Shown here one piece after another: positions 1-64,000 of a DNA stretch of 64,000 nt; position 1 is the first letter of the stretch, and every line of letters starts with the position of its first letter. The DNA comes from Nemertoderma westbladi (taxonomy: Eukaryota > Animalia > Xenacoelomorpha), in the NCBI GenBank assembly GCA_032718475.1, contig JAUCBJ010000576.1, positions 21,582-85,581 of the forward strand, written 5' to 3'. The translations under genes were made by a program, and so were the position numbers. Under the pieces are notes generated by a model. It was not told the origin of the DNA, did not search any database, and was given only the letters and a program-made list of their open reading frames with translations.

Positions 1-793
1 CGCTGTACTTTCCGATAATTCCTTTATACCAAATATAGTGTAGTCCTTGGCTCCAAATCTTTCGAATGGCGCTGCTGCCTCCTCTTGGATATCATATCCC
101 CATCTCGGCTCTCCTTGTATCCCTTTCTCCATAATTAGGGGTGTAGTTACATAATCATTACTACTAGAGGGAATACAACAGAGTTTGTAGTTAGTTGTGA
201 GGAGACGTGAGAGTTTCGTCTGCCCTTTGGGCTCGACAACGCTCTAACCTCCTACCCATAGCCTAAGATCTAGGGTTTCTTTAATGACACGCTGCTTCTT
301 ATCTAAAATTTTTTGCCGAAATAAAAACGAATTTGGGCTAAACTGGCTGTGAGTCTAAAATACTCACTTTTTGATCCCAAACTATTATCAGAAAATAAGC
401 AATCAAGAATTAGTAATAAATATAGGGGAGTCTATTATTTGACGTAACTTATTGAAACAAGACCGTGTAAAATTTAATTAAAATTTTAAGAAAGGCTCGC
501 AAGTCTTCCTCTCTTGTTTCTCTAATTTTAAGTTCCACCCGACTGTACCCTGAAATCTATTCACTGGAGAAAATTTTAAAAAATTTTCAAATCCAAATGG
601 ATTGTCTAAATTTTCGAAAATGTCTCAATATTGTGAGTTCCAAGTAGAATTCCATTTCTTATACCTACAAATCCCGCTCCTATGTGACACATAAGGGTAC
701 TACCCTCAATGTTCACATATAAAGACAATGGAATTCTACCGCTGTCCTTACTACGGTGTACAGGTACGTGGAAATCTATTTGTAAACTCCTAA

Positions 794-3700
794 TTATTTA
801 CTAGTATTAGGTGGAGATTTGTAGTCTCCAGACTCGTTACGAGTCTCTTCAAGAAGTACGAGACGTTGAGTCGGTCTGTCTACTGTACGACCGTCAATTG
901 TCCGTACTGTCACAGTTCTTGTCACTCCATCCATAGATGGATGTGTGGCTAAAATTACACCTGTTATCCAGAAGCGTCTTTTTAGATTCACTTCCGCTAA
1001 CAGCACGTGATCTCCCGGCTTTAATGCGCAGGTGTTATTGTACCAAGTTGTTCTGGCAGAAATAGAGGGCAAATAATGGTTTTGCCATATTTCCCAGAAT
1101 TTGTTAGCCAGTAGTTGCGTGATTTTCCACGCTTTTCTACCGTAGCTATCGCTTTCTATTGGAATAGAAATAGGCGTCAAAGTGGTCGGTGCCTGCATTA
1201 GCAGGTGTGCCGGTGTCAAAGCAAACTGAGATTGTTTGTCATCGGGTACTAATACTATTGGTCTAGTATTTAGTATTGCCTCAATTTCAACAAACAGTGT
1301 TGTCAGTTGGTCGTCTGTCAATATGTGGTTTACTGGAATGACCTTTGCCATGGCTGTCTTTATAGATCTAATCAATCTCTCCCAGACTCCGCCTCTCCAA
1401 GGACTATCTGGAGGATTAAACTTCCAAACAATCTTGTGAGGTTGTAGTTCGTTCGAGATTTGATCATGATCTAATTTCTTAAAGGCTCTAGCAATCTCAT
1501 TCCGAGCACCAACAAAGTTTGTCCCTTGGTCTGAGTACAAGCATTTTACTAGTCCGCGTCTAGCGATAAATCGCCGCAATGCTAGTATAAACGCGTTGGT
1601 GGAAAGATCCATCACACGTTCAATATGGACTGCCCTACTGGACATACATGTGAAAATCAGTCCCCAGCGTTTTACTAGTATACGTCCACGTTTCGTATGT
1701 ATGGGACCAAAGCAATCAATTCCAGTCTCTGTAAAAGGTGGTCTGAATGCTTGAAGTCGTGCTTGTGGAAGTTCACTCATTTCTTGGGTACCTATTCTAG
1801 AGTGTACCTTTTTACAAATAATACACGTACGTGTCACTGAACTTAACGCTTTACTGGGTCTAATTAATACAAATCTTGTACGTAAGTAGGAAAGACAGTG
1901 GTGTCTTCCAGCGTGTTTCAGATGTAAATGTGCGTCCAGTATCATTGCACGTTGTAGTTCGTGATGCTGTGGTATTATTATTGGGTATCTAAAGTTCGTA
2001 TTAAAGTCAATGTTTTGAAGCCGAGATTTATGACAAATTAAGCCATTATAAATAATCGGACTCCAACTCAGTATTGGTGACGACTTGATTGGTTGACCTT
2101 GATTTATAGATGTGAATTCGCGTGCGAAATATCGCAGTTGGTAATGGCGAATTAATTTAATCTCACACCTGTCAATCTCAGCCAATGTAAGTCGACGTGT
2201 AAAGTCGCGTTTGCCTTTAACGTATTGTACAAAACGTACAATCCACGCTAATTTTCGGCAAGCGTTCGTCAAAGAATCTGTTAAGTTTACAATACGGTCG
2301 ACGTAAGTATTTGTGACGTCATCAGGTAAGTCAATGGAGAATTTGGAAGGTTTTGAATTACTAGAAGGGCCCACGGGTCTGCCGGTAAGTATTCCCTTGT
2401 TGACTGTTGATCCGTCCGGGTCTACAAGTAATTTGTCCTTCTTCGTCTTCTTACCTTGATTGTCAGTACTTTGTAAGTCGATCGTTAATGGTGGTTTGAA
2501 CTCTATGGGGTCAGCAGGTTTCGGTAAACTTATTTTTCTGCCGACATTAATCCCAGGTCTCACCATAGGTTGCAAGTTCGGTATGTCTCTTGAGCGCAAA
2601 GTAACACCTGTATTCACATTAGCGTAGGTACTACCCACATCTGTAATACATGAGGTTTCACCGTGCTTATGGTTGCTCAAGTGTGTCAAATTTGGTAGTT
2701 TGTCAATACAAGGCCGCTCCAATAGGGAAACTGCGGCTTTATTGTTTGTCAATATGTTACTAGTGTCTAGTAGAACATTTTGTGACATGTCTGGTAAAAT
2801 GTTTCGCGGAACATCCGGCGAAATATCTAGTGACGTGTCTGGCAAAACGTCTGGTTGACCGTCTAGTAACGTGTCTGGCGATACGTCTGGTAACGTATCT
2901 GGTTGTTGGTCAATACAAGGCCGCTCCAATAGGGAAACTGCGGCTTTACTGTTTGTCAATATGTTACTAGTGTCTGGTAGAACATTTTGTGACATGTCTG
3001 GCAAAATGTCTGGTTGACCGTCTAGTAACGTGTCTGTTTGACCGTCTGGCGATATGTCTGGTGTAGAAAGGCTCGCAAGTCTTCCTCTCTTGACCTTTGA
3101 AGTTATATCCTTCCATTTCGCCTTCGGTTTTTTCTTGAGTTTTGCCGCCGTTGTCTTTTTCTTTGCCTTCCCCTTTTTTGGTTTCTTGATTTCGGCGTCC
3201 TTAGGGATAGTGTTAGACTTGTTGTCGTATAACGGAGGCCAATTTAGTGTTGGTCTTTGTAAGAATTGTGGTCCGTGCTGCCAAAATTCTTTGTTCTCCG
3301 GTTTACAGAATTCCTCAGGCATCATTCCTCGCGACGCAATATCAGCTGGGTTTTGTGGTCCGGGACAATGTCGCCAATCCTCTTTTATTGAACGGTCTAG
3401 AATTTCTGCGCGACGGTTAGCTACGAATGTCTTGAATTCAAGTGTGTCGTTGTTTATGTAAAATAAAACCAACGTCGCGTCAGTCCAATAAAATATCTGT
3501 AAACTTGACTGTAGTTCTGTCTGTATGAGGTTCACGATGGTGGTTGACAGTGTTGCGGCTTGTAGCTCAGGTCGTGGTGTCGTCATATACTTAGTAGGCA
3601 TTGTTTTTGCCTTAGAAGTAATGAGCGAAACATCGAATTCTTCTGAGTCTACTTGTCTGCGCAAGTACGCTGCCACACCAAAGCCGTTGTCACTGGCGTC

Positions 3701-3940
3701 AGAAAAACAGTGTAATTCCAAGTTGTCAGGGAATGTTGTTTGTAATGGAAAGTAGACTCTGGGTATGGAATAATCCTCTAGCGAAGATAATTCTGCCTCC
3801 CAGGTCTTCCATAAGTCCACTTGGTCTGATGAGATCGGCTCGTCCCATGTCAGTCCATCCTTCCAAATACTGCGCATATAAATGCGGGCTTGCAGTATAA
3901 TTGGACTGATGAATCCTAATGGATCGAACAATCGGCTCAA
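794..3940 (-). CDS. BEL-A Pol C-terminal part: Pao-type RNase H, integrase zinc finger and DDE core, DUF5641-like tail
   Basis: FDPLG, HCFSDAS, TPRPELQAA, WRHCPGPQNPADIASRG, H..HAG..C..C, TGIDCFGP, YSDQGTNFVGA, PWRGGVWER, FWEIW..YLP. Joined to the upstream ORF by a frameshift near 3940. Confidence 0.93.
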   Translation of the reverse strand: MSRLFDPLGFISPIILQARIYMRSIWKDGLTWDEPISSDQVDLWKTWEAELSSLEDYSIPRVYFPLQTTFPDNLELHCFSDASDNGFGVAAYLRRQVDSEEFDVSLITSKAKTMPTKYMTTPRPELQAATLSTTIVNLIQTELQSSLQIFYWTDATLVLFYINNDTLEFKTFVANRRAEILDRSIKEDWRHCPGPQNPADIASRGMMPEEFCKPENKEFWQHGPQFLQRPTLNWPPLYDNKSNTIPKDAEIKKPKKGKAKKKTTAAKLKKKPKAKWKDITSKVKRGRLASLSTPDISPDGQTDTLLDGQPDILPDMSQNVLPDTSNILTNSKAAVSLLERPCIDQQPDTLPDVSPDTLLDGQPDVLPDTSLDISPDVPRNILPDMSQNVLLDTSNILTNNKAAVSLLERPCIDKLPNLTHLSNHKHGETSCITDVGSTYANVNTGVTLRSRDIPNLQPMVRPGINVGRKISLPKPADPIEFKPPLTIDLQSTDNQGKKTKKDKLLVDPDGSTVNKGILTGRPVGPSSNSKPSKFSIDLPDDVTNTYVDRIVNLTDSLTNACRKLAWIVRFVQYVKGKRDFTRRLTLAEIDRCEIKLIRHYQLRYFAREFTSINQGQPIKSSPILSWSPIIYNGLICHKSRLQNIDFNTNFRYPIIIPQHHELQRAMILDAHLHLKHAGRHHCLSYLRTRFVLIRPSKALSSVTRTCIICKKVHSRIGTQEMSELPQARLQAFRPPFTETGIDCFGPIHTKRGRILVKRWGLIFTCMSSRAVHIERVMDLSTNAFILALRRFIARRGLVKCLYSDQGTNFVGARNEIARAFKKLDHDQISNELQPHKIVWKFNPPDSPWRGGVWERLIRSIKTAMAKVIPVNHILTDDQLTTLFVEIEAILNTRPIVLVPDDKQSQFALTPAHLLMQAPTTLTPISIPIESDSYGRKAWKITQLLANKFWEIWQNHYLPSISARTTWYNNTCALKPGDHVLLAEVNLKRRFWITGVILATHPSMDGVTRTVTVRTIDGRTVDRPTQRLVLLEETRNESGDYKSPPNTSK
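2700..3060 (-). repeat. Coding repeats (about 12-bp L.D.. units and a duplicated NILTN.KAAVSLLERPCID block) in the RH-INT linker
   Basis: 2700-2800 is repeated at about 2910-3005. LLDGQPD/LPDTS/LPDMS units recur in translation. Confidence 0.8.
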
Positions 3941-6900
3941 TTTTGTGCATCTTTGTCAGTGTGTTTTCTTGACTGTCCAGTCTCACTTTCACTCGAAAGT
4001 TGTCCGTGTTTGGGTCCCAAAAGAGCCCCAACACCTTGGTTGTCGGTAGTGGTTCGAACTCTAGGTCTATGTCACCACCTCCACGCTCAGTCGTTCCGAA
4101 TGAGTCTACTAATTCGGCACTGTTTGAGGCGAATTTGGTGAGGTTAAAACCTCCGCCCGCTAAGCAGTCCCGTAATTGATGTGCTACTGTTGTAGCACGT
4201 TCTACTGTGTCGCAACTCTGTAAACCGTCGTCGACGTAAAAGTCACGCTCCACAATCCTAATTATCTCTGGGTCATACAGGTGTTTCTGATCCCTAGCGG
4301 CTTGTTTTAGGGCGTACATCGTGCAGTTTGGGCTGTCCCTGGCACCGAAAACGCGAACTTGCATTTGGTAAGTCGCCGGTGGTAGACTTAAGTCTCCTTC
4401 CGGATACCAGAGGAACCTCAAACTGTCTCTGTCTCGCTCTAACGCTCTCACTTGGTGAAACATCGCTTCAACGTCGCAAGTAAAAGCTACTTGACGCTGA
4501 CGGAAGCGCATAATCACCCACATAAGATAATTATTCATGTTTGGTCCATCCATCAACTCGCTATTTAGGGACATTCCCTCAAACAGAGCCGCACAGTCAT
4601 TGACTACACGTACTTTGTCTGGTTTGTCGGGGTGTCTCACAAAGTGATGTGGCAAGTAATATGTTTGGTCAGTCACTATCTCCGGGTTAGTCATTCGGAT
4701 AGCGTATCCCTTAGTCAAATACGTCTCCATCTGAGTGTTGTACTGCAGATGGGCTTTCTCGTCCTTTAATAGACGTTGCCGTATTGAGTGTAGACGTCTT
4801 AGAAGTGGATAGTTATTTATGAGTTTAGGACTTTGGCTACGCCATAACATCCCTACCTCATAATGTCCGTCCTCCGTCTGTTGGATAGTATCTTCCATGA
4901 TCTTCAGAGATTGTTTCTCCTGTTCCGACATACAAGGTTCGTAGCTACCAGGTTCAGCTGTATCTTGTTCTAACCACCTGATAGTCTTCTCCGTTAATTC
5001 TTTGTCCAGTGCAGCTTGTTCCATTTGATGATTTCTCAATGCGTCATCATCGATATCGATGGGCATTGTTGATGTCGTTGGGGTAGGTAGACTCGCAAGC
5101 CTTCCGGCGTTATCATCTGTCGTCGATGGAATCTCTAGCTGACTCGTCTTCTCCCCAAGTTCTAAATTCCGCTGGTGGATTAGCTGCTCCTTGTGACTTA
5201 TCATACTAGTCACACGTCTGTCATGTCTTGTATGTAAGGTAGTATGGTTCACGTCGTGTGAGAAGGAATGAATTGAATTTGTAGTTAATAAACTACATGT
5301 ACTTTGTACATCGTCTTCCTCGTCACTTACGTCTAGTGTGCGCACAGGCGCACGAGTATACCACCCTATCGGCGTTCTGCAGGCGTATGCGTTTCCCGCT
5401 ACGACTGCCGATGGTCTGGTTTCCCACACTTGGTGTAGGTTGAATTGGTCTGTCCCGATCAGCATGGCTACCGATCTATAATTGACAGGACATTCGGGTA
5501 CACCAAGGTGTCTGAAATACTTACGGTCCTCCAAGGATTGTTCTGGGACCGGACCTAGTAGGTTACTAAAGTCTTTGGTGGCCGCAAAGGTCAAATCCTT
5601 GAAGGGTAACAAAGACCTCTCCCTCTCGCTGTGTTGCGATTTCGGAAGAAGAGAGTCTAAGTTTAACTTGACTCGTGTCACTGGTATTGCACGCTGTCCG
5701 TGCATACTACTTACGGTATAACTGACGCGCTTACCTTGTCTGAGATCCGTCACGACGTCAGCTATCTTTTCATCCACGTAGCTGTGAGATGAGGCTGAAT
5801 CTAGAATAGCGTAGATTCTCTTACTCCCCTTTGTGCCAGTAATCTTAATCGGAATTACACTGAATCCCTTTAGTTGGTCAGTAGTCAGAAGCGCGATCGA
5901 TGGCTGTTCATCTCCATCCGAATATACGTCGTTGTCTTCTGACTCTTCGTCCGACGATCCGGATTGTTCTGAGAAGCAATCCTCAATATGGGTCACGAAG
6001 GTCGGAGTCGTTTTCGATTCTCGTTTTCTGTAGGCTGCATCACATCTCGCTGCTGCTTCCGGGTGTTCCCTGGCGAAGCGTTTTGTCGGTGTGTGGCTGT
6101 CTGTGTGGAGCAGACCGTCGTGTTTGCGTCCACAGGATGGACAAGTGTCGGTATTTGGGCAATCTTTACGGACGTGTCCGTGTCGCGTACACTGCCAACA
6201 AGAGTCCAATGGCCGTATCTGCAGCCGTCGTTCTTCCGAGTTTAACTCGCGAAACTGTCGACAACCTCGCAACTTGTGACCGATATACCGCTTGCCTAAA
6301 TGCTCGCAGTATTGGCAGCCGCTGAAGTCAGTACTGAGTTGTTGTCTCATCTGTTTTGTCCCAATGGGCGCAGATACCCTACTACCGTCCGAGAATTGTC
6401 GTGATTCCGTCGGTGTGGCGTAAGTGGCCGTCTTGGTGGATGTTGTCTGGGGTTTTTGTCGGTTGGAGGATGGCAAGGTGATCCCTTCTGCTACGATGTG
6501 CTGGTCAGTGTAGTTGGATCGAGTTTCTACAACTGCTTCCCTGGATATCAAAAGGTACACATCCTCTAGTTTTAAGAATCCACCCCGCTCTTCTCGCTGG
6601 TATTCGATCTTTCTCCACTCCCGACGAAGTCGATGGTGGAGTCGTCCTATGATCTTTAATAGGACTGTAGGGGTATTCCCGTAGTCAAGTTGTCCAATGG
6701 ATCTTAAAGTAGTGATAGCGTTCTTTATATCGTCGGCCAGTTTTAATAAGTCGACGGGTTTAGTAATAGCCCCTCCCTTACAGAGTTCCTCTATTACTGA
6801 CCTGGCCATACTGACTGTACCTCCATATATCGAAGTTAAATGATCGTACGCTAGTTCGAAGGCGTCCGGTACACCAACGAAGGTCTCTGCCAAACGTTTA

Positions 6901-7805
6901 GGTTCTCCTGACAACGTTTGAAGCAGGTAATTAAACTTCTCCCGTGATGTAAAGGCGCACACGGTGATCTGAGATTCGATATAGTCTACGAAAGTGTGCC
7001 AGTGTTTTGAGCTACCGGAAAACTTAGGTGGTTGTTGCACCGGCAATCCCTGTCTGGCTGCGAATTTCGCTATCTCCTCGGCAACGTTCAGAGTTTCGCG
7101 TCCTTGGTTGGTACACTGGTTGATATCCCTTCTTGGCGCTTTTCCCTGATACGATGGGTGTTTTGAAGGTACCGGTCCTTGTGGTTCCTTCGGGTGTCTA
7201 TTGTGTTCGAATTCAGTGTTCCTCGAACTATCGGTTTGAACTTCCTCCAGACGCTCCTCGATCTGAGCCAACTTGTTAACAACTGGTCGCAGGATGTCGG
7301 CGAACTGTTGTGTACTGATTGCGTCCGTTGGTTGTAACGCCTTCTGTGTTGGTGTATTCTGTGGAGGATTGTCTACAAAGGAGTTGTCTGAACGCTCGCG
7401 TTTATATTCATCGGCCGCCCCTGTTCTAAATACCTCGCGTTTCGGGTAATCCGATTCGCTCGAAGTACTACTATCATCTGGATATGGTGGTCGACGTGCT
7501 CGCGTCCGTTGTGTCGTACAAATTCTCACGTTTCGTTTCGGAACATCGTCCACTGATCTCCGTTGTTCGGTAGGCTCACAAGTCTTCCTCGAAGTCGTAG
7601 ATTGCGATGTAAACTGGTTGAACGGTCGCGTATCCACTAGTCTCCGTTGTTCGGTAGGCTCACAAGTCTTCCTCGAAGTCGTAGATTGCGATGTAAACTG
7701 GTTCGGTGGTCGAGTAACAGCGTTTGAATCCAAAGGCCTTGTTGGCCTAAACGTCATTGGGTAAGCGTAGTGTGTAACAGGTTTTGGCGTCAGATGTGGA
7801 CTCAC
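3726..7805 (-). CDS. BEL-A Gag (DUF1759-like capsid, three Cys/His knuckles), aspartic protease and reverse transcriptase
   Basis: PPKFSG..HW..F; CQYC..H....C, CWQCTRHGHVRKDC, CPSCGRKHDGLLH; ILDSASSHSYV; YYLPHH, KVRVVND, DVEAMFHQV, FGARDSP, FYVDD. Confidence 0.93.
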   Translation of the reverse strand: MSPHLTPKPVTHYAYPMTFRPTRPLDSNAVTRPPNQFTSQSTTSRKTCEPTEQRRLVDTRPFNQFTSQSTTSRKTCEPTEQRRSVDDVPKRNVRICTTQRTRARRPPYPDDSSTSSESDYPKREVFRTGAADEYKRERSDNSFVDNPPQNTPTQKALQPTDAISTQQFADILRPVVNKLAQIEERLEEVQTDSSRNTEFEHNRHPKEPQGPVPSKHPSYQGKAPRRDINQCTNQGRETLNVAEEIAKFAARQGLPVQQPPKFSGSSKHWHTFVDYIESQITVCAFTSREKFNYLLQTLSGEPKRLAETFVGVPDAFELAYDHLTSIYGGTVSMARSVIEELCKGGAITKPVDLLKLADDIKNAITTLRSIGQLDYGNTPTVLLKIIGRLHHRLRREWRKIEYQREERGGFLKLEDVYLLISREAVVETRSNYTDQHIVAEGITLPSSNRQKPQTTSTKTATYATPTESRQFSDGSRVSAPIGTKQMRQQLSTDFSGCQYCEHLGKRYIGHKLRGCRQFRELNSEERRLQIRPLDSCWQCTRHGHVRKDCPNTDTCPSCGRKHDGLLHTDSHTPTKRFAREHPEAAARCDAAYRKRESKTTPTFVTHIEDCFSEQSGSSDEESEDNDVYSDGDEQPSIALLTTDQLKGFSVIPIKITGTKGSKRIYAILDSASSHSYVDEKIADVVTDLRQGKRVSYTVSSMHGQRAIPVTRVKLNLDSLLPKSQHSERERSLLPFKDLTFAATKDFSNLLGPVPEQSLEDRKYFRHLGVPECPVNYRSVAMLIGTDQFNLHQVWETRPSAVVAGNAYACRTPIGWYTRAPVRTLDVSDEEDDVQSTCSLLTTNSIHSFSHDVNHTTLHTRHDRRVTSMISHKEQLIHQRNLELGEKTSQLEIPSTTDDNAGRLASLPTPTTSTMPIDIDDDALRNHQMEQAALDKELTEKTIRWLEQDTAEPGSYEPCMSEQEKQSLKIMEDTIQQTEDGHYEVGMLWRSQSPKLINNYPLLRRLHSIRQRLLKDEKAHLQYNTQMETYLTKGYAIRMTNPEIVTDQTYYLPHHFVRHPDKPDKVRVVNDCAALFEGMSLNSELMDGPNMNNYLMWVIMRFRQRQVAFTCDVEAMFHQVRALERDRDSLRFLWYPEGDLSLPPATYQMQVRVFGARDSPNCTMYALKQAARDQKHLYDPEIIRIVERDFYVDDGLQSCDTVERATTVAHQLRDCLAGGGFNLTKFASNSAELVDSFGTTERGGGDIDLEFEPLPTTKVLGLFWDPNTDNFRVKVRLDSQENTLTKMHKIEPIVRSIRIHQSNYTASPHLYAQYLEGWTDMGRADLIRPSGLMEDLGGRIIFARGLFHTQSLLSITNNIP

Positions 7806-7845
7806 CTGTTTTGTCGTCAGTAGTGCAGGTCCGACTAATAAACTA

Positions 7846-9186
7846 CTACGATCTGTAATCGGCTAATTCTCTCGCCTTCTTCCCGAGTTCGAAATGAAGT
7901 TTAACTTCCTTCTCGCGTTGTTCCGTCTGTTGTTGTTGCGCCTCGAGCTCCGCTTGTCTTATCGCTGATTGAGCCTTTATTTGCCGTTTTTTCATTTCAG
8001 CTCTTGCTTCCGAAACTCGCTTATGTTCTTCCAACTCTGCTGCTCGTCGCTCTAGTTCCGCTGCTGCTGCTCGTCGCTCTAGTTCCGCTGCTGCTGCTTG
8101 TCGCTCTAGTTCCGCTGCTGCTGCTCGTCGCTCTAGTTCCACTGCTGCTGCTTGTCGCTCTAATTCAGCTGCTGCCGCTTGTTGCGCTAACTCAGCTGCC
8201 GCTGTTCGCTGTGCTATTTCTAGCTCCAACCTTTCCATCTCAGCCGCTTCCAACTCGGCTTGTTCTTGCAGATGAGAGATTCTTGCAACATTCGCAACGC
8301 GTAGTTTCTCTTCCTGCACGGCTGCCTGTGCCGTCAACAGTTGAGCTTGTTCCTCCACTTCCCGTTGTTGTCTATCATGCTGTTGTTGCTGTCTGGAAAT
8401 TTCTGACGTCACTATACTTATCTCGCCAATTTCGCTGCGAATACTCACTAACGATTGGTCCAGTATTCCCGGTGCCGATTCAATTCGTACGGGTGAAATT
8501 TCCCTCGTATATTCCGGCACGGTTTCCAAATCGCCAACGTCTTCGCCGCACATACGTAAGTGGTCCGTCAGATGTTTCAATTGTCCATCTAGTCGGTACA
8601 GTTCCTGTTCTTCCTCGGGTTGCAATAATTCGTCCGAAACTGACTCGCCTAACAACTGGTCCGCTTGTTCCTGTTGTATTTGCCTAATTGTCGACTTAAA
8701 CTGAATCAGTTTCTCTCTAGCGATCATTAGTTTCTCAAGGATTCTAAGTTGAGTATCCATGTCCTGTCTCTGTCTAGCTAGATCTTGTAGACCAATTAGG
8801 TTAGCTACGGACTTGTGTACTCTAGTTTGTACTCTAACCTGGAGGGTGTAGAACTCGAATCGAGACATCGGAGCGGTCAACTCGTCTAATATGCGTTGGC
8901 CTTCCCCAATACTCCTGGTTATATGTGCCATATATCCACCGACGCTTCTAACCACACTCTCCTGGCTTCCTGCTGAACTTACCATGTCCGTTTCCCTATA
9001 TCTAGGTTGCGGAACAGTTAGAAAGTCCTCGGTCCTGCCGTCACCTCGTACTACGGCATCCGGTACTCCTGTTGGATGTACTGGTGACGCACACGGTGTA
9101 GGTTCGGTAGGCTCGCGAGTCTTCCCCTGTTGTTCTTCCGCTGCTGACTTCGCTTTCGTCCTTCTGGGCTCCTCCCGGAGGCGCAC
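7846..9186 (-). CDS. BEL-A Gag N-terminal coiled-coil region (probably frameshifted from the main gag-pol ORF)
   Basis: E/Q/A-rich helical sequence directly upstream of gag on the same strand. The neighbouring frame is open across about 7860-7805. Confidence 0.7.
   Translation of the reverse strand: MRLREEPRRTKAKSAAEEQQGKTREPTEPTPCASPVHPTGVPDAVVRGDGRTEDFLTVPQPRYRETDMVSSAGSQESVVRSVGGYMAHITRSIGEGQRILDELTAPMSRFEFYTLQVRVQTRVHKSVANLIGLQDLARQRQDMDTQLRILEKLMIAREKLIQFKSTIRQIQQEQADQLLGESVSDELLQPEEEQELYRLDGQLKHLTDHLRMCGEDVGDLETVPEYTREISPVRIESAPGILDQSLVSIRSEIGEISIVTSEISRQQQQHDRQQREVEEQAQLLTAQAAVQEEKLRVANVARISHLQEQAELEAAEMERLELEIAQRTAAAELAQQAAAAELERQAAAVELERRAAAAELERQAAAAELERRAAAAELERRAAELEEHKRVSEARAEMKKRQIKAQSAIRQAELEAQQQQTEQREKEVKLHFELGKKARELADYRS
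8036..8200 (-). repeat. 27-bp coding tandem repeat (AELERRAAA)
   Basis: About 6 units of gctgctgctcgtcgctctagttcc on the + strand. Confidence 0.9.
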
Positions 9187-12100
9187 CCACGAGGCGGACG
9201 TGTTTCCACCACCCCTGGGGCCAGTCCGACAGATGTTATTATCAGACCGGGCCGGAGGGTGGCCTGATGCTTCCCGGGTTCTGTTTTCGGTCCCCCGATC
9301 ACACCAGCACAGCTCGTCGAACGTGTAGCCAGATGGGCGGCTACTGTCAACTTACTGTGGCCTGACTGTACATTGAGCCAACTCAAAGTATAACAAAGAG
9401 TCAACCGGCAGGTGGACCAGTCGATAGCGATCGAGCACCAAGGTCACCCTTGGGCCTAACCGACGGTCTTGTCCCATGTGGGCTTGCGCTACCCAACATG
9501 GAATATTGACACGTTTTCACCTGCCTCGCCGGCAGTATTGAGGGGAAGTAAGTTCCACAAACAATACTGACTAGCTCGAAAGCTAGAAACAAGTAACCAC
9601 TTACCCGTCCTGTACACGTGTACTCAACAGATGTTCACAATATCAAGTACACTACGGTAAACACAAAATCTGACACATACCATGCACACACAGAGGACAT
9701 AATCGGGAAAGACTAAATCAAGAAAGACAAAATCGGAGGGGACAAAATTGTATCGACCATTACCAAGTCGAGAGTACCTTATTTTACCGACAAGGTAAAA
9801 TAACTTATGTGTACAAAGCATGCTGGGGTGCAGTAAAGTATGGTCCTACTAATACCAGCAGCGTCTTGACCAACTGGCAAGGGTTCCCATACCCACTCGC
9901 AGTGGCCACACATACAATCACGTGTACTCACGTACCCACAGCAACAGAAAACTCAAGACCCGACGGTTTATTCCAATGCCACCAAAGACCAAGTCAGCTG
10001 AACATGGAGACAATAACATATAGTATCAAAAAAAAACGGAACAGCTGACGGTCAATGGAACCATCCAAGCCCCAAGCAAACTGCCACTGATCGCCCACAT
10101 ACAAAACATAGTCCACGCCACATGAGCCACAAATCACACCATGCCACCACCCCTACTGTGTACAGGACTGGCAGTACGGCAACAGGCCGACTAGACGGTA
10201 CCACGGCACCATGGCAATTCATGGTTCGTTAGACACGAGGGCCTTCAGTATCTCCCTTGCACTTATGTGACAATTTAACGTGCCCCCGGACCCTCACGAG
10301 TCTGCTGCCGCCTGCTGCGGACACCCCTATAGAGACCTCATCTCTTTAGGTATCCGCGTCACACGAGTCATAGTCGGTAGGTGTGTTCTTCGTATAGTCT
10401 TGTTTGTCACTCATTTCGGTAGTTGTAAGTCAAGTAAAGTGAGTGTCAAAGTATCGAGTTTACCGTATTTATATCTAAACGGTACTAATTACAGTCATAT
10501 AAAATTAGCCTACCGGCCGATTTTATAGCAGATAGATAAAATTAGCCTAAACGGCCAATTTTACAGCAAATAAATGTGACGGAATAAGTATATAATAAAA
10601 TTAGCCTAGCGGCCAATTTTATAACAAATAAATCGGATAACGATATGCGTTATCAAAAAGTAAATTAAATACAATAATACGGACTAATTCAGCAATGAAC
10701 AAAGAAATCATACGGAATGCATAAATACTTGAGACAGTGGAACCCACAATAATTTTAACTAATACGGTAATGCCTAACTTATTTATGCAACTTTTCGAAC
10801 TCACCCACTCCAATAATTCTACAGAAAAACAGATTCCCAGATACAAACCGGACGTGAACCTTTCCGTTTCCAGCGTTGCGGACGAAGCGCGATTTTCCCA
10901 ACCAAAGTTGTTGGGTTATCTATCTCCCAAACTTGCTAAACACGGTCTTGCTCCCGTTACAGTCTAGAAATGAGTTCTGAATCCTGAAAAACAAAAGAGT
11001 TAGGTTTTACTTTACGAAAAATTTTGTACCGGTACAATATGGTATTTAAACCCTTTTAAACACCGGTATTCAATTCCAAAAATATTTTACACGCGGTTCA
11101 AATCAAATTTTATTTCAAAAAATTAGCACTTAGCTAATCAAATATAAATTTTTACCTCAAAATACAAAATTTTCAAATAACTTTAGTCCTACCGAACCGT
11201 AGTTCAGTAAAACATATTCCTACTATATGGAAGAGACGGTAACAATACCTGCAATATCCTACTGTAAAGTTTGTGAATCAAATCATAAAGCCGACCTTCT
11301 CACCAAAACAGTAAACTCTAAGTAAGCGAATATATTGCAGTATCGATCTCTTATAACCGGTGAGGCAGAAAACAGTCTACGAGCAGACAAACTTCGATAA
11401 AACAAAATCCCGCGCAGCGAATCCTAAAATCAGGCTGACTCACTGACGGACTAAGGGGCTCGTATACTTTGCCGCGGTGTGATTTATATGGTTGGGCGAA
11501 GAGACGCTAGCTAGGTACAGAGGCAGAAATTTGGAGATGTCTAACTAGCGGGCAAAGCACAGTAAGGACGAAAGTTAATTTTATATATTTTGAGGTGTAA
11601 ATAATTTCTAACGCGCGTGTGTTAATTCTGAACGGTCAAAAGCAGTTTTGCTCCTTCACATATATAATTACTGGGTACGGTTTGCATTTTACGAATATTC
11701 TAATTTTGTAACTTGTAGGTCCAATACTCACGAATGATAAGGTTCCTTCCCCTCTTGCGTATTTCCAGGACTCAAATTCAGGCATAAGGTTAATGCTACG
11801 CCCAGAATTCGGCAATTTTAGGTACCAGGTCCCTGATACTAAGAAGAGATGTGTTAGTTTACTACAGTAGGCGTACAGTTACTAATAGCTATCCTGGCGT
11901 CCTATCTAGAATTTTAGTCACCCAGGTAGTCCGGGTAACTTCCTATCAGGGCGTTGGCGGGGACACGGTAGATGTTAGTATATCCCTAATAGCCTCAATT
12001 TATTTGCGCCTAGTTGTAAACTGCCCTACCGCCTGAACGGTACAATCCCAATTCAGGTGAAAACACAACAACCTTCCTAGCCTACAAGTTCTAATGCAAT

Positions 12101-12521
12101 GGACACCGTTGTACGGTAAATAGTCACAGACGCACCTGTACTTAGCAAGAGTTAAGCGTACAGTTTGCTGCACCCTAACCATTTGTATGCCTTGTACCGG
12201 TGTGCCCACGTCCTATTTGCGTACTAGTATCTCTGCTCTCTCCCTCCCCCCGTAGGAATATGAAGGTCTACTGTGGTTTTTTCCTGAATCAAGACAGTAC
12301 AGTCCCTAAGATGTAATTTTAGGCTCACAGCGTGTCACTACTTCTACCTTTTGATCTTTGGTCTTACGCTTAGGTAGCGAGGTGTCGAACGCTGTCTAAC
12401 CTTTCAGGCGATGGGCGAATAACTCAAGATGGTATTGCGGGTTGTCTCTTGTCTACATTCCCCCGATGTTCCTGTTCATTGCTGCGGCCCGATCTCTAGC
12501 CGGCCATCCTGTCCTTAACTT

Positions 12522-13372
12522 TGTTCACCGTAGTGAATCATGGTAAAACAGATAAAAAGGCGGATTAGCGATAATTCTGACTTTATTACAGAAGATTATA
12601 ATAATATGTACAATGTAATCTGAAATAAACTAAGCACGACAGAATTGAAGTGATGTGTGTGAGAATATTGATAACTAATGAACAAATCGCACCTTTATAT
12701 AGCAAATTTGTGCTGCAATCAATCGAGAAAATTCTCGATTGTTCTATAGGTTCTAACAGGTTTTTAAAGATAGCTATTGGTCCAGCTAATATATAACTTG
12801 CACGACATTGGTTACAATCAAATAACTACAGTCTCATTGGTACAGACAAATGCAATTAATTTGTAGCGGTCAATTTAAATGAGTTGAAATTCTGTACAAA
12901 AAATAATTCGCACTTACTAGGATTCGAACTCAATACCTACTACACATATAATTTCCAACGCTCTACCGACTGAGCTACTGAACCACTTGACCAATAGGCG
13001 TACGATAGATATAACAAATACAAATGAGGACTCAAAGCAATCTTTTACAAAGTTAATTCGAATAAAATAAAATTTTGAAAATCCACGGCATTTAGGGAAT
13101 ATAATTCTATATTACCAATTAGTTTAAGATACTTTTCAACACTGTTTACCTATAATTAACATAATTTATGCAATTATATTATTGAGAATATACCATATAC
13201 ATTTACCGTTTAATATTTTAATAATATACTGTATTAATAGTTGTATTGAGTTATATTAGTTATATTAGTTATCTTAGTTGTATTGATCCAGTAACTCCCG
13301 TAGCGATGCGCATTGCGTTCTGTCGGTTTTGGAGTCTCCAATTATTATTCCATGTTTTTCAACGCAGTAACA
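12522..13372 (-). repeat. Candidate 5' LTR (TGTT...AACA), about 850 bp
   Basis: On the minus strand: starts TGTTACTGC, three CCAAT boxes about 30 bp apart (~12776/12806/12836), GAAnnTTC-like array (~12725-12755), TATATAAA (~12700), AATAAA (~12585), ends GTGAACA. Partner LTR is not in the window, so the boundaries are inferred. Confidence 0.55.
12905..12984 (-). ncRNA. tRNA-like Pol III element (A box, B box, T6 terminator) inside the candidate LTR; not a functional tRNA
   Basis: GGTTCAGTAGCTCAGTCGGTAGAGCG...GAGTTCGAATCC...TTTTTT. The D arm is intact, but the acceptor, anticodon and T stems pair poorly. Confidence 0.65.
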
Positions 13373-13377
13373 GCTAA

Positions 13378-15070
13378 CTAACGATGTTGGTCTGGGTGCT
13401 CAAAGAGGCCGCCTGGAGAAGGTCCCGCCGTCGCTAGGATGGAAGCGGCATTACCCACGAGAATGGCTATACCAATTCGCTGTAGAAGGAACCGGTGAGA
13501 GCGGGGTTCATGGGTAACTATCTGCAGACGGGAACCAATCTCATGGAGGAAGTTGGAGGTCTCCGGGCCGGGGCGACCCAAGGTTTCAAAGGCCACGGGA
13601 TGGAAGATGTGGCCTCGCTCCATCACCTCGTTGTAGGTGGCATTTTTGCCACGTTCTGCTCCCTCCACGGTGCGCCCTCCGGCAATTAGCGTCTGGTGCA
13701 CATGGCTTGGTGCCAGCGGATCGACCACTGTGGCATCCCAGGTGATGGTTCGGCCCTGGGACCATGGAACCAGGGTGACTCCATCTACCCTCTTCCCATC
13801 ATTCCTGCAGAGGCCTGGGGGCTCCAGGATGGAAGGGACCCCACAGCTGACCAGCGCCCGCCTCACAATGTCATTCAACATCGCATGGCGGGCATGACGG
13901 CCAGCACTCCTCCGACAGGAAAGGCCGTGGAGGCCATTCGCAGCCACTGGAGTTCCACATCGATCGCATGTGTGGGGTTCCACTACTTTACATCCAAGGC
14001 GAGTGGCAATGGCGATTCGAAACTGCGAATTCGAAAGCTTCAGTCCTAATGAGGCGCTAGGAAGTGCATCGATCCAGCAGCCCGCAGTAGGGTCAGCGAG
14101 GGAGTTCAAACGGGCGAGATCAAGGGGTGTAGCCACGAGGCGTAAGGTGGCGAGATTCTCCTCGTGAACTGGGAGCATCCAGGCTCTCTGACTCGATACA
14201 GCGGGAGGTGGTGCTGAATCTCGCGGTAGGGATGCACTTCGGGTAGCATGGGCCGACTCCATGTATGGTCCAGGAGACCCCTCGGACTGGTGTAGACGGT
14301 TGGAGAGCTCGGTACAGGCAGCCGCTGAAGCCAAAAAGGCAGAGGGTGCGAGCTGCACCGCCGAGCTCAATCCTAGTCCACCCAATCGTGCTGGGAGGCA
14401 GGCCTGGGCCCAGGCTTGATCGCCAATGTCGGTATTGGCGACCTCTTGGAGGGCACTTCGGAGGATTCGGTCGTAGTCCCTGAGAAGTGCTGGGAACTGG
14501 AAGCAGGGAGCCGTCCTGAGGAAGTACGTAAGCCGTGGCATGGCGAACGAGTTCCTCAGGAGGAAGAAACCGTGGTGGGCCTCCAGCAGTGGAAGACGGC
14601 TGACAAGCGTGGAGAGGTCCCCCACCTTTCTTGTCAGACAGGAGGTGATGGCAGTTTCACCAATCGGAGACCCCAGCATTGTTAACTGGTCCAGTGGAGG
14701 GTACTGGATACCCGGGCAAATGGCATCAAATGCTGATCGTATTTGGGCCTGGGACTCCTCTGACTCAGTACCCAGGAAGAACACCTCACTCTTCTTTGGG
14801 TTGATAGATAGCCCATATCCCTTCCCTTCGTTAATAACCTTCTCCAGGTCCTGTAGGACAGTGCGATAGTCATCAGCAATGTTCCCATCATCCAGGTACC
14901 AGACATTGAAGCGAGATTCCAGCCCCTGGATGATTGGATTCGCAGTATCCCCGAAGAGGCGAGGTCCATCAGTATCCCCCTGTTGTATTCCCTCGTCGGA
15001 GAGGATGGTGTCATTACCATGGAGAAGGAAGGTTGCCGCTCCATACGCCGCGAGGGTGTAGTTATAGATG
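13378..15070 (-). pseudogene. CRE element RT C-terminal half, zinc finger and restriction-like endonuclease
   Basis: Frame open from about 15070: GIQQGD..GP.LF, WYLDDG, RLGGLGL, CDRC...HGLSC, RHARHAMLNDIV, KRVDG, WDATVVD, ERGK..Y, FETLG, GNAASIL. Confidence 0.9.
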
Positions 15071-16346
15071 AGGGATACTGGGAATGTATGCTCTCCAGCA
15101 TGGTGTCTCGTCTAATGGAATTAAACGCGTTGCTGAAATCAACTTTAAGTAACACCGTCCCCGGATGGTTCTCACCACACACAAGTGCCCTTGTAGCATG
15201 GACTGCCACCTCAGCGCCAAGCTTGCAACCAATTCCTAGCTGCACTGCCCCATATGACTGGGTCCGTTGGTCCGCCACTATGTAACCGACGAACTTTCCA
15301 CATAGCCGTCGTAAGGTGACCCCAACAGCAATAGGGCGGATTCCACCACCTCTCTTTGTGAAGGCAAAAAGATTAGCCCCAAAGAAAAGTGGGCGGACAG
15401 GAACTGGTATCTCGCCTGCAACAGTGCTGTCAACAAAACATGCAAGGGATGTGAGTAGGCGCTCACCTGCTTCACCATTGGTAGGTGAAACTAAATCCTT
15501 CAGAAGCTGGGGACGCAGCCCATCTGGCCCACCTGCACTTCCACTGGGGAATGAAGCGATTAACTGCCGAAGAATGGTGGGAGAGCAGGGTCGAGCGGCT
15601 TGAGTAACTGGTGGGGGTGGTTCTCTCCTATCAAGGGGTCGGGGTGGGTGTTTCTCCTGTAGACCTAAACGTGTCTCTGGTGTATCTGGGGCGATAGTAT
15701 CCCTTGAGGATGCCAACCTGATGGCTCCCTTAATGTCCCCATCCTCTATCTTCTCGGCAACCGCTGTGGCTAGGCGAATGGAGTCCCCTTGGATCTTTTG
15801 TGAAACTGATCTCGGGGGAACAGACCGTGGCGGAGGGAGACACAGGCCCCCTTGAGTCATAGCTCGGAAGTCCGCAATCTTCTGGTTGACATGAGTGGCA
15901 AGGGATCGATGGTGCTTCCTTCCACCTCGTCTAGGGGCCGGGATACAGCAGTGTCCAACCATGAGTAACCGGACCCAAGCCTGTATGTTCAATGGGTCTT
16001 CCGCTACCGTAGTTAAGATTTCACCCAATAGGTCCGCTAAGCTGGTCCTCGATGCCTTAGGGACATGTCTCAACTGGCGACATCGCCATCCCTGTAACTG
16101 ATTAAGAATATCCCTGTCTGATGGCTCCACTGTCTCACCAGATGATTGGCTTCCCAAATGGGTTTGGGGACCAGTTGTCATTCCTGCAGGGTGATCTGAC
16201 CCTGGGCAACGTTGGGAGACTGGTCCGTGAATGCGTAGAGTACCATTTGCTTTGATGGCCACTAACCGCGCGCACGATGGACAATGGGTACTGAGGGCGC
16301 TGGTGCGTACCGTTGGGCCGACATTAATATTGGTGGGAGCTGACAA
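14682..16346 (-). pseudogene. CRE element zinc finger and RT N-terminal half (frameshift near 15070)
   Basis: CPSC...H...C; SAGGPDGLRPQ, KRGGGIRPIAVG.TLRRL, QLGIG, KVDFSNAFNSIRR. Confidence 0.9.
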
Positions 16347-18373
16347 ACCGATGTCCAGACTAGAAGGGGCGGAACAACCGACACCCAGAGGGTTGGGGAT
16401 GGAATGATCGACACCCAGGCTGGTAGAGGCGGAATGACTGACACCCGCACTGGTAGGGAGGGAGTGACCAACACCCAGACTGTGAGGGGCTGACTGACCG
16501 ACACCTGGACTGGTTGGGGCGGAATGACCGACACCTGGACTGATAGGGATGGAAAGACCGACACCTGGACTGGTAGGGACGGAATGACCGACATACTGAC
16601 TGACACCCGGACTGGTAGGGACGGAGTGACCAACACCTGGGCTGGTTCGGACGGAATAACCGACACCCGGACTGGTAGGGACAGAAAGATTGACAACCGG
16701 ACTGATAGGGATGACTGGGACCGACTGAGCGAGATCTGGACTGGTAGGGATGGCATAACTGACACCCGGACTGGTAGGGACGGAATAACCGACACCCGGA
16801 CTGGTAGGGGCAGAAAGACTGACAACCGGACTGATAGGGATGACTGGGACCGACTGAGCGAGGTCTGGACTGGTAGGGACGGCATAACCGACACCCGGAC
16901 TGGTAGGGACGGAATAACCGACACCCGGACTGGTAGGGGCAGTAAGACCGACAACCGGACTGATAAGGACGACTGACCGACACCTGGACTGGTAGGGACG
17001 GAATAACCGATACCCAGACTGGTAGGGGCAGACTGACCGACATACTGACTTATACCTGGACTGGTTGGGACTGAATAACCGACACCCGGACTGGTAGGGG
17101 CAGAAAGACCAACAACCTGACTGATAGGGACAGACTGACCGACACCTGGACTGGTTGGGACGGAATAACCGACACCCGGACTGGTAGGGGCAGAATAACC
17201 GACACCCGGACTGGTAGGGGCAGAATGACCGACACCCGGACTGGTAGGGACGGGATAATCGACACCCGGACTGGTAGCGACAGGATAATCAACACCCAGA
17301 CTGGTTGGGACAGAATAACCGACACCCGGACTGGTTGGGACAGAATGACCGACACCCGGACTGTTAGGGACGGGATAATCGACACCCGGACTGGTTGGGA
17401 CAGAATGACCGACACCCAGAATGGTAGGGACGGGATAATCGACACCCGGACTGGTTGGGACAGAATGACCGACACCCGGACTGGTAGGGACGGGATAATC
17501 GACACCCGGACTGGTAGCGACAGGATAATCAACACCCGGACTGGTCGGGACAGAATGACCGACACCCGGACTGATAGGGACCGACTGACCAACACCTGGA
17601 CTGGTTGGGACGGAATAACCGATATCTGGACTGGTAGGGGCAGAAAGACCAACAACCTGACTGATAGGGACCGACTGACCGAAACCTGGACGGGTTGGGA
17701 CGGAATAACCGACACCCGGACTGGTAGGGGCAGAATGACCGACACCCGGACTGGTAGGGGCAGAATGACCGACACCCGGACTGGTAGGGGCAGAATGACT
17801 GACTCCTGGACTGGTAGGGGCAGAATGACCGACACCCGGACTGGTAGGGGCAGAATGACCGACACCCGGTCTGGTAGGGACGGGATAATCGACACCCATA
17901 CTGGTTGGGACGGAATAACCGACACCTGGAACTGGGGGACCCGACTGGTAAGACACCAACACTGGGGGACCCAATGAGGGGGCCGGGGATACAGCACCAA
18001 TTTGCGGGGTAAACGTGCAGTCCGGGTCGAATTCTCCTTGGGTTAGAGTCTGGTCCATCAGGTCGTCGAGCTCCTCCAGGGTTGAGTTTATAACTTCCGG
18101 GGTTACATAGCCGTTATGCGCAAGGTCCGCTGTGGCTTGACGCGTTTTCCATCTGGGCGAGTTGGATACCAGATAGTCGAGAACCCCGTGGCCTGCGGAA
18201 CCGCTGTACCTCAGGGGCATCGCGAGACTATCTGGATCGGGTGAGCTCGGCCCGTTCACGCACGAGTTCTGCTCCAGAGGTTTGCAGGAGGAACAGGGAA
18301 CTCCCGCACAAGCACACTTGCACCCTCGGCAAGAGCCGCTGCGACACTTGCAGCAGCGCTGGGATGGCGCCAT
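16262..18373 (-). pseudogene. CRE element N-terminus: CXC-like Cys cluster and mucin-like 10-aa repeats
   Basis: MAPSQRCCKCRSGSCRGCKCACAGVPCSSC..C, then (TSPGVGHSAP)-type repeats. The frame slips near 16960. Confidence 0.75.
16330..17935. repeat. 30-bp minisatellite, about 50 variant units
   Basis: Consensus gacacccggactggtaggggcagaatgacc, with higher-order blocks. Confidence 0.95.
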
Positions 18374-18452
18374 GTAGGGGAATCCGCTCGAAAATCCGGC
18401 GATAGATCGTTCACGTTGCGATGTAGCAGCCTATCAGTATATTGCACCGTGG

Positions 18453-18472
18453 TGACGTCAGCCGTGACGTCA
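18453..18472. promoter_or_regulatory. Two perfect TGACGTCA (CREB/ATF-type) palindromes at the 5' end of the CRE element
   Basis: TGACGTCA at 18453-18460 and 18465-18472, about 80-100 bp upstream of the ATG at 18373. Confidence 0.45.
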
Positions 18473-18510
18473 ACAGTCAGTACACCAGTATTCTTATACA
18501 GTACTACACT

Positions 18511-18710
18511 TATATAATATAATATAATATAATATGTACACTTTCAACACTTGTAAACAAGTATAGAAATAAAATTTTCTTCGACCGTTAGAGCTAACAT
18601 TTAAGGATGCAAGGCATAGATGCCCCCTGGTTAGCCCCTTCAAACCATTCGTGCCGAATCGAAGACTGTCTTGGCCCACATGCAGGGATCGCACCCACGA
18701 CCTCCAGATA
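18511..18710 (-). mobile_element. Probable 5'-truncated tRNA-derived SINE
   Basis: Minus strand reads GGTCGTGGGTGCGATCCC...GGGCCA (tRNA 3' half, B-box-like), a short body and a (TATAT)n tail. Confidence 0.4.
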
Positions 18711-19029
18711 GATTGGAAATCAATGCAACCAGTACACCAAGGTGGAACCTAACTAACCTATGTATCGAGGGAAAATTCACAGCCACCCTGTTTATTACAG
18801 TGAATTCAGTCTTGATGAGTATATGTAACACATGTCCAAAACAATTTCACCTGGTAATCAAACTAAAATGGTCCCACCATCTGTTACACCACCTACTGTA
18901 GTATTCATATACAATTCACAATAACCCTAGCTTCATTTACGTTAAACCATTTGTCGTTCTGAAGATTTTTTTATGAAATGCATCATTAGTCAATTAGTCA
19001 TGGGTCAATTACTGTATTTCACTAATTAT

Positions 19030-19118
19030 AGAAAATTCCGGTTCCGGAATATTCCGGCATGTTGAATTCCGGTTCCGGTTCCGGCCGGAATCAAAATATC
19101 GATTCCGGGACATCCCTA
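19030..19118. mobile_element. Terminus of a hAT-like non-autonomous DNA transposon
   Basis: Ends in CATCCCTA (Ac-type TAGGGATG TIR) with subterminal ATTCCGG/TTCCGG repeats. Confidence 0.55.
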
Positions 19119-19120
19119 GT

Positions 19121-19606
19121 TACGAGTTCGTCGCCGCCAATCCTGAGTTGTTACAAACTTCGGATCGAGTTGCGTAGCTCCGTCACACTGCGTGTCTTGC
19201 AGAAGAGACAGTCAAGCCGCTAAAGTATGTTTCGGATAGAGGTGGTGTTACAACTTCATCACAAACCCTTAAAGGACCGGTCACTGCTGCCATTCTTAAG
19301 AAAGCGGTGCAATCCACCTTAAACCCTTCCTCCAGATCTTCACCAGCCAAAGTACTTCGAAAGGGTGTGAAGATATTACGTCACTCCGTTCTGGCGGCAA
19401 CTACAGTTATCGAACCCCAACCGGGAACATCCACTGGTGGACCAACTGTGCGTACAGTCGCGCCCTCTCCAGACTCTTTTGAAATTCATCCTTCCGCCGC
19501 TGAGGGGCTGCAGGTGCGAGGTTCCCCGCCTTCGTCGCCAAACAACGGTTCACCCCCTATGAAACGTCGTAAGCGACATTCCAAGAAGAAAAAGTCCCGA
19601 AAATAA
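19121..19606 (+). pseudogene. C-terminal remnant of a diverged homolog of the BEL-C 3' accessory protein
   Basis: FVAANPEL..EETVKPLKY..QTLKGPVTAAILKKAV..QPGTSTGG..HPS..KRRKRHSKKKK aligns with FINSHPEL..ERTIKPRKF..QTTRQGPVRAAVLKRAL..QPGASTGG..HPS..KKLRKRRSRKK. One internal TAG. Confidence 0.75.
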
Positions 19607-19679
19607 ACATTAATTTTCCGGCTACTTTATATTACCTCTATTTTACTTTATGTGACTCATATCTTTACTTTATGTTATA

Positions 19680-20798
19680 TGTAAAATAAGTAAACGGTGT
19701 CCCTAATAATCCATTTAGCTTATTTTGTTCACAAACTGAAACATTTATACATGCTTTGAATGCTTTCTAGCACTATAGTTCGCTTATTCAGAAGTGATGG
19801 ACATTCATTGATCTTTTGATTATTTTGTTCACGAGTTGAGACGTTTTTTATATTTCGGTTACGTATTCCCTGTATAATTCTAGTTTGATATTGATAACTG
19901 AATTATTTACTTACTAGATCTCCTTCTATGTACGTTCTATGCTCGTTGGTCGACCATTTATTCACTTAGTACATCAGCATTCTGCAGAGGAGTTACTTCC
20001 TATGCAGGCCTTTGGATACTAGTCAGATTACTGACGACCAGTGTTTATTACATGCCTTTATGTATGTGCCTTTATGCTTTGTATCTTTGTCGTTATCATT
20101 ATAATATTATTAATTGATATTCTGTCGTTAAACTCAATTTACTCTCTTTGTTTGTTTAATATATCGCCGATATTACGAGATCAAGAAGGTTTTACACACG
20201 CCATAATAAGGTGGGTCTCTACAATTAAGTATTAGTGATAATCCAGACAATTGTATTAGATTCGTGTGTTGTCTTACCTCTGATTTACTAAATAATTAAT
20301 ATATGGCGATATACCAGATCATTATTATAAGCAAAGCCCTTATTATTAATTGTATCACGATTGAGAGTTGTCATAAATTGATTGCGGTAGAAATATTAAT
20401 AATTATTCATAAAGACAAGTCAAAATACGTTTCCTCTAAAGGGAAACACAAACACTGGACTTGAGTCCTTACAGAATTAATTAGTCAGTCATTTGCTTGT
20501 TATACTGTGTTGACACACCCTCCCGGTATCGTATCTCAGTTAAATACAATAGATAATCAAATACCGTATCGAACCAAATAAGTTATAGAGCAAATCAATA
20601 CTATGAGTAGGAAAGGAAGGGGAATTAATCGATACAGTGAGCGGTCCTCGGTGACAGGTACACTAGCGCAATTCCGTTTATTGTATGAGACCAATATCTA
20701 AAGGCCCTCAGTGCATAGAATCTCTGCGTAGTACTATAAGAATCAAAATATATGACATTGAGATTAAACAACATATTTATTTACTAAAAGCGCTAACA
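19680..20798 (+). repeat. Candidate 3' LTR of a fourth BEL-like element
   Basis: TGTAAA lies about 74 bp after the accessory stop codon, a spacing similar to BEL-C. Ends AAAAGCGCTAACA (compare AAAGCGCGAACA in BEL-C). No clear PPT. Confidence 0.4.
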
Positions 20799-20800
20799 AC

Positions 20801-21012
20801 GGCTCCTCAGCTCATTAGAACAAGCTGCTTCTAGTGTTGACAAAAAGACCAAAATTTTGGCAGTTAACTTAGAAAGTCCTCAGCAAGTCTCTGACCGGAT
20901 GGGCATAAACTCAAAGGATGGTATGCTTGAGCATGAGGACGACTTCTGTTACCTGGGATCAAGGCATGGATCCGTAAGTCAGGTGAGGACCTTCGAATAC
21001 GCAAAGGAAAGG
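20801..21012 (+). mobile_element. RTE-like LINE fragment
   Basis: Diverged copy of about 40103-40322. Confidence 0.85.
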
Positions 21013-21993
21013 TGTAAAAACCGCCGAAATAGGTTCTAAAATAAATTTGATAGCATTTATTTACTGATTAGAGTTGACCGTGAAATGTGCTTTTATTATC
21101 TTTTGGTAAAGATTAAACTCATTGTATATTTCTTGTTTTAATATCGATACTTTTATAGTAATTATTTAATCACACATACTTATATAATCGTTAATATCAC
21201 CTGCCGAACCATTTTATTTTGTTTCTCATTCCCCTCCCCCGGAGCGATTATATGTTTAAAGCTACTACGATACAGGCTCACCGGTTCTAGAGGCCGCTGT
21301 TCCACGTGGCAAGGAACAGATAACAGATAGAACTCTGTCCGAAGTAGTGCAGATAATATTGACTCCTTCCCATCTCCTCTCCGCAATTTCCGTCTACTCG
21401 CGACTTGTCATCTCTTCGGGATAAGTATTTCGTAAGAATATGAAAACTTTAGGGATAAACTTATTGCAATATTCTTCTCTCATTCAATTAATACATAATA
21501 GTAAAAATAAATTCAATTAATATATTTAATTCACAAGTAATAAACAATTTATTTTGTTTTTTAAAAGCTGGCCTCACCCGGTCACCTAACAACTCGTGTG
21601 GGCAATAAATTTAATAACTAATTCCGTTCTCTGTAAAACTAACAATAGCCCAAAATCATAAAGAGTATACTAATAGTGAGTGATAATTGCACAGCACATA
21701 GGGCGATTAATACTGACCATTGGTTGGGCCGTATGGAGAAGAGCCTTTAACAAGAAAGACGCTATTAATAAAATAATATTGGAATCCAGGGTATATGTTT
21801 TTGCCGAAGTTAAACCAATATTATGTATGCCCTTAGTAGCTCGATTAGTACAGGGCCCTGGCAATAAAATGGGGCAAGCCACGTAATAAGGTAATAAATG
21901 AATAATGAGTGGGGCGAGCCACAAAGTTAGTTAAGTGGACAATATATGAAGCACAAATATGAATACAATTATTTTCGGGCAGGGATTTTTACA
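21013..21993 (-). repeat. BEL-B 3' LTR (TGTAAAAA...TTTTTACA, 981 bp)
   Basis: 8-bp terminal inverted repeats, PPT directly upstream (21994-22000), TATATAA at about 21183, AATAAA at about 21095. Confidence 0.9.
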
Positions 21994-22955
21994 CTCCCCC
22001 ACTATTAATTGGTGAATTAATAGTAACTGCTAATAGAAAAAACTGCGCGGAAATAATAAATATTAGTATTGTACTAATTAGCAAGTATGAGACAAAATAC
22101 TGAAGATATATCGAAATGACAATTGTAATTTTACTTGCATAGCAATAAATGTTCTAACAACTAGTTATTTATAAAACTGCACGTCACTTTCATGTGCGAA
22201 ATATCTACTGTACATAATAATAATGTCATGTTGTTAGAAGCCTCTGTAAGAATGATATATTGATTCCCGCTCCCGGAAAGTTCCAATTTCGATTGTTGTG
22301 GAGAATTTGAGATAGTTACCACAACTGACGAGCTCTCCCCCTGTAAATAGAGTTTTCGTTATTGGATCCATATATGAACAGAGTTGGAGATTTCCATGTG
22401 GAAATTTCAGTAATCAGATTTCATAACTGTAAAGGAAATAAGCATTAAGGATCAGGGAGATCATCGCTAAAATCAAACAAGACTCCGGACCTAATCCTAT
22501 TGTTATCTGTTTCCAATTTTATGAATATATTCTTGACTATTTAGTATACAGTATATGGCGCTGTATCATAATAGTGTTACTCATATAATCGCCATAAAGT
22601 TGATCAATATCCAATTTTACAAATATTCGTATTAAATTAATCGTTCATCCTATTCATATAATTAGTGGAATATTAATTAATTATTTACACTTATATATTG
22701 ATACGAATTGTTATAGATAAACATGACATATGTACCAACAGTATTACAAGTTTTAAGTTTCCACGGAAAGGCGAGTTTCTTCAAGAAGGCAAAGGCGTTG
22801 TATAGGTCTGAGAAGTTCTTGCCCGGTTATAATTCGAATTGTTGCTGTTCGAACTATACCACTACGGTCAGCATTCGTTCTTAACACAATACCAGTGACC
22901 CAAAGTCGACGGGGTATGTTTCCACCATGGAGATGGATATCCGGTATGGATAGGG

Positions 22956-23851
22956 TTAAATAAACCTATGATCAGAGTTCCGGAATACTCGGTCAGACCT
23001 CCTCACTCCCTAGTGAGACCTCAGACTCTTGATCCTAATAGTATCACGGATCCTCCCAAACTGTACTCACTGTTCAAAGATCTAGTGTTACCCGAACAAT
23101 TAGTCGGTGGCACTCCGGTTGTGGGCTCCCTAAATATTCGCCCATCTTACCTAGCCGGATTGGGACGCGGACATCTAATATCGCCATTCAACCGTATCAT
23201 CGTCCCGGTTTAACCCGATACAACCTGTCACCGAGGTGGAGGAGAGAGTTGTAAGAAACGCGTTGGACACTATTCGTCAAAAGATCGGAAAAGGAACCTA
23301 CAATTATTTAGAGAAACGTAAATTGCAGCAGCAAGTCCAAGCGGTAAACGAATTAGCTTTATCTCAGTTCGATCAGGAAATCCAGAACCTCTAAGAAGAT
23401 ATCGAATTTGGACGACTCTACTTTCTGCAAGAGTTTTGGACGAATGCTTTCAACGACAAGCGAAGTAAAATCAGCTCGAGGAGAAGCATATCGATCCCGA
23501 TAGAGCCCGAGAACGCTTGTTGGAAAGAATCATCAAACCGAGGAAATTTCTCACTACACACGGTCCACCTACCGCTCTCGTGCAAACGACCCGTCAGGGA
23601 CCAGTAAGAGCTGCTGTCTTAAAACAAGCTCTCAAGGTTGTTCGACCTCGTTCCACTGAGGTTAATACCGATCAACGGGTACCTCGACCGGTGGATACAC
23701 CGACCGTAATCCTAAACCTTCCGATGCAATTGTATTGCACCCTTCACCCAGGAGTTATAGCCCTCCTAGTAAAGTGGCTCGCCCCTAAGAGAAAAGGACT
23801 ATTGCTAGCCTCAAAAAACTGCGTAAACGCCGTCCGCGCAAGAAAGACTAA
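22956..23851 (+). pseudogene. Internally deleted, decayed copy of the BEL-C accessory region (ORF-A start fused to ORF-C end)
   Basis: MIRVPEYSVRPPHS matches 38917->; RARE..LERIIKPRKF...RKKD* matches 35815->35465. Confidence 0.9.
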
Positions 23852-23929
23852 CTGTTTAGAGTATTTTTATATTTTAGAAACTGTGATTTTTTATATTTTA
23901 TAGAATTAAATCCCATTTTCTGGGAGCGG

Positions 23930-25122
23930 TGTAAAGGCTTTTGCGGATCTAGCTAGTCATTTTTCCCGCAAAGTACTCTGTAGGTGTTTTAGCGTACATA
24001 AAAAGCCATTTTCTTACTGTGTAGGTGTTTTAGTGGACATAAAAAGCCATTTTTCTGTATGTGTACTTTAGCGGACATAACAAGCCATTTTATGCCGCAA
24101 TACGCCAAAATACTCTTAATACAGTGTAGTTCAGATGACGACATCTACCAGCTGATATGTCGACGTGGAGCTTTTGGCTTTCTTTGTTCAGGCTCACTCA
24201 CTCGACCAATCAGAGCGATTTTCATTTTATTTGCACAGAAGCCTCCGGGAAATCGCGCAATGCATTATGGTCTTTGTTTACCTTTTTTCCTGAGCCCAGA
24301 ACATCGGCTTTGGAATTATTCTGTGTTTCAAACTTTAGCCAAACATTAGAACGGCTTTGATCATAGAAACGTATAACTGTTATCATACTTGTCACATATC
24401 TACCACCTATCATATCATAACTATACGTGCCTTTCACCGCATTATTTTACTGCTATTTACTGTCGGTTATTAATTGTTATCAGTTGATGGAATGTTGTTA
24501 TATTTGGAGAATATCGATAAATAACCATAAAACCCCAATCTTCTTGATATACTGAAGGTTAGAGAGACCGGTTACATATAGCAATTGCGACTTACATTAT
24601 AGTGGTTTTGGAGTGAATTGAATGCTATTTCATAGGCCCTACATGTGTCGGTTGCTATTCTCCTTATATATGATCAAATTTAGTGAAGGTCGGCAGATCA
24701 GTGTGCAGCAGTGTGCGGTAGTGTGTATGAGTGTGACAGATAACAAAGCATTTCCTAAAGAATGCGCCTTATACGTAAATCAATAGCCATCCCGTTGTGT
24801 TTAGTGTAAGTCATAACTCTGTTTACATACTTAGAGCGCCACGTCCTAAAGGAACTGTTAATATTTCCCGAAAGTGAATAATATTTGTCAGAGATTATAT
24901 GTTAACGATCAATCGAATAGTACAATAAGCCTACACCGCAATAAGGTCAGAGCATCCGAATCCAGTCTCCCTTAACCGTGGGTGAATGATCGCGCATAGG
25001 CTGGCTTCGGCTAATGTAACTTTATGTGTATCAAATACTTGTTATAGGCTAAAGTCGATTTATAACCTAGAAGACACCTAAATTTGGCAGGTTAAACTGC
25101 TAAAGGTCTAAAAGCGCGAACA
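23930..25122 (+). repeat. 3' LTR of a BEL-C-related subfamily (TGTAAA...GCGCGAACA)
   Basis: Preceded by PPT CTGGGAGCGG. Homologous (inverted, diverged) to 34224-35386. Confidence 0.9.
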
Positions 25123-26586
25123 ATACAGGCTCACCGGTTCTAGAGGCCGCTGTTCCACGTGGCAAGGAACAGATAACAGATAGAACTCTGTCCGAAGTAG
25201 TGCAGATAATATTGACTCCTTCCCATCTCCTCTCCGCAATTTCTGTCTACTCGCGACTTGTCATCTCTTCGGGATAAGTATTTCGTATAAACTTATTGCA
25301 ATATTCTTCTCTCATTCAATTAATACATAATAGTACAAATAAATTCAATTAATATATTTAATTCACAAGTAATAAACAATTTCTTTTGTTTTTAAAAGCT
25401 GGCCTCACCCGGTCACCTAACAACTCGTGTGGGCAATAAATTTAATAACTAATTCCGTTCTCTGTAAAACTAACAATAGCCCAAAATCATAAAGAGTATA
25501 CTACATATAGTGAGTGATAATTGCACAGCACATAGGGCGATTAATACTGACCATTGGTTGGGCCGTATGGAGAAGAGCCTTTAACAAGAAAGACGCTATT
25601 AATAAAATAATATTGGAATCCAGGGTATATGTTTTTGCCGAAGTTAAACCAATATTATGTATGCCCTTAGTAGCTCGATTTGTACAGGGCCCTGGCAATA
25701 AAATGGGGCAAGCCACGTAATAAGGTAATAAATGAATAATGAGTGGGGCGAGCCACAAAGTAAGTTAAGTGGACAATATATGAAGCACAAATATGAATAC
25801 AATTATTTTCGGGCAGGGATTTTTACACTCCCCCACTATTAATTGGTGAATTAATAGTAACTGCTAATAGAAAAAACTGCGCGGAAATAATAAATATTAG
25901 TATTGTACTAATTAGCAAGTATGAGACAAAATACTGAAGATATATCGAAATGACAATTGTAATTTTACTTGCATAGCAATAAATGTTCTAACAACTAGTT
26001 ATTTATAAAACTGCACGTCACTTTCATGTGCGAAATATCTACTGTACATAATAATAATGTCATGTTGTTAGAAGCCTCTGTAAGAATGATATATTGATCC
26101 CCGCTCCCGGAAAGTTCCAATTTCGATTGTTGTGGAGAATTTGAGATAGTTACCACAACTGACGAGCTCTCCCCCTGTAAAGAGAGTTTTCGTTATTGGA
26201 TCCATATATGAACAGAGTTGGAGATTTCCATGTGGAAATTTCAGTAATCAGATTTCATAACTGTAAAGGAAATAAGCATTAAGGATCAGGGAGATCATCG
26301 CTAAAATCAAACAAGACTCCGGACCTAATCCTATTGTTATCTGTTTCCAATTTTATGAATATATTCTTGACTATTTAGTATACAGTATATGGCGCTGTAT
26401 CATAATAGTGTTACTCATATAATCGCCATAAAGTTGATCAACATCCAATTTTACAAATATTCGTATTAAATTAATCGTTCATCCTATTCATATAATTAGT
26501 GGAATATTAATTAATTATTTACACTTATATATTGATACGAATTGTTATAGATAAACATGACATATGTACCAACAGTATTACAAGTT

Positions 26587-28896
26587 TTAAGTTTCCACGG
26601 AAAGGCGAGTTTCTTCAAGAAGGCAAAGGCGTTGTATAGGTCTGAGAAGTTCTTGCCCGGTTATAATTCGAATTGTTGCTGTTCGAACTATACCACTACG
26701 GTCAGCATTCGTTCTTAACACAATACCAGTGACCCAAAGTCGACGGGGTATGTTTTCACCATGAACAAGGACATAATCACCTCGCCGTAGGTTTCGGTGT
26801 TTCTTATACCATTTTTGGCGGACTGATACTCTTGGAATATAAAATTTCTGCCAATGGTCCCAGAATTTGCAGAATTTGTCTGCCCTGTACTGTGTACGCT
26901 TCCAAGACTGGTGTGCTTTGGAGTTATTTTTCCCTGAGTTGTCTTGAGGAACAGGAATAAATGGTTTGGTGTTAAGAATATGGGCAGGAGTGATAATCTT
27001 TGGGTTTGTAAGATCTGTTGTCTGACCAGTTAAGGGAAGGGAATTCAACATACCTTCAACCTCGGCAAGTACTGTCAACAGCTGATCATCAGTGAGTGGT
27101 TTAGTAGTTTCAGCCGTTTTTCTCAAAGCCAGTTTGACTCTTAACTTCCCGTTCCCATGCCCCGTTTCTCCACTTTGCATAAGGAGTGTGTAGTTTCCAC
27201 TCAATTTTTCTTTGATTGAGTTCCTTGTGGATTTTATCGAATTTCCAAGATTTATACCACTTTTGTATTAGATTATTAGCACCAGTAAAATTGGTGCCTC
27301 TGTCACTATTTATCGTTTTGACTTCACCTCTACGTCCAATAAAGCGTCTAAGTGCAAAATAAAAGCATCTGTAGATGCATCTGTACATCTGTCAATGTGT
27401 ATTGCTCTCGAGTTTAGGCATGTGAACAAAATTCCATAAACCTTTACTTCAGTATTAATGATCTTTATTACAATTGGACCCCATATATCAAGTCCGGTAT
27501 TGGCAAAAGGCGTTTGATTTGATGTTATTCTTACGTCAGGCAAATCTGACATTCTCTGTTTCATTAATGGCGCATTTACTTCTTTACAAATCATACACTC
27601 ATCTAAGATTGAATTTAGGGCTCTTGATGGATGATGTAAGTAATACAGGTTTCTTAGATGAGCCAATATGTAATTTCTGCCTGCATGGCAATTGTCACGG
27701 TGACTGTCATAAATCACTTGGTTCTGTATCATCAGTTGTGGTAAGATTATTGGGTTCTTATAGTTGAAATCGTAAATAGTTGATTGTAGTCGTGTTGAGG
27801 CTCGTATAATTTCTAAGTTCTTGTCAAAGAAACAGTTGAAATTAAAAAGGTCTGAACTTCCAGGAATGGGGTTGGTATATTCCTTCGGGAATCCCATGAA
27901 TTGATAAATCCTGATTAGTACGCATTCGGCAATTCCGTTTTCTTTGAGTGATATTGGCCCATACATTATTTCGTTTTGGTTTCTTTCTATTGATCTAGTA
28001 ACCCTTGTCCAATTTTGAGATTTTCGAATACGCCACAGATTAATGAATCGTTTTAATATTATTACTATCTTTGTCAGTTTCTTCCAAGAACTCTGTCGTT
28101 GGAAGCAATGATCCCAAATCTCGAGTTGAAGAAATATTTTCTTAATATTGTTATCAACATCCTCAGAGATAGTTAGAAGTGTTACCTTGACCTTTTCTTT
28201 ACACATTTTTAACTCTAATTGTATTTTGTCGAATTCTGATTGATTTTTTAACTTTGGCCAGTTTTCTTTTGAATCCATCAGGAATGCTGGACCTGTAAAC
28301 CAATCGGTTTTTTCGCAGAGGTATTTAATCGTACAGCCTCTGGAAGCAACATCTGATGGATTTAATTCACCTGGGCACCAGTTCCATTGATTCAATGTGG
28401 TTTGGTCAAGTATCACAGCCCTCTTGTTTGCCTCATAGGTTTTTATTGCCGCAGTGCATCGCAGGTAAGCTAATACCACAGAAGAATCTGTCCACATGTA
28501 CAATTCTGTTTTAAAAGTTAGGTGTTCTTTAACAAGGACAGCTAATTCAACTGATAATGATGCTGCAAGTAGCTCTGCGCGAGGGATTGATACAAAAGTT
28601 TTACTATTGAGAGTTTTAGACTTTGCTGTAATGAATCCAATCTGGACATTTCCATCTATGTTTTCTGTTCTTAGGTAGATCACCATTCCAATTCCTGTTT
28701 TACTCGCATCTGAGAAAGCATGTATTTGGTATTGAGGTTCATGAGGTACGGTGGTGGTATACCATCTTGGTACAAATAGTTCTTGCATGTCGGCCATTTG
28801 TTTCACCCACTTATTCCATTTTTGACATATATCATCAGGAATTTTGGTGTCCCAAACTAATTCTGCCTTCCAAAGTTCCTGAATAATTTGCTTGGC
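26587..28896 (-). pseudogene. BEL-B RNase H and integrase (frameshifted)
   Basis: HAFSDAS, IPRAEL, WCPGELNPSDVASRG, TGLDIWGP, SDRGTNFTGA, WRNGAWER, LLRPIQRLCLLE. Confidence 0.92.
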
Positions 28897-30015
28897 TTAG
28901 AGAATAGCAGGACAAATGAAATTTAGTGGATCATAGAATGAAGCCATCAGGCTCACACAACGTCGTTTTGTCCAGTATTTAGGTTCATCAAAGATCATCC
29001 ATCTTACATAAAGCATATCTGTGTGTGGGCTCCATCCAACTCCAAGTGATTTCGATTCTGGGAGTGTTTGTTCATTGAGCAGGTCCACATCACCAGTATA
29101 TCGAAGCTTTGGGTCAAATGTCTTCAAGAATTCCAAAGAGTTTGAGGCAAATTTGGTCAGATGGAAATTACCTCTCTTCAGACACTCAACTAGTTGATGT
29201 GCTATAAGTGTCATCTTCGCAAGATCGTCTTGGGAATATAGCCCATCATCAACGTAGAAATCGTGTAGGATAATTTCTAATACTTCTGGATCGAAATCAT
29301 TTTGGTTATCTAATCCAGTTTTGTTCAATGTGTTAATGACTATGTTGGAAGAATCAACCTTTCCAAATGTATGGACGACGAATTTGTATTCTACAGGTTC
29401 CCCAGTCATGTCTTCATTGGGCCACCAAAGAAAGCGCAGTGCATCTTGATCTTCTTCTCGGAGGTGTACTCTATGATACATAGCTTCTATGTCACAGTTA
29501 AAAGCATATTGGTGTTCTCGGAACCTGAGTAATATTCCCAGTAAATAGTTTACAGTCTTACAGCCTTTACAGAGTTCATCATTGAGACTTTTCCCTTTAT
29601 ATTTTGCGGCTCCATCAATCACCACTCTAACTTTGTGCGGTTTGTCTGGTGTGGTTACAAAGTGATGCGGAAGGTAGTTGGTTTTTTGTGAGGTATTTTC
29701 TGGATTCTTAATTCTGACCAAGTATCCCTTTTGAATATATTCATCGCATTGTGTACAATATTTCTTATGATGGTCTTCATTAGCAAGCAGTTGATCTTTC
29801 AGGTGATAAGCTCTCTTAAGAGCAAGATTTCTGTTATTGGTTAATTGTGGATTATCTTGTTTCCACAGCAACCCTACCTCATATTTACCATTTGGGAGTA
29901 GTCGTGTTGTCTCGTCTAAGAGTCTCTTTGCTCTTTTCTCCTCAGAACTCATGGTTGATTTATTGGAGCCTTTCTCTGGAGTTTCTGACTCATAATACCT
30001 CTTTATTGTCTCCAT
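28897..30015 (-). pseudogene. BEL-B reverse transcriptase
   Basis: NYLPHH, KVRVVID, DIEAMYHRV, FYVDD, YDPL; in-frame stops at both ends. Confidence 0.92.
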
Positions 30016-30018
30016 GAC

Positions 30019-31739
30019 CTACCGATCATGTTCTAAAACATCGGCTACTTCTTCCATATATTTATGAAAATGCTTTATCTTTGGTGGAGGAATTAGAGTA
30101 GCAAAAGTAATGTGCAGGGATATATCATCTTCCTCATCCGTTGTATTTTCATCAGATGAAGTATAATATTCACAGTGTTCAAGTTCCTGTCGATATCTGT
30201 TTTTAAGAACTTTGTCGGTAGGTGCTCTGATATACCATCCAAAGATTGACAGTGTAGCATGTGGTTCAAGACTATGTACTATAGGATGTTTGGGAATAGT
30301 GTCATATATCCTAGTAGCTTCAAAAATATCGGTACCTATTAACATTGAACACTCAGCACTATTTGCTTTAACAAATGGAACACCCAAATCTTCAAAATAT
30401 TGCTTTTCTTCATTGCTCCATGGATAAGATTGCCTAAATGTTTTCTTGAATTCCTTTAAGGTTTTTAGCTTAATATTTTGTAAAGGAAGGTCTTTCGGGT
30501 AAGGGGAGATTGAAGCTGTGTCTAAACTGCAGATGAAATCATAACTGTTTACACTTTGTTGCTTTTCAATTGTGTTAAGATTCATTTTCTTAAAATTTCT
30601 TACTGGCCCTAGCAGACGTGCGACATCTTCATCAATGAAGGATATAGAGGAAGCTGTGTCAATCATTGCATTGATAATAGTTTTGCCATATTTTCCTATG
30701 ACAACTATGGGTAGTACTGCAGAGGATTTCATTTGATCATTTCTTACTTCAGTGTGGTAACATTTATGCGAAAGTTGACAAGATTGACACTGGTGTTCAC
30801 ATTGCTGATCTTCTTCTGCACTCAATGAGTCCAAGTCATCATCGGTTGATGTGTCTGTTAGTTGATCACTATCAGTATCATCTGCTTCAGCAGTCGCCTG
30901 CACCTGTTTCGTGACAATAGGTGTTGCAGGTCTTGTGCGTAGTGATCGTTTTCCCTTTCCAATTGTATTTGTCTGTTCATCTGGATCTGACTTAATTTCT
31001 GATTTATATTTAGGATCTTTATGTAGCATTGTATTATGTCTGCTGTTGCAAATGTTACACTTAATACTCTGACGACAAGCATTAACCTTATGCTTATTTG
31101 ATAAGCAGTTATAGCATATTCCATATTGCCTGGCCTTTCCTCTTTTTTCTAAGGTTGAAAGGGCTAGAAATTGTTGACAGTTACTTAATCGGTGACCAGG
31201 TTGATTACACATATAGCATGTTGTTCTTGGTATTTGGTCATAATTGGAGGTTGTGTTAGCATTTGGTATATATGAGCCTCCTCTATACCCTTTGCTTAAA
31301 GCACTATCGACATTTGTCAGTAATGATGTCATCATATCTTTTATTTCTTCTATAGTGGATGATTGTTGTTGTGATTCATTGGTAATAAATATGGGTTTAT
31401 ATGGTTTAACTGGTACTGATCGAGATTGTGGTGCATTGTCTTCACGATAAATAGGTAAACCAGTAGATGTAACTTCCTTGTGGAGAATTCCGACTCTAAT
31501 TTGGCTGTTTTTTCGCAAGCATCTGTGTATGCATGATGTATTACTTCAGCCAAATGTACAAGTTCTTGTTCTGTATACTTTTCCCTATCACTTTGGTATT
31601 TTTCCAAGACTCTACTGGTGTCTTTTAGCTTTGCAGACAAATGGCGTTTTATGGCGCCGATTTTATAACCAATAGTACTGCTGCCCTTACTGGTTGTAGA
31701 CATCATACAACTAAGGTAGCCTAAATAATATTTATACAA
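30019..31739 (-). pseudogene. BEL-B Gag (capsid region apparently deleted) and protease
   Basis: CYMC..H...C, CYNCLSNKHKVNAC, CNICNSRHNTMLH; MIDTASSISF. No DUF1759-like segment between the N-terminus and the knuckles. Confidence 0.85.
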
Positions 31740-32606
31740 TATAATTAACTCATAATACGTCTAATAATAATAATCTGTGGAATTAATTACAAAATAATTA
31801 ATTATAGTATAAACATCAGCGGTGATTCGACAGGAAATCATCACTCAATACATCTGCATTATTAAACAAATAATCGTACTTTATGTTTCCTGACAGATAT
31901 GAACTTTTAGTAACAAATATTCAGCCTACAGCGGAACAATGTATATACAGTAAACTCAGAGCTTGTGAAATAATAATTGTAAAATAAAAATAAGGGATAT
32001 GTGTATGTGTAATGCATAATATGATATGTATATACAATAACATACATATTCTATAGAATGGCGCGAAACTGTATGTAAATAATAGCATCAATATAGCCGA
32101 TACGAAATTGCATACATTTAGTAACCCTTTCAATGAGATGCATTTGCATCTTATAATTTCCTTCACCAATAAATTATTATATGTGTATATTTAATTAAAT
32201 GTAAGTATGGTGTAGGCACCTTTATAGCCGTCCATTATGCTCCGGCGACGACTCCTACACTATGGAACAGACATCATACCCTTCGGCACACTTGGGAAAT
32301 ATATAACATAAAAGAGATACAGGAAAACAAAACACAAACAAATACGATCAATAGTCGGGTATATAGAGCTATTTATTTTATTATATAGTTATTATCATTA
32401 ATTTGAATGTTATTCATAAACTATTATCCCAATTAATTATCCCACACATGCTGTAGGCCTAATCTAGTCACATTTGAGGTACAATAGGGGAAGAGAAACG
32501 TCATTAAGTATAATATACACCACACAATCACAGATACAAACGATAAATTATTGAATATAAAAGCAACGTTATTAGACAGAAAATATAAAAGCTATATTCA
32601 GAAGAG

Positions 32607-32618
32607 AGCTTTTAAAAA
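32607..32618 (-). promoter_or_regulatory. BEL-B PBS position (TTTTTAAAAGCT), not tRNA-type
   Basis: Immediately follows the 5' LTR end, lacks TGG, and is complementary to LTR positions 21558-21569. Confidence 0.65.
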
Positions 32619-32678
32619 TGTAAAAACCGCCGAAATAGGTTCTAAAATAAATTTGATAGCATTTATTTACTGATTAGA
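32619..32678 (-). repeat. BEL-B 5' LTR remnant (last 60 bp)
   Basis: Identical to 21013-21072, then truncated. Confidence 0.9.
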
Positions 32679-32679
32679 T

Positions 32680-33480
32680 AACACATACTTATAAACATAT
32701 CATAAACCCATATAACATAAGAAACAAGATGATACTATCTATTGATCAATTGGCTTAATTTTAAAAATTTGGTCATGCTACAAAAATTTTTACCCACCGC
32801 CGAAAAATACAAGTTTGAAAACTTTTATGCAATTTTTACTTATTCCATTGAATTCGGAACCATCATAAACCCGTATAACGCAAGAAAGAAGGTGAAACAA
32901 TCAATTGCAATTGATATATTTGATGGTTTTCAAAATTTGGTGCTACAGTAGCACCAAATTTTGCACCTATTCGAAATATAGAAGTTTGAGATGTCTTGTT
33001 AGATAATTATTAATTCCATTTAATTTTTGGTTTAATTTTATTAATTTAGGTTTAATTTTTGGTTTAATTTTATTAATTTAGGTTTAATTAGATTTAATTT
33101 TAATTTTTTTAATTTTAATATTTGGTGTAGGCACCAAAATTTGGCACCCGCAGACAAAAATAAGTTTGAAATTTTTAAATTAATTCATATAAATTCCATC
33201 TAATTGCAAACACCAAAAAAACGGTGTAAAAAAAAACGTTTCAGATCATATTTAATCAAATGTAATTTTCATAAAACGCCTCAAAAAAAGTTACAAAAGT
33301 GTTAAAAAGGGTTAAAAAATGGTGCTATAACTCAAAAACTTCCCAATATTTTTGAAAACCGTTTTCATTATTAGGAAGACAATAGATTTTTAGGAAAAGT
33401 TATAAAATTTCGGATTACATTGTTTCAGAGTTATAACAAAAAAACACGGGGGGGGGGGGGGGTGATATAAATTTATAACA
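32680..33480. repeat. Degenerate AT-rich repeat units (about 170-190 bp), probable DNA-transposon subterminal region
   Basis: Recurrent aatttggtgcta/gcaccaaa..., aagtttga, attccat, cataaaccc motifs. Confidence 0.4.
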
Positions 33481-33869
33481 CTGGGGGGTGATATTAATTT
33501 ATACGACTTGTTATACATCAGTATTCCCCTTAGCCCCCCCCCCCCCCCCCCCCCATACGTTTAGACAGTATCCAAGGTACCGAAGTCTGGATTCTGTTAC
33601 TGGTAGGCTGTCTTATTGCACCAATAGATGTTTGTTTATTGTTTTGGTTACTGCCTACCGGTAAGTAACCTAGGTACTAACCCTAAATAGTCCATCCCGA
33701 AGTAGTAATATTTCCATTCAGCCATTATAATTTCGCTATAATTTCGGACTATCGGACACTATTGTCACGCGAATGTAACAATCCGGATATAGTAGGATAT
33801 ACCGGTAGCCGACTACTGGACTAGACCTAACGCCCCAGTCAGCTAGTGTTGGAAATTGGCTGAGAATGC

Positions 33870-34223
33870 CATACCCAGTACGGCAACGAAAACCACCCCA
33901 TTCTTATGGTTTTTCGGGAGTGGATTCAGATAAAGACATAGACGAAGATGGTAGTGAGGCTGACACAGCTGGCAGTGACGACGACATTGGTTAGTGGTAC
34001 CGGTAGTAGCAATGACGACGATGACCGCTTTATGCTCCCTGAATCCAATGTTTGGAAATCGATTGATCCAGACCAGGATCCATTTCAGCCTCACTGTTTC
34101 AATTCAACATCTGGCTGGCGGGGTGTGGATACAACAAATTTTGAAATTGGAGATTATGTTGATATTTTCTTGACTGATAATTTAATTGACATAATTGTAA
34201 AGTGCACCAATCACAGAATCCAC
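33870..34223 (+). pseudogene. piggyBac transposase N-terminal fragment
   Basis: Acidic leader, then WKSID...F..TSG......DYVDIFLTDNLIDIIVKCTN. Interrupted by the BEL-C LTR. Confidence 0.8.
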
Positions 34224-35386
34224 TTTTCGCGCTTTCAGACCTTTAGCAGTTTAACCTGCCAATTTTAGGTGTCCTCTTGTTTATAAATCGACTTTAGCCT
34301 ATAACAAGTATTTAGTGCACATGAAGTTACATTAGCCGAAGCAAGTCTATGCGCGATCATTCACCCACTGTTAAGGGAGACTGGATTCGGGTGCTTTGAA
34401 GTGATTACGGTGCAGACCTACTGTATTATTCGATTGGTCGTTACTATATAATCTCTGACAATATTATTCACTTTCCGGGAAATATTAACAGTTCCTTTAG
34501 GACGTGGCGCTTTAAGTATATAAAACAGAGTTATGACTTATACTAAACACAACTAGATGGCTACTGAGTTTCGTAAATAGCGCATTCTTTAGGAGATGCT
34601 TTATTATCTGTCACACTACTTCACACGACTTCACACTACTTCACACTGATCTGCCGACTGTCACTGAATTTGATCATATATAAGGAGGATAGCAACTGAC
34701 ACATGTAGGGATTATGAAATAGTATTTAATTCACACAAAATAATGTAAGTCGCAATTGCTAAAGGTAACAGGTCCCTCTTACCTTCAGTAATCAAGAAGA
34801 TTGGGGGTTTTATGATTATTTATCGGTATTCTCCAAATATAACAACATATCCATCAATATATAACAATTAATAACAGACAGTAAAATAATGCGGTGAACA
34901 ATCAGTATATGTTACTTATGCAAGTCAGTTCAGCAGTTTGAGTTGATATGTGGATTGAGTTGTCGAGATAATAGATTTACGTTCTTGTAATCAAAGCTAT
35001 CTAATGTTTGGCCAAAGTCTGAAACTTCTACAGAAGCACAGAAGAATTCTAAGCCGGTGTTCTGAGGCTCAGAAAAGGTAAACAAAGACCGTAATGCATT
35101 GCGCGGTTTTACATAGGCCCTTGTCCAACATAAAATGAAAATCGCTCTGATTGGCTGAGCAGAACAAGGAGGTTCCACGTTTACAGAAAATCAGCTGACA
35201 GATTTCGTCATCTGAGCTCCAGTCTTTTAGAGTATTAGGCGCATTGCGGCAAAAAATGACTTGTTATGTCCGCTAAAGCACCTACACGGTACATTGCGGA
35301 GAAAAATGACTTGTTATGTCCGCTAAAGCACCTACACGGTATATTGCGGAGAAAAATGACTTATTATGTCCGCAAAAGCTTTTACA
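34224..35386 (-). repeat. BEL-C 3' LTR (about 1160 bp)
   Basis: Starts TGTAAA after the PPT; about 50-bp x3 repeat at 35241-35380; CCAAT at about 35150; TATATA at about 34680; TCAGT Inr-like at about 34647; terminal CA mutated to AA. Confidence 0.9.
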
Positions 35387-35464
35387 CCGCTCCCAGAAAA
35401 TGGGATTTAATTCTATAAAATATAAAAAATCACAGTTTCTAAAATATAAAAATACTCTAAACAG

Positions 35465-36937
35465 TTAGTCCTTCTTACGTGAACGGCGTTTACGCAGTTT
35501 TTTGAGGCTAGCAAGAGTCCTTTTCTCTTTGGGGTGAGCCACTTTACTAGGAGGGCTATAACTCCTGGGTGAAGGGTGCAATACAATTGCATCGGAAGGT
35601 TTAGGGTTACGGTCGGTGTATCCGCCGGTCGAGGCACCCGGTTGATCGATATCAACCTCAGTGGAGCGAGGTCGAACAACCTTCAGAGCGCGTTTCAGGA
35701 CAGCAGCTCTTACTGGTCCCTGACGAGTCGTCTGCACGAGAGCGGTAGGTGGACAGTGAGTAGTGAGAAATTTCCTCGGTTTGATGGTTCTTTCTAACTC
35801 GTGTTCTCGGGCTCTATATTCATAGGGTCGTCTATGAACTTCCTGTAGTTCTGGATGCGAGTTGATGAACAAGTCACCATATTCCGGATCTTGACGGATG
35901 AAGTTGATCAAGTTATAGAAATTAAGATCATTGGGATTAATGTTCCTGAGATATTTACGAACAAATTTGGTCGAAATATTCTCGCCAACACGCTTCATTA
36001 GTTCGTAACTCGGTGTGCGAGATTTTTGCTCAACGGAAGCAAATAGATACGGGTGAAACGCATAAACTCCTTCATAGGCGGGTCCAGGGTAATATCGATG
36101 ACGTGACTCACAGTGTAGATCCGCGTTCGCTTCCCAGGCTCGAATGTAGCGTAGGGTAATCATTTCATCTACGCTTTCCAGATCTCGGTTGAAAGGGCAA
36201 TCAAAACTTGCATGTCCTTTAAACTGACAATGATGGCATTGAGTCATAAATTGATTAATTGACTGATAAAATGTGTAAGTTATTGAGTCTACAGTACGCA
36301 CAATAGATCTCCATCGTAGGTTGTTCAGGGAAGTAGGAGCAGGGTACGTTGGAGTCCACCAGGGTGAAATGGTCTCGAGATGCGCATAATCGTTCGCGGC
36401 CTCATAATAATTGATGCAACGTTTCCTAGAAACATAATTGGCATGCCGATAATCGTACACGGTGAGACATTGTGGACCTTGATACCATTCCAGGACGTAG
36501 TCGTTGTCACTGCTCCGCGGCACTGTGGGCTGAATCTCCTCGGATTCTAAACATATTGGTTCGTCTTCCAATTGCATAGCTGAGGTAGGTGTAGCTGTCT
36601 CCTCAAGCGAACCCAATGTCTGAACTTCCACGATAGAATAACCCGTGGGGATTCGGGGTCTTTGTATAACAGAGGAATGTAAGTTCTGTATACAAACGTC
36701 CTTGAAAATGGCGAATCCAGCGCTGTCTAACTTCTCAGCAGCTGAGTCTCTTAGGCTGAGCTTGGTCAGAGCGCGGTCCTTGAACTGACTATCAACATTA
36801 CGGAACGGAGTCAGAAAGCACCTAAAGCATTCGAAGCGGATGAATTTATTGTGTTCATCTAGCTTGGCGAGTTTGGTTCCAAGTATCAAGGGATGGGCGC
36901 GTATAGTACGACTGCACAGTACACATCGGCTAGCCAA
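35465..36937 (-). CDS. BEL-C accessory ORF-C: putative C2-C2 finger, CCHC knuckle, basic NLS-like tail; function unknown
   Basis: CVLC...CFRC; CHHCQFKGHASFDC (CX2CX4HX4C); KKLRKRRSRKK. Homologs at 19121-19606 and about 23500-23851. Confidence 0.75.
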   Translation of the reverse strand: MASRCVLCSRTIRAHPLILGTKLAKLDEHNKFIRFECFRCFLTPFRNVDSQFKDRALTKLSLRDSAAEKLDSAGFAIFKDVCIQNLHSSVIQRPRIPTGYSIVEVQTLGSLEETATPTSAMQLEDEPICLESEEIQPTVPRSSDNDYVLEWYQGPQCLTVYDYRHANYVSRKRCINYYEAANDYAHLETISPWWTPTYPAPTSLNNLRWRSIVRTVDSITYTFYQSINQFMTQCHHCQFKGHASFDCPFNRDLESVDEMITLRYIRAWEANADLHCESRHRYYPGPAYEGVYAFHPYLFASVEQKSRTPSYELMKRVGENISTKFVRKYLRNINPNDLNFYNLINFIRQDPEYGDLFINSHPELQEVHRRPYEYRAREHELERTIKPRKFLTTHCPPTALVQTTRQGPVRAAVLKRALKVVRPRSTEVDIDQPGASTGGYTDRNPKPSDAIVLHPSPRSYSPPSKVAHPKEKRTLASLKKLRKRRSRKKD

Positions 36938-37487
36938 CCGGCAAGATCTTGAAGATAGTGTATATAGCTAATGAGGGACGAAGTGGAACACTCATAAAGC
37001 TATAAACGACGCCAGGGGCGGTCACGGTCAATGGTCCGTCAAAGTATAATCGAAAATAATGATCTCCATATACTTGTTGATAGTTGATAGGGTTTCCGAC
37101 TTTGAAATTACATCCATATTCTTGGAAGGCAAGATGTCCGATGGAGGTTCGTTGTACTTTATTGATGCCACTGGGTGTATTGGCATACATAGTTCGGAAG
37201 AAACCTCGGCCTTCTGCCCAGGGAGAAATCAGCTGGGTGTCTACGAAAGGATATGGGATATTCTCCATGTTCCTGAAGTCGTTTTGGAGATCTCCATAAA
37301 CAGATGAGCCGATTTTAAGGATTCTTTCGTTAAACAACATCTCGAGCACTGGCTGGGGTAACATCGATCCATCTATACCCATGACCGGTTTGCGCACAGT
37401 GTCGGTGACGTAGCGCTGCGCGAGTTCGAATTGTCCATGTCGGAGTTTCTTTTGTATCGCGGTGAGAGTCTCACAAAGAATGATCAA
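36930..37487 (-). CDS. BEL-C accessory ORF-B, unknown function
   Basis: 185 aa. Overlaps ORF-A and ORF-C by a few codons, starts at TTG, and is probably part of one frameshifted ORF. Confidence 0.55.
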   Translation of the reverse strand: MIILCETLTAIQKKLRHGQFELAQRYVTDTVRKPVMGIDGSMLPQPVLEMLFNERILKIGSSVYGDLQNDFRNMENIPYPFVDTQLISPWAEGRGFFRTMYANTPSGINKVQRTSIGHLAFQEYGCNFKVGNPINYQQVYGDHYFRLYFDGPLTVTAPGVVYSFMSVPLRPSLAIYTIFKILPVG

Positions 37488-39066
37488 TCACGTCGGAACA
37501 CGCTCGAGTAAACACGTGGGTAGAACCAGCTAGTCCTCGTATATGTATCATGCGCATAGTTCCCAGTTCTCCAACCGGAACGTTACCTTCGTTATCGTAA
37601 GTGACAACTCCATACATTTCGATAACATTAAGAGTTTTGTTCCACTCTTTAGTGGCGTTTTCTAGGGTCATCCCCACCGGATGCCACAAGGTGGCGCATT
37701 CGCTAGTATTAGGTAGATCCCTATACTTCAGATACTGTGTAGTATAAGTCTCTACATCTCCATATCGTTGTATTCTCTCTTCCTCAAATAATACGTCGAG
37801 ATTCCAGTGGACTAATCGAGTTTTAATAAATCCATCGAGATTATACGGAGGCATTATATCCTTCTCTATTCTGGAAACATTGTAGGGTTTTCTGAATGAG
37901 TTTACTTTCACTAACTGATCCAGATGTTTCTGCAGTTGTTCGAGTTCGACAAGATCGAGGGGATTTATTAGTGGTAGAAACCTTAGACTATGTGTAGGAT
38001 CTTCCGGTTTTACCATATAATATTGAGTTAGATTGACATAATAAGGGTGGTCTTTGATCCCATAAAACGAGTTCGGTAAAGGTCTAGCGCGTATGTTGAC
38101 CTCGTGTACCATACGACGGACAAGATCCGCTCGATTGTCCAGAGGTTCAACGAGTATACCGTCAACACGAGCGGCCTCGATTGGCGGATGTTGTAACATA
38201 GGAGCGTCAGCGATAAGATCTCGAGATCTTAGGTTGATATCAACCGGTTGGGGTTGTACCATGGCGAAGAGTTTGTCTCCGAAATGGGGAACCATTGAAG
38301 GATGAATAATGGTTTTGGAATAGAAATCGGTCATAAGTATTTGAGCTTCTGGCTGGGCTAAAGCTGCTTCTTCTCTCTCGTCCATTTCGATATGCTTCTC
38401 CTCGAGCTGATTTTCCTCCGCTTGTTTTTGGAAGCGTTCGTCCAAAAACTCTTGTAGAGAATAGGTTCGTCCAAGTTCGATGTCTTCCTCGAGGTTCTGG
38501 ATTTCTCGATCGAACTGGGGTAAGGCTAATTCCTTTACTGCTTGGACTTGCTGCTGCAATTTATGTTTCTCCAAACAATCGTAAGTTCCTTTTCCGATCT
38601 TCTGCCGAATAGCGTCTAATGCGTTTCGTACAACGCTCTCCTCGATTTCGGTGACGGGTTGTATCGGGGTTAAACCGGAACGATTATACGGGTTGAACGG
38701 TGATATTAGATGTCCACGTCCCAATCCGGCTAGGTATGATGGGCGAATATCTAGAGAGCCCACTACCAGAGTGCCACCGATTAATTGTTCGGGTAACACG
38801 AGATCTTTGAACAGTGAGTACAGTTCAGGAGGATCCGTTATACTATTAGGATCAAGAGTTTGACGTCTCACTAGGGAATGAGGAGGTCTGACCGAGTATT
38901 CCGGAACTCTGATCATCGGTTTATTTAAGGATCGTTTGAGTCGAGCGAGTGTAGGTGATACGTCGAACAAGTTTCGCTCGAAACTCCCGTAAGTATAGCG
39001 AGTAAAACTGTGTTTAGCGCAATGTCTCCGCGGATGTTTATGTCTTTCCGTTGGCTGGTTGGGTCT
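37471..39066 (-). CDS. BEL-C accessory ORF-A, unknown function (N-terminus cut by RTE insertion)
   Basis: About 530 aa open, with a coiled-coil segment. Second copy at about 22956-23490. Confidence 0.7.
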   Translation of the reverse strand, partial: RPNQPTERHKHPRRHCAKHSFTRYTYGSFERNLFDVSPTLARLKRSLNKPMIRVPEYSVRPPHSLVRRQTLDPNSITDPPELYSLFKDLVLPEQLIGGTLVVGSLDIRPSYLAGLGRGHLISPFNPYNRSGLTPIQPVTEIEESVVRNALDAIRQKIGKGTYDCLEKHKLQQQVQAVKELALPQFDREIQNLEEDIELGRTYSLQEFLDERFQKQAEENQLEEKHIEMDEREEAALAQPEAQILMTDFYSKTIIHPSMVPHFGDKLFAMVQPQPVDINLRSRDLIADAPMLQHPPIEAARVDGILVEPLDNRADLVRRMVHEVNIRARPLPNSFYGIKDHPYYVNLTQYYMVKPEDPTHSLRFLPLINPLDLVELEQLQKHLDQLVKVNSFRKPYNVSRIEKDIMPPYNLDGFIKTRLVHWNLDVLFEEERIQRYGDVETYTTQYLKYRDLPNTSECATLWHPVGMTLENATKEWNKTLNVIEMYGVVTYDNEGNVPVGELGTMRMIHIRGLAGSTHVFTRACSDVIDHSL

Positions 39067-39067
39067 A

Positions 39068-40872
39068 GGGCCGCAGGCAATCATCCCAGGCATGGAAATC
39101 GATCAATCTGCTTACTGGGCGGAAAAGCCAACCAACCACCAAGGTTAAGGCTGAATCACCAGCCGATCGCCTCAATGGTTGGAAAGCCCACTTTGAAAAG
39201 CTCCTCAATAATGACAGGGTATTGCCTGGTAACTTTATAGAAGTAAAAGTGTCTGAGTCTGTACTCCCAGATATTCCCATTGGCGATATCTCCTTTGCAG
39301 AAGTGAAGGCTGCTGCAAAGAGCATTAAGACCAATCGTGCCAGTGGAGTAGATGGTGTTCTCCCTGAGGTCTTTAAAATACCTGAGTGTTTAAAGCTCAT
39401 CTATCCCATCATAGTAGACATGTACCGTACAACAAGAGTCCCACAAGAAATGAAAACAAATAAGTTGGTGCCAGTTCCCAAGAAGGGCAACCTAACACTC
39501 TATGGTTCTTTTCGGGGAATCTCATTGATCTCGATTGCTGCAAAACTATACAATAGAATTCTATTAAATCGCATCAGGGATCCCATTGAGAGACTGCTAC
39601 ATGGAAATCAGAATGGGTTCCGTAAAGGTCGTGGGACCATGGAGCCCATTTGGCACTTAGAAGGATAATTGAAGAGTTATCAAAAAAGAAAGACAGGCAT
39701 CTGGCTGTTATCTTTGTTGACTTCTTCAAGGCCTTTGATTCAGTCTCTCGCTCACGTATGTTCAACATACTTTCATTATATGGGATTCCTGATGAAATTA
39801 TTGCAGCAATCAGATCAGTATACGATGGTTCGACAACATTTGTGTCTACTGTTGACGGTGACACAGAACCATTTGAAGTGTTATGGGGTGTCCTCCAAGG
39901 AGACACACTTGCACCATTCTTGTTCATTATTGTGGTTGACTATGTTCTACGCATGTCCTTAGATCATCATAATGATGATGGGGTTATGATAACTCCACCT
40001 ACTGGCTCCAGAAGTCGAGGAAATCCTGCCAAGTACCTAACTGATCTAGACTTTGCTGATGACTTAGGAGTACTCTCAGAATCATTAGAGGGAGCCCAGC
40101 AGCTCCTCAGCTCATTAGAACATGCTGCTTCTACTGTTGGTCTTTTTATTAACTTCAGAAAGACCAAAATTCTGACAGTTAACTTTGAAAGTCCTCAGCA
40201 AGTCTCTGATCGGATGAGCATAAGCTCAAAGGATGGTCTGCTTGAGCATGTGGACGACTTCTGTTACCTGGGATCATGGATCCGGAAGTCAGGTGAGGAC
40301 CTTCGAATACGTAAGGGAAAGGCATGGACAGCCTTGAATAGGCTTTCCAGGATTTGGAAGTCACCTAGAATTAATCGGAAACTTAAGGTCCGATTATTTA
40401 GAGCAGCAGTAGTTCCAGTACTCCTCTACGGGAGTCCATGCTGGGCTCTAACTGCTGAGGACACCAAATCTCTGGATGGCACATTCACAAGAATGCTACG
40501 CCGGGTACATTGTGTCAAGTACAATGCACACATCTCCAACCAGACACTATATAACATTGGAGGTGTCTCATTGGTTCCCCCAAGCTTGACACTAGAACGA
40601 AATCGCCTCTGTTTTGCAGGACATTGCTTTCGCCGTGAGGACCAGCCAGTGCATAATCTTGTACTTTGGCAGCCTCATGGAGTGAATAAGCATGGTGGAC
40701 AGCCCATGACTTTCTTGCGACGCATCTTAAAGGACACTGGCCTTAAAGATGCGGATGATCTAGCAAATGTCATGGGTGATAGGGAGTTGTGGCGGTGCAA
40801 TTTTGTTGACAAGCCGGCACAGCATTCTTAAAAATGCAGCTGCAATGCAGCATGCCTATCCTAGTAGTAGTA
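39068..40872 (+). mobile_element. 5'-truncated RTE-like LINE (RT domain)
   Basis: KKGNL...FRGISL, QNGFRKGR, FVDFFKAFDSV, GVLQGDTLAPFLF, DFADD, FCYLGS, VLLYGS; (TAG)n tail at 40862-40872; frameshift near 39650. Confidence 0.92.
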
Positions 40873-43800
40873 TTTTCGGTGAGGAGGTCGATTGTATTTT
40901 CCTCGTCGAATAATTGGTTGATATCGTCATTATCTGAGAAGTATGGTGTTCCCTCAGTTGTGGTCTCTCCCTCACTGATTTCTTCTTCCCATTCACTCAC
41001 CTGATGTACCTTGTCGTTAGGTAGTCTTTCCATGAGTGTTACTCTCATCCCTACTCTTGTTCCTACTGAGTTCCTACTTGAGTGTTCCTACTCTCATTCT
41101 TCCCGCATATGTTTGTAATGGTTGCGGTCGAGCAGGCCGTTTTTCTAATGTCTCAAGCGCCTCATGCGCGTTTTGGCCGATCAATATCTGCACCCCTGGG
41201 TAGTTGGTGTTGAATCTAGGGATATCATGCTGCTGGTTAAAATGGTCTTCATCCCAGTTGTAAGGTTCTACTTGGCTGGTAGCAAAGTTCTTTATCGCCA
41301 CCATTTTTACTGACCTTATGCTATGTTCTCCTAGTTCATCCTGGGGAGTGGACAACGCGCCTACATAGTAGTCTGTAGCTACTGTGGATTTCCAAACCTG
41401 CATAATTCCTGAAAGATTCAACTTAGTTCGGAACTTGGGTTGTCCAGCAAAGATGTCTTTGGCTAGTTCTTTGTCGATGAATGTTCCTGTGCTGCCGGAG
41501 TCCAGGAGGGCGTTTACTATAAAACTCTTACCTGGCCCATGGACTCTCAGCTGAACTACTGGGAATTCCCGGATTCCGACGTTGGAAGTTGGCGCTTTCC
41601 AAGATGGTTGTCGGTCCAGAATAGTCAGTTGCGTTTCGTTATCGGTTTCAGTCTCATACATAAGCGCTCGATACACTGCGGTGTTTATCATATAACAGGA
41701 TTCGATTTCGTCGGAGAATTCGTCCGTGTAAAATCCTTCCATCTCAGAACTGTGGTCAGTGTCGTTCACATCACTGAATTGGACATGTAGTTCGGGCTCA
41801 CTTACCTGACTCGTGCGGGTTCTTTCAAATTCTGTGTGCAGCAAGATATGATGTTTCGCACCGCACTTAGCGCACCTCGTGTCTGAGTAACAGGTCCGCC
41901 GTTGGTGTCCTTGTCTGAGACAATTATAACACAACCGCTTATCCCACATGACATCACGTCTATCCTTTAGGGATTTCTTCAAGAATTCATCACATCCACT
42001 TAAACGATGGGGCCCGTCGCACAATGCACATTTGGGTTTGATGTTACTTACTTTAACCTATGTTGTGTTGTGCACACTTGTTCTTTCCTCGGGCTTTCTT
42101 CCATGAATTATCTTAGGAGACGTAGGAGGAGTTTTTGTTACCTGTTCTCTCCTGTCACTGGTTCGAGACTTAGATTTACTTACGTCTTTCGGTGTTTTGT
42201 TGACATAGTAAGATTTTTCGGTGTCTTTCCCGCTGTTCTCCTCTTGGGAGGTTTGGCTTTCGCCGTCGTCTGTATAACACACTGGTGTTACCTTTCTCCT
42301 AGAAACGGGTTTTTCACTCACCTTATTCTCCGGTGTCTTCTCTCGGGTCTGCTTTAGGAGCTGTAATCTTACCTCTCCATTTAAGAATGACATGAGATCA
42401 GCCATGGTAGGGTCTCTTTGTTGCTGGTCCATCATATAGAGAACTCTTTTGTCCCAACGAGTACCTACTCCACCCTTCGGCAAAGTAGATGCCACGGCTC
42501 CAACAACCATAGAACTCTGATATTCATTAGACTTACCTAGCCAATCCAACTGTCTACAGATCTCCTGGATCTTATCGGAAAATTCTATAATCCCGCTGCT
42601 AAGGAACTTTCGGGGCGCTACTAATTTCGCATACAAATACCTAGCTATGTTAGTCCTATTACCATACCTGATGTTTAGTGTATCCCAAACTTGTCTTAAT
42701 CCATCTGGATGTCCAATAAACTTTAACGCCATTAACTTGGGAGGTCCTTCCAAGCACTCGATGAGGAATCTAAGTTTCTCTCCGTGGGATAGTATGGAAC
42801 TCTGTATGTTATCTTTATAATACTCATTAAAAGGTAACCATTTCATCTCATCTCCATTGAACTTGATGATCTCTCCCACCTATACCGCTTGACGGGCTTC
42901 GGTTCTAGCCATTTGACGCGTAAAACTTTCTTGGGCCATCGTATTATTTAATATCGAGTTATCGGTATATAAATTTCTCGGATTATGATCAGGTCTATAT
43001 GGAATATCATTATCAACAGGTTTATAATTACCCTTAATAGGGTTCACTATAGGAGTTTCTACTTCACTAGCAGTATAGATGCATGTAGGCTACACACCTT
43101 GCGCATGAAATACTTCAGACCTAACAGGTTGACACATTGTTACAGGGGGTGGTGGTATACCCCTTTGTATATTTACCAATTTATCGCGTTCTAACGCGAT
43201 ACTCTGCTGCACTTCTTGCAACTCTAACCTACCCTCTCTTACTGTTCCCTTTAACTGCTGAACAGTCCCCTCCAACTCTCGGACCTGTTGGGAGGTACGT
43301 ATACGATGTTCCTCCATCTGCCCGAGCAGGAGATCCATCCCCCGCCATCGCTCATCCACCCATTCTACCTCCGAAGCGGGAGCCGCCAACATAGTAGCGG
43401 GTAGACGAGGGACGACGGGCGACAAATCGTTCATGTCTTGCTCGGCGTCCAGGACCGGGATTGATTCAGGGGCTATTCTACTGGGCACAGGTAGTTTAGT
43501 ACTGTGCAAAGGGAATTTAGAGTTAGGTTCTGGAAGTACAGGGGTCTCTATCACAGAGGGGGTGGCTTCAAGAACAGGCCTAATTATTTCAGGCTCATCT
43601 ACTATAGTACGGAGTCTTTCTACTCTAATAATTTGATCTGTAGGCTCAGGATTACTTAAATCTACACTGGCTAGTTGCCTTCTCACAGCTGGGGGCAAAT
43701 TAGGCAATTTCTGCCGGTGCAGCACCCTTCTACGTCCGCTGGAACGAGATTTATTTCCTCTACCTTCAGGATCTGTTGTATCTCCTTCATTTATGGGGTG

Positions 43801-46800
43801 TCCTCCAAGGAGACACACTTGCACCATTCTTGTTCATTATTGTGGTTGACTATGTTCTACGCATGTCCTTAGATCATCATAATGATGATGGGGTTATGAT
43901 AACTCCACCTACTGGCTCCAGAAGTCGAGGAAATCCTGCCAAGTACCTAACTGATCTAGACTTTGCTGATGACTTAGGAGTACTCTCAGAATCATTAGAG
44001 GGAGCCCAGCAGCTCCTCAGCTCATTAGAACATGCTGCTTCTACTGTTGGTCTTTTTATTAACTTCAGAAAGACCAAAATTCTGACAGTTAACTTTGAAA
44101 GTCCTCAGCAAGTCTCTGATCGGATGAGCATAAGCTCAAAGGATGGTCTGCTTGAGCATGTGGACGACTTCTGTTACCTGGGATCATGGATCCGGAAGTC
44201 AGGTGAGGACCTTCGAATACGTAAGGGAAAGGCATGGACAGCCTTGAATAGGCTTTCCAGGATTTGGAAGTCACCTAGAATTAATCGGAAACTTAAGGTC
44301 CGATTATTTAGAGCAGCAGTAGTTCCAGTACTCCTCTACGGGAGTCCATGCTGGGCTCTAACTGCTGAGGACACCAAATCTCTGGATGGCACATTCACAA
44401 GAATGCTACGCCGGGTACATTGTGTCAAGTACAATGCACACATCTCCAACCAGACACTATATAACATTGGAGGTGTCTCATTGGTTCCCCCAAGCTTGAC
44501 ACTAGAACGAAATCGCCTCTGTTTTGCAGGACATTGCTTTCGCCGTGAGGACCAGCCAGTGCATAATCTTGTACTTTGGCAGCCTCATGGAGTGAATAAG
44601 CATGGTGGACAGCCCATGACTTTCTTGCGACGCATCTTAAAGGACACTGGCCTTAAAGATGCGGATGATCTAGCAAATGTCATGGGTGATAGGGAGTTGT
44701 GGCGGTGCAATTTTGTTGACAAGCCGGCACAGCATTCTTAAAAATGCAGCTGCAATGCAGCATGCCTATCCTAGTAGTAGTATTTTCGGTGAGGAGGTCG
44801 ATTGTATTTTCCTCGTCGAATAATTGGTTGATATCGTCATTATCTGAGAAGTATGGTGTTCCCTCAGTTGTGGTCTCTCCCTCACTGATTTCTTCTTCCC
44901 ATTCACTCACCTGATGTACCTTGTCGTTAGGTAGTCTTTCCATGAGTGTTACTCTCATCCCTACTCTTGTTCCTACTGAGTTCCTACTTGAGTGTTCCTA
45001 CTCTCATTCTTCCCGCATATGTTTGTAATGGTTGCGGTCGAGCAGGCCGTTTTTCTAATGTCTCAAGCGCCTCATGCGCGTTTTGGCCGATCAATATCTG
45101 CACCCCTGGGTAGTTGGTGTTGAATCTAGGGATATCATGCTGCTGGTTAAAATGGTCTTCATCCCAGTTGTAAGGTTCTACTTGGCTGGTAGCAAAGTTC
45201 TTTATCGCCACCATTTTTACTGACCTTATGCTATGTTCTCCTAGTTCATCCTGGGGAGTGGACAACGCGCCTACATAGTCTGTAGCTACTGTGGATTTCC
45301 AAACCTGCATAATTCCTGAAAGATTCAACTTAGTTCGGAACTTGGGTTGTCCAGCAAAGATGTCTTTGGCTAGTTCTTTGTCGATGAATGTTCCTGTGCT
45401 GCCGGAGTCCAGGAGGGCGTTTACTATAAAACTCTTACCTGGCCCATGGACTCTCAGCTGAACTACTGGGAATTCCCGGATTCCGACGTTGGAAGTTGGC
45501 GCTTTCCAAGATGGTTGTCGGTCCAGAATAGTCAGTTGCGTTTCGTTATCGGTTTCAGTCTCATACATAAGCGCTCGATACACTGCGGTGTTTATCATAT
45601 AACAGGATTCGATTTCGTCGGAGAATTCGTCCGTGTAAAATCCTTCCATCTCAGAACTGTGGTCAGTGTCGTTCACATCACTGAATTGGACATGTAGTTC
45701 GGGCTCACTTACCTGACTCGTGCGGGTTCTTTCAAATTCTGTGTGCAGCAAGATATGATGTTTCGCACCGCACTTAGCGCACCTCGTGTCTGAGTAACAG
45801 GTCCGCCGTTGGTGTCCTTGTCTGAGACAATTATAACACAACCGCTTATCCCACATGACATCACGTCTATCCTTTAGGGATTTCTTCAAGAATTCATCAC
45901 ATCCACTTAAACGATGGGGCCCGTCGCACAATGCACATTTGGGTTTGATGTTACTTACTTTAACCTATGTTGTGTTGTGCACACTTGTTCTTTCCTCGGG
46001 CTTTCTTCCATGAATTATCTTAGGAGACGTAGGAGGAGTTTTTGTTACCTGTTCTCTCCTGTCACTGGTTCGAGACTTAGATTTACTTACGTCTTTCGGT
46101 GTTTTGTTGACATAGTAAGATTTTTCGGTGTCTTTCCCGCTGTTCTCCTCTTGGGAGGTTTGGCTTTCGCCGTCGTCTGTATAACACACTGGTGTTACCT
46201 TTCTCCTAGAAACGGGTTTTTCACTCACCTTATTCTCCGGTGTCTTCTCTCGGGTCTGCTTTAGGAGCTGTAATCTTACCTCTCCATTTAAGAATGACAT
46301 GAGATCAGCCATGGTAGGGTCTCTTTGTTGCTGGTCCATCATATAGAGAACTCTTTTGTCCCAACGAGTACCTACTCCACCCTTCGGCAAAGTAGATGCC
46401 ACGGCTCCAACAACCATAGAACTCTGATATTCATTAGACTTACCTAGCCAATCCAACTGTCTACAGATCTCCTGGATCTTATCGGAAAATTCTATAATCC
46501 CGCTGCTAAGGAACTTTCGGGGCGCTACTAATTTCGCATACAAATACCTAGCTATGTTAGTCCTATTACCATACCTGATGTTTAGTGTATCCCAAACTTG
46601 TCTTAATCCATCTGGATGTCCAATAAACTTTAACGCCATTAACTTGGGAGGTCCTTCCAAGCACTCGATGAGGAATCTAAGTTTCTCTCCGTGGGATAGT
46701 ATGGAACTCTGTATGTTATCTTTATAATACTCATTAAAAGGTAACCATTTCATCTCATCTCCATTGAACTTGATGATCTCTCCCACCTATACCGCTTGAC

Positions 46801-47697
46801 GGGCTTCGGTTCTAGCCATTTGACGCGTAAAACTTTCTTGGGCCATCGTATTATTTAATATCGAGTTATCGGTATATAAATTTCTCGGATTATGATCAGG
46901 TCTATATGGAATATCATTATCAACAGGTTTATAATTACCCTTAATAGGGTTCACTATAGGAGTTTCTACTTCACTAGCAGTATAGATGCATGTAGGCTAC
47001 ACACCTTGCGCATGAAATACTTCAGACCTAACAGGTTGACACATTGTTACAGGGGGTGGTGGTATACCCCTTTGTATATTTACCAATTTATCGCGTTCTA
47101 ACGCGATACTCTGCTGCACTTCTTGCAACTCTAACCTACCCTCTCTTACTGTTCCCTTTAACTGCTGAACAGTCCCCTCCAACTCTCGGACCTGTTGGGA
47201 GGTACGTACACGATGTTCCTCCATCTGCCCGAGCAGGAGATCCATCCCCCGCCATCGCTCATCCACCCATTCTACCTCCGAAGCGGGAGCCGCCAACATA
47301 GTAGCGGGTAGACGAGGGACGACGGGCGACAAATCGTTCATGTCTTGCTCGGCGTCCAGGACCGGGATTGATTCAGGGGCTATTCTACTGGGCACAGGTA
47401 GTTTAGTACTGTGCAAAGGGAATTTAGAGTTAGGTTCTGGAAGTACAGGGGTCTCTATCACAGAGGGGGTGGCTTCAAGAACAGGCCTAATTATTTCAGG
47501 CTCATCTACTATAGTACGGAGTCTTTCTACTCTAATAATTTGATCTGTAGGCTCAGGATTACTTAAATCTACACTGGCTAGTTGCCTTCTCACAGCTGGG
47601 GGCAAATTAGGCAATTTCTGCCGGTGCAGCACCCTTCTACGTCCGCTGGAACGAGATTTATTTCCTCTACCTTCAGGATCTGTTGTATCTCCTTCAT
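39881..47697. repeat. Tandem duplication of about 3.9 kb (39881-43790 and 43791-47697)
   Basis: Copies differ visibly only by a 3-bp indel (~41366) and a SNP (~43302/47209). Confidence 0.95.
43791..44782 (+). mobile_element. Duplicated 3' half of the RTE-like LINE
   Basis: Identical to 39881-40872. Confidence 0.92.
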
Positions 47698-49249
47698 CAG
47701 AGGATGTAAATCCCTGTCTCTTGGGAGTAGATCGACTTAGCAGCTGCATATGAGTAGCTGTTCTCTGTTTATTTAAGTAATCTTGCTTCACTTGAAGATT
47801 TTCCAACTCTAATTGGGCTGTCTCTTCAGATGCCTTCCGTTCTGCTTCTACCACTGCCTCTGCTGCTTTTCTTTCCGCTTCTGCCGGTGCCGCTTTTCTT
47901 TCAGCCTCTGCCGTTGCCGCTGCCGCTGCCACTTTTCTTTCAACTTCTGCCGCTGCCGCTTTTCTTTCCGCTTCTGCCGCTGCCGCTGCCGCTGCTGCTG
48001 CCGCTGCCGCTGCCACTGCCGCTGCCGCTGCCACTTTTCTTTCAACTTCTGCTTCTGCCGCTGCTGCTGCCTTTCAGTCTTCTATCCGTTTTTTCTTTAA
48101 TTGTTCTTCCTGTTCCCTAGCGATGAGGATGCTTTCATCTAATTTAGCCTGCTCAGCGGCTAATATTTCTGCATCTAACGAGTCCAACACAAATTTGGCC
48201 CCTTCACTATTAGGGTGAAGTCCAGCTAGCCTTCTCCTTAGCTCTTTGTCACCTATGAATCGTTGATAGTCCGACAGATAGATGTCAATAGCATCCTTCT
48301 TCTGAGGTTTCTCTGATATAGCTTCGCTTTCCACCTGAGAAAAGGTAGCGTCTGTTGACTCTCCATGGGTCATGCGCTCAGTTAGCTGAGCTTTCCATTG
48401 TGTTGTTCCCTGGACTTTAAGACTCACCCGTTGGAACCAAGTCTTTATGGCGACTTGCAACGACGTATCTTGGCTTCTCTTCGAGGCTTCCTCAAAGGCT
48501 GAAAGGATTAGTCTGATCCGTAAAATTTGTTCCCACACTTGATAAAGCAGCTCTCCCTGCTCTTGAGGTCCTTGACGTTGTTGAAACAGGTGTTCCTCTA
48601 AGAGCTCCAAAGAGCTGAAGAATCCCTGGACATATCCCGCTGCCGACCTCTTCCACACAGCTAGATCTCGAGTATCCTTTACTACTCCCATCCTGTATAA
48701 GTCCTCCCAGGCAGCTTCCGATAAGTTAAACGGGAGTCCGGGTCCGGGGAAGTTCCATTGTGTCTCGACAATAGCCTTCAGTTCCTCCATTGTGTATCCC
48801 GCATAACTGTCCTTGGTCGATCGCTTACTTCTCGCCCAATCGATTTGATGTTCTTCCACAGCTATCAACACTCTAGTGAGTACGGCTCCAGGAAGAATTA
48901 GAAGTGGATCCGGATAAACCGCTTCTGCCATCCTTGCTCTGATTTCGGGTGTCAACTCTACAGTGTCTGAACTACTGGAGTTATCTGGCTGTTGAGAAAT
49001 AAGTTCTCGGTTCGGTCGCTGCTGCTGTTTAACAGCTGCCTCTTGGTCCCGCTTGACTTGAGCCCTAGTGCCTATGATAGACCGATGGTGCTTGACTAGC
49101 CTAGGGTCTGATACTACTACTGGAGGGATGACCTTTCTTACAGTAGGAGGGGACTTGGACTTGGACTTCAGATGTTCTATACTTTTATCAGACTCACAGA
49201 CTGTTCTTTCTAGGAGACTATCTGACAGTGTTTGCTTTGTGTCAGCCAT
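44783..49249 (-). pseudogene. BEL-C Gag-protease (second partial copy at 40873-43790)
   Basis: AEAERKAAA repeats (47830-48070); IIKFNGD..KWLPF, EKLRFLIECLEGPP (DUF1759-like); CALC..H....C, CYNCLRQGHQRRTC, CAKCGAKHHILLH; LLDSGSTGTF. Frameshift near 48075 and in-frame TAG stops. Confidence 0.9.
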
Positions 49250-49387
49250 GTTTGATTGTACAGTTGAATGCCTACTACTATAACGACAGTTAAAGCAAGT
49301 CTTGTAATTCAGTATCCACTGTAAGCCTAGTAATTAATTACCGATACCGTTACTCAGTGTAACGTGATATATATACAATATATTAAA

Positions 49388-49650
49388 ATACCGGTATACA
49401 CTTATAATATACATATAAGTATTATTACAGACTAGAATTAGTCACAGAATACCGGTATATAATTTCAGCCTAAATATATAGAAATAAATACAATAAGCCT
49501 ATCGTAAATACCGGTATACAGCATACACTTATAGTATATATATATATATAAGTATTATTATAGACCAGGATTGGTTACAAAATACCGGTATATAATTTCA
49601 GCCTAAATTTATAGAAATATATATAATAAGCCTATCGTAAATACCGGTAA
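49388..49650. repeat. About 125-135-bp tandem repeat in the BEL-C 5' leader
   Basis: Two units containing aataccggtata...aagcctatcgtaaataccggta. Confidence 0.8.
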
Positions 49651-51224
49651 TGTCAATTATTTTATAATAACTGAATTTCTGAATTTTAGGGTTACTTTCC
49701 TTTACTTTATTACTGTTATTTAAGCACTAGTTCAACTGATATTAAGACCTAATTGATGTATAACAGGCGTAGTATTTTATAAATCAGTTTGAGTTGATTT
49801 ATAATATATTATGTACCCGTACAAGGGTTTTTGTCAATGTTTGAAATAAATGTTATTATTTCTGGATAAGGAGTCACTACACAGAAGCTGAACGCTCTCA
49901 GTGGAGTGCTACCTGTTAGACACTAAAACAAATTATTCTACTTTACTAAGTTACTTATCACTACAAATTACATATAATTACTGTGTGAGATTACAATCTC
50001 TAAATAAACACCAAAAGTTACACGTACAAATTTTAGGGTAATTTTACAGGAAATCTACAAACCAGCCTAACAAGGAGTTAGAATTTCTGGTTACTACAAA
50101 CGGACAGGATACTATGGTATTTGAAAACAATAAAGCAGTAGTAAGTAAATTGCGTTGTCCAGATAAGAAAATACCACCGTCTGATGACTTATAGTCTTAA
50201 ACTATAAGTTCTACATTATGTACCCAGAGTGTCCTTACCTAGAAGTTAATTACCACAGCCAACCAGAGCTAACGTGCCTATTAACCACTTTACAACACAA
50301 ATATACTGCCTACACACTAATTACTTTCGGAAAGCACTGTACGCTAAACCCTAAATTAGGTACAAGTACTTATACAACAAATAACCAGCAGTTAAATATA
50401 CTTGTACAGCTAAAAGAACCACGGTATCTGCTGGAGTGACCAGAGCATAAAATCACCAGTCTTTACCTATGCCAAGCAGCCTTGATGTAGTACCGGGGTT
50501 AATTTAACTATAACGGTATGTATAACAAGCACAATTACTGTAGGAATAAACTTGGGGGATTGTAGGTTGCGAATACTCACATAGACTCTGAATAATAAAT
50601 ATTATGCTACCCGTGCAGACTATACAAACAAAATACAGACCAAATGCTGGCAGACTACTATCAAGCCTAAATAAACTACAGTATATGCAGACTCCGAAAT
50701 GGTTAGTTAGTAGGCGTTCTAACCGAGTAGTACGACTTATTGTTTCGGGGGGGGGGGGGGGGGGGGGGATTTACCTTACAACACTGGATGCCCCCACCTT
50801 CCTAACTAGTACTTTATTGGACATACACTCTACACACACTGCAGTCGCTTCAGACCTAACAACAGTCAGACAACAATCTAGCCTACAAATTATTTGTACA
50901 ATTTGAGCGGGCTTACACGCCTTCTGCTCAATATCATACTTACAGATAAATAAAACTGACAGAAATAAATAAGCTCTAAAAGAAACAAGGGGTGTACAGT
51001 CCCTAATCTCTTAAACAGCCTACCAATATACAATATCACAATCGAAATAATACTAGTACCGGTAAGTACCGGTTCAGGTGGTTAGGTAGTTAGGCCTACA
51101 GGTTACTGTCCGACCGGTACATTCGAATTTATTGCCTACATGCAATCAAGAATCAGAAATCGATTATTGTTCTTACCAGAACAATAGACAACTATATTTA
51201 TTGCCTACTGTGCAATCAAGAGTT

Positions 51225-51236
51225 TAAATCTATTAT
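51225..51236 (-). promoter_or_regulatory. BEL-C PBS position (ATAATAGATTTA), not tRNA-type
   Basis: Immediately follows the LTR end ...GCGCGAACA, lacks TGG, and is complementary to LTR positions 34968-34979. Confidence 0.7.
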
Positions 51237-51732
51237 TGTTCGCGCTTTCAGACCTTTAGCAGTTTAACCTGCCAATTTTAGGTGTCCTCTTGTTTATAAA
51301 TCGACTTTAGCCTATAACAAGTATTTAGTGCACATGAAGTTACATTAGCCGAAGCCAGTCTATGCGCGATCATTCACCCACTGTTAAGGGAGACTGGATT
51401 CGGGTGCTTTGAAGTGATTGCGGTGCAGACCTACTGTATTATTCGATTGATCATTACTATAATCTCTGACAATATTATTCACTTTCCAGGAAATATTAAC
51501 AGTTCCTTTAGGACGTGGCGCTTTAAGTATATAAAACAGAGTTATGACTTATACTAAACACAACTAGATGGCTACTGAGTTTCGTAAATAGCGCATTCTT
51601 TAGGAGATGCTTTATTATCTGTCACACTACTTCACACGACTTCACACTACTTCACACTGATCTGCCGACCGTCACTGAATTTGATCATATATAAGGAGGA
51701 TAGCAACTGACACATGTAGGGATTATGAAATA
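51237..51732 (-). repeat. BEL-C 5' LTR, upstream part deleted
   Basis: Matches 34224-34722 with only a handful of differences. Confidence 0.93.
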
Positions 51733-53099
51733 TAATGATGGTAATGGTCCGGTACTTGCCATAAAATTCTGCGACAAAAGAGTCGTTTACTTTATTACAA
51801 CCTCCGATAAAGCCGACCTTGTAGATAAGACCCGCTACCTACCCGCAGGACAAACTCAAGACTTTAAGAAACCACAACCTATTGATAAATACAACTATAA
51901 CATGGGTGGAATAGATTCTTCGGATTCAATGATTTCTTCGCGTACATATGTTCGCAAATGTCAGAAATGGTTTGTCAAACTAGGAATCCATTATATTCAG
52001 CACCTTGTATTGAATAGTTATATCCACTACCGGGCTGAAAAGAAACCGAAACATCTAACATTCAGTATGTACCTCTTGGATGCTATCGATTACCTAACAC
52101 AAGTACCAACACGAGCCGTCCCTCACAAGCGTCAATCTTTGCCAGCTGTGCCAACCACTCACAAGTTGGTCAAACTGGAACCATCTGGAAAGGTACTGTC
52201 CACGCAGAAGCGTTGCCGTGTGTGTTGGAAAAATCGTACTTACAAAAGATCGCGCTATATTTGCCCAGCTTGTCCTGATAAGCCTGGACTTTGTCGAACC
52301 TGCTTTGGAGAATATTCTCACTCAAATTGATTATAGATTGGTAAATTGGTAATAATTATTTTGTTTTTATTAGCGTGTTGCTGTTATTATTTTGTTGAAT
52401 CATTATAATTGGCCTGTTGCTGTTACCTATTATTTTGTTGAATCAAAGAATCGATCAATCAATCAATAACTTGTGATAAAAAATATTTTTTATCTACAAA
52501 ATTTTTTATTTTTCTACAAAAAGTTTTTGGGAGAGAAAATGTAAAGAAATATGTTTTCCTATTGAAACAAAAATCGATCAATAAATTGATCACCCAAAAT
52601 CAATAACTGATCAATAAATCAATAACTCGAAATCAAAAATATTTTTTTATCTCGAAATTCGATTTCTACATAATGTTTTGGGTCAAAAAATGTAAAGAAA
52701 TATATTTTCTTATTGAATCAAAGAATCGATCAATAAATTGATAAATAAAAATCAATAATTGATCAATCAATCAATAAATTTTGCTCAAAAATGTTTTTTT
52801 ACTTAAAATTCAAATTCTACATAAAAATTTAAGTCAGAATATGTAAAAATTATTTTTAATTATGAACTATTGTACAAATCAATTAATTGATAAATTAATT
52901 GATCAAAATCAATAACTAATCAATAAATCGATAAATTTGAAAAAAATTAAAAATCATCCAGAAATTCGGAATCTACAGATCATTTTGTGTAAGAAAAGTA
53001 AAATGGACATTTCTGAATAAAACTTTCAATTTTTCCAATTTTATGGAGCATATGGAACAGTTATTTTAAAGCACTGGGCTGGAAAGGGTAATGGGTTAA
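51733..53099 (+). mobile_element. piggyBac 3' part: transposase C-terminus (to 52330), subterminal repeats, right end
   Basis: DKRVV.FITT, KP..ID.YN..MGGID..D, RK..KW, NSY, CRVC..R..C..C...LC..CF..H; about 165-bp repeats at 52430-53000; ends ...GGAAAGGGTAATGGG-TTAA. Confidence 0.9.
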
Positions 53100-55628
53100 C
53101 ATTAAGAAGATTATGATTATGAAATTCAGGAGAGGTGGCTGACTGAGAAAGGCGGACGTATTTTACTGTGGTGGAAAGAAACTAACTGTTTGTAATGATT
53201 ATCAGTATTAGGGGGTTGTTGCCCTAAAATCAAGCTGGACCTTTACTCGTCATTTAAAGAAAAAAGATGGTAAAGGCAGCTGTAGCTAGCGCTATGGGCA
53301 AGAATTTACAATCACTATCTCTAGGAGGGGTAGTTATAAAACCCGAAAATGACGAAATGATCAACGAAAATATTGAACTTATCAAACAATCTGCAAAATC
53401 TCGCTTTCCAGTACGATAGGTATTATTAGAAGGCACACTTTACATTTTTAAATTAATAAAATCCGATAATTTCGCCCCATTTTCGACCTTAAAAGTAATT
53501 TAATACCAAATACTGTCTGCTGGTTGGTTGTTAGGTGTTAGCTGTTGACCAATGGCGGCTTGGATGAAATCAGTGTACTGGAGTATTGGTCTGGTGCAAT
53601 ACAGATGTGGTGCTACAGATGTACTGATGTACAGCGTACAGGCCTACAACAGTACAACAGCCCTATCAACCTACAGGAGCTGTTGCGCTGACAGACAGAG
53701 AGATAACATCCCATGGGGTAGGGCGTAGGGGGTACAGGTTAAGGATTTTTTCTGGACTATCAGATACCGGTAGAAGATGATTAGGCCTATTAAAAGAAGG
53801 AACGATGGCGATGGCGTCTATCAAACCCGGAATGATGGCGATGGAGAATGTTAAACCCAGAAGCCAGAACGATGGCGACAGAGCCTATTAAATCCGGAAC
53901 GATGGCGACGGAGTCTATGAAAACCCAGAACGATGGCGATGGAGTCTATTAAACCTGGAACGATGGCGATGGAGTCTATTAAACCCAGAACGATTAGACG
54001 GAGTCTATTGAACCCGGAACGATGGCGACGGAGTCTATTAAACCCGGAACGATGGCGACGGAGTCTATTAAACCCATAATGATGGCAACGGAGTCTATTA
54101 AACCCAGAACCATGGCCTCTTTTAAACCTGGGACGTTGGCGACGGAGTCCATTAAACCAAAGGCCTACCGAATTAGGTAAAGGATGGATTCCCTGAGGGA
54201 GAACGAGTTTACAGCGGTTTTGATCCAGTTTGGGGTAGGGCGGGTTGAGTTGACCTCAGGTCACCCAACCCACCTATCTAGAGACGAAACAACCTAACTA
54301 GATACGAACTCCGCGCCCTGAACTGAAGTAAAAGAGCAAGAGTTTAATTTTAGTACAACTGTAACTAATTCTGGTTAATTTTATTTAAACTTTATTTTGT
54401 ACAGTTGTTGTGATGGTTTAATTTCGGTGTAAAATGTAGCATGTAGTAAACTACTGTAATATAAATACATATATATTGCATAATTACTGTATAATATTGT
54501 AATTTGTCATATTAATTTGGTGCGGGATTAGCAAGTAACTGTGTTCAATTAGCTCTTGTTGGAGGCCTTCTGACTCCTGCCACTGTCAGTTTTGTGGCGC
54601 GCCTGCCACAGATATTCTACACTCTACATTCTCACTTCTACATTCTACCGGACAATCTATCCCATCTGCGTCTCACTTTTCACTTGCAGTCCTTACAAGA
54701 TTCGTCACTTAATTTCTCTTAATTAATTCTTACTTTAATCATTTTGCGATCTTTCTTCGACTTATTGGTTTTATTTATTTTATACTACCCGTTGGGTAAA
54801 TAAAGATAACAATTTCATAGGAGAGTCAGTCGAATATGTGTAGCGGTGAATACATGTTTCACTTTAACAATGATAACGGCGACAATAATAATCAACATTG
54901 ACGTTAAAAGCAATGACTCGAATTAATACCGCACTGATATGATTCATATGTAGTGTTAAAATCATAAAAGTTACCAGCAGCTCTTGACATAAATTGACAT
55001 GACATTTTTTATAAAGTGATTGACAGATTGATGTTAAATAATTTCAAAATTATCAATATAAAAATATATTATTATGATTTTAGTATTGGCGACAAACCAG
55101 TCTGACTTCGAAACTCTCTTGTTCAATGTATAATCGTATGGGGTTATTTGATTGGCATCACAATCCCTCGGGGTTACGGGGTTTAATAGACTCAGCATTC
55201 GATCGCTCTCGTAATTCCGGGTTTAATAGACTCCGTCGCCATCGTTCCGGGTATAATCGACTCAGTCGCCATTGTTCCGAGTTTAATAGACTCCGTCGCC
55301 ATCATTCCGGGTTTAATAGACACCGTCGCCATCGTTCCAGCTTCCGGGTTTAATAGACTCCGTCGCCATCGTTCCTTCTTTTAATAATCATCTTCTACCA
55401 GTATCTGATAGTCCAGAATAAATCCTTAACCTGTACCCCCTACGCCCTACCCCATGGGACGTTATCTCTCTCTCTGTCAGCGCAACAGCTCCTGTAGGCT
55501 GATAGCAGGGCTGTTGTACTGTTGTGGGCCTGTACATCAGTACATATGTAGCACCACATCTGCAATGCACCAGACCAATACTGCAGTACACTGATTTCAT
55601 CCAAGCCGCCATTGGTCAAGAGCTAACA

Positions 55629-57605
55629 TGTTAAAGAAATCTCAAAGGGGATTCTTCCTTTTGATATGTTCGTATTTTCAAATGAAACAAAGGGTTTAAT
55701 CAAACTATAACATACCAAGCTAATTGCCCTAAACACAAGCCGAAACAGAAACAACCAAAACAATAAATCTGATTTGGCTTCCCAAGCTACTTAATACGAG
55801 TAACGAGTGTTGGTGACTTAACACTCCAATTGTTCACCCTTCACAGAGAAATAAAGCAGTTCGTCAGGCGGACAAATGTTGAATGTGAGAATATTTAAGA
55901 ATGCAAAAGGGGGGAAATTATTTACCTAAACCCTGGTGCCCTTAGCGCTGACTGTAATCAGCTATATTACTGCTCGCTACGCTTGTGACTAGTGTAGACT
56001 TGCAAACCCGCTATTTTTTAGATAACCACCTAGCTGCCTAGTGTAAATTTGTCCAAAGATATTTCTGTATTTCCTAAGTGTAAATAACTAAAACTATTCT
56101 CCGCTATGCAGCGTACGAAGTCCTTATTTTATTCTAAATACTATCATACATAAACTACATTTACTCAAATGTACGGGGTTGCGAACTAATTATTAGGTAT
56201 TCCAGAATTTGTAATGCTAATTAGTTACGTTACTGGGCTACAGTACACTAAAGACTACGGTGGCTGAATTGTGCCACTTAATACTTTTTTTTATTATTTT
56301 TTTTTGAAGCGACTTTTTGGTCGACCAAAAAGTACTTTTTGGTCTGGAAGTCTGGAAAAAAAAGTCTGGAAGTATTATCCAATAGAAAACATACAACTAT
56401 TTTCGAGGCAAAATCAAATTACATTAAGTGAATTAGGTGGTTATTTAAAACCGTAACACTATCATGATGAAGGATTAATATCCTAGGTACCGGTAGGCCT
56501 AGCGATCAATGTGTTTAACAAAGCTTTATGTACACCGGTACAGTAATTTGATTTTACCTCCAAAATAGTTATATATATGTTTTCTATTGGATAATACTTC
56601 CAGACTTTTTGGTCGACCAAAAAGTACTTTTTGGTCGACCAAAAAGTCGACTATTATTGGTCGACCTAAAAAGTAGTTTTTGGTCGACCAAAAAGTACTT
56701 ATTGGTCGACCAAAAAGTCGACTTTTTGGTCGACCAAAAAGTACTTTTTGGTCGCCCAATAAGTCGACTTTTTGGTCGACCAAAAAGTACTTTTTGGTCG
56801 ACCAAAAAGTACTTTTTGGTCGACCAAAAAGTCTGGAAGTATTATCCAATAGAAAACATATATATAACTATTTTGGAGGTAAAATCAAATTACTGTACCG
56901 GTGTACATAAAGCTTTGTTAAACACATTGATCGCTAGGCCTACCGGTACCTAGGATATTAATCCTTCATCATGATAGTGTTACGGTTTTAAATAACCACC
57001 TAATTCACTTAATGTAATTTGATTTTGCCTCGAAAATAGTTGTATGTTTTCTATTGGATAATACTTCCAGACTTTTTGGTCGACCAAAAAGTAGTTTTTG
57101 GTCGACCAAAAAGTACTTATTGGTCGACCAAAAAGTACTTTTTGGTCGACCAAAAAGTCGACTTATTGGTCGACCAAAAAGTACTTATTGGTCGACCAAA
57201 AAGTACTTATTGGTCGACCAAAAAGTACTTTTTGGTCGACCAAAAAGTCCCTTAAAAAAATAAATAAAAAAGTATTAAGTGGCACAATTCAGCCACCGTA
57301 AAAGACAGCCTAAATACCGTATTATTTGAGCTAACAGCAATTAACAAGCATAAATAGAAAACAGAAACAATCAAGATATATAGCGCCTACTGTATCTAAA
57401 ACATTACACATAAATAGCGTAGCTACAATTAGGCCCTATAATCGCAGTAATAGCATTAGCATAGCATTAGCATAAACGTAGCATTAGCGTAAACGGCTAA
57501 GGTCACCCCAGATCAATGTGATCTTTCTACCTAAACCTAGCTAGCCTAATAGCAAATCTGAGAGACAAGATCTAGGTCGCCTTGCCCCTTATATATATCG
57601 CAACA
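55629..57605. mobile_element. Solo LTR (TGTT...AACA, about 930 bp without the MITE)
   Basis: 5-bp TSD TAACA at 55624-55628 and 57606-57610; cleanly splits the right foldback arm. Confidence 0.85.
56258..57298. mobile_element. Palindromic MITE (Tc1/mariner-type TA TSD)
   Basis: TA|CGGTGGCTGAATTGTGCCACTTAATACT...AGTATTAAGTGGCACAATTCAGCCACCG|TA; internal arrays of TTTTTGGTCGACCAAAAAGTAC. Confidence 0.88.
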
Positions 57606-57793
57606 TAACACCTAACAACCAACCAGCAGACAGTATTTGGTATTAAATTACTTTTAAGGTCGAAAATGGGGCGAAATTATCGGATTTTATTCCACTTAAT
57701 CATGGGAAAACAATTGTATGTAAAATTCAAGTAACACGATTTATGTTTACTTATTATTTTTATTTCCACCAATTCCATGAATTTACTACTATA

Positions 57794-59096
57794 CAGTCCC
57801 TATCTCATTCTAGATACCGTTTCTCAAACTGGGTACCTTTTCTCTTGCCTCACTCTTACTAACTCAAACCTGTCTGGTTTATTCAAACCCAACTCAAACT
57901 CGCGTAACCACCCAATGTGCACTGTGTAGCATTCATACAACAAGCTGTCTGTGTTGAATGGCCCACTCGCTTCTGTTATACTCTGCCTACGGGTTTGATG
58001 GTCTCCTGCTGTTATAACATTCCCTAAACTTGATTTGTTTGTGTGTAATTAACTCCAGTAGACAGTGAGAATTAAGTTGCAGACTCAGTGACTCAATTTA
58101 TTTTTAAATTTCAGAATAAAAAAATTATATGCTAAATTATTAATTAATCTAAATCTCGAATAAACTACTCGATCTACTAATTAAACTAAATTAATTTTTT
58201 ATTACATTTATTAAGTATGTATGACTCATAACATATTAACGTTATTTTACATTAAAATATAACCATATAATATAACCAACCAATTTTATAAATTTATTTT
58301 AATGTCGCGTATATTTCGCTAATGTTTCTAATGTTTAACTTTAATGTTTTACTACTGTTTTACTAATGTTTAATTCTCTATTACATCGTCAACACAATTA
58401 TTCGCAATATATCCGGGTGTGGGCTGGGCATACCGGGCAAAGGGGCCAGAGGAAACCTCTGTAATTATAGACAGGGCCATATTTATGGGAGGGGGGTGGG
58501 GGGGGGGGGGGGGGTGTGTGTTGCGAGGTCCCATATGCACTAATAATTCTTAATTAACAATTAGATTTTTAAACTGATATGTCTTGTAAGGCACCAATTG
58601 ACATCAAACAGACAGACAACAGAGCACCAATTTCCCACAACAATATTCCCAGAATTAAAACTTTCTCTACAAACAGACCGAGCCAGTGTGGTTTAGTTAA
58701 CAACATAAATTTAGTAAAGCCCACAAAGGAACTGTGTGATTGACATGTCTTTTATGAGACACACGCAAGCCGGCCTGCCCAGCTTATGTAACTCAAGAGC
58801 CCAAGCAACACTAACAGACAGAGGCCCCTTCCTCATGTGGTGCCTCACTCAACCAGAGTAATTATCCATCCCGTACAGGAAGAGTAATGCTGAGTATGGC
58901 ACAGTTGGAGGTCAACCTAACTCAAACCATGGCGCCAGACTCTAGTTTGAGTTAGATTGAGCTGGCTGCATCTTTCTGATTTCTCAACTCTTACCCTAGT
59001 CTTACCTACTGAAATTCTCCGTTGACTATCATTAGTAAACGGTTTGAGAAATGATACCCAGTTTGAGAAATAATATTCAGAATGAGATAGGGACTG
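57794..59096. mobile_element. Non-autonomous TIR element (Tc1/mariner-type TA TSD)
   Basis: TA|CAGTCCCTATCTCATTCT...AGAATGAGATAGGGACTG|TA. Its last ~410 bp recur at 62823-63237. Confidence 0.8.
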
Positions 59097-60569
59097 TAGT
59101 CCTGCACCACAATGTAGAACATTCGTGTATGAATATATGCGAAATAGTAATTCATAAAAATTATTCCTATATAAATACTAAATATATATTTTTTTAAATA
59201 CTGTATATAAGTATCGCATCGGCTGCGCACCGACTTATGAGATATTTATTATGTCCCATGTAGATAATGAATAGTTAATAAATTTAATAAAATAGCCTCG
59301 CGCAGAATATTAATATTGGAATTTTCGAAACCCATATTATGCTGTATCAGCTCTCTCAGGCCTACATACGCCAGGATGGTAGACAAGGTTCCTGTAATAA
59401 TATACATACTCACTTAAAACTTAAAAATGATGCATCATCTCAGTAGTATATTTCAGTAGTACCGGTAACATATCATTCCCATAACCCAGCACTACCTTAC
59501 AGGCTTGACGACTGACACTTACTGCCTCCGTGGATTCACTATATATTTTAGTGGCGAGAGGAACAGTTGTTATCAGCCATGGACATTCATGAAACGCCTT
59601 CGTTAACGTCATAATGCTGAACTATTGGGGAAGTAATTGGCCGATCGAGAGCTGTGTGGGGCAGTTGCATTTTCAAGAAAGGCAGCCTGCAGGCTGTAAA
59701 TCTTACTGATGATATGGCCACTTTGTATCTGTATACAATATGTACCTGGCAGCTAGCCATGTACAATTAGAGTGCAACATAGAGTACAGTATGTTCTACA
59801 TATATATGCGTGTCTATTGTCTACAGTATAAACACTACAGTACTGTAGTAGATAATATTTCAATATTAGTTATTTTGTTAGTGATCATGTAAATAATATA
59901 GCCCGTAGCACTAAAAATATAAGAATTCATGAAATGAAAGGAAAGTATATGGAGCTTGTCTAATTAACCAAATTACCTTTAACTGTAATATTTCGCCCAT
60001 GTATACAAATAAGAAACATTATTATGCCCGTAGTACCAATACTGATCAATTTTTGAATATACTGTATGTTTTTATTATTGAATAATTAGAAAGCAATTTT
60101 GAATAATGGGCCTCCAAAATGATCAGTATATTGAGTATATGAAATACACCCGTATATATAAGTTGCTTAGTATTCAGTATAAACACTATAAACACAGATA
60201 GCATAGAATTTGAGAAATAGATAAAAACATTCCATCCAACTGCGGGCAGTTCCAGGCAACTAATTCCCACCAAACCAAGGCATGATGAGCTACCCACGCC
60301 ATATCGGCTGCTCTGTTACACATAAAATCAATAATTAACAAAAATAATTAATTTACGGTATACGATTGAATAAAGGCTTAAAGTAAAATATACCGATATC
60401 TGCTATCTACATAATAATTAGGAATGATAAAATCCCGGTCCTAATTAAATGAGCTATAATAATTTTTATAGTAACAACTATAATAGTTATTATATTTTTC
60501 AGTATTAATATATTTTTTGGTATTTTCGGTAAGGAATTATCTGTCTGTAAGGAATGTTTGTTAATAACG

Positions 60570-61210
60570 TATTCTGACAATAATGAAGCACATCACAACG
60601 TTAATATTTTCGATAGGGGGGTTTTCCTATACGGTGATTTCATTTCTGATTTTAGTTTTCATGTTTGGCGGAATCTAGTCTTTCTGTCTGTCTGTCGGTC
60701 TTTCTGTCTGCCTCTCTGTCCAATGTATACAACAGACAGACAAGATTCATCCAAACATGAAAACTGACATCAAAATTGAAATCACATACCAGAAATACCC
60801 CATTGCTAAAATATTAGTCACGTAGAAGGCTTTCTTATATTTTGACCGACAACAGAGAGAGACAGACAGACAAATAGACTGACAGCCAGACTAGATTCTG
60901 TCAAACATGAAAACGGTAGTCGGTAATGAAATGATCGACCAGGAAAACCCCCAAGTAGAAAATTTAAGCAAATTGGTGTGCTTTCTTATATTTGACAGAC
61001 AACAGACAGACTGACAGACAAACAGACATACTAGACTCTGACAAACATGAAAAATTACATCGGAAATAAATCACCGACCTGGAAAACCTCAAAGGTGAAA
61101 CTATTAGAAAATTTGTGTATACTTTATTATATTCTACATCCTAGAAGTGCAAAAGACGGACAAACAGACAATCGGACAGACCGACATGACATTTTAACAC
61201 TTGAAGTTAC
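60570..61210. repeat. About 145-bp degenerate repeats with (CAGA)n microsatellite, first unit inverted; possibly Helentron/DINE-like
   Basis: Recurrent caaacatgaaaa...gaaaacccc...tttcttatattt...acagacaga. The family call is a guess. Confidence 0.45.
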
Positions 61211-61294
61211 GTTTCTGAAAATCTGGTAGCTGGAAAGGTTGTAAAATTTTGATTTAGAAATATTATATTTTATTGTTATTTTGCTGATCTAAAT

Positions 61295-62410
61295 AGGATC
61301 TTTTTACAGAACACAAGCGAAAAACACCCCAACACAGTAGAACACACTAGAATACACCCCGAACATAGGCGAACACGGCAGAAATTAAAATCAGCACCAA
61401 TAAATAGCACACTGGGAAAAAGACCGGCTGAATTCATATAAATGTAAGAAAGCAATTACATTTTTTAATTAAATAGCTGTATTCTACATCCTCTAAAATA
61501 AATTACTCTTCGATATCTTGTAACCTGGAGAATTGTATTCCTACTGCTGTACTGTCACACCAGAGTGGTCAGGTACCGGTATGGGTGGTATCTGGTAATA
61601 AGGGCATGGTAATGCAGTAATGTTATTGCCATCGGTAGTGGTATATTGCATGAATATAATGAGAATGAAGTTCGTGAACATTATAGAGAATGTTGTTCTA
61701 CTAAGCACCCACTACTGTACTATAAAATTCTGCATTTCCGATACGGGCAACCGCGATGAACTTAGCAGAGTGCAGAGTGGAGAGCGCTACTAAAATTCCG
61801 AGAATACAGACTAAGACTTACTGTAGTAGGCTTAGTGTACCGGTAGTAGAGTTGTTTACTACTCCATCCCATCATTGGAATCTTTGGCATTAAAACTGTT
61901 GGATACTCTGGATATAAGGCAGATTGTATCGACGAATACCAATCAAGAAAACCATGAATAAAGAAGTCATCCACATGCTCAAGCATACCATCCTTTGAGC
62001 TTAGGCTCAGCCGGTCAGAGACTTACTGAGGACTTTCAAAGTTAACTGTCAAAATGTTGGTCTTTCTGAGTTTAGTTCCATTAAGTTAACGATTAGCGAT
62101 CGCCGATCGGCCGATACTGCCATATCGCCTAGGAAATACAGATGTCTTTATATTGTAGCAAGTGTAGAAAAGATCTATCGGTTCCTTGGACAAGTCTCTC
62201 TCTAATGTTAAGGATCTTCTTCTTTTGGTGCAATAATCTTAATAATACCGCACTGCCGGTGCCGTATAGTGTATATACCTGTATTATAGCAGTATAGTGT
62301 ATTTTTGGTGCTTATTTTAATTACTGCTGTGTTTGCCTATGTTCGGGGTGTTTTCTAGTGTGTTATACTGTATTCTTGTGTGTTCGCTTGTGTTCTGTAA
62401 AAAGAACTAT
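61295..62410. repeat. About 115-bp imperfect inverted repeats (61295-61410 and 62300-62410)
   Basis: ttttacagaacacaagcga...ccccgaacataggc...gcaccaa and its reverse complement. Confidence 0.7.
61955..62070 (-). mobile_element. RTE-like LINE fragment
   Basis: Reverse complement of about 40155-40265. Confidence 0.85.
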
Positions 62411-62739
62411 CCATCTAAATATGATTTCTACCTTTCACTAAACTTTATTTGCGTTTTTCTCAAAACACCACTTTTCTCCACGTGTCCTTTCTACTGCAAC
62501 CATCACATTCAGTACAGTTTAGGCCCAAGTCCTATACACCTATATATATAATATATTCAATAATTCAATAAGCAGGTGCGCATATTCCATCCAATTTGCG
62601 ATTTCTTTTAGCCGATATTTAAGTACGTACATTAAATATTCAATCAATACATAAATGTCGATCAATTCGACAATAAAGAGAATTGTACAGGCACCCAACG
62701 GGAGAATCTGTACAGCATCCTTCGAACCCATTGGAAGCA

Positions 62740-63390
62740 CAGGCGATGGGAATGGCTACATTAATCGATGCACTTAAGACCAGAATCGAGCTACCACCCG
62801 TAGAACCATTTAAATTCGACGGTGTGGTTTAGTTAACAACATACATTTAGTAAAGCCCACAAAGGAACTGCGTGATTGACATGTCTTTTATGAGACACAA
62901 GCAAGCCGGCCTGCCCAGCTTATGTAATTCAACCCATTAACTCAAGAGCCGAAGCAACAGACAGGCCCCTTCCCCATGTGGTGCCTCGCTCAACCAGAGT
63001 AATTATCCTTCCCGTACAGGAAGAGTAATGCTGAGTATGGCACAGTTGGAAGTCAACCTAACTCAAACCATGGCGCCAGACTCTAGTTTGAGTTAGATTG
63101 AGCTGGCTGCATCTTTCTGATTTCTCAACTCTTACCCCAGTCTTACCTACTGAAATTCTCCGTTGACTATCATTAGTAAAAGGTTTGAGAAATGATACCC
63201 AGTTTGAGAAATAATATTTAGAATGAGATAGGGACTGTAGGCCGGAAGAATACCTGCAATTTCGGCGCATGTACAGCAACGAGATATTAACTAAGAACCT
63301 GACGCAGGCGGAGTGCCTAAATTATCTACAGGTATATACAGGAGGCCCAGCGTACGACATCGTGAGGCAGTATCAGAATCAGGGCATCGA
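62740..63390 (+). pseudogene. BEL/Pao gag fragment interrupted by a MITE end (62823-63237)
   Basis: IELPPVEPFKFDG | RPEEYLQFRRMY...ECLNYLQVYTGGPAYDIV (DUF1759-like). Confidence 0.8.
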
Positions 63391-63391
63391 G

Positions 63392-63470
63392 CAGTGGCGG
63401 ATACAAGGGGGGGGGGGGGCTTGGGGGGCTCAAGCCCCCCCCCCCCCCCCCCCCCCCGAAATTTGGCAGC
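63392..63470 (+). mobile_element. Left end of a hAT-like MITE
   Basis: CAGTGGCGGATACAAGGGG...GGGGGCTCAAGCCCCCC terminus. The other end was not seen. Confidence 0.55.
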
Positions 63471-64000
63471 TTATATTTAAGTAACTCCATAGTGATGCAA
63501 TGTTACAGTTACAGCTATTACTTCTAGGATGTAGGACAGTGATTGTAGCGACAAGCGGGTTCATGGAGTACAGATTTAATTGCTGAATGGCTCCCGCGGG
63601 AAATTTGAATTTAACTTAAAGTTGCAATTTCGGCTCTAGGGCTAGGCCCACATTCAGATTGTCTGTACCTGTACCATACCGATTAACAGATTAAAAACTT
63701 GTTTCGGTTTCGGCTTTAGGCCTACTTTGTCGGATTGTCTGTACATTAAAGCGAATTTACGGTATTATTAATGTTATTTTTACCGGTAGGCTAACGTCTA
63801 ATTTATGTCATCCTCTTACTGTCTTAGCTATTATTACTATTAATATTCTTTGAATAGCTGGCAATGAATGTTTATCTAGTACAATGCACACTTACTGTAC
63901 TGTAAAATATAATTTCTGTAAATATCGTTACTGATATAAAGTTGATGATGTATGTGGTATCTTGTACTAATTACTACTCTACTATTATGTGAAGTTATCA

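Follow-up and report, generated by a model that had tools for sequence, protein, structure and literature searches.

Candidate self-priming of reverse transcription in BEL-C, a BEL/Pao-type element of Nemertoderma westbladi

The closest described systems to the element analyzed here, BEL-C, are the retrotransposons Tf1 and Tf2 of Schizosaccharomyces pombe, Tj1 of S. japonicus, the wider Tf1/sushi group and Tcn1, which have no tRNA primer-binding site (PBS) and carry instead a PBS that matches some 11 nt of their own LTR by complementarity; in BEL-C the equivalent complementarity spans 12 nt. Tf1/sushi elements form a chromovirus lineage of Ty3/gypsy, whereas the gag of BEL-C is of the BEL/Pao type. 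Moreover, they prime with the initial 11 nt of their mRNA, whereas the segment of BEL-C is a candidate situated 744 nt from the LTR end and, in most of its relatives, the corresponding segment is interrupted by a predicted intron. Self-priming has also been predicted from PBS-LTR complementarity, as for BEL-C, in the TAR lineage of plant Ty1/copia elements (Houba, Osr-1; PMC6317226), but this lineage belongs to another superfamily and another kingdom.

For the Belpaoviridae (Semotivirus), the ICTV reference text describes an 18-nt PBS for tRNA-Arg or tRNA-Gly with priming by host tRNA, and considers their replication poorly understood (PMC8742986). BEL-C resembles this family in its LTRs (0.2-1.2 kb), polypurine tract and DUF1759 gag, and its neighbours and relatives carry a Pao-type pol, but the tRNA-type 18-nt PBS is absent from BEL-C and from most of the relatives tested. 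A Cer7-type element of the BEL class in C. elegans is said to have been proposed to encode its own primer, as an internal-region tRNA-like unit combined with a tRNA-type PBS; BEL-C differs in having no tRNA-like gene and in having its partner in the LTR. We found no report of self-priming in BEL/Pao elements in the literature searched, beyond the scope of which supplements and Repbase/GyDB may hold earlier remarks; the main texts of two BEL/Pao papers mention neither primer, PBS nor tRNA (PMC3118150, PMC554778).

The primer-binding position of BEL-C and its partner in the LTR

Positions given here refer to the window, namely the whole stretch of 64,000 nt that was analyzed, in which BEL-C lies on the minus strand. 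Its 3' LTR of 1163 nt (34224..35386, minus strand) starts with TG after a polypurine tract (35387..35394, minus strand) that is identical in a sister copy, while the 5' LTR is reduced to its 3' 496 nt (51237..51732, minus strand), in which 489 of 498 alignment columns agree with the 3' LTR. The LTR end reads ...GCGCGAACA, and its position in the preliminary description is independently fixed by the 3' LTR of the sister copy (23930..25122, plus strand), which ends at 25122 and is followed by bases of another repeat. The terminal letters are CA in the 5' LTR and in the sister, and AA in the 3' LTR of the BEL-C copy. Direct repeats, TG...CA ends and a polypurine tract are all features of Belpaoviridae.

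The 12 nt directly following the 5' LTR (51225..51236, minus strand, read from 51236 to 51225) are perfectly complementary to 34979-34968 of the 3' LTR. This candidate self-primer segment (34968..34979, minus strand) occupies LTR positions 408-419, and its predicted 3' end is at 34968. No TGG is present in the first 40 nt beyond the LTR; the preliminary description had noted its absence for 51236-51217, and re-reading bore out its letters and coordinates for a pairing of 12 bp, a 3x3 loop and 5 further bp. The same holds for the location of the segment, 408 nt inside the LTR, 175 nt downstream of a CCAAT box (35150..35154, minus strand, measured from 35154; a candidate upstream promoter element kept in the sister LTR) and 286 nt upstream of the TATATA at 34682. 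We rejected the additional 5-bp helix arm (34983..34987, minus strand, pairing with 51217-51221) as a family feature, its PBS side being lost in the four variants with letters shown. As the remaining 5' LTR reaches no further than 51732, the 3' LTR is the sole place in this copy where the 12-mer survives, and its pairing with the PBS had to be deduced from there.

A match of this length is rare by chance. The complement of the PBS occurs only once on the element's strand within the window, and, when the LTR was shuffled 20,000 times with its dinucleotides preserved, 12 nt at offset 0 were reached in 3 cases (35 of 20,000 if offsets 0-5 are allowed), while the real LTR was matched over 12 nt from 10 of 121,738 other window positions. 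With splice junctions allowed too, the BEL-C score was equalled by 2 of 1000 PBS shuffles. The duplex of 11-12 bp is rich in AU pairs and weak, at -8.0 to -9.3 kcal/mol. When the region was checked for a U5-IR-like structure, the PBS appeared unpaired in the local fold with hairpins on either side (z -1.8), and 10 of 200 shuffles folded into equally stable structures; the local fold around the 12-mer was no better than that of shuffles (z -0.07). The LTR-end/PBS unit is repeated 69 nt downstream in degenerate form (51104..51172, minus strand), with one mismatch in the 11-mer.

In the sister LTR, positions 24372-24383, which are homologous to the primer segment, carry 3 changes in 12 sites. With an identity of 9/12, compared with 75/107 in the stretch just upstream, the segment shows no visible excess of conservation over its surroundings; such divergence fits self-priming only if the PBS of the sister co-varies. 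The reverse complement of 24373-24383, which is the predicted sister PBS, is absent elsewhere in the window. Among the PBS-region joints listed from Logan contigs of the same organism, five of six keep the first 11-13 nt and then diverge, and the sixth, seen in one contig, departs after 4 nt, at the place of the first change predicted from the sister LTR. At 51162 the pairing base is carried by 99-100% of the read depth in three runs.

Complementarity between PBS and LTR among BEL/Pao relatives

The preliminary description had proposed a family-wide comparison of PBS sequences with their own LTRs; we carried it out on relatives of BEL-C, in most of which the PBS pairs with the own LTR and rarely with a foreign one. 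These relatives are 80 BEL/Pao loci from metagenomes, 41 of them without a direct repeat; another 11 that bear repeats were left out of the tests as circularly permuted, truncated or duplicate families, and L023 and L046 were removed as duplicates before the strict test. Under this test, a PBS of 10-15 nt is complementary to the element's own LTR in 11 of 14 end-anchored relatives, a result equalled by 0-6 of 1000 shuffles in each case, and two more arrive at 10-11 nt once the acceptor filter is relaxed. The pairing appears in most relatives only across a predicted GT-AG junction, and is contiguous as in BEL-C in L021, L059 and L068. Predicted LTR junctions include those of L009, L015, L020, L025, L028, L035, L036, L050, L051 and L072. 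In a matrix of swapped LTRs, scores of at least 10 were obtained with the own LTR in 12 of 15 cases vs 9 of 210 with a foreign LTR, 6 of these 9 falling within one trio of related families. A blind test then gave pairings of at least 10 nt in 9 of 12 further loci (3 repeating an already counted family) vs 5 of 34 reverse-strand controls. No convincing partner was found in L003, L011, L019, L061 or BEL-A, another element of the window. Searches of viral contigs returned nothing for the LTR-end pattern and no confirmed relatives of the BEL RT.

Since most relatives share the pairing with their own LTR, the BEL-C group is likely to prime its own copying instead of using a tRNA, as judged from sequence comparison. 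The primer would end with A-pyrimidine in 19 of 20 elements including BEL-C, with offsets that were picked after the matches were known. In the 5 of 19 relatives that have a TATA box upstream, the paired segment begins 31 to 135 nt below it, which places it towards the 5' end of the transcript; as the primer source, this position favours an upstream transcription start rather than a distinct short RNA or a genome that has been circularised. A poly(A)-signal word follows the segment in 16 of 19 relatives, which places the segment in R or at its border.

Alternatively, the pairing may be real but serve packaging, dimerisation or translation control, or the match in BEL-C may be due to chance or a relic. 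The geometry of BEL-C is that of an outlier, the distance from primer end to LTR end being 744 nt compared with 66-247 nt in 19 relatives, and the weak duplex, the lack of excess conservation with respect to the sister and the local duplication of the PBS unit would all fit this alternative. We nevertheless consider it improbable, because the pairing takes the place of the tRNA site and, in all positive elements, stops at a distance of 0-4 nt from the LTR boundary, a precision needed only by a primer.

A possible route of self-priming

We think it quite likely, on the basis of the pairing in BEL-C and its relatives, that BEL-C follows a Tf1-like route of self-priming, probably with cleavage by RNase H, and represents an intron-less form of the system of its relatives, most of which would obtain their primer only once the LTR intron is removed. 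Transcription of an intact copy would begin at position 408 of the 5' LTR or further upstream, and the segment, whose pairing is seen, would fold back on the PBS so that its 3' end meets the LTR boundary. By analogy with Tf1, RNase H from the RT of an intact family member may then cut behind the paired segment and free the 3'-OH, from which about 745 nt of minus-strand strong-stop DNA would be made before jumping to the 3' R region. The tRNA-free priming suggested in the preliminary description is well supported at the sequence level, whereas the U3 label given there to the 12-mer is tentative; among the candidate primer sources considered there, an upstream start is favoured by the TATA spacing of the relatives, the short RNA and the circularised genome less so.

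Two other routes by which BEL-C could be self-primed seem very unlikely. One would involve splicing, as in the relatives, from a donor at LTR position 188 (35199) to an acceptor before position 935 (34452; 51463 in the 5' LTR). This junction yields the same 11 complementary nt (equalled in 19 of 1000 LTR shuffles), ends about 225 nt from the LTR end, within the range of the relatives, and has its acceptor region kept in the sister. However, the donor is weak and missing from the sister LTR. Among spliced relatives, 14 of 16 donors begin with GTAAG. The pyrimidine tract of the acceptor is poor, the strict filter rejects this acceptor, and the longer contiguous match is left unexplained. The other route, about equally improbable, would start transcription at the downstream TATA-like and Inr-like words (34641..34682, minus strand), so that the sole copy of the primer would lie in the 3' U3, paired end to end or provided by a dimer partner RNA, and be cut there. 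This TATA/Inr pair is kept in the sister, all five TATA-like words of the LTR are downstream of the primer segment and none is present about 30 nt upstream of it. Yet a cut in U3 would split the template and require an extra jump, the relatives have their segment in R or at its border, and a strong splice-donor-like site at LTR position 605 (34777..34785, minus strand), upstream of the TATA at 34682, suggests a start further up. In Tf2, alternative starts include the self-primer (upstream start) or omit it (downstream start) (PMC5341516), and a similar arrangement could account for the downstream TATA/Inr of BEL-C.

Least probable of all is priming by a host RNA, be it a tRNA half, a segment from inside a tRNA or another small RNA, with an incidental LTR match, because, even if half-tRNA priming without TGG is described for some Copia lineages (PMC6317226), the letters of the PBS vary between families and track each family's own LTR, and the 12-nt match would still need explaining. 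ARAGORN found no tRNA-like gene in the window, and Rfam gave no match at E 1 over 34100-52000.

If BEL-C and its relatives are indeed self-primed, the Tf1 mechanism would extend to a third LTR superfamily and, at scale, to animals. Such BEL/Pao elements might escape silencing by 3'-tRNA fragments, and their being missed by PBS-based LTR annotation would find an explanation. The splice-built primer of the relatives would link host splicing to priming, for which there is no counterpart in the literature searched. The chances seem evenly balanced for a wider proposal, namely that a broad BEL/Pao branch dropped tRNA priming and has the spliceosome build a primer of 10-15 nt, splicing thereby acting as a switch for reverse transcription, with BEL-C, L021, L059 and L068 as lineages of intron loss whose primer is preformed.

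The remainder of the element and its surroundings

The region of gag (DUF1759, E 2.9e-12), zinc finger and protease (44984..49333, minus strand) is interrupted by in-frame stops, and is of BEL/Pao type. It matches the window BEL elements bearing Peptidase_A17 and DUF5641 with BLASTP E values of 1e-12 to 1e-20, an identity of only 21-32% in gag/protease tying BEL-C to these RT-bearing elements, which a quick RT tree, built without a clade test, separates from the whole set of 80 relatives. A tblastn search with the pol of BEL-A found no BEL pol (RT, RNase H, integrase) in 34224-51732, so that this copy is a defective derivative; the place of the missing domains is occupied by a non-LTR (LINE-type) RT fragment (39069..40831, plus strand). 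Three extra ORFs (543, 185 and 500 aa) lie on the 3' side (35465..39102, minus strand), the last with a CCHC-like motif; the two large ones belong to no Pfam family and gave no usable match in atlas searches. A tandem duplication of 3.9 kb (39881..47697), 99.9% identical, is either recent or an assembly artefact.

BEL-A was tried as support and set aside: no TGG follows its candidate LTR end at 12522, yet just 7 nt pair at offset 0, its 10-nt match overlaps an LTR end for which no second copy provides an anchor, and the blind search for a partner of its PBS gave nothing convincing. BEL-B has no 5' LTR inside the window.

The sequence flanking the 3' LTR of BEL-C (33990-34223, plus strand) has no Pfam match and presumably resembles the N-terminal part of piggyBac. 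On the opposite side, the C-terminal part of a piggyBac-type transposase (DDE_Tnp_1_7, zf-Tnp_2; 51704..52330, plus strand) abuts the truncated 5' LTR.

Structure of BEL-C and pairing of its primer binding site

BEL-C, on the minus strand of the window, is a defective derivative of BEL/Pao LTR retrotransposons. Its 3' LTR (35386-34224, 1163 nt) begins with TG directly after the polypurine tract, and the sole part of the 5' LTR matching it is a remnant at 51732-51237, with 489 of 498 columns identical (seven mismatches, one gap of 2 nt). Past 51732 the remnant abuts a piggyBac-type transposase (its C-terminal part, on the strand opposite to BEL-C), and the 5' LTR has therefore lost about 667 nt. 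The gag region matches DUF1759 (E = 2.9e-12), and the interior further contains a zinc-finger and protease region, a 3.9-kb tandem duplication, a LINE-type reverse transcriptase (RT) fragment and three 3' ORFs. No BEL RT, RNase H or integrase was found in BEL-C by tblastn with the pol of BEL-A (like BEL-B, an RT-bearing BEL element of the window); without RT, BEL-C is tied to these window elements via gag and protease (21-32% identity).

The duplication (39881-47697, 99.9% identity) spans gag-protease plus part of the LINE fragment, and may be an assembly artefact. The extra 3' ORFs (35465-39102, minus strand, about 3.6 kb; 543, 185 and 500 aa) are partly common to the sister, a second copy related to BEL-C on the plus strand, at 82-89% DNA identity. 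They show one CCHC-like motif and a basic C-terminus, match no Pfam family and possibly encode an accessory protein.

As the preliminary description had claimed, the 12 nt that follow the 5' LTR, at the primer binding site's position (PBS, 51236-51225), are the exact complement of 34979-34968 in the 3' LTR, hereafter the primer segment, and five more pairs follow beyond a 3x3 loop. This segment is the best duplex partner of the PBS in the LTR (-9.6 kcal/mol for 12 nt, -15.3 for 20 nt). Dinucleotide shuffles of the LTR gave 12 nt at offset 0 in 3 of 20,000 cases and, with offsets 0-5, in 35 of 20,000; a 12-nt match to the real LTR occurred at 10 of 121,738 other window positions; with splice junctions also allowed, the score of 12 nt was reached by 2 of 1000 PBS shuffles. 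The pairing is a real feature of BEL-C, and we regard it as improbable that it arose by chance or has another role. The LTR boundary is corroborated by the 3' LTR of the sister (23930-25122), which ends with the same nine bases and is followed by BEL-B repeat. A unit of LTR end and PBS is tandemly duplicated over 69 nt (51104-51241, minus strand); family contigs mostly appear single-unit.

Family copies and BEL/Pao relatives

Logan contigs were aligned to 50800-51740 from four runs, which represent three studies and no more than three samples; the 6785, 1974, 4014 and 81 contigs placed show a multi-copy family, and no copy number is derivable from these counts. Among the joints listed as ending in the PBS region, the positions of which are affected by the local duplication of LTR end and PBS, five of six retain 11-13 nt past the LTR; the four of these with letters listed then diverge, also in the extra 5-bp arm, and the sixth (one contig) retains 4 nt. 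Position 51162, in the second unit of the duplication, has the LTR-pairing base in 99-100% of the depth in three runs. These contig data are supporting, not conclusive, evidence.

The sister LTR differs from that of BEL-C at 3 of 12 positions of the primer segment and pairs with the BEL-C PBS over at most 5 nt. A working system would require the sister PBS to show its first difference at position 5, the point at which the sixth joint departs (one contig, known by joint position alone). Directly past the predicted primer 3' end (34900-34967, minus strand) the two LTRs are identical at 25/68 positions versus 75/107 before it.

RT alignment yielded 80 loci on metagenome contigs, 36-45% identical to the BEL-A RT. 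Direct repeats were present in 39, of which 16 were treated as end-anchored, reduced to 14 by removal of two duplicates; L003 and L036, counted here, end at the contig edge. Each PBS was searched in its own LTR at offsets 0-4, either as a contiguous match or across a predicted GT-AG junction with consensus-like sites. A comparison with shuffles, of the kind proposed in the preliminary description, revealed enrichment: 11 of the 14 end-anchored relatives score 10-15 nt, and 0-6 of 1000 PBS shuffles do as well in each case. Ten of the 11 score via a junction and one (L021) contiguously. L010 (11 nt) and L073 (10 nt) score only under a looser filter, and L003 fails this search. When LTRs were swapped, scores of at least 10 were obtained with the own LTR in 12 of 15 cases and with foreign LTRs in 9 of 210, six of these nine inside the related trio L009, L015 and L035. 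Twelve further loci, for which only the LTR start was known, were searched blind, and nine reached at least 10 nt, versus 5 of 34 reverse-strand controls, none of these five via a junction. Among the positives, L014, L052 and L067 are repeats of families already counted and L059 and L068 match contiguously; L011, L019 and L061 have no partner of at least 10 nt. Taken together, the swaps, shuffles and blind search argue that PBS letters vary between families and track, family by family, the family's own LTR.

In L073 (55-70), TGG occurs one base after the LTR and the element looks tRNA-primed, its 10-nt junction match having a weaker donor. In the stretch 12470-13377 (minus strand), a candidate 5' LTR end of BEL-A at 12522 precedes two spacer bases and then a GT start resembling that of the relatives' PBS; neither a TGG after this end nor an LTR partner was found. 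A quick ML tree built from 82 RT rows (BEL-A, BEL-B and the 80 loci) groups BEL-A with BEL-B (support 99), separate from all 80 loci, and places the contiguous relatives, three in number, at different points among the spliced ones, which may reflect repeated intron loss.

Primer geometry and candidate mechanisms

Geometry was compared in 19 relatives and BEL-C, with offsets set once the matches were already known: 0-4 nt lie between the end of the paired segment and the LTR boundary, and the primer 3' end is A-pyrimidine in 19 of 20 elements, including BEL-C. Predicted introns (n = 16) span 71-426 nt, with a donor beginning GTAAG in 14, and a poly(A)-signal word lies downstream of the primer in 16 of 19 relatives. 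A TATA-like word precedes the paired segment by 31 to 135 nt in five relatives, and thus the primer does not have to coincide with the capped end. In the L028 3' LTR (ending at 6864), the spacing of 31 nt between TATA box and segment would leave only about 5-8 nt of first exon ahead of the donor. BEL-C departs from this pattern in two respects: its primer end and LTR end are 744 nt apart, versus 66-247 in relatives, and all five of its TATA-like words are downstream of the primer segment. The upstream CCAAT box previously noticed lies 175 nt above this segment and is kept in the sister. A strong donor-like site above the downstream TATA would serve no purpose unless transcription began higher up, which suggests such a start; the downstream TATA/Inr could possibly act as an alternative start, as in Tf2, for which part of the published account describes starts including or omitting the self-primer (PMC5341516).

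At the sequence level, BEL-C combines no tRNA 3'-end site with a boundary-anchored LTR complement, as do relatives with other letters, and it appears to belong to a self-complementary primer system found more widely in BEL/Pao. The probable explanation is self-priming, with the contiguous segment in its 5' copy as the primer. In the known self-primed element Tf1, according to sections of PMC7175516, it is the 11 leading bases that anneal to the PBS, and the RNase H cut falls between bases 11 and 12. By analogy, the primer segment would pair with the PBS in RNA, be cleaved at its 3' end and prime reverse transcription, with strand transfer through R. The earlier proposal of self-priming stands as a sequence signature in BEL-C and relatives, its Tf1-like working being a prediction. 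The truncated 5' LTR no longer contains the segment, whose place at the RNA 5' end is therefore deduced from LTR identity; priming from the 3' U3 copy seems quite unlikely. Just as unlikely is a spliced route joining a donor at LTR 188 to an acceptor at 934, which produces the same 11 nt (reached by 19 of 1000 shuffles) with normal geometry, but whose donor is weak and absent from the sister. A host RNA as primer is very doubtful. The lack of TGG reported earlier extends over the first 40 nt of the leader, and no tRNA gene or Rfam family was found in BEL-C.

The BEL-class element Cer7 of C. elegans has been proposed to provide its own primer. Reports of self-priming exist for Tf1/sushi elements, Tcn1 and the Copia TAR lineage, as stated in portions of PMC6317226 and PMC4600332; BEL-C resembles Tf1 by predicted mechanism, yet is not in the Tf1 group. 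It also lacks the tRNA-PBS feature of Belpaoviridae, given by ICTV as 18 nt for tRNA-Arg or tRNA-Gly (PMC8742986). No report of BEL/Pao self-priming or a splice-built primer was found in the literature covered, with most subscription papers, supplements and Repbase notes outside its scope; the accessible parts of PMC3601003, PMC8220671 and PMC6934838 added none, and the main text of two BEL/Pao papers (PMC3118150, PMC554778) does not mention priming.

Other repeats in the window

The sister fragment (22956-25122, plus strand) is flanked on both sides by a 1.67-kb copy of the BEL-B 3' end (21267-26774), an arrangement that is a nested insertion with duplication. Non-LTR retrotransposon-like ORFs occupy 13378-18430 (minus strand); the part at 16233-18000 is a long repeat array with a unit of 30 nt (10 codons). 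Several long inverted and tandem repeats at 53455-57691 and 60580-62405 are probably non-autonomous DNA transposons.

Follow-up and report, generated by a model that had tools for sequence, protein, structure and literature searches.

A conserved accessory gene with a probable RNase D-type exonuclease domain in a BEL/Pao retrotransposon of Nemertoderma westbladi

A BEL/Pao retrotransposon lies in the 64,000-nucleotide window of Nemertoderma westbladi DNA analysed here (GCA_032718475.1, contig JAUCBJ010000576.1, positions 21,582 to 85,581). We consider it somewhat more probable than an even chance that the sequence preceding its 3' LTR represents a conserved BEL/Pao accessory gene spanning 1,200 codons or more, the product of which would carry an RNase D/Rrp6-type DEDDy exonuclease with a coiled coil before it and a zinc knuckle after it, would be nuclear and would have the RNA of the element itself as its substrate. 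BEL/Pao extra ORFs are usually classed as Env-like, and what exonuclease ORF3s do in LTR retrotransposons has been an open question since 2017.

Coding region and selection

Three open reading frames, all in element sense (minus strand), occupy the region: ORF-A (37471..39066, 531 aa), ORF-B (36930..37487, 185 aa, corresponding to the middle of the probable exonuclease domain) and ORF-C (35465..36967, 500 aa). The frame steps by one at each successive ORF, and the final stop lies 78 bp before the LTR. The three-frame coding region reported by the first-pass annotation (about 530, 185 and 490 aa) is thus real. An ORF of at least 500 aa was found in none of 2,000 shuffles, and the longest opposite-strand frame is 92 aa. 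Sibling copies vary in length at both junctions. At the A/B overlap, a length unlike that of the present copy accounts for 398 of 411, 241 of 319 and 711 of 739 units of spanning depth in runs X1, X2 and X3 respectively, while the B/C overlap is a cluster of length differences. Hence ORF-A, ORF-B and ORF-C most likely represent a single gene, at least 1,200 aa long, that is broken in the present copy, in agreement with the single frameshifted gene of ~1,200 aa proposed earlier. The TTG codons noted at the head of ORF-B and ORF-C are rejected as starts, both junctions being lesions of the present copy. The first in-frame ATG of ORF-A is at 38916; a plus-strand LINE cuts its 5' end and has destroyed the pol/ORF-A boundary. 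Because of this truncation, the original protein may still have possessed a signal peptide.

Two further copies in the window allow conservation to be assessed. Copy 2 (22953..25122, plus strand) belongs to the same family and has an internal deletion; it comprises part of ORF-A, the ORF-C tail and the LTR. Comparison with this copy gives dN/dS of 0.21 over 175 codons of ORF-A (Fisher p 4e-8) and 0.29 for the last 114 codons of ORF-C (p 0.0015), so that neither value, in a comparison proposed earlier, is near 1; the ORF-A stretch read in its two alternative frames yields 1.02 and 1.80. Variable sites in ORF-B are distributed 3/7/21 by codon position (21 of 31 at third positions; p 0.0002). The coding region is under purifying selection. 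Copy 3 (19127..20798, plus strand) represents a divergent family by its 3' end, has a 1.1-kb LTR of its own, and retains a homologous ORF-C tail (tblastn E 1.7e-7, 34%) with an alignment score of 136, compared to at most 69 across 1,000 shuffles.

Amplified deletion derivatives were observed in runs X1-X3, with joints at 35618-38376 and about 35816-38387; these are without the entire exonuclease-to-knuckle core. The possibility that the deletions in copy 2 and in the siblings represent spliced forms was ruled out, as their ends are not GT-AG.

A putative exonuclease domain

The exonuclease assignment is carried by ORF-B, which gave an unprompted match to the RNase D model TIGR01388 (E 0.015, 18,950 models). 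In a test devised after this first weak match, a profile built from 29 RNase D proteins scored 17.8 bits against ORF-B (E 2.9e-5 among 277 window frames), with a best score of 7.4 bits across 5,000 ORF-B shuffles. The matching segment is the ExoII core (K...D...DTQ; 37224..37355, minus strand; ORF-B aa 45-88), which ranks first of 22,029 windows (HHalign 77%), the significant match spanning just 44 residues.

Further, weaker motifs flank this core in the expected order. Upstream, an ExoI-like D-x-E follows a hydrophobic strand (37588..37596, minus strand; ORF-A aa 491-493). The hhhDxE pattern occurs only once across the three ORFs, and its short core ranks second of 1,195 windows; the long ExoI block falls outside the top five windows, and neither HMMER nor HHalign gave a match in the ORF-A tail. 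Downstream, a pre-ExoIII motif (aromatic-x3-PL-x6-Y; 36960..37001, minus strand; ORF-B aa 163-176) is the best of 1,177 windows in the three ORFs and, by the RNase D profile, second among 29,231 across the whole window; a mixed profile places it second within the three ORFs. The expected final acidic ligand of ExoIII (Y-x3-D) would map to the broken B/C junction; acidic residues are hence present in two of the three exonuclease motifs, with that of the third falling in the break. A domain model requires about 45, 20 and 35 inserted residues between the motifs, by visual count. The best score for a fourth block (L..L..K) is out of order, Pfam DNA_pol_A_exo1 gave no match, the whole DEDDy domain was not recovered, and 41 stand-alone bacterial exonucleases gave no match. 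An HRDC domain following the exonuclease was not detected on ORF-C with a bacterial HRDC profile, Pfam or PDB; a possible likeness to the Rrp6 HRDC was noticed by eye. Taken as a whole, the motifs make it quite probable that ORF-B with its flanks constitutes an RNase D-type DEDDy 3'-5' exonuclease domain that the A/B break interrupts.

The protein had been termed uncharacterised, a label that does not fit its middle, with this probable domain. ORF-A has no homologue among 1.84 billion proteins, and three word-index protein searches with ORF-A and ORF-C found none. Related loci were absent from metagenome contigs and viral contigs, the gag-protease control likewise being absent from viral contigs. 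PHROGs, PDB sequences, plasmids and phages yielded weak, inconsistent rows only, a comparison of ORF-B with three enterobacterial genomes gave nothing useful, and the ESM Atlas (best 0.79 for ORF-C) provided no usable lead. A strong match to an Env, Gag or host gene, which would have spoken against the earlier proposal, was found neither in Pfam, PDB or the protein searches nor among the gag proteins of the window. Several other candidates were discarded: ribonucleotide reductase beta (E 0.011 and 0.07) gave no match at E 3 once 18 of its members were combined into a profile, and the relevant span has no ExxH di-iron motif; an NrdD match (E 0.0037) covers the knuckle alone; glutamine synthetase rows (E 0.1) were taken as chance; and a possible degenerate P-loop at the end of ORF-A was dropped as it had no Pfam or PDB support. 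Troyka, judged from the available part of its description (PMC12440569), is unrelated.

Coiled coil, cysteine motifs and basic tail

Structure prediction, suggested earlier as a check, yielded a helical coiled coil (38359..38640, minus strand; ORF-A aa 143-236, AlphaFold pLDDT about 60-86), which is the sole confident part of the model and bears out the coiled coil previously noticed. The remainder was uninformative, also as to an RNase H-like fold (single-sequence folds of ORF-A and ORF-C, mean pLDDT 38 and 35), with no Foldseek match at E 0.001. The CX2CX4HX4C zinc knuckle of ORF-C (36197..36238, minus strand) is reached in 47 of 200,000 shuffles, and matches zf-CCHC_3 at E 0.004, below the cut-off of that model. 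The CxxC...CxxC pattern also described is literally present, but its first pair (36914-36925) sits in the length-variable zone and may be an accident of the present copy. A K/R-rich tail (35468..35533, minus strand), present as annotated, follows Ser-Pro repeats and is a candidate nuclear localisation signal; copy 3 has the same layout. The basic tail and knuckle suggest a nuclear location, and these same two features point to nucleic-acid binding.

The best 19-residue hydropathy values in the three ORFs are 1.36, 1.22 and 0.94, consistent with the reported lack of a transmembrane helix; such windows reveal no C-terminal transmembrane anchor, as expected of a BEL/Pao Env, in any of the three.

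The host element and its primer-binding site

The 3' LTR (34226..35386, minus strand) is about 1.16 kb, its final 2 nt being absent; its start is most likely position 35386, 78 bp past the ORF-C stop. The edge context, CGG followed by TGT, is identical in copy 2 and in copy 3 (there 91 bp past the stop), and one contig of run X4 departs from the element at 35387. A 5' LTR remnant (51237..51732, minus strand) preserves the 3' 496 bp with 98.4% identity to the 3' LTR. Between the two LTRs lie a gag and protease in pieces (44984..49333, minus strand; DUF1759, three knuckles, aspartyl protease), in part repeated at 41074-43790. Membership of BEL/Pao is supported by DUF1759 (E 2.9e-12), Asp_protease_2 (E 0.005), the position of the gag/protease between two LTRs and tblastn against the BEL-A polyprotein (E 2e-18). 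It represents a highly repeated family. The earlier placement of the coding region between pol and the LTR does not hold for the present copy: reverse transcriptase (RT), RNase H and integrase are all absent between the LTRs, and a 5'-truncated LINE with an RT fragment (39067..40872, 3' limit approximate, plus strand) follows the protease in their place.

The primer-binding site (PBS) had been flagged as unusual, and indeed no TGG is found within 30 nt of the LTR. All of the first 12 nt past the LTR edge (51225..51236, minus strand) form the exact complement of a site within the 3' LTR (34968..34979, minus strand), a complementarity reached in 1 of 5,000 simulated LTRs. The copy 2 LTR deviates at 3 of the 12 partner positions, the PBS of that copy lying outside the window, and in BEL-A no comparable complementarity was seen, two presumed LTR ends giving 0 and 7 nt. 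No tRNA or Rfam families were detected in the window. The BEL/Pao PBS is an 18-nt sequence for tRNA-Arg or tRNA-Gly (PMC8742986), from which the present site departs as judged by the missing TGG and the LTR complementarity.

Alternative explanations

The exonuclease match could have arisen by chance, in which case the protein might be a nuclear scaffold without enzymatic activity that serves in the export or packaging of genomic RNA, as do CERV in C. elegans Cer1 and Rev in retroviruses. The coiled coil, Cys motif, Ser-Pro sites and basic tail do parallel CERV by description (in the part of PMC10309623 available), and a full-domain exonuclease match is lacking. However, the ExoII block ranks first of 22,029 windows, 10 bits over the best of 5,000 shuffles, a second motif lies in order, and the CERV coding sequence lies in the gag region rather than after pol; we thus regard a scaffold as unlikely. 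A real DEDDy domain might alternatively be directed at host silencing, degrading small-RNA precursors or, if dead like EXD1/Maelstrom, competing with host piRNA factors. DEDD derivatives with silencing functions (mut-7, EXD1 and Maelstrom, according to the available part of PMC5408684) and the repeated nature of the family lend this some appeal; the retroviral nucleocapsid-type knuckle rather suggests that element RNA is the target, and the silencing reading is marginally less likely.

Much less credible still is a recently captured host gene, a passenger second gag or an in-frame Pol tail. The LINE, in erasing the pol/ORF-A boundary, did leave room for an in-frame fusion to integrase, but the integrase C-terminal DUF5641 is absent at the ORF-A start, there is no similarity to the gag proteins of the window, and no host homologue was found; purifying selection among copies and the homologous tail in a divergent family also speak against this reading. 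A divergent Env is the least plausible option and is already largely refuted. Position before the 3' LTR, the lost N-terminus, the coiled coil and the six N-x-S/T sequons of ORF-A would fit an Env, yet no TM segment occurs anywhere, including in the intact C-terminus, which is basic; ORF-A and ORF-B contain merely 4 and 2 cysteines, a zinc knuckle is present, and Pfam and PDB gave no glycoprotein match. The earlier non-Env assignment is upheld by these features.

Discussion

RNase D and Rrp6 trim single-stranded 3' ends back to duplex. In the accessory-gene model that we favour, the protein would oligomerise through the coiled coil and enter the nucleus by means of the basic tail, the knuckle would hold element RNA, and the predicted exonuclease domain would trim single-stranded 3' ends back to duplex. 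The protein would act in trans, as amplified deletion derivatives miss the whole exonuclease-to-knuckle core.

The primer-processing role raised by the first-pass annotation gains a concrete, if predicted, basis from the combination of an exonuclease-like domain and a PBS complementary to the element's own LTR; the self-complementary site in an element with the probable exonuclease gene would offer a concrete candidate substrate. It is conceivable, but improbable, that RNA of the family itself serves as the primer for reverse transcription, the accessory DEDDy exonuclease trimming an LTR-derived RNA fragment to the 12-nt PBS duplex and leaving a 3' end for RT. If true, a dedicated primer-maturation gene would sit in the env position.

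The product is best read as an accessory protein for RNA processing in the nucleus, which in BEL/Pao would be the larger equivalent of the DEDDy ORF3 of Gypsy-like elements in bdelloids. If true, a selected, repeated exonuclease-knuckle gene of ~1,200 codons would extend the ORF3 class to a second superfamily, BEL/Pao; should the exonuclease call fail, a conserved orphan accessory gene is still left. In the literature as far as available to us, exonuclease-bearing retrotransposons were found described only for another group, in rotifers. The ORF3 of the bdelloid LTR retrotransposons Juno and Vesta is an RNase D-like DEDDy exonuclease (Rodriguez, Kenefick and Arkhipova 2017, PMC5408684); the available part of that account describes these ORFs as without coiled-coil and TM domains, and the catalytic activity of retrotransposon exonuclease ORF3s as undemonstrated. 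Shared with Juno/Vesta are a family-specific, sense, non-Env extra ORF before the 3' LTR and the RNase D-like domain. The match, compared by description, is partial: the present element is BEL/Pao, and its gene has at least 1,200 codons with coiled coil, CCHC knuckle, basic tail and evident selection.

With RNase D and Rrp6 (EXOSC10) the protein shares the ExoII core K, D and DTQ, the aromatic-PL-Y before ExoIII and the upstream DxE, but differs in its long inserts, an HRDC that was not recovered, a last catalytic residue unreadable in the present copy, and the extra knuckle and coiled coil. CERV of Cer1 (PMC10309623, as far as available) is likewise an LTR-retrotransposon accessory protein that has no outside homologues and possesses a coiled coil, Cys motif and NLS, but arises by splicing from the gag region, carries a G-protein-like domain and lacks an exonuclease. 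BEL/Pao Env-like ORFs (Roo F-type, Chuviridae/gB-like and phlebovirus-like; PMC8742986, PMC13524379) share the position in the element, whereas the present protein is without a transmembrane anchor or cysteine-rich ectodomain. Finally, the self-primed elements Tf1 and Tj1 (PMC4600332) have a PBS that pairs with their own LTR and not a tRNA, as the 12-nt site here appears to do, judged from DNA sequence alone; Tf1/sushi elements are Ty3/gypsy, whereas the present element belongs to BEL/Pao.

Structure of the accessory region

The coding region at 35465-39066, ahead of the 3' LTR of the BEL/Pao element under study (BEL-C), is a real feature. It comprises three minus-strand frames, ORF-A (37471-39066, 531 aa), ORF-B (36930-37487, 185 aa) and ORF-C (35465-36967, 500 aa), each shifted by one frame relative to its predecessor. 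None of 2,000 base shuffles of the region contained a 500-aa frame and the longest frame on the opposite strand is 92 aa, bearing out the three sense frames of the first-pass annotation. BEL-C was assigned to BEL/Pao by DUF1759 (E 2.9e-12) and a protease. RT, RNase H and integrase are absent from it, tblastn with the pol of BEL-A (another BEL element) matching BEL-B only, and a 5'-truncated LINE fragment (39067 to ~40872, plus strand) adjoins the protease and truncates the ORF-A start. Hence, the location between pol and the 3' LTR proposed earlier does not apply to this copy.

The two BEL-C LTRs have 496 bp in common (98.4% identity). The start of the full 3' LTR is most likely 35386, 78 bp past the ORF-C stop, since the CGG/TGT context recurs in an internally deleted family member (copy 2) and lies 91 bp past the corresponding stop in a divergent third family (copy 3), with a BEL-C-like LTR end ~1.1 kb on; furthermore, one contig of public DNA run X4 departs from the element at 35387.

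BEL-C is inserted in a piggyBac-like transposase gene (33942-34268 and 51704-52330), the C-terminal part of which matches DDE_Tnp_1_7 and zf-Tnp_2, the N-terminal part being read by eye. No target-site duplication was seen there; the 5' LTR has lost ~670 bp and the transposase apparently its middle. A 3.9-kb tandem duplication inside BEL-C (39881-47697; part of the LINE plus gag-protease), 99.9% identical, is either very recent or an assembly artefact. Elsewhere, BEL-A (1-135, minus strand) opens a new frame ~660 bp past its pol stop, continuing off the window and possibly another accessory ORF, with no similarity to ORF-A/B/C across the 44 codons in the window. A non-LTR retrotransposon (13378-18430, minus strand; RT E 2.9e-6) carries a long in-frame 30-bp tandem array in its N-terminal region.

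Selection and sibling copies

The first-pass annotation held that a dN/dS near 1 would count against an accessory gene. Compared with copy 2 (22953-25122), without transition correction, dN/dS is 0.21 for ORF-A (175 codons, Fisher p 4e-8; differences by codon position 15/8/31) and 0.29 for ORF-C (114 codons, p 0.0015), while the two alternative frames of the ORF-A stretch gave 1.02 and 1.80. Codon-position counts by themselves yield p 0.0004 (ORF-A) and 0.19 (ORF-C). Copy 3 (19127-19606) matches the ORF-C tail at 34% identity (E 1.7e-7; alignment score 136, with 1,000 shuffles reaching 69 at most), retaining its Ser-Pro run and basic end, in line with the K/R-rich tail first noted. A 1.67-kb stretch of the BEL-B 3' region, starting at the LTR end, is directly duplicated around copy 2 (21267-26774), by either one-ended insertion or unequal crossing-over.

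Sibling copies were compared in four public sequencing runs on DNA from organism A (X1-X4; at most three samples), where a highly repeated family covers the whole region. Over the ORFs, X1 depth sums to 38,000-473,000 in each bin, compared with 131 on the flank; individual contigs have depths of up to 5,500-8,800. Neither figure is a copy number. The best 40 of 1,550 and best 40 of 144 rows gave 62 variable places, 54 inside ORFs and away from junctions, distributed by codon position as 3/7/21 in ORF-B (p 0.0002), 4/2/8 in ORF-C (p 0.14) and 2/4/3 in ORF-A (p 0.72).

At the A/B overlap, the spanning depth differing in length from the window copy is 398/411 (X1), 241/319 (X2), 711/739 (X3) and 0/81 (X4, a single spanning contig); length differences also cluster at the B/C overlap (in the 12 of 20 such rows listed). 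Depth is low at these columns because most contigs terminate there. Both breaks are read as probable lesions of the window copy in what was originally one gene, as suspected of a single ORF with two frameshifts. Two independent internal deletions (35618-38387) that remove the exonuclease-to-knuckle core are amplified in X1-X3, which makes the core dispensable in cis.

Protein anatomy and a candidate exonuclease domain

The predicted coiled coil was confirmed (ORF-A aa 143-236) and is the sole confident part of the predicted folds. The CX2CX4HX4C zinc knuckle is likewise present and canonical (found in 47 of 200,000 shuffles). Of the annotated CxxC...CxxC, the first CxxC is not secure since it lies inside the disturbed B/C zone. 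No homologue was found for ORF-A among 1.84 billion proteins (HMMER), for ORF-A or ORF-C by word-index protein searches, in contig scans, or for ORF-C in Atlas (best 0.79).

ORF-B aa 45-88 weakly matches RNase D in NCBIfam (E 0.015 and 0.086), with a competing match to ribonucleotide reductase beta (E 0.011). The latter was rejected, an 18-protein profile matching none of the three frames. Reference sequences were 70 bacterial PF01612 proteins (30 best loci and 40 stand-alone, picked from rows listed). A 29-protein RNase D profile ranked ORF-B top of 277 window frames (17.8 bits, E 2.9e-5; runner-up 0.2; maximum 7.4 in 5,000 ORF-B shuffles), the profile of all 70 gave E 0.011, and a profile of the 41 stand-alone proteins no match. 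HHalign gave 77% over 46 columns. Scanning with four ungapped blocks placed ExoII at rank 1 of 22,029 windows and pre-ExoIII, best in the three frames, downstream at ORF-B aa 163 (rank 2 of 29,231; second in the three frames with a mixed profile). The L..L..K block had its top score out of order, and the scan did not recover the long ExoI block; the short ExoI core at ORF-A aa 486-493 was second of 1,195 windows and holds the sole D-x-E after three hydrophobic residues in the three frames. Neither an HRDC domain nor a whole-domain exonuclease match was recovered. With one motif strong and the order supporting two more, ORF-A/B probably encodes a DEDDy (RNase D-type) exonuclease domain.

Primer site

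No TGG follows the BEL-C 5' LTR. The first 12 nt past it (51236-51225) complement LTR positions 34979-34968 exactly, the kind of pairing that marks self-priming, here in a BEL/Pao element. A 12-nt complement occurred in 0/300 shuffles of the 40-nt leader and the word in 1/5,000 simulated LTRs. The partner site is absent from BEL-C's own 5' LTR, and 3/12 partner positions differ in the LTR (86% identical overall) of copy 2, which has no PBS within the window. The LTR end plus PBS-like stretch recurs once in the leader, ~55 nt further. In BEL-A, near the probable 5' LTR end (12520-12545), a small UACG-loop hairpin replaces the TGG primer site, by eye.

Proposed role and comparison with known systems

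The region is a selected, repeated, non-membrane gene whose product has a coiled coil, matches DEDDy enzymes in part and carries the knuckle and a basic tail. We lean slightly towards a spliced or internally started message encoding a nuclear, oligomeric protein that would bind BEL-C RNA and trim its unpaired 3' ends in trans. A non-enzymatic scaffold resembling CERV, the Cer1 accessory protein, would share the coiled coil; it is unlikely, and an anti-silencing nuclease or pseudo-nuclease slightly more so. It is doubtful that the putative exonuclease makes a self-primer for BEL-C. A passenger gene or Pol tail is very improbable given the constraint on the region, and Env the least probable of all: no transmembrane segment was found in ORF-A/B/C, as originally noted.

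Literature searches turned up no exonuclease ORF in any BEL/Pao element, though Repbase, supplements, figures or subscription papers may hold one. The available portions of the sources describe CERV (PMC10309623), plant additional ORFs (PMC7264820), an internal DEDDy domain in Dada transposases (PMC3706591) and further related work (PMC13524379, PMC3118150, PMC6431247, PMC6317226, PMC7968707). According to PMC5408684, the bdelloid elements Juno and Vesta carry RNase D-like DEDDy ORF3s that lack coiled coils and whose activity is undemonstrated. The BEL-C complement between PBS and own LTR resembles that of Tf1 and Tj1, whose PBS pairs with the element's own LTR in the available text of PMC4600332.
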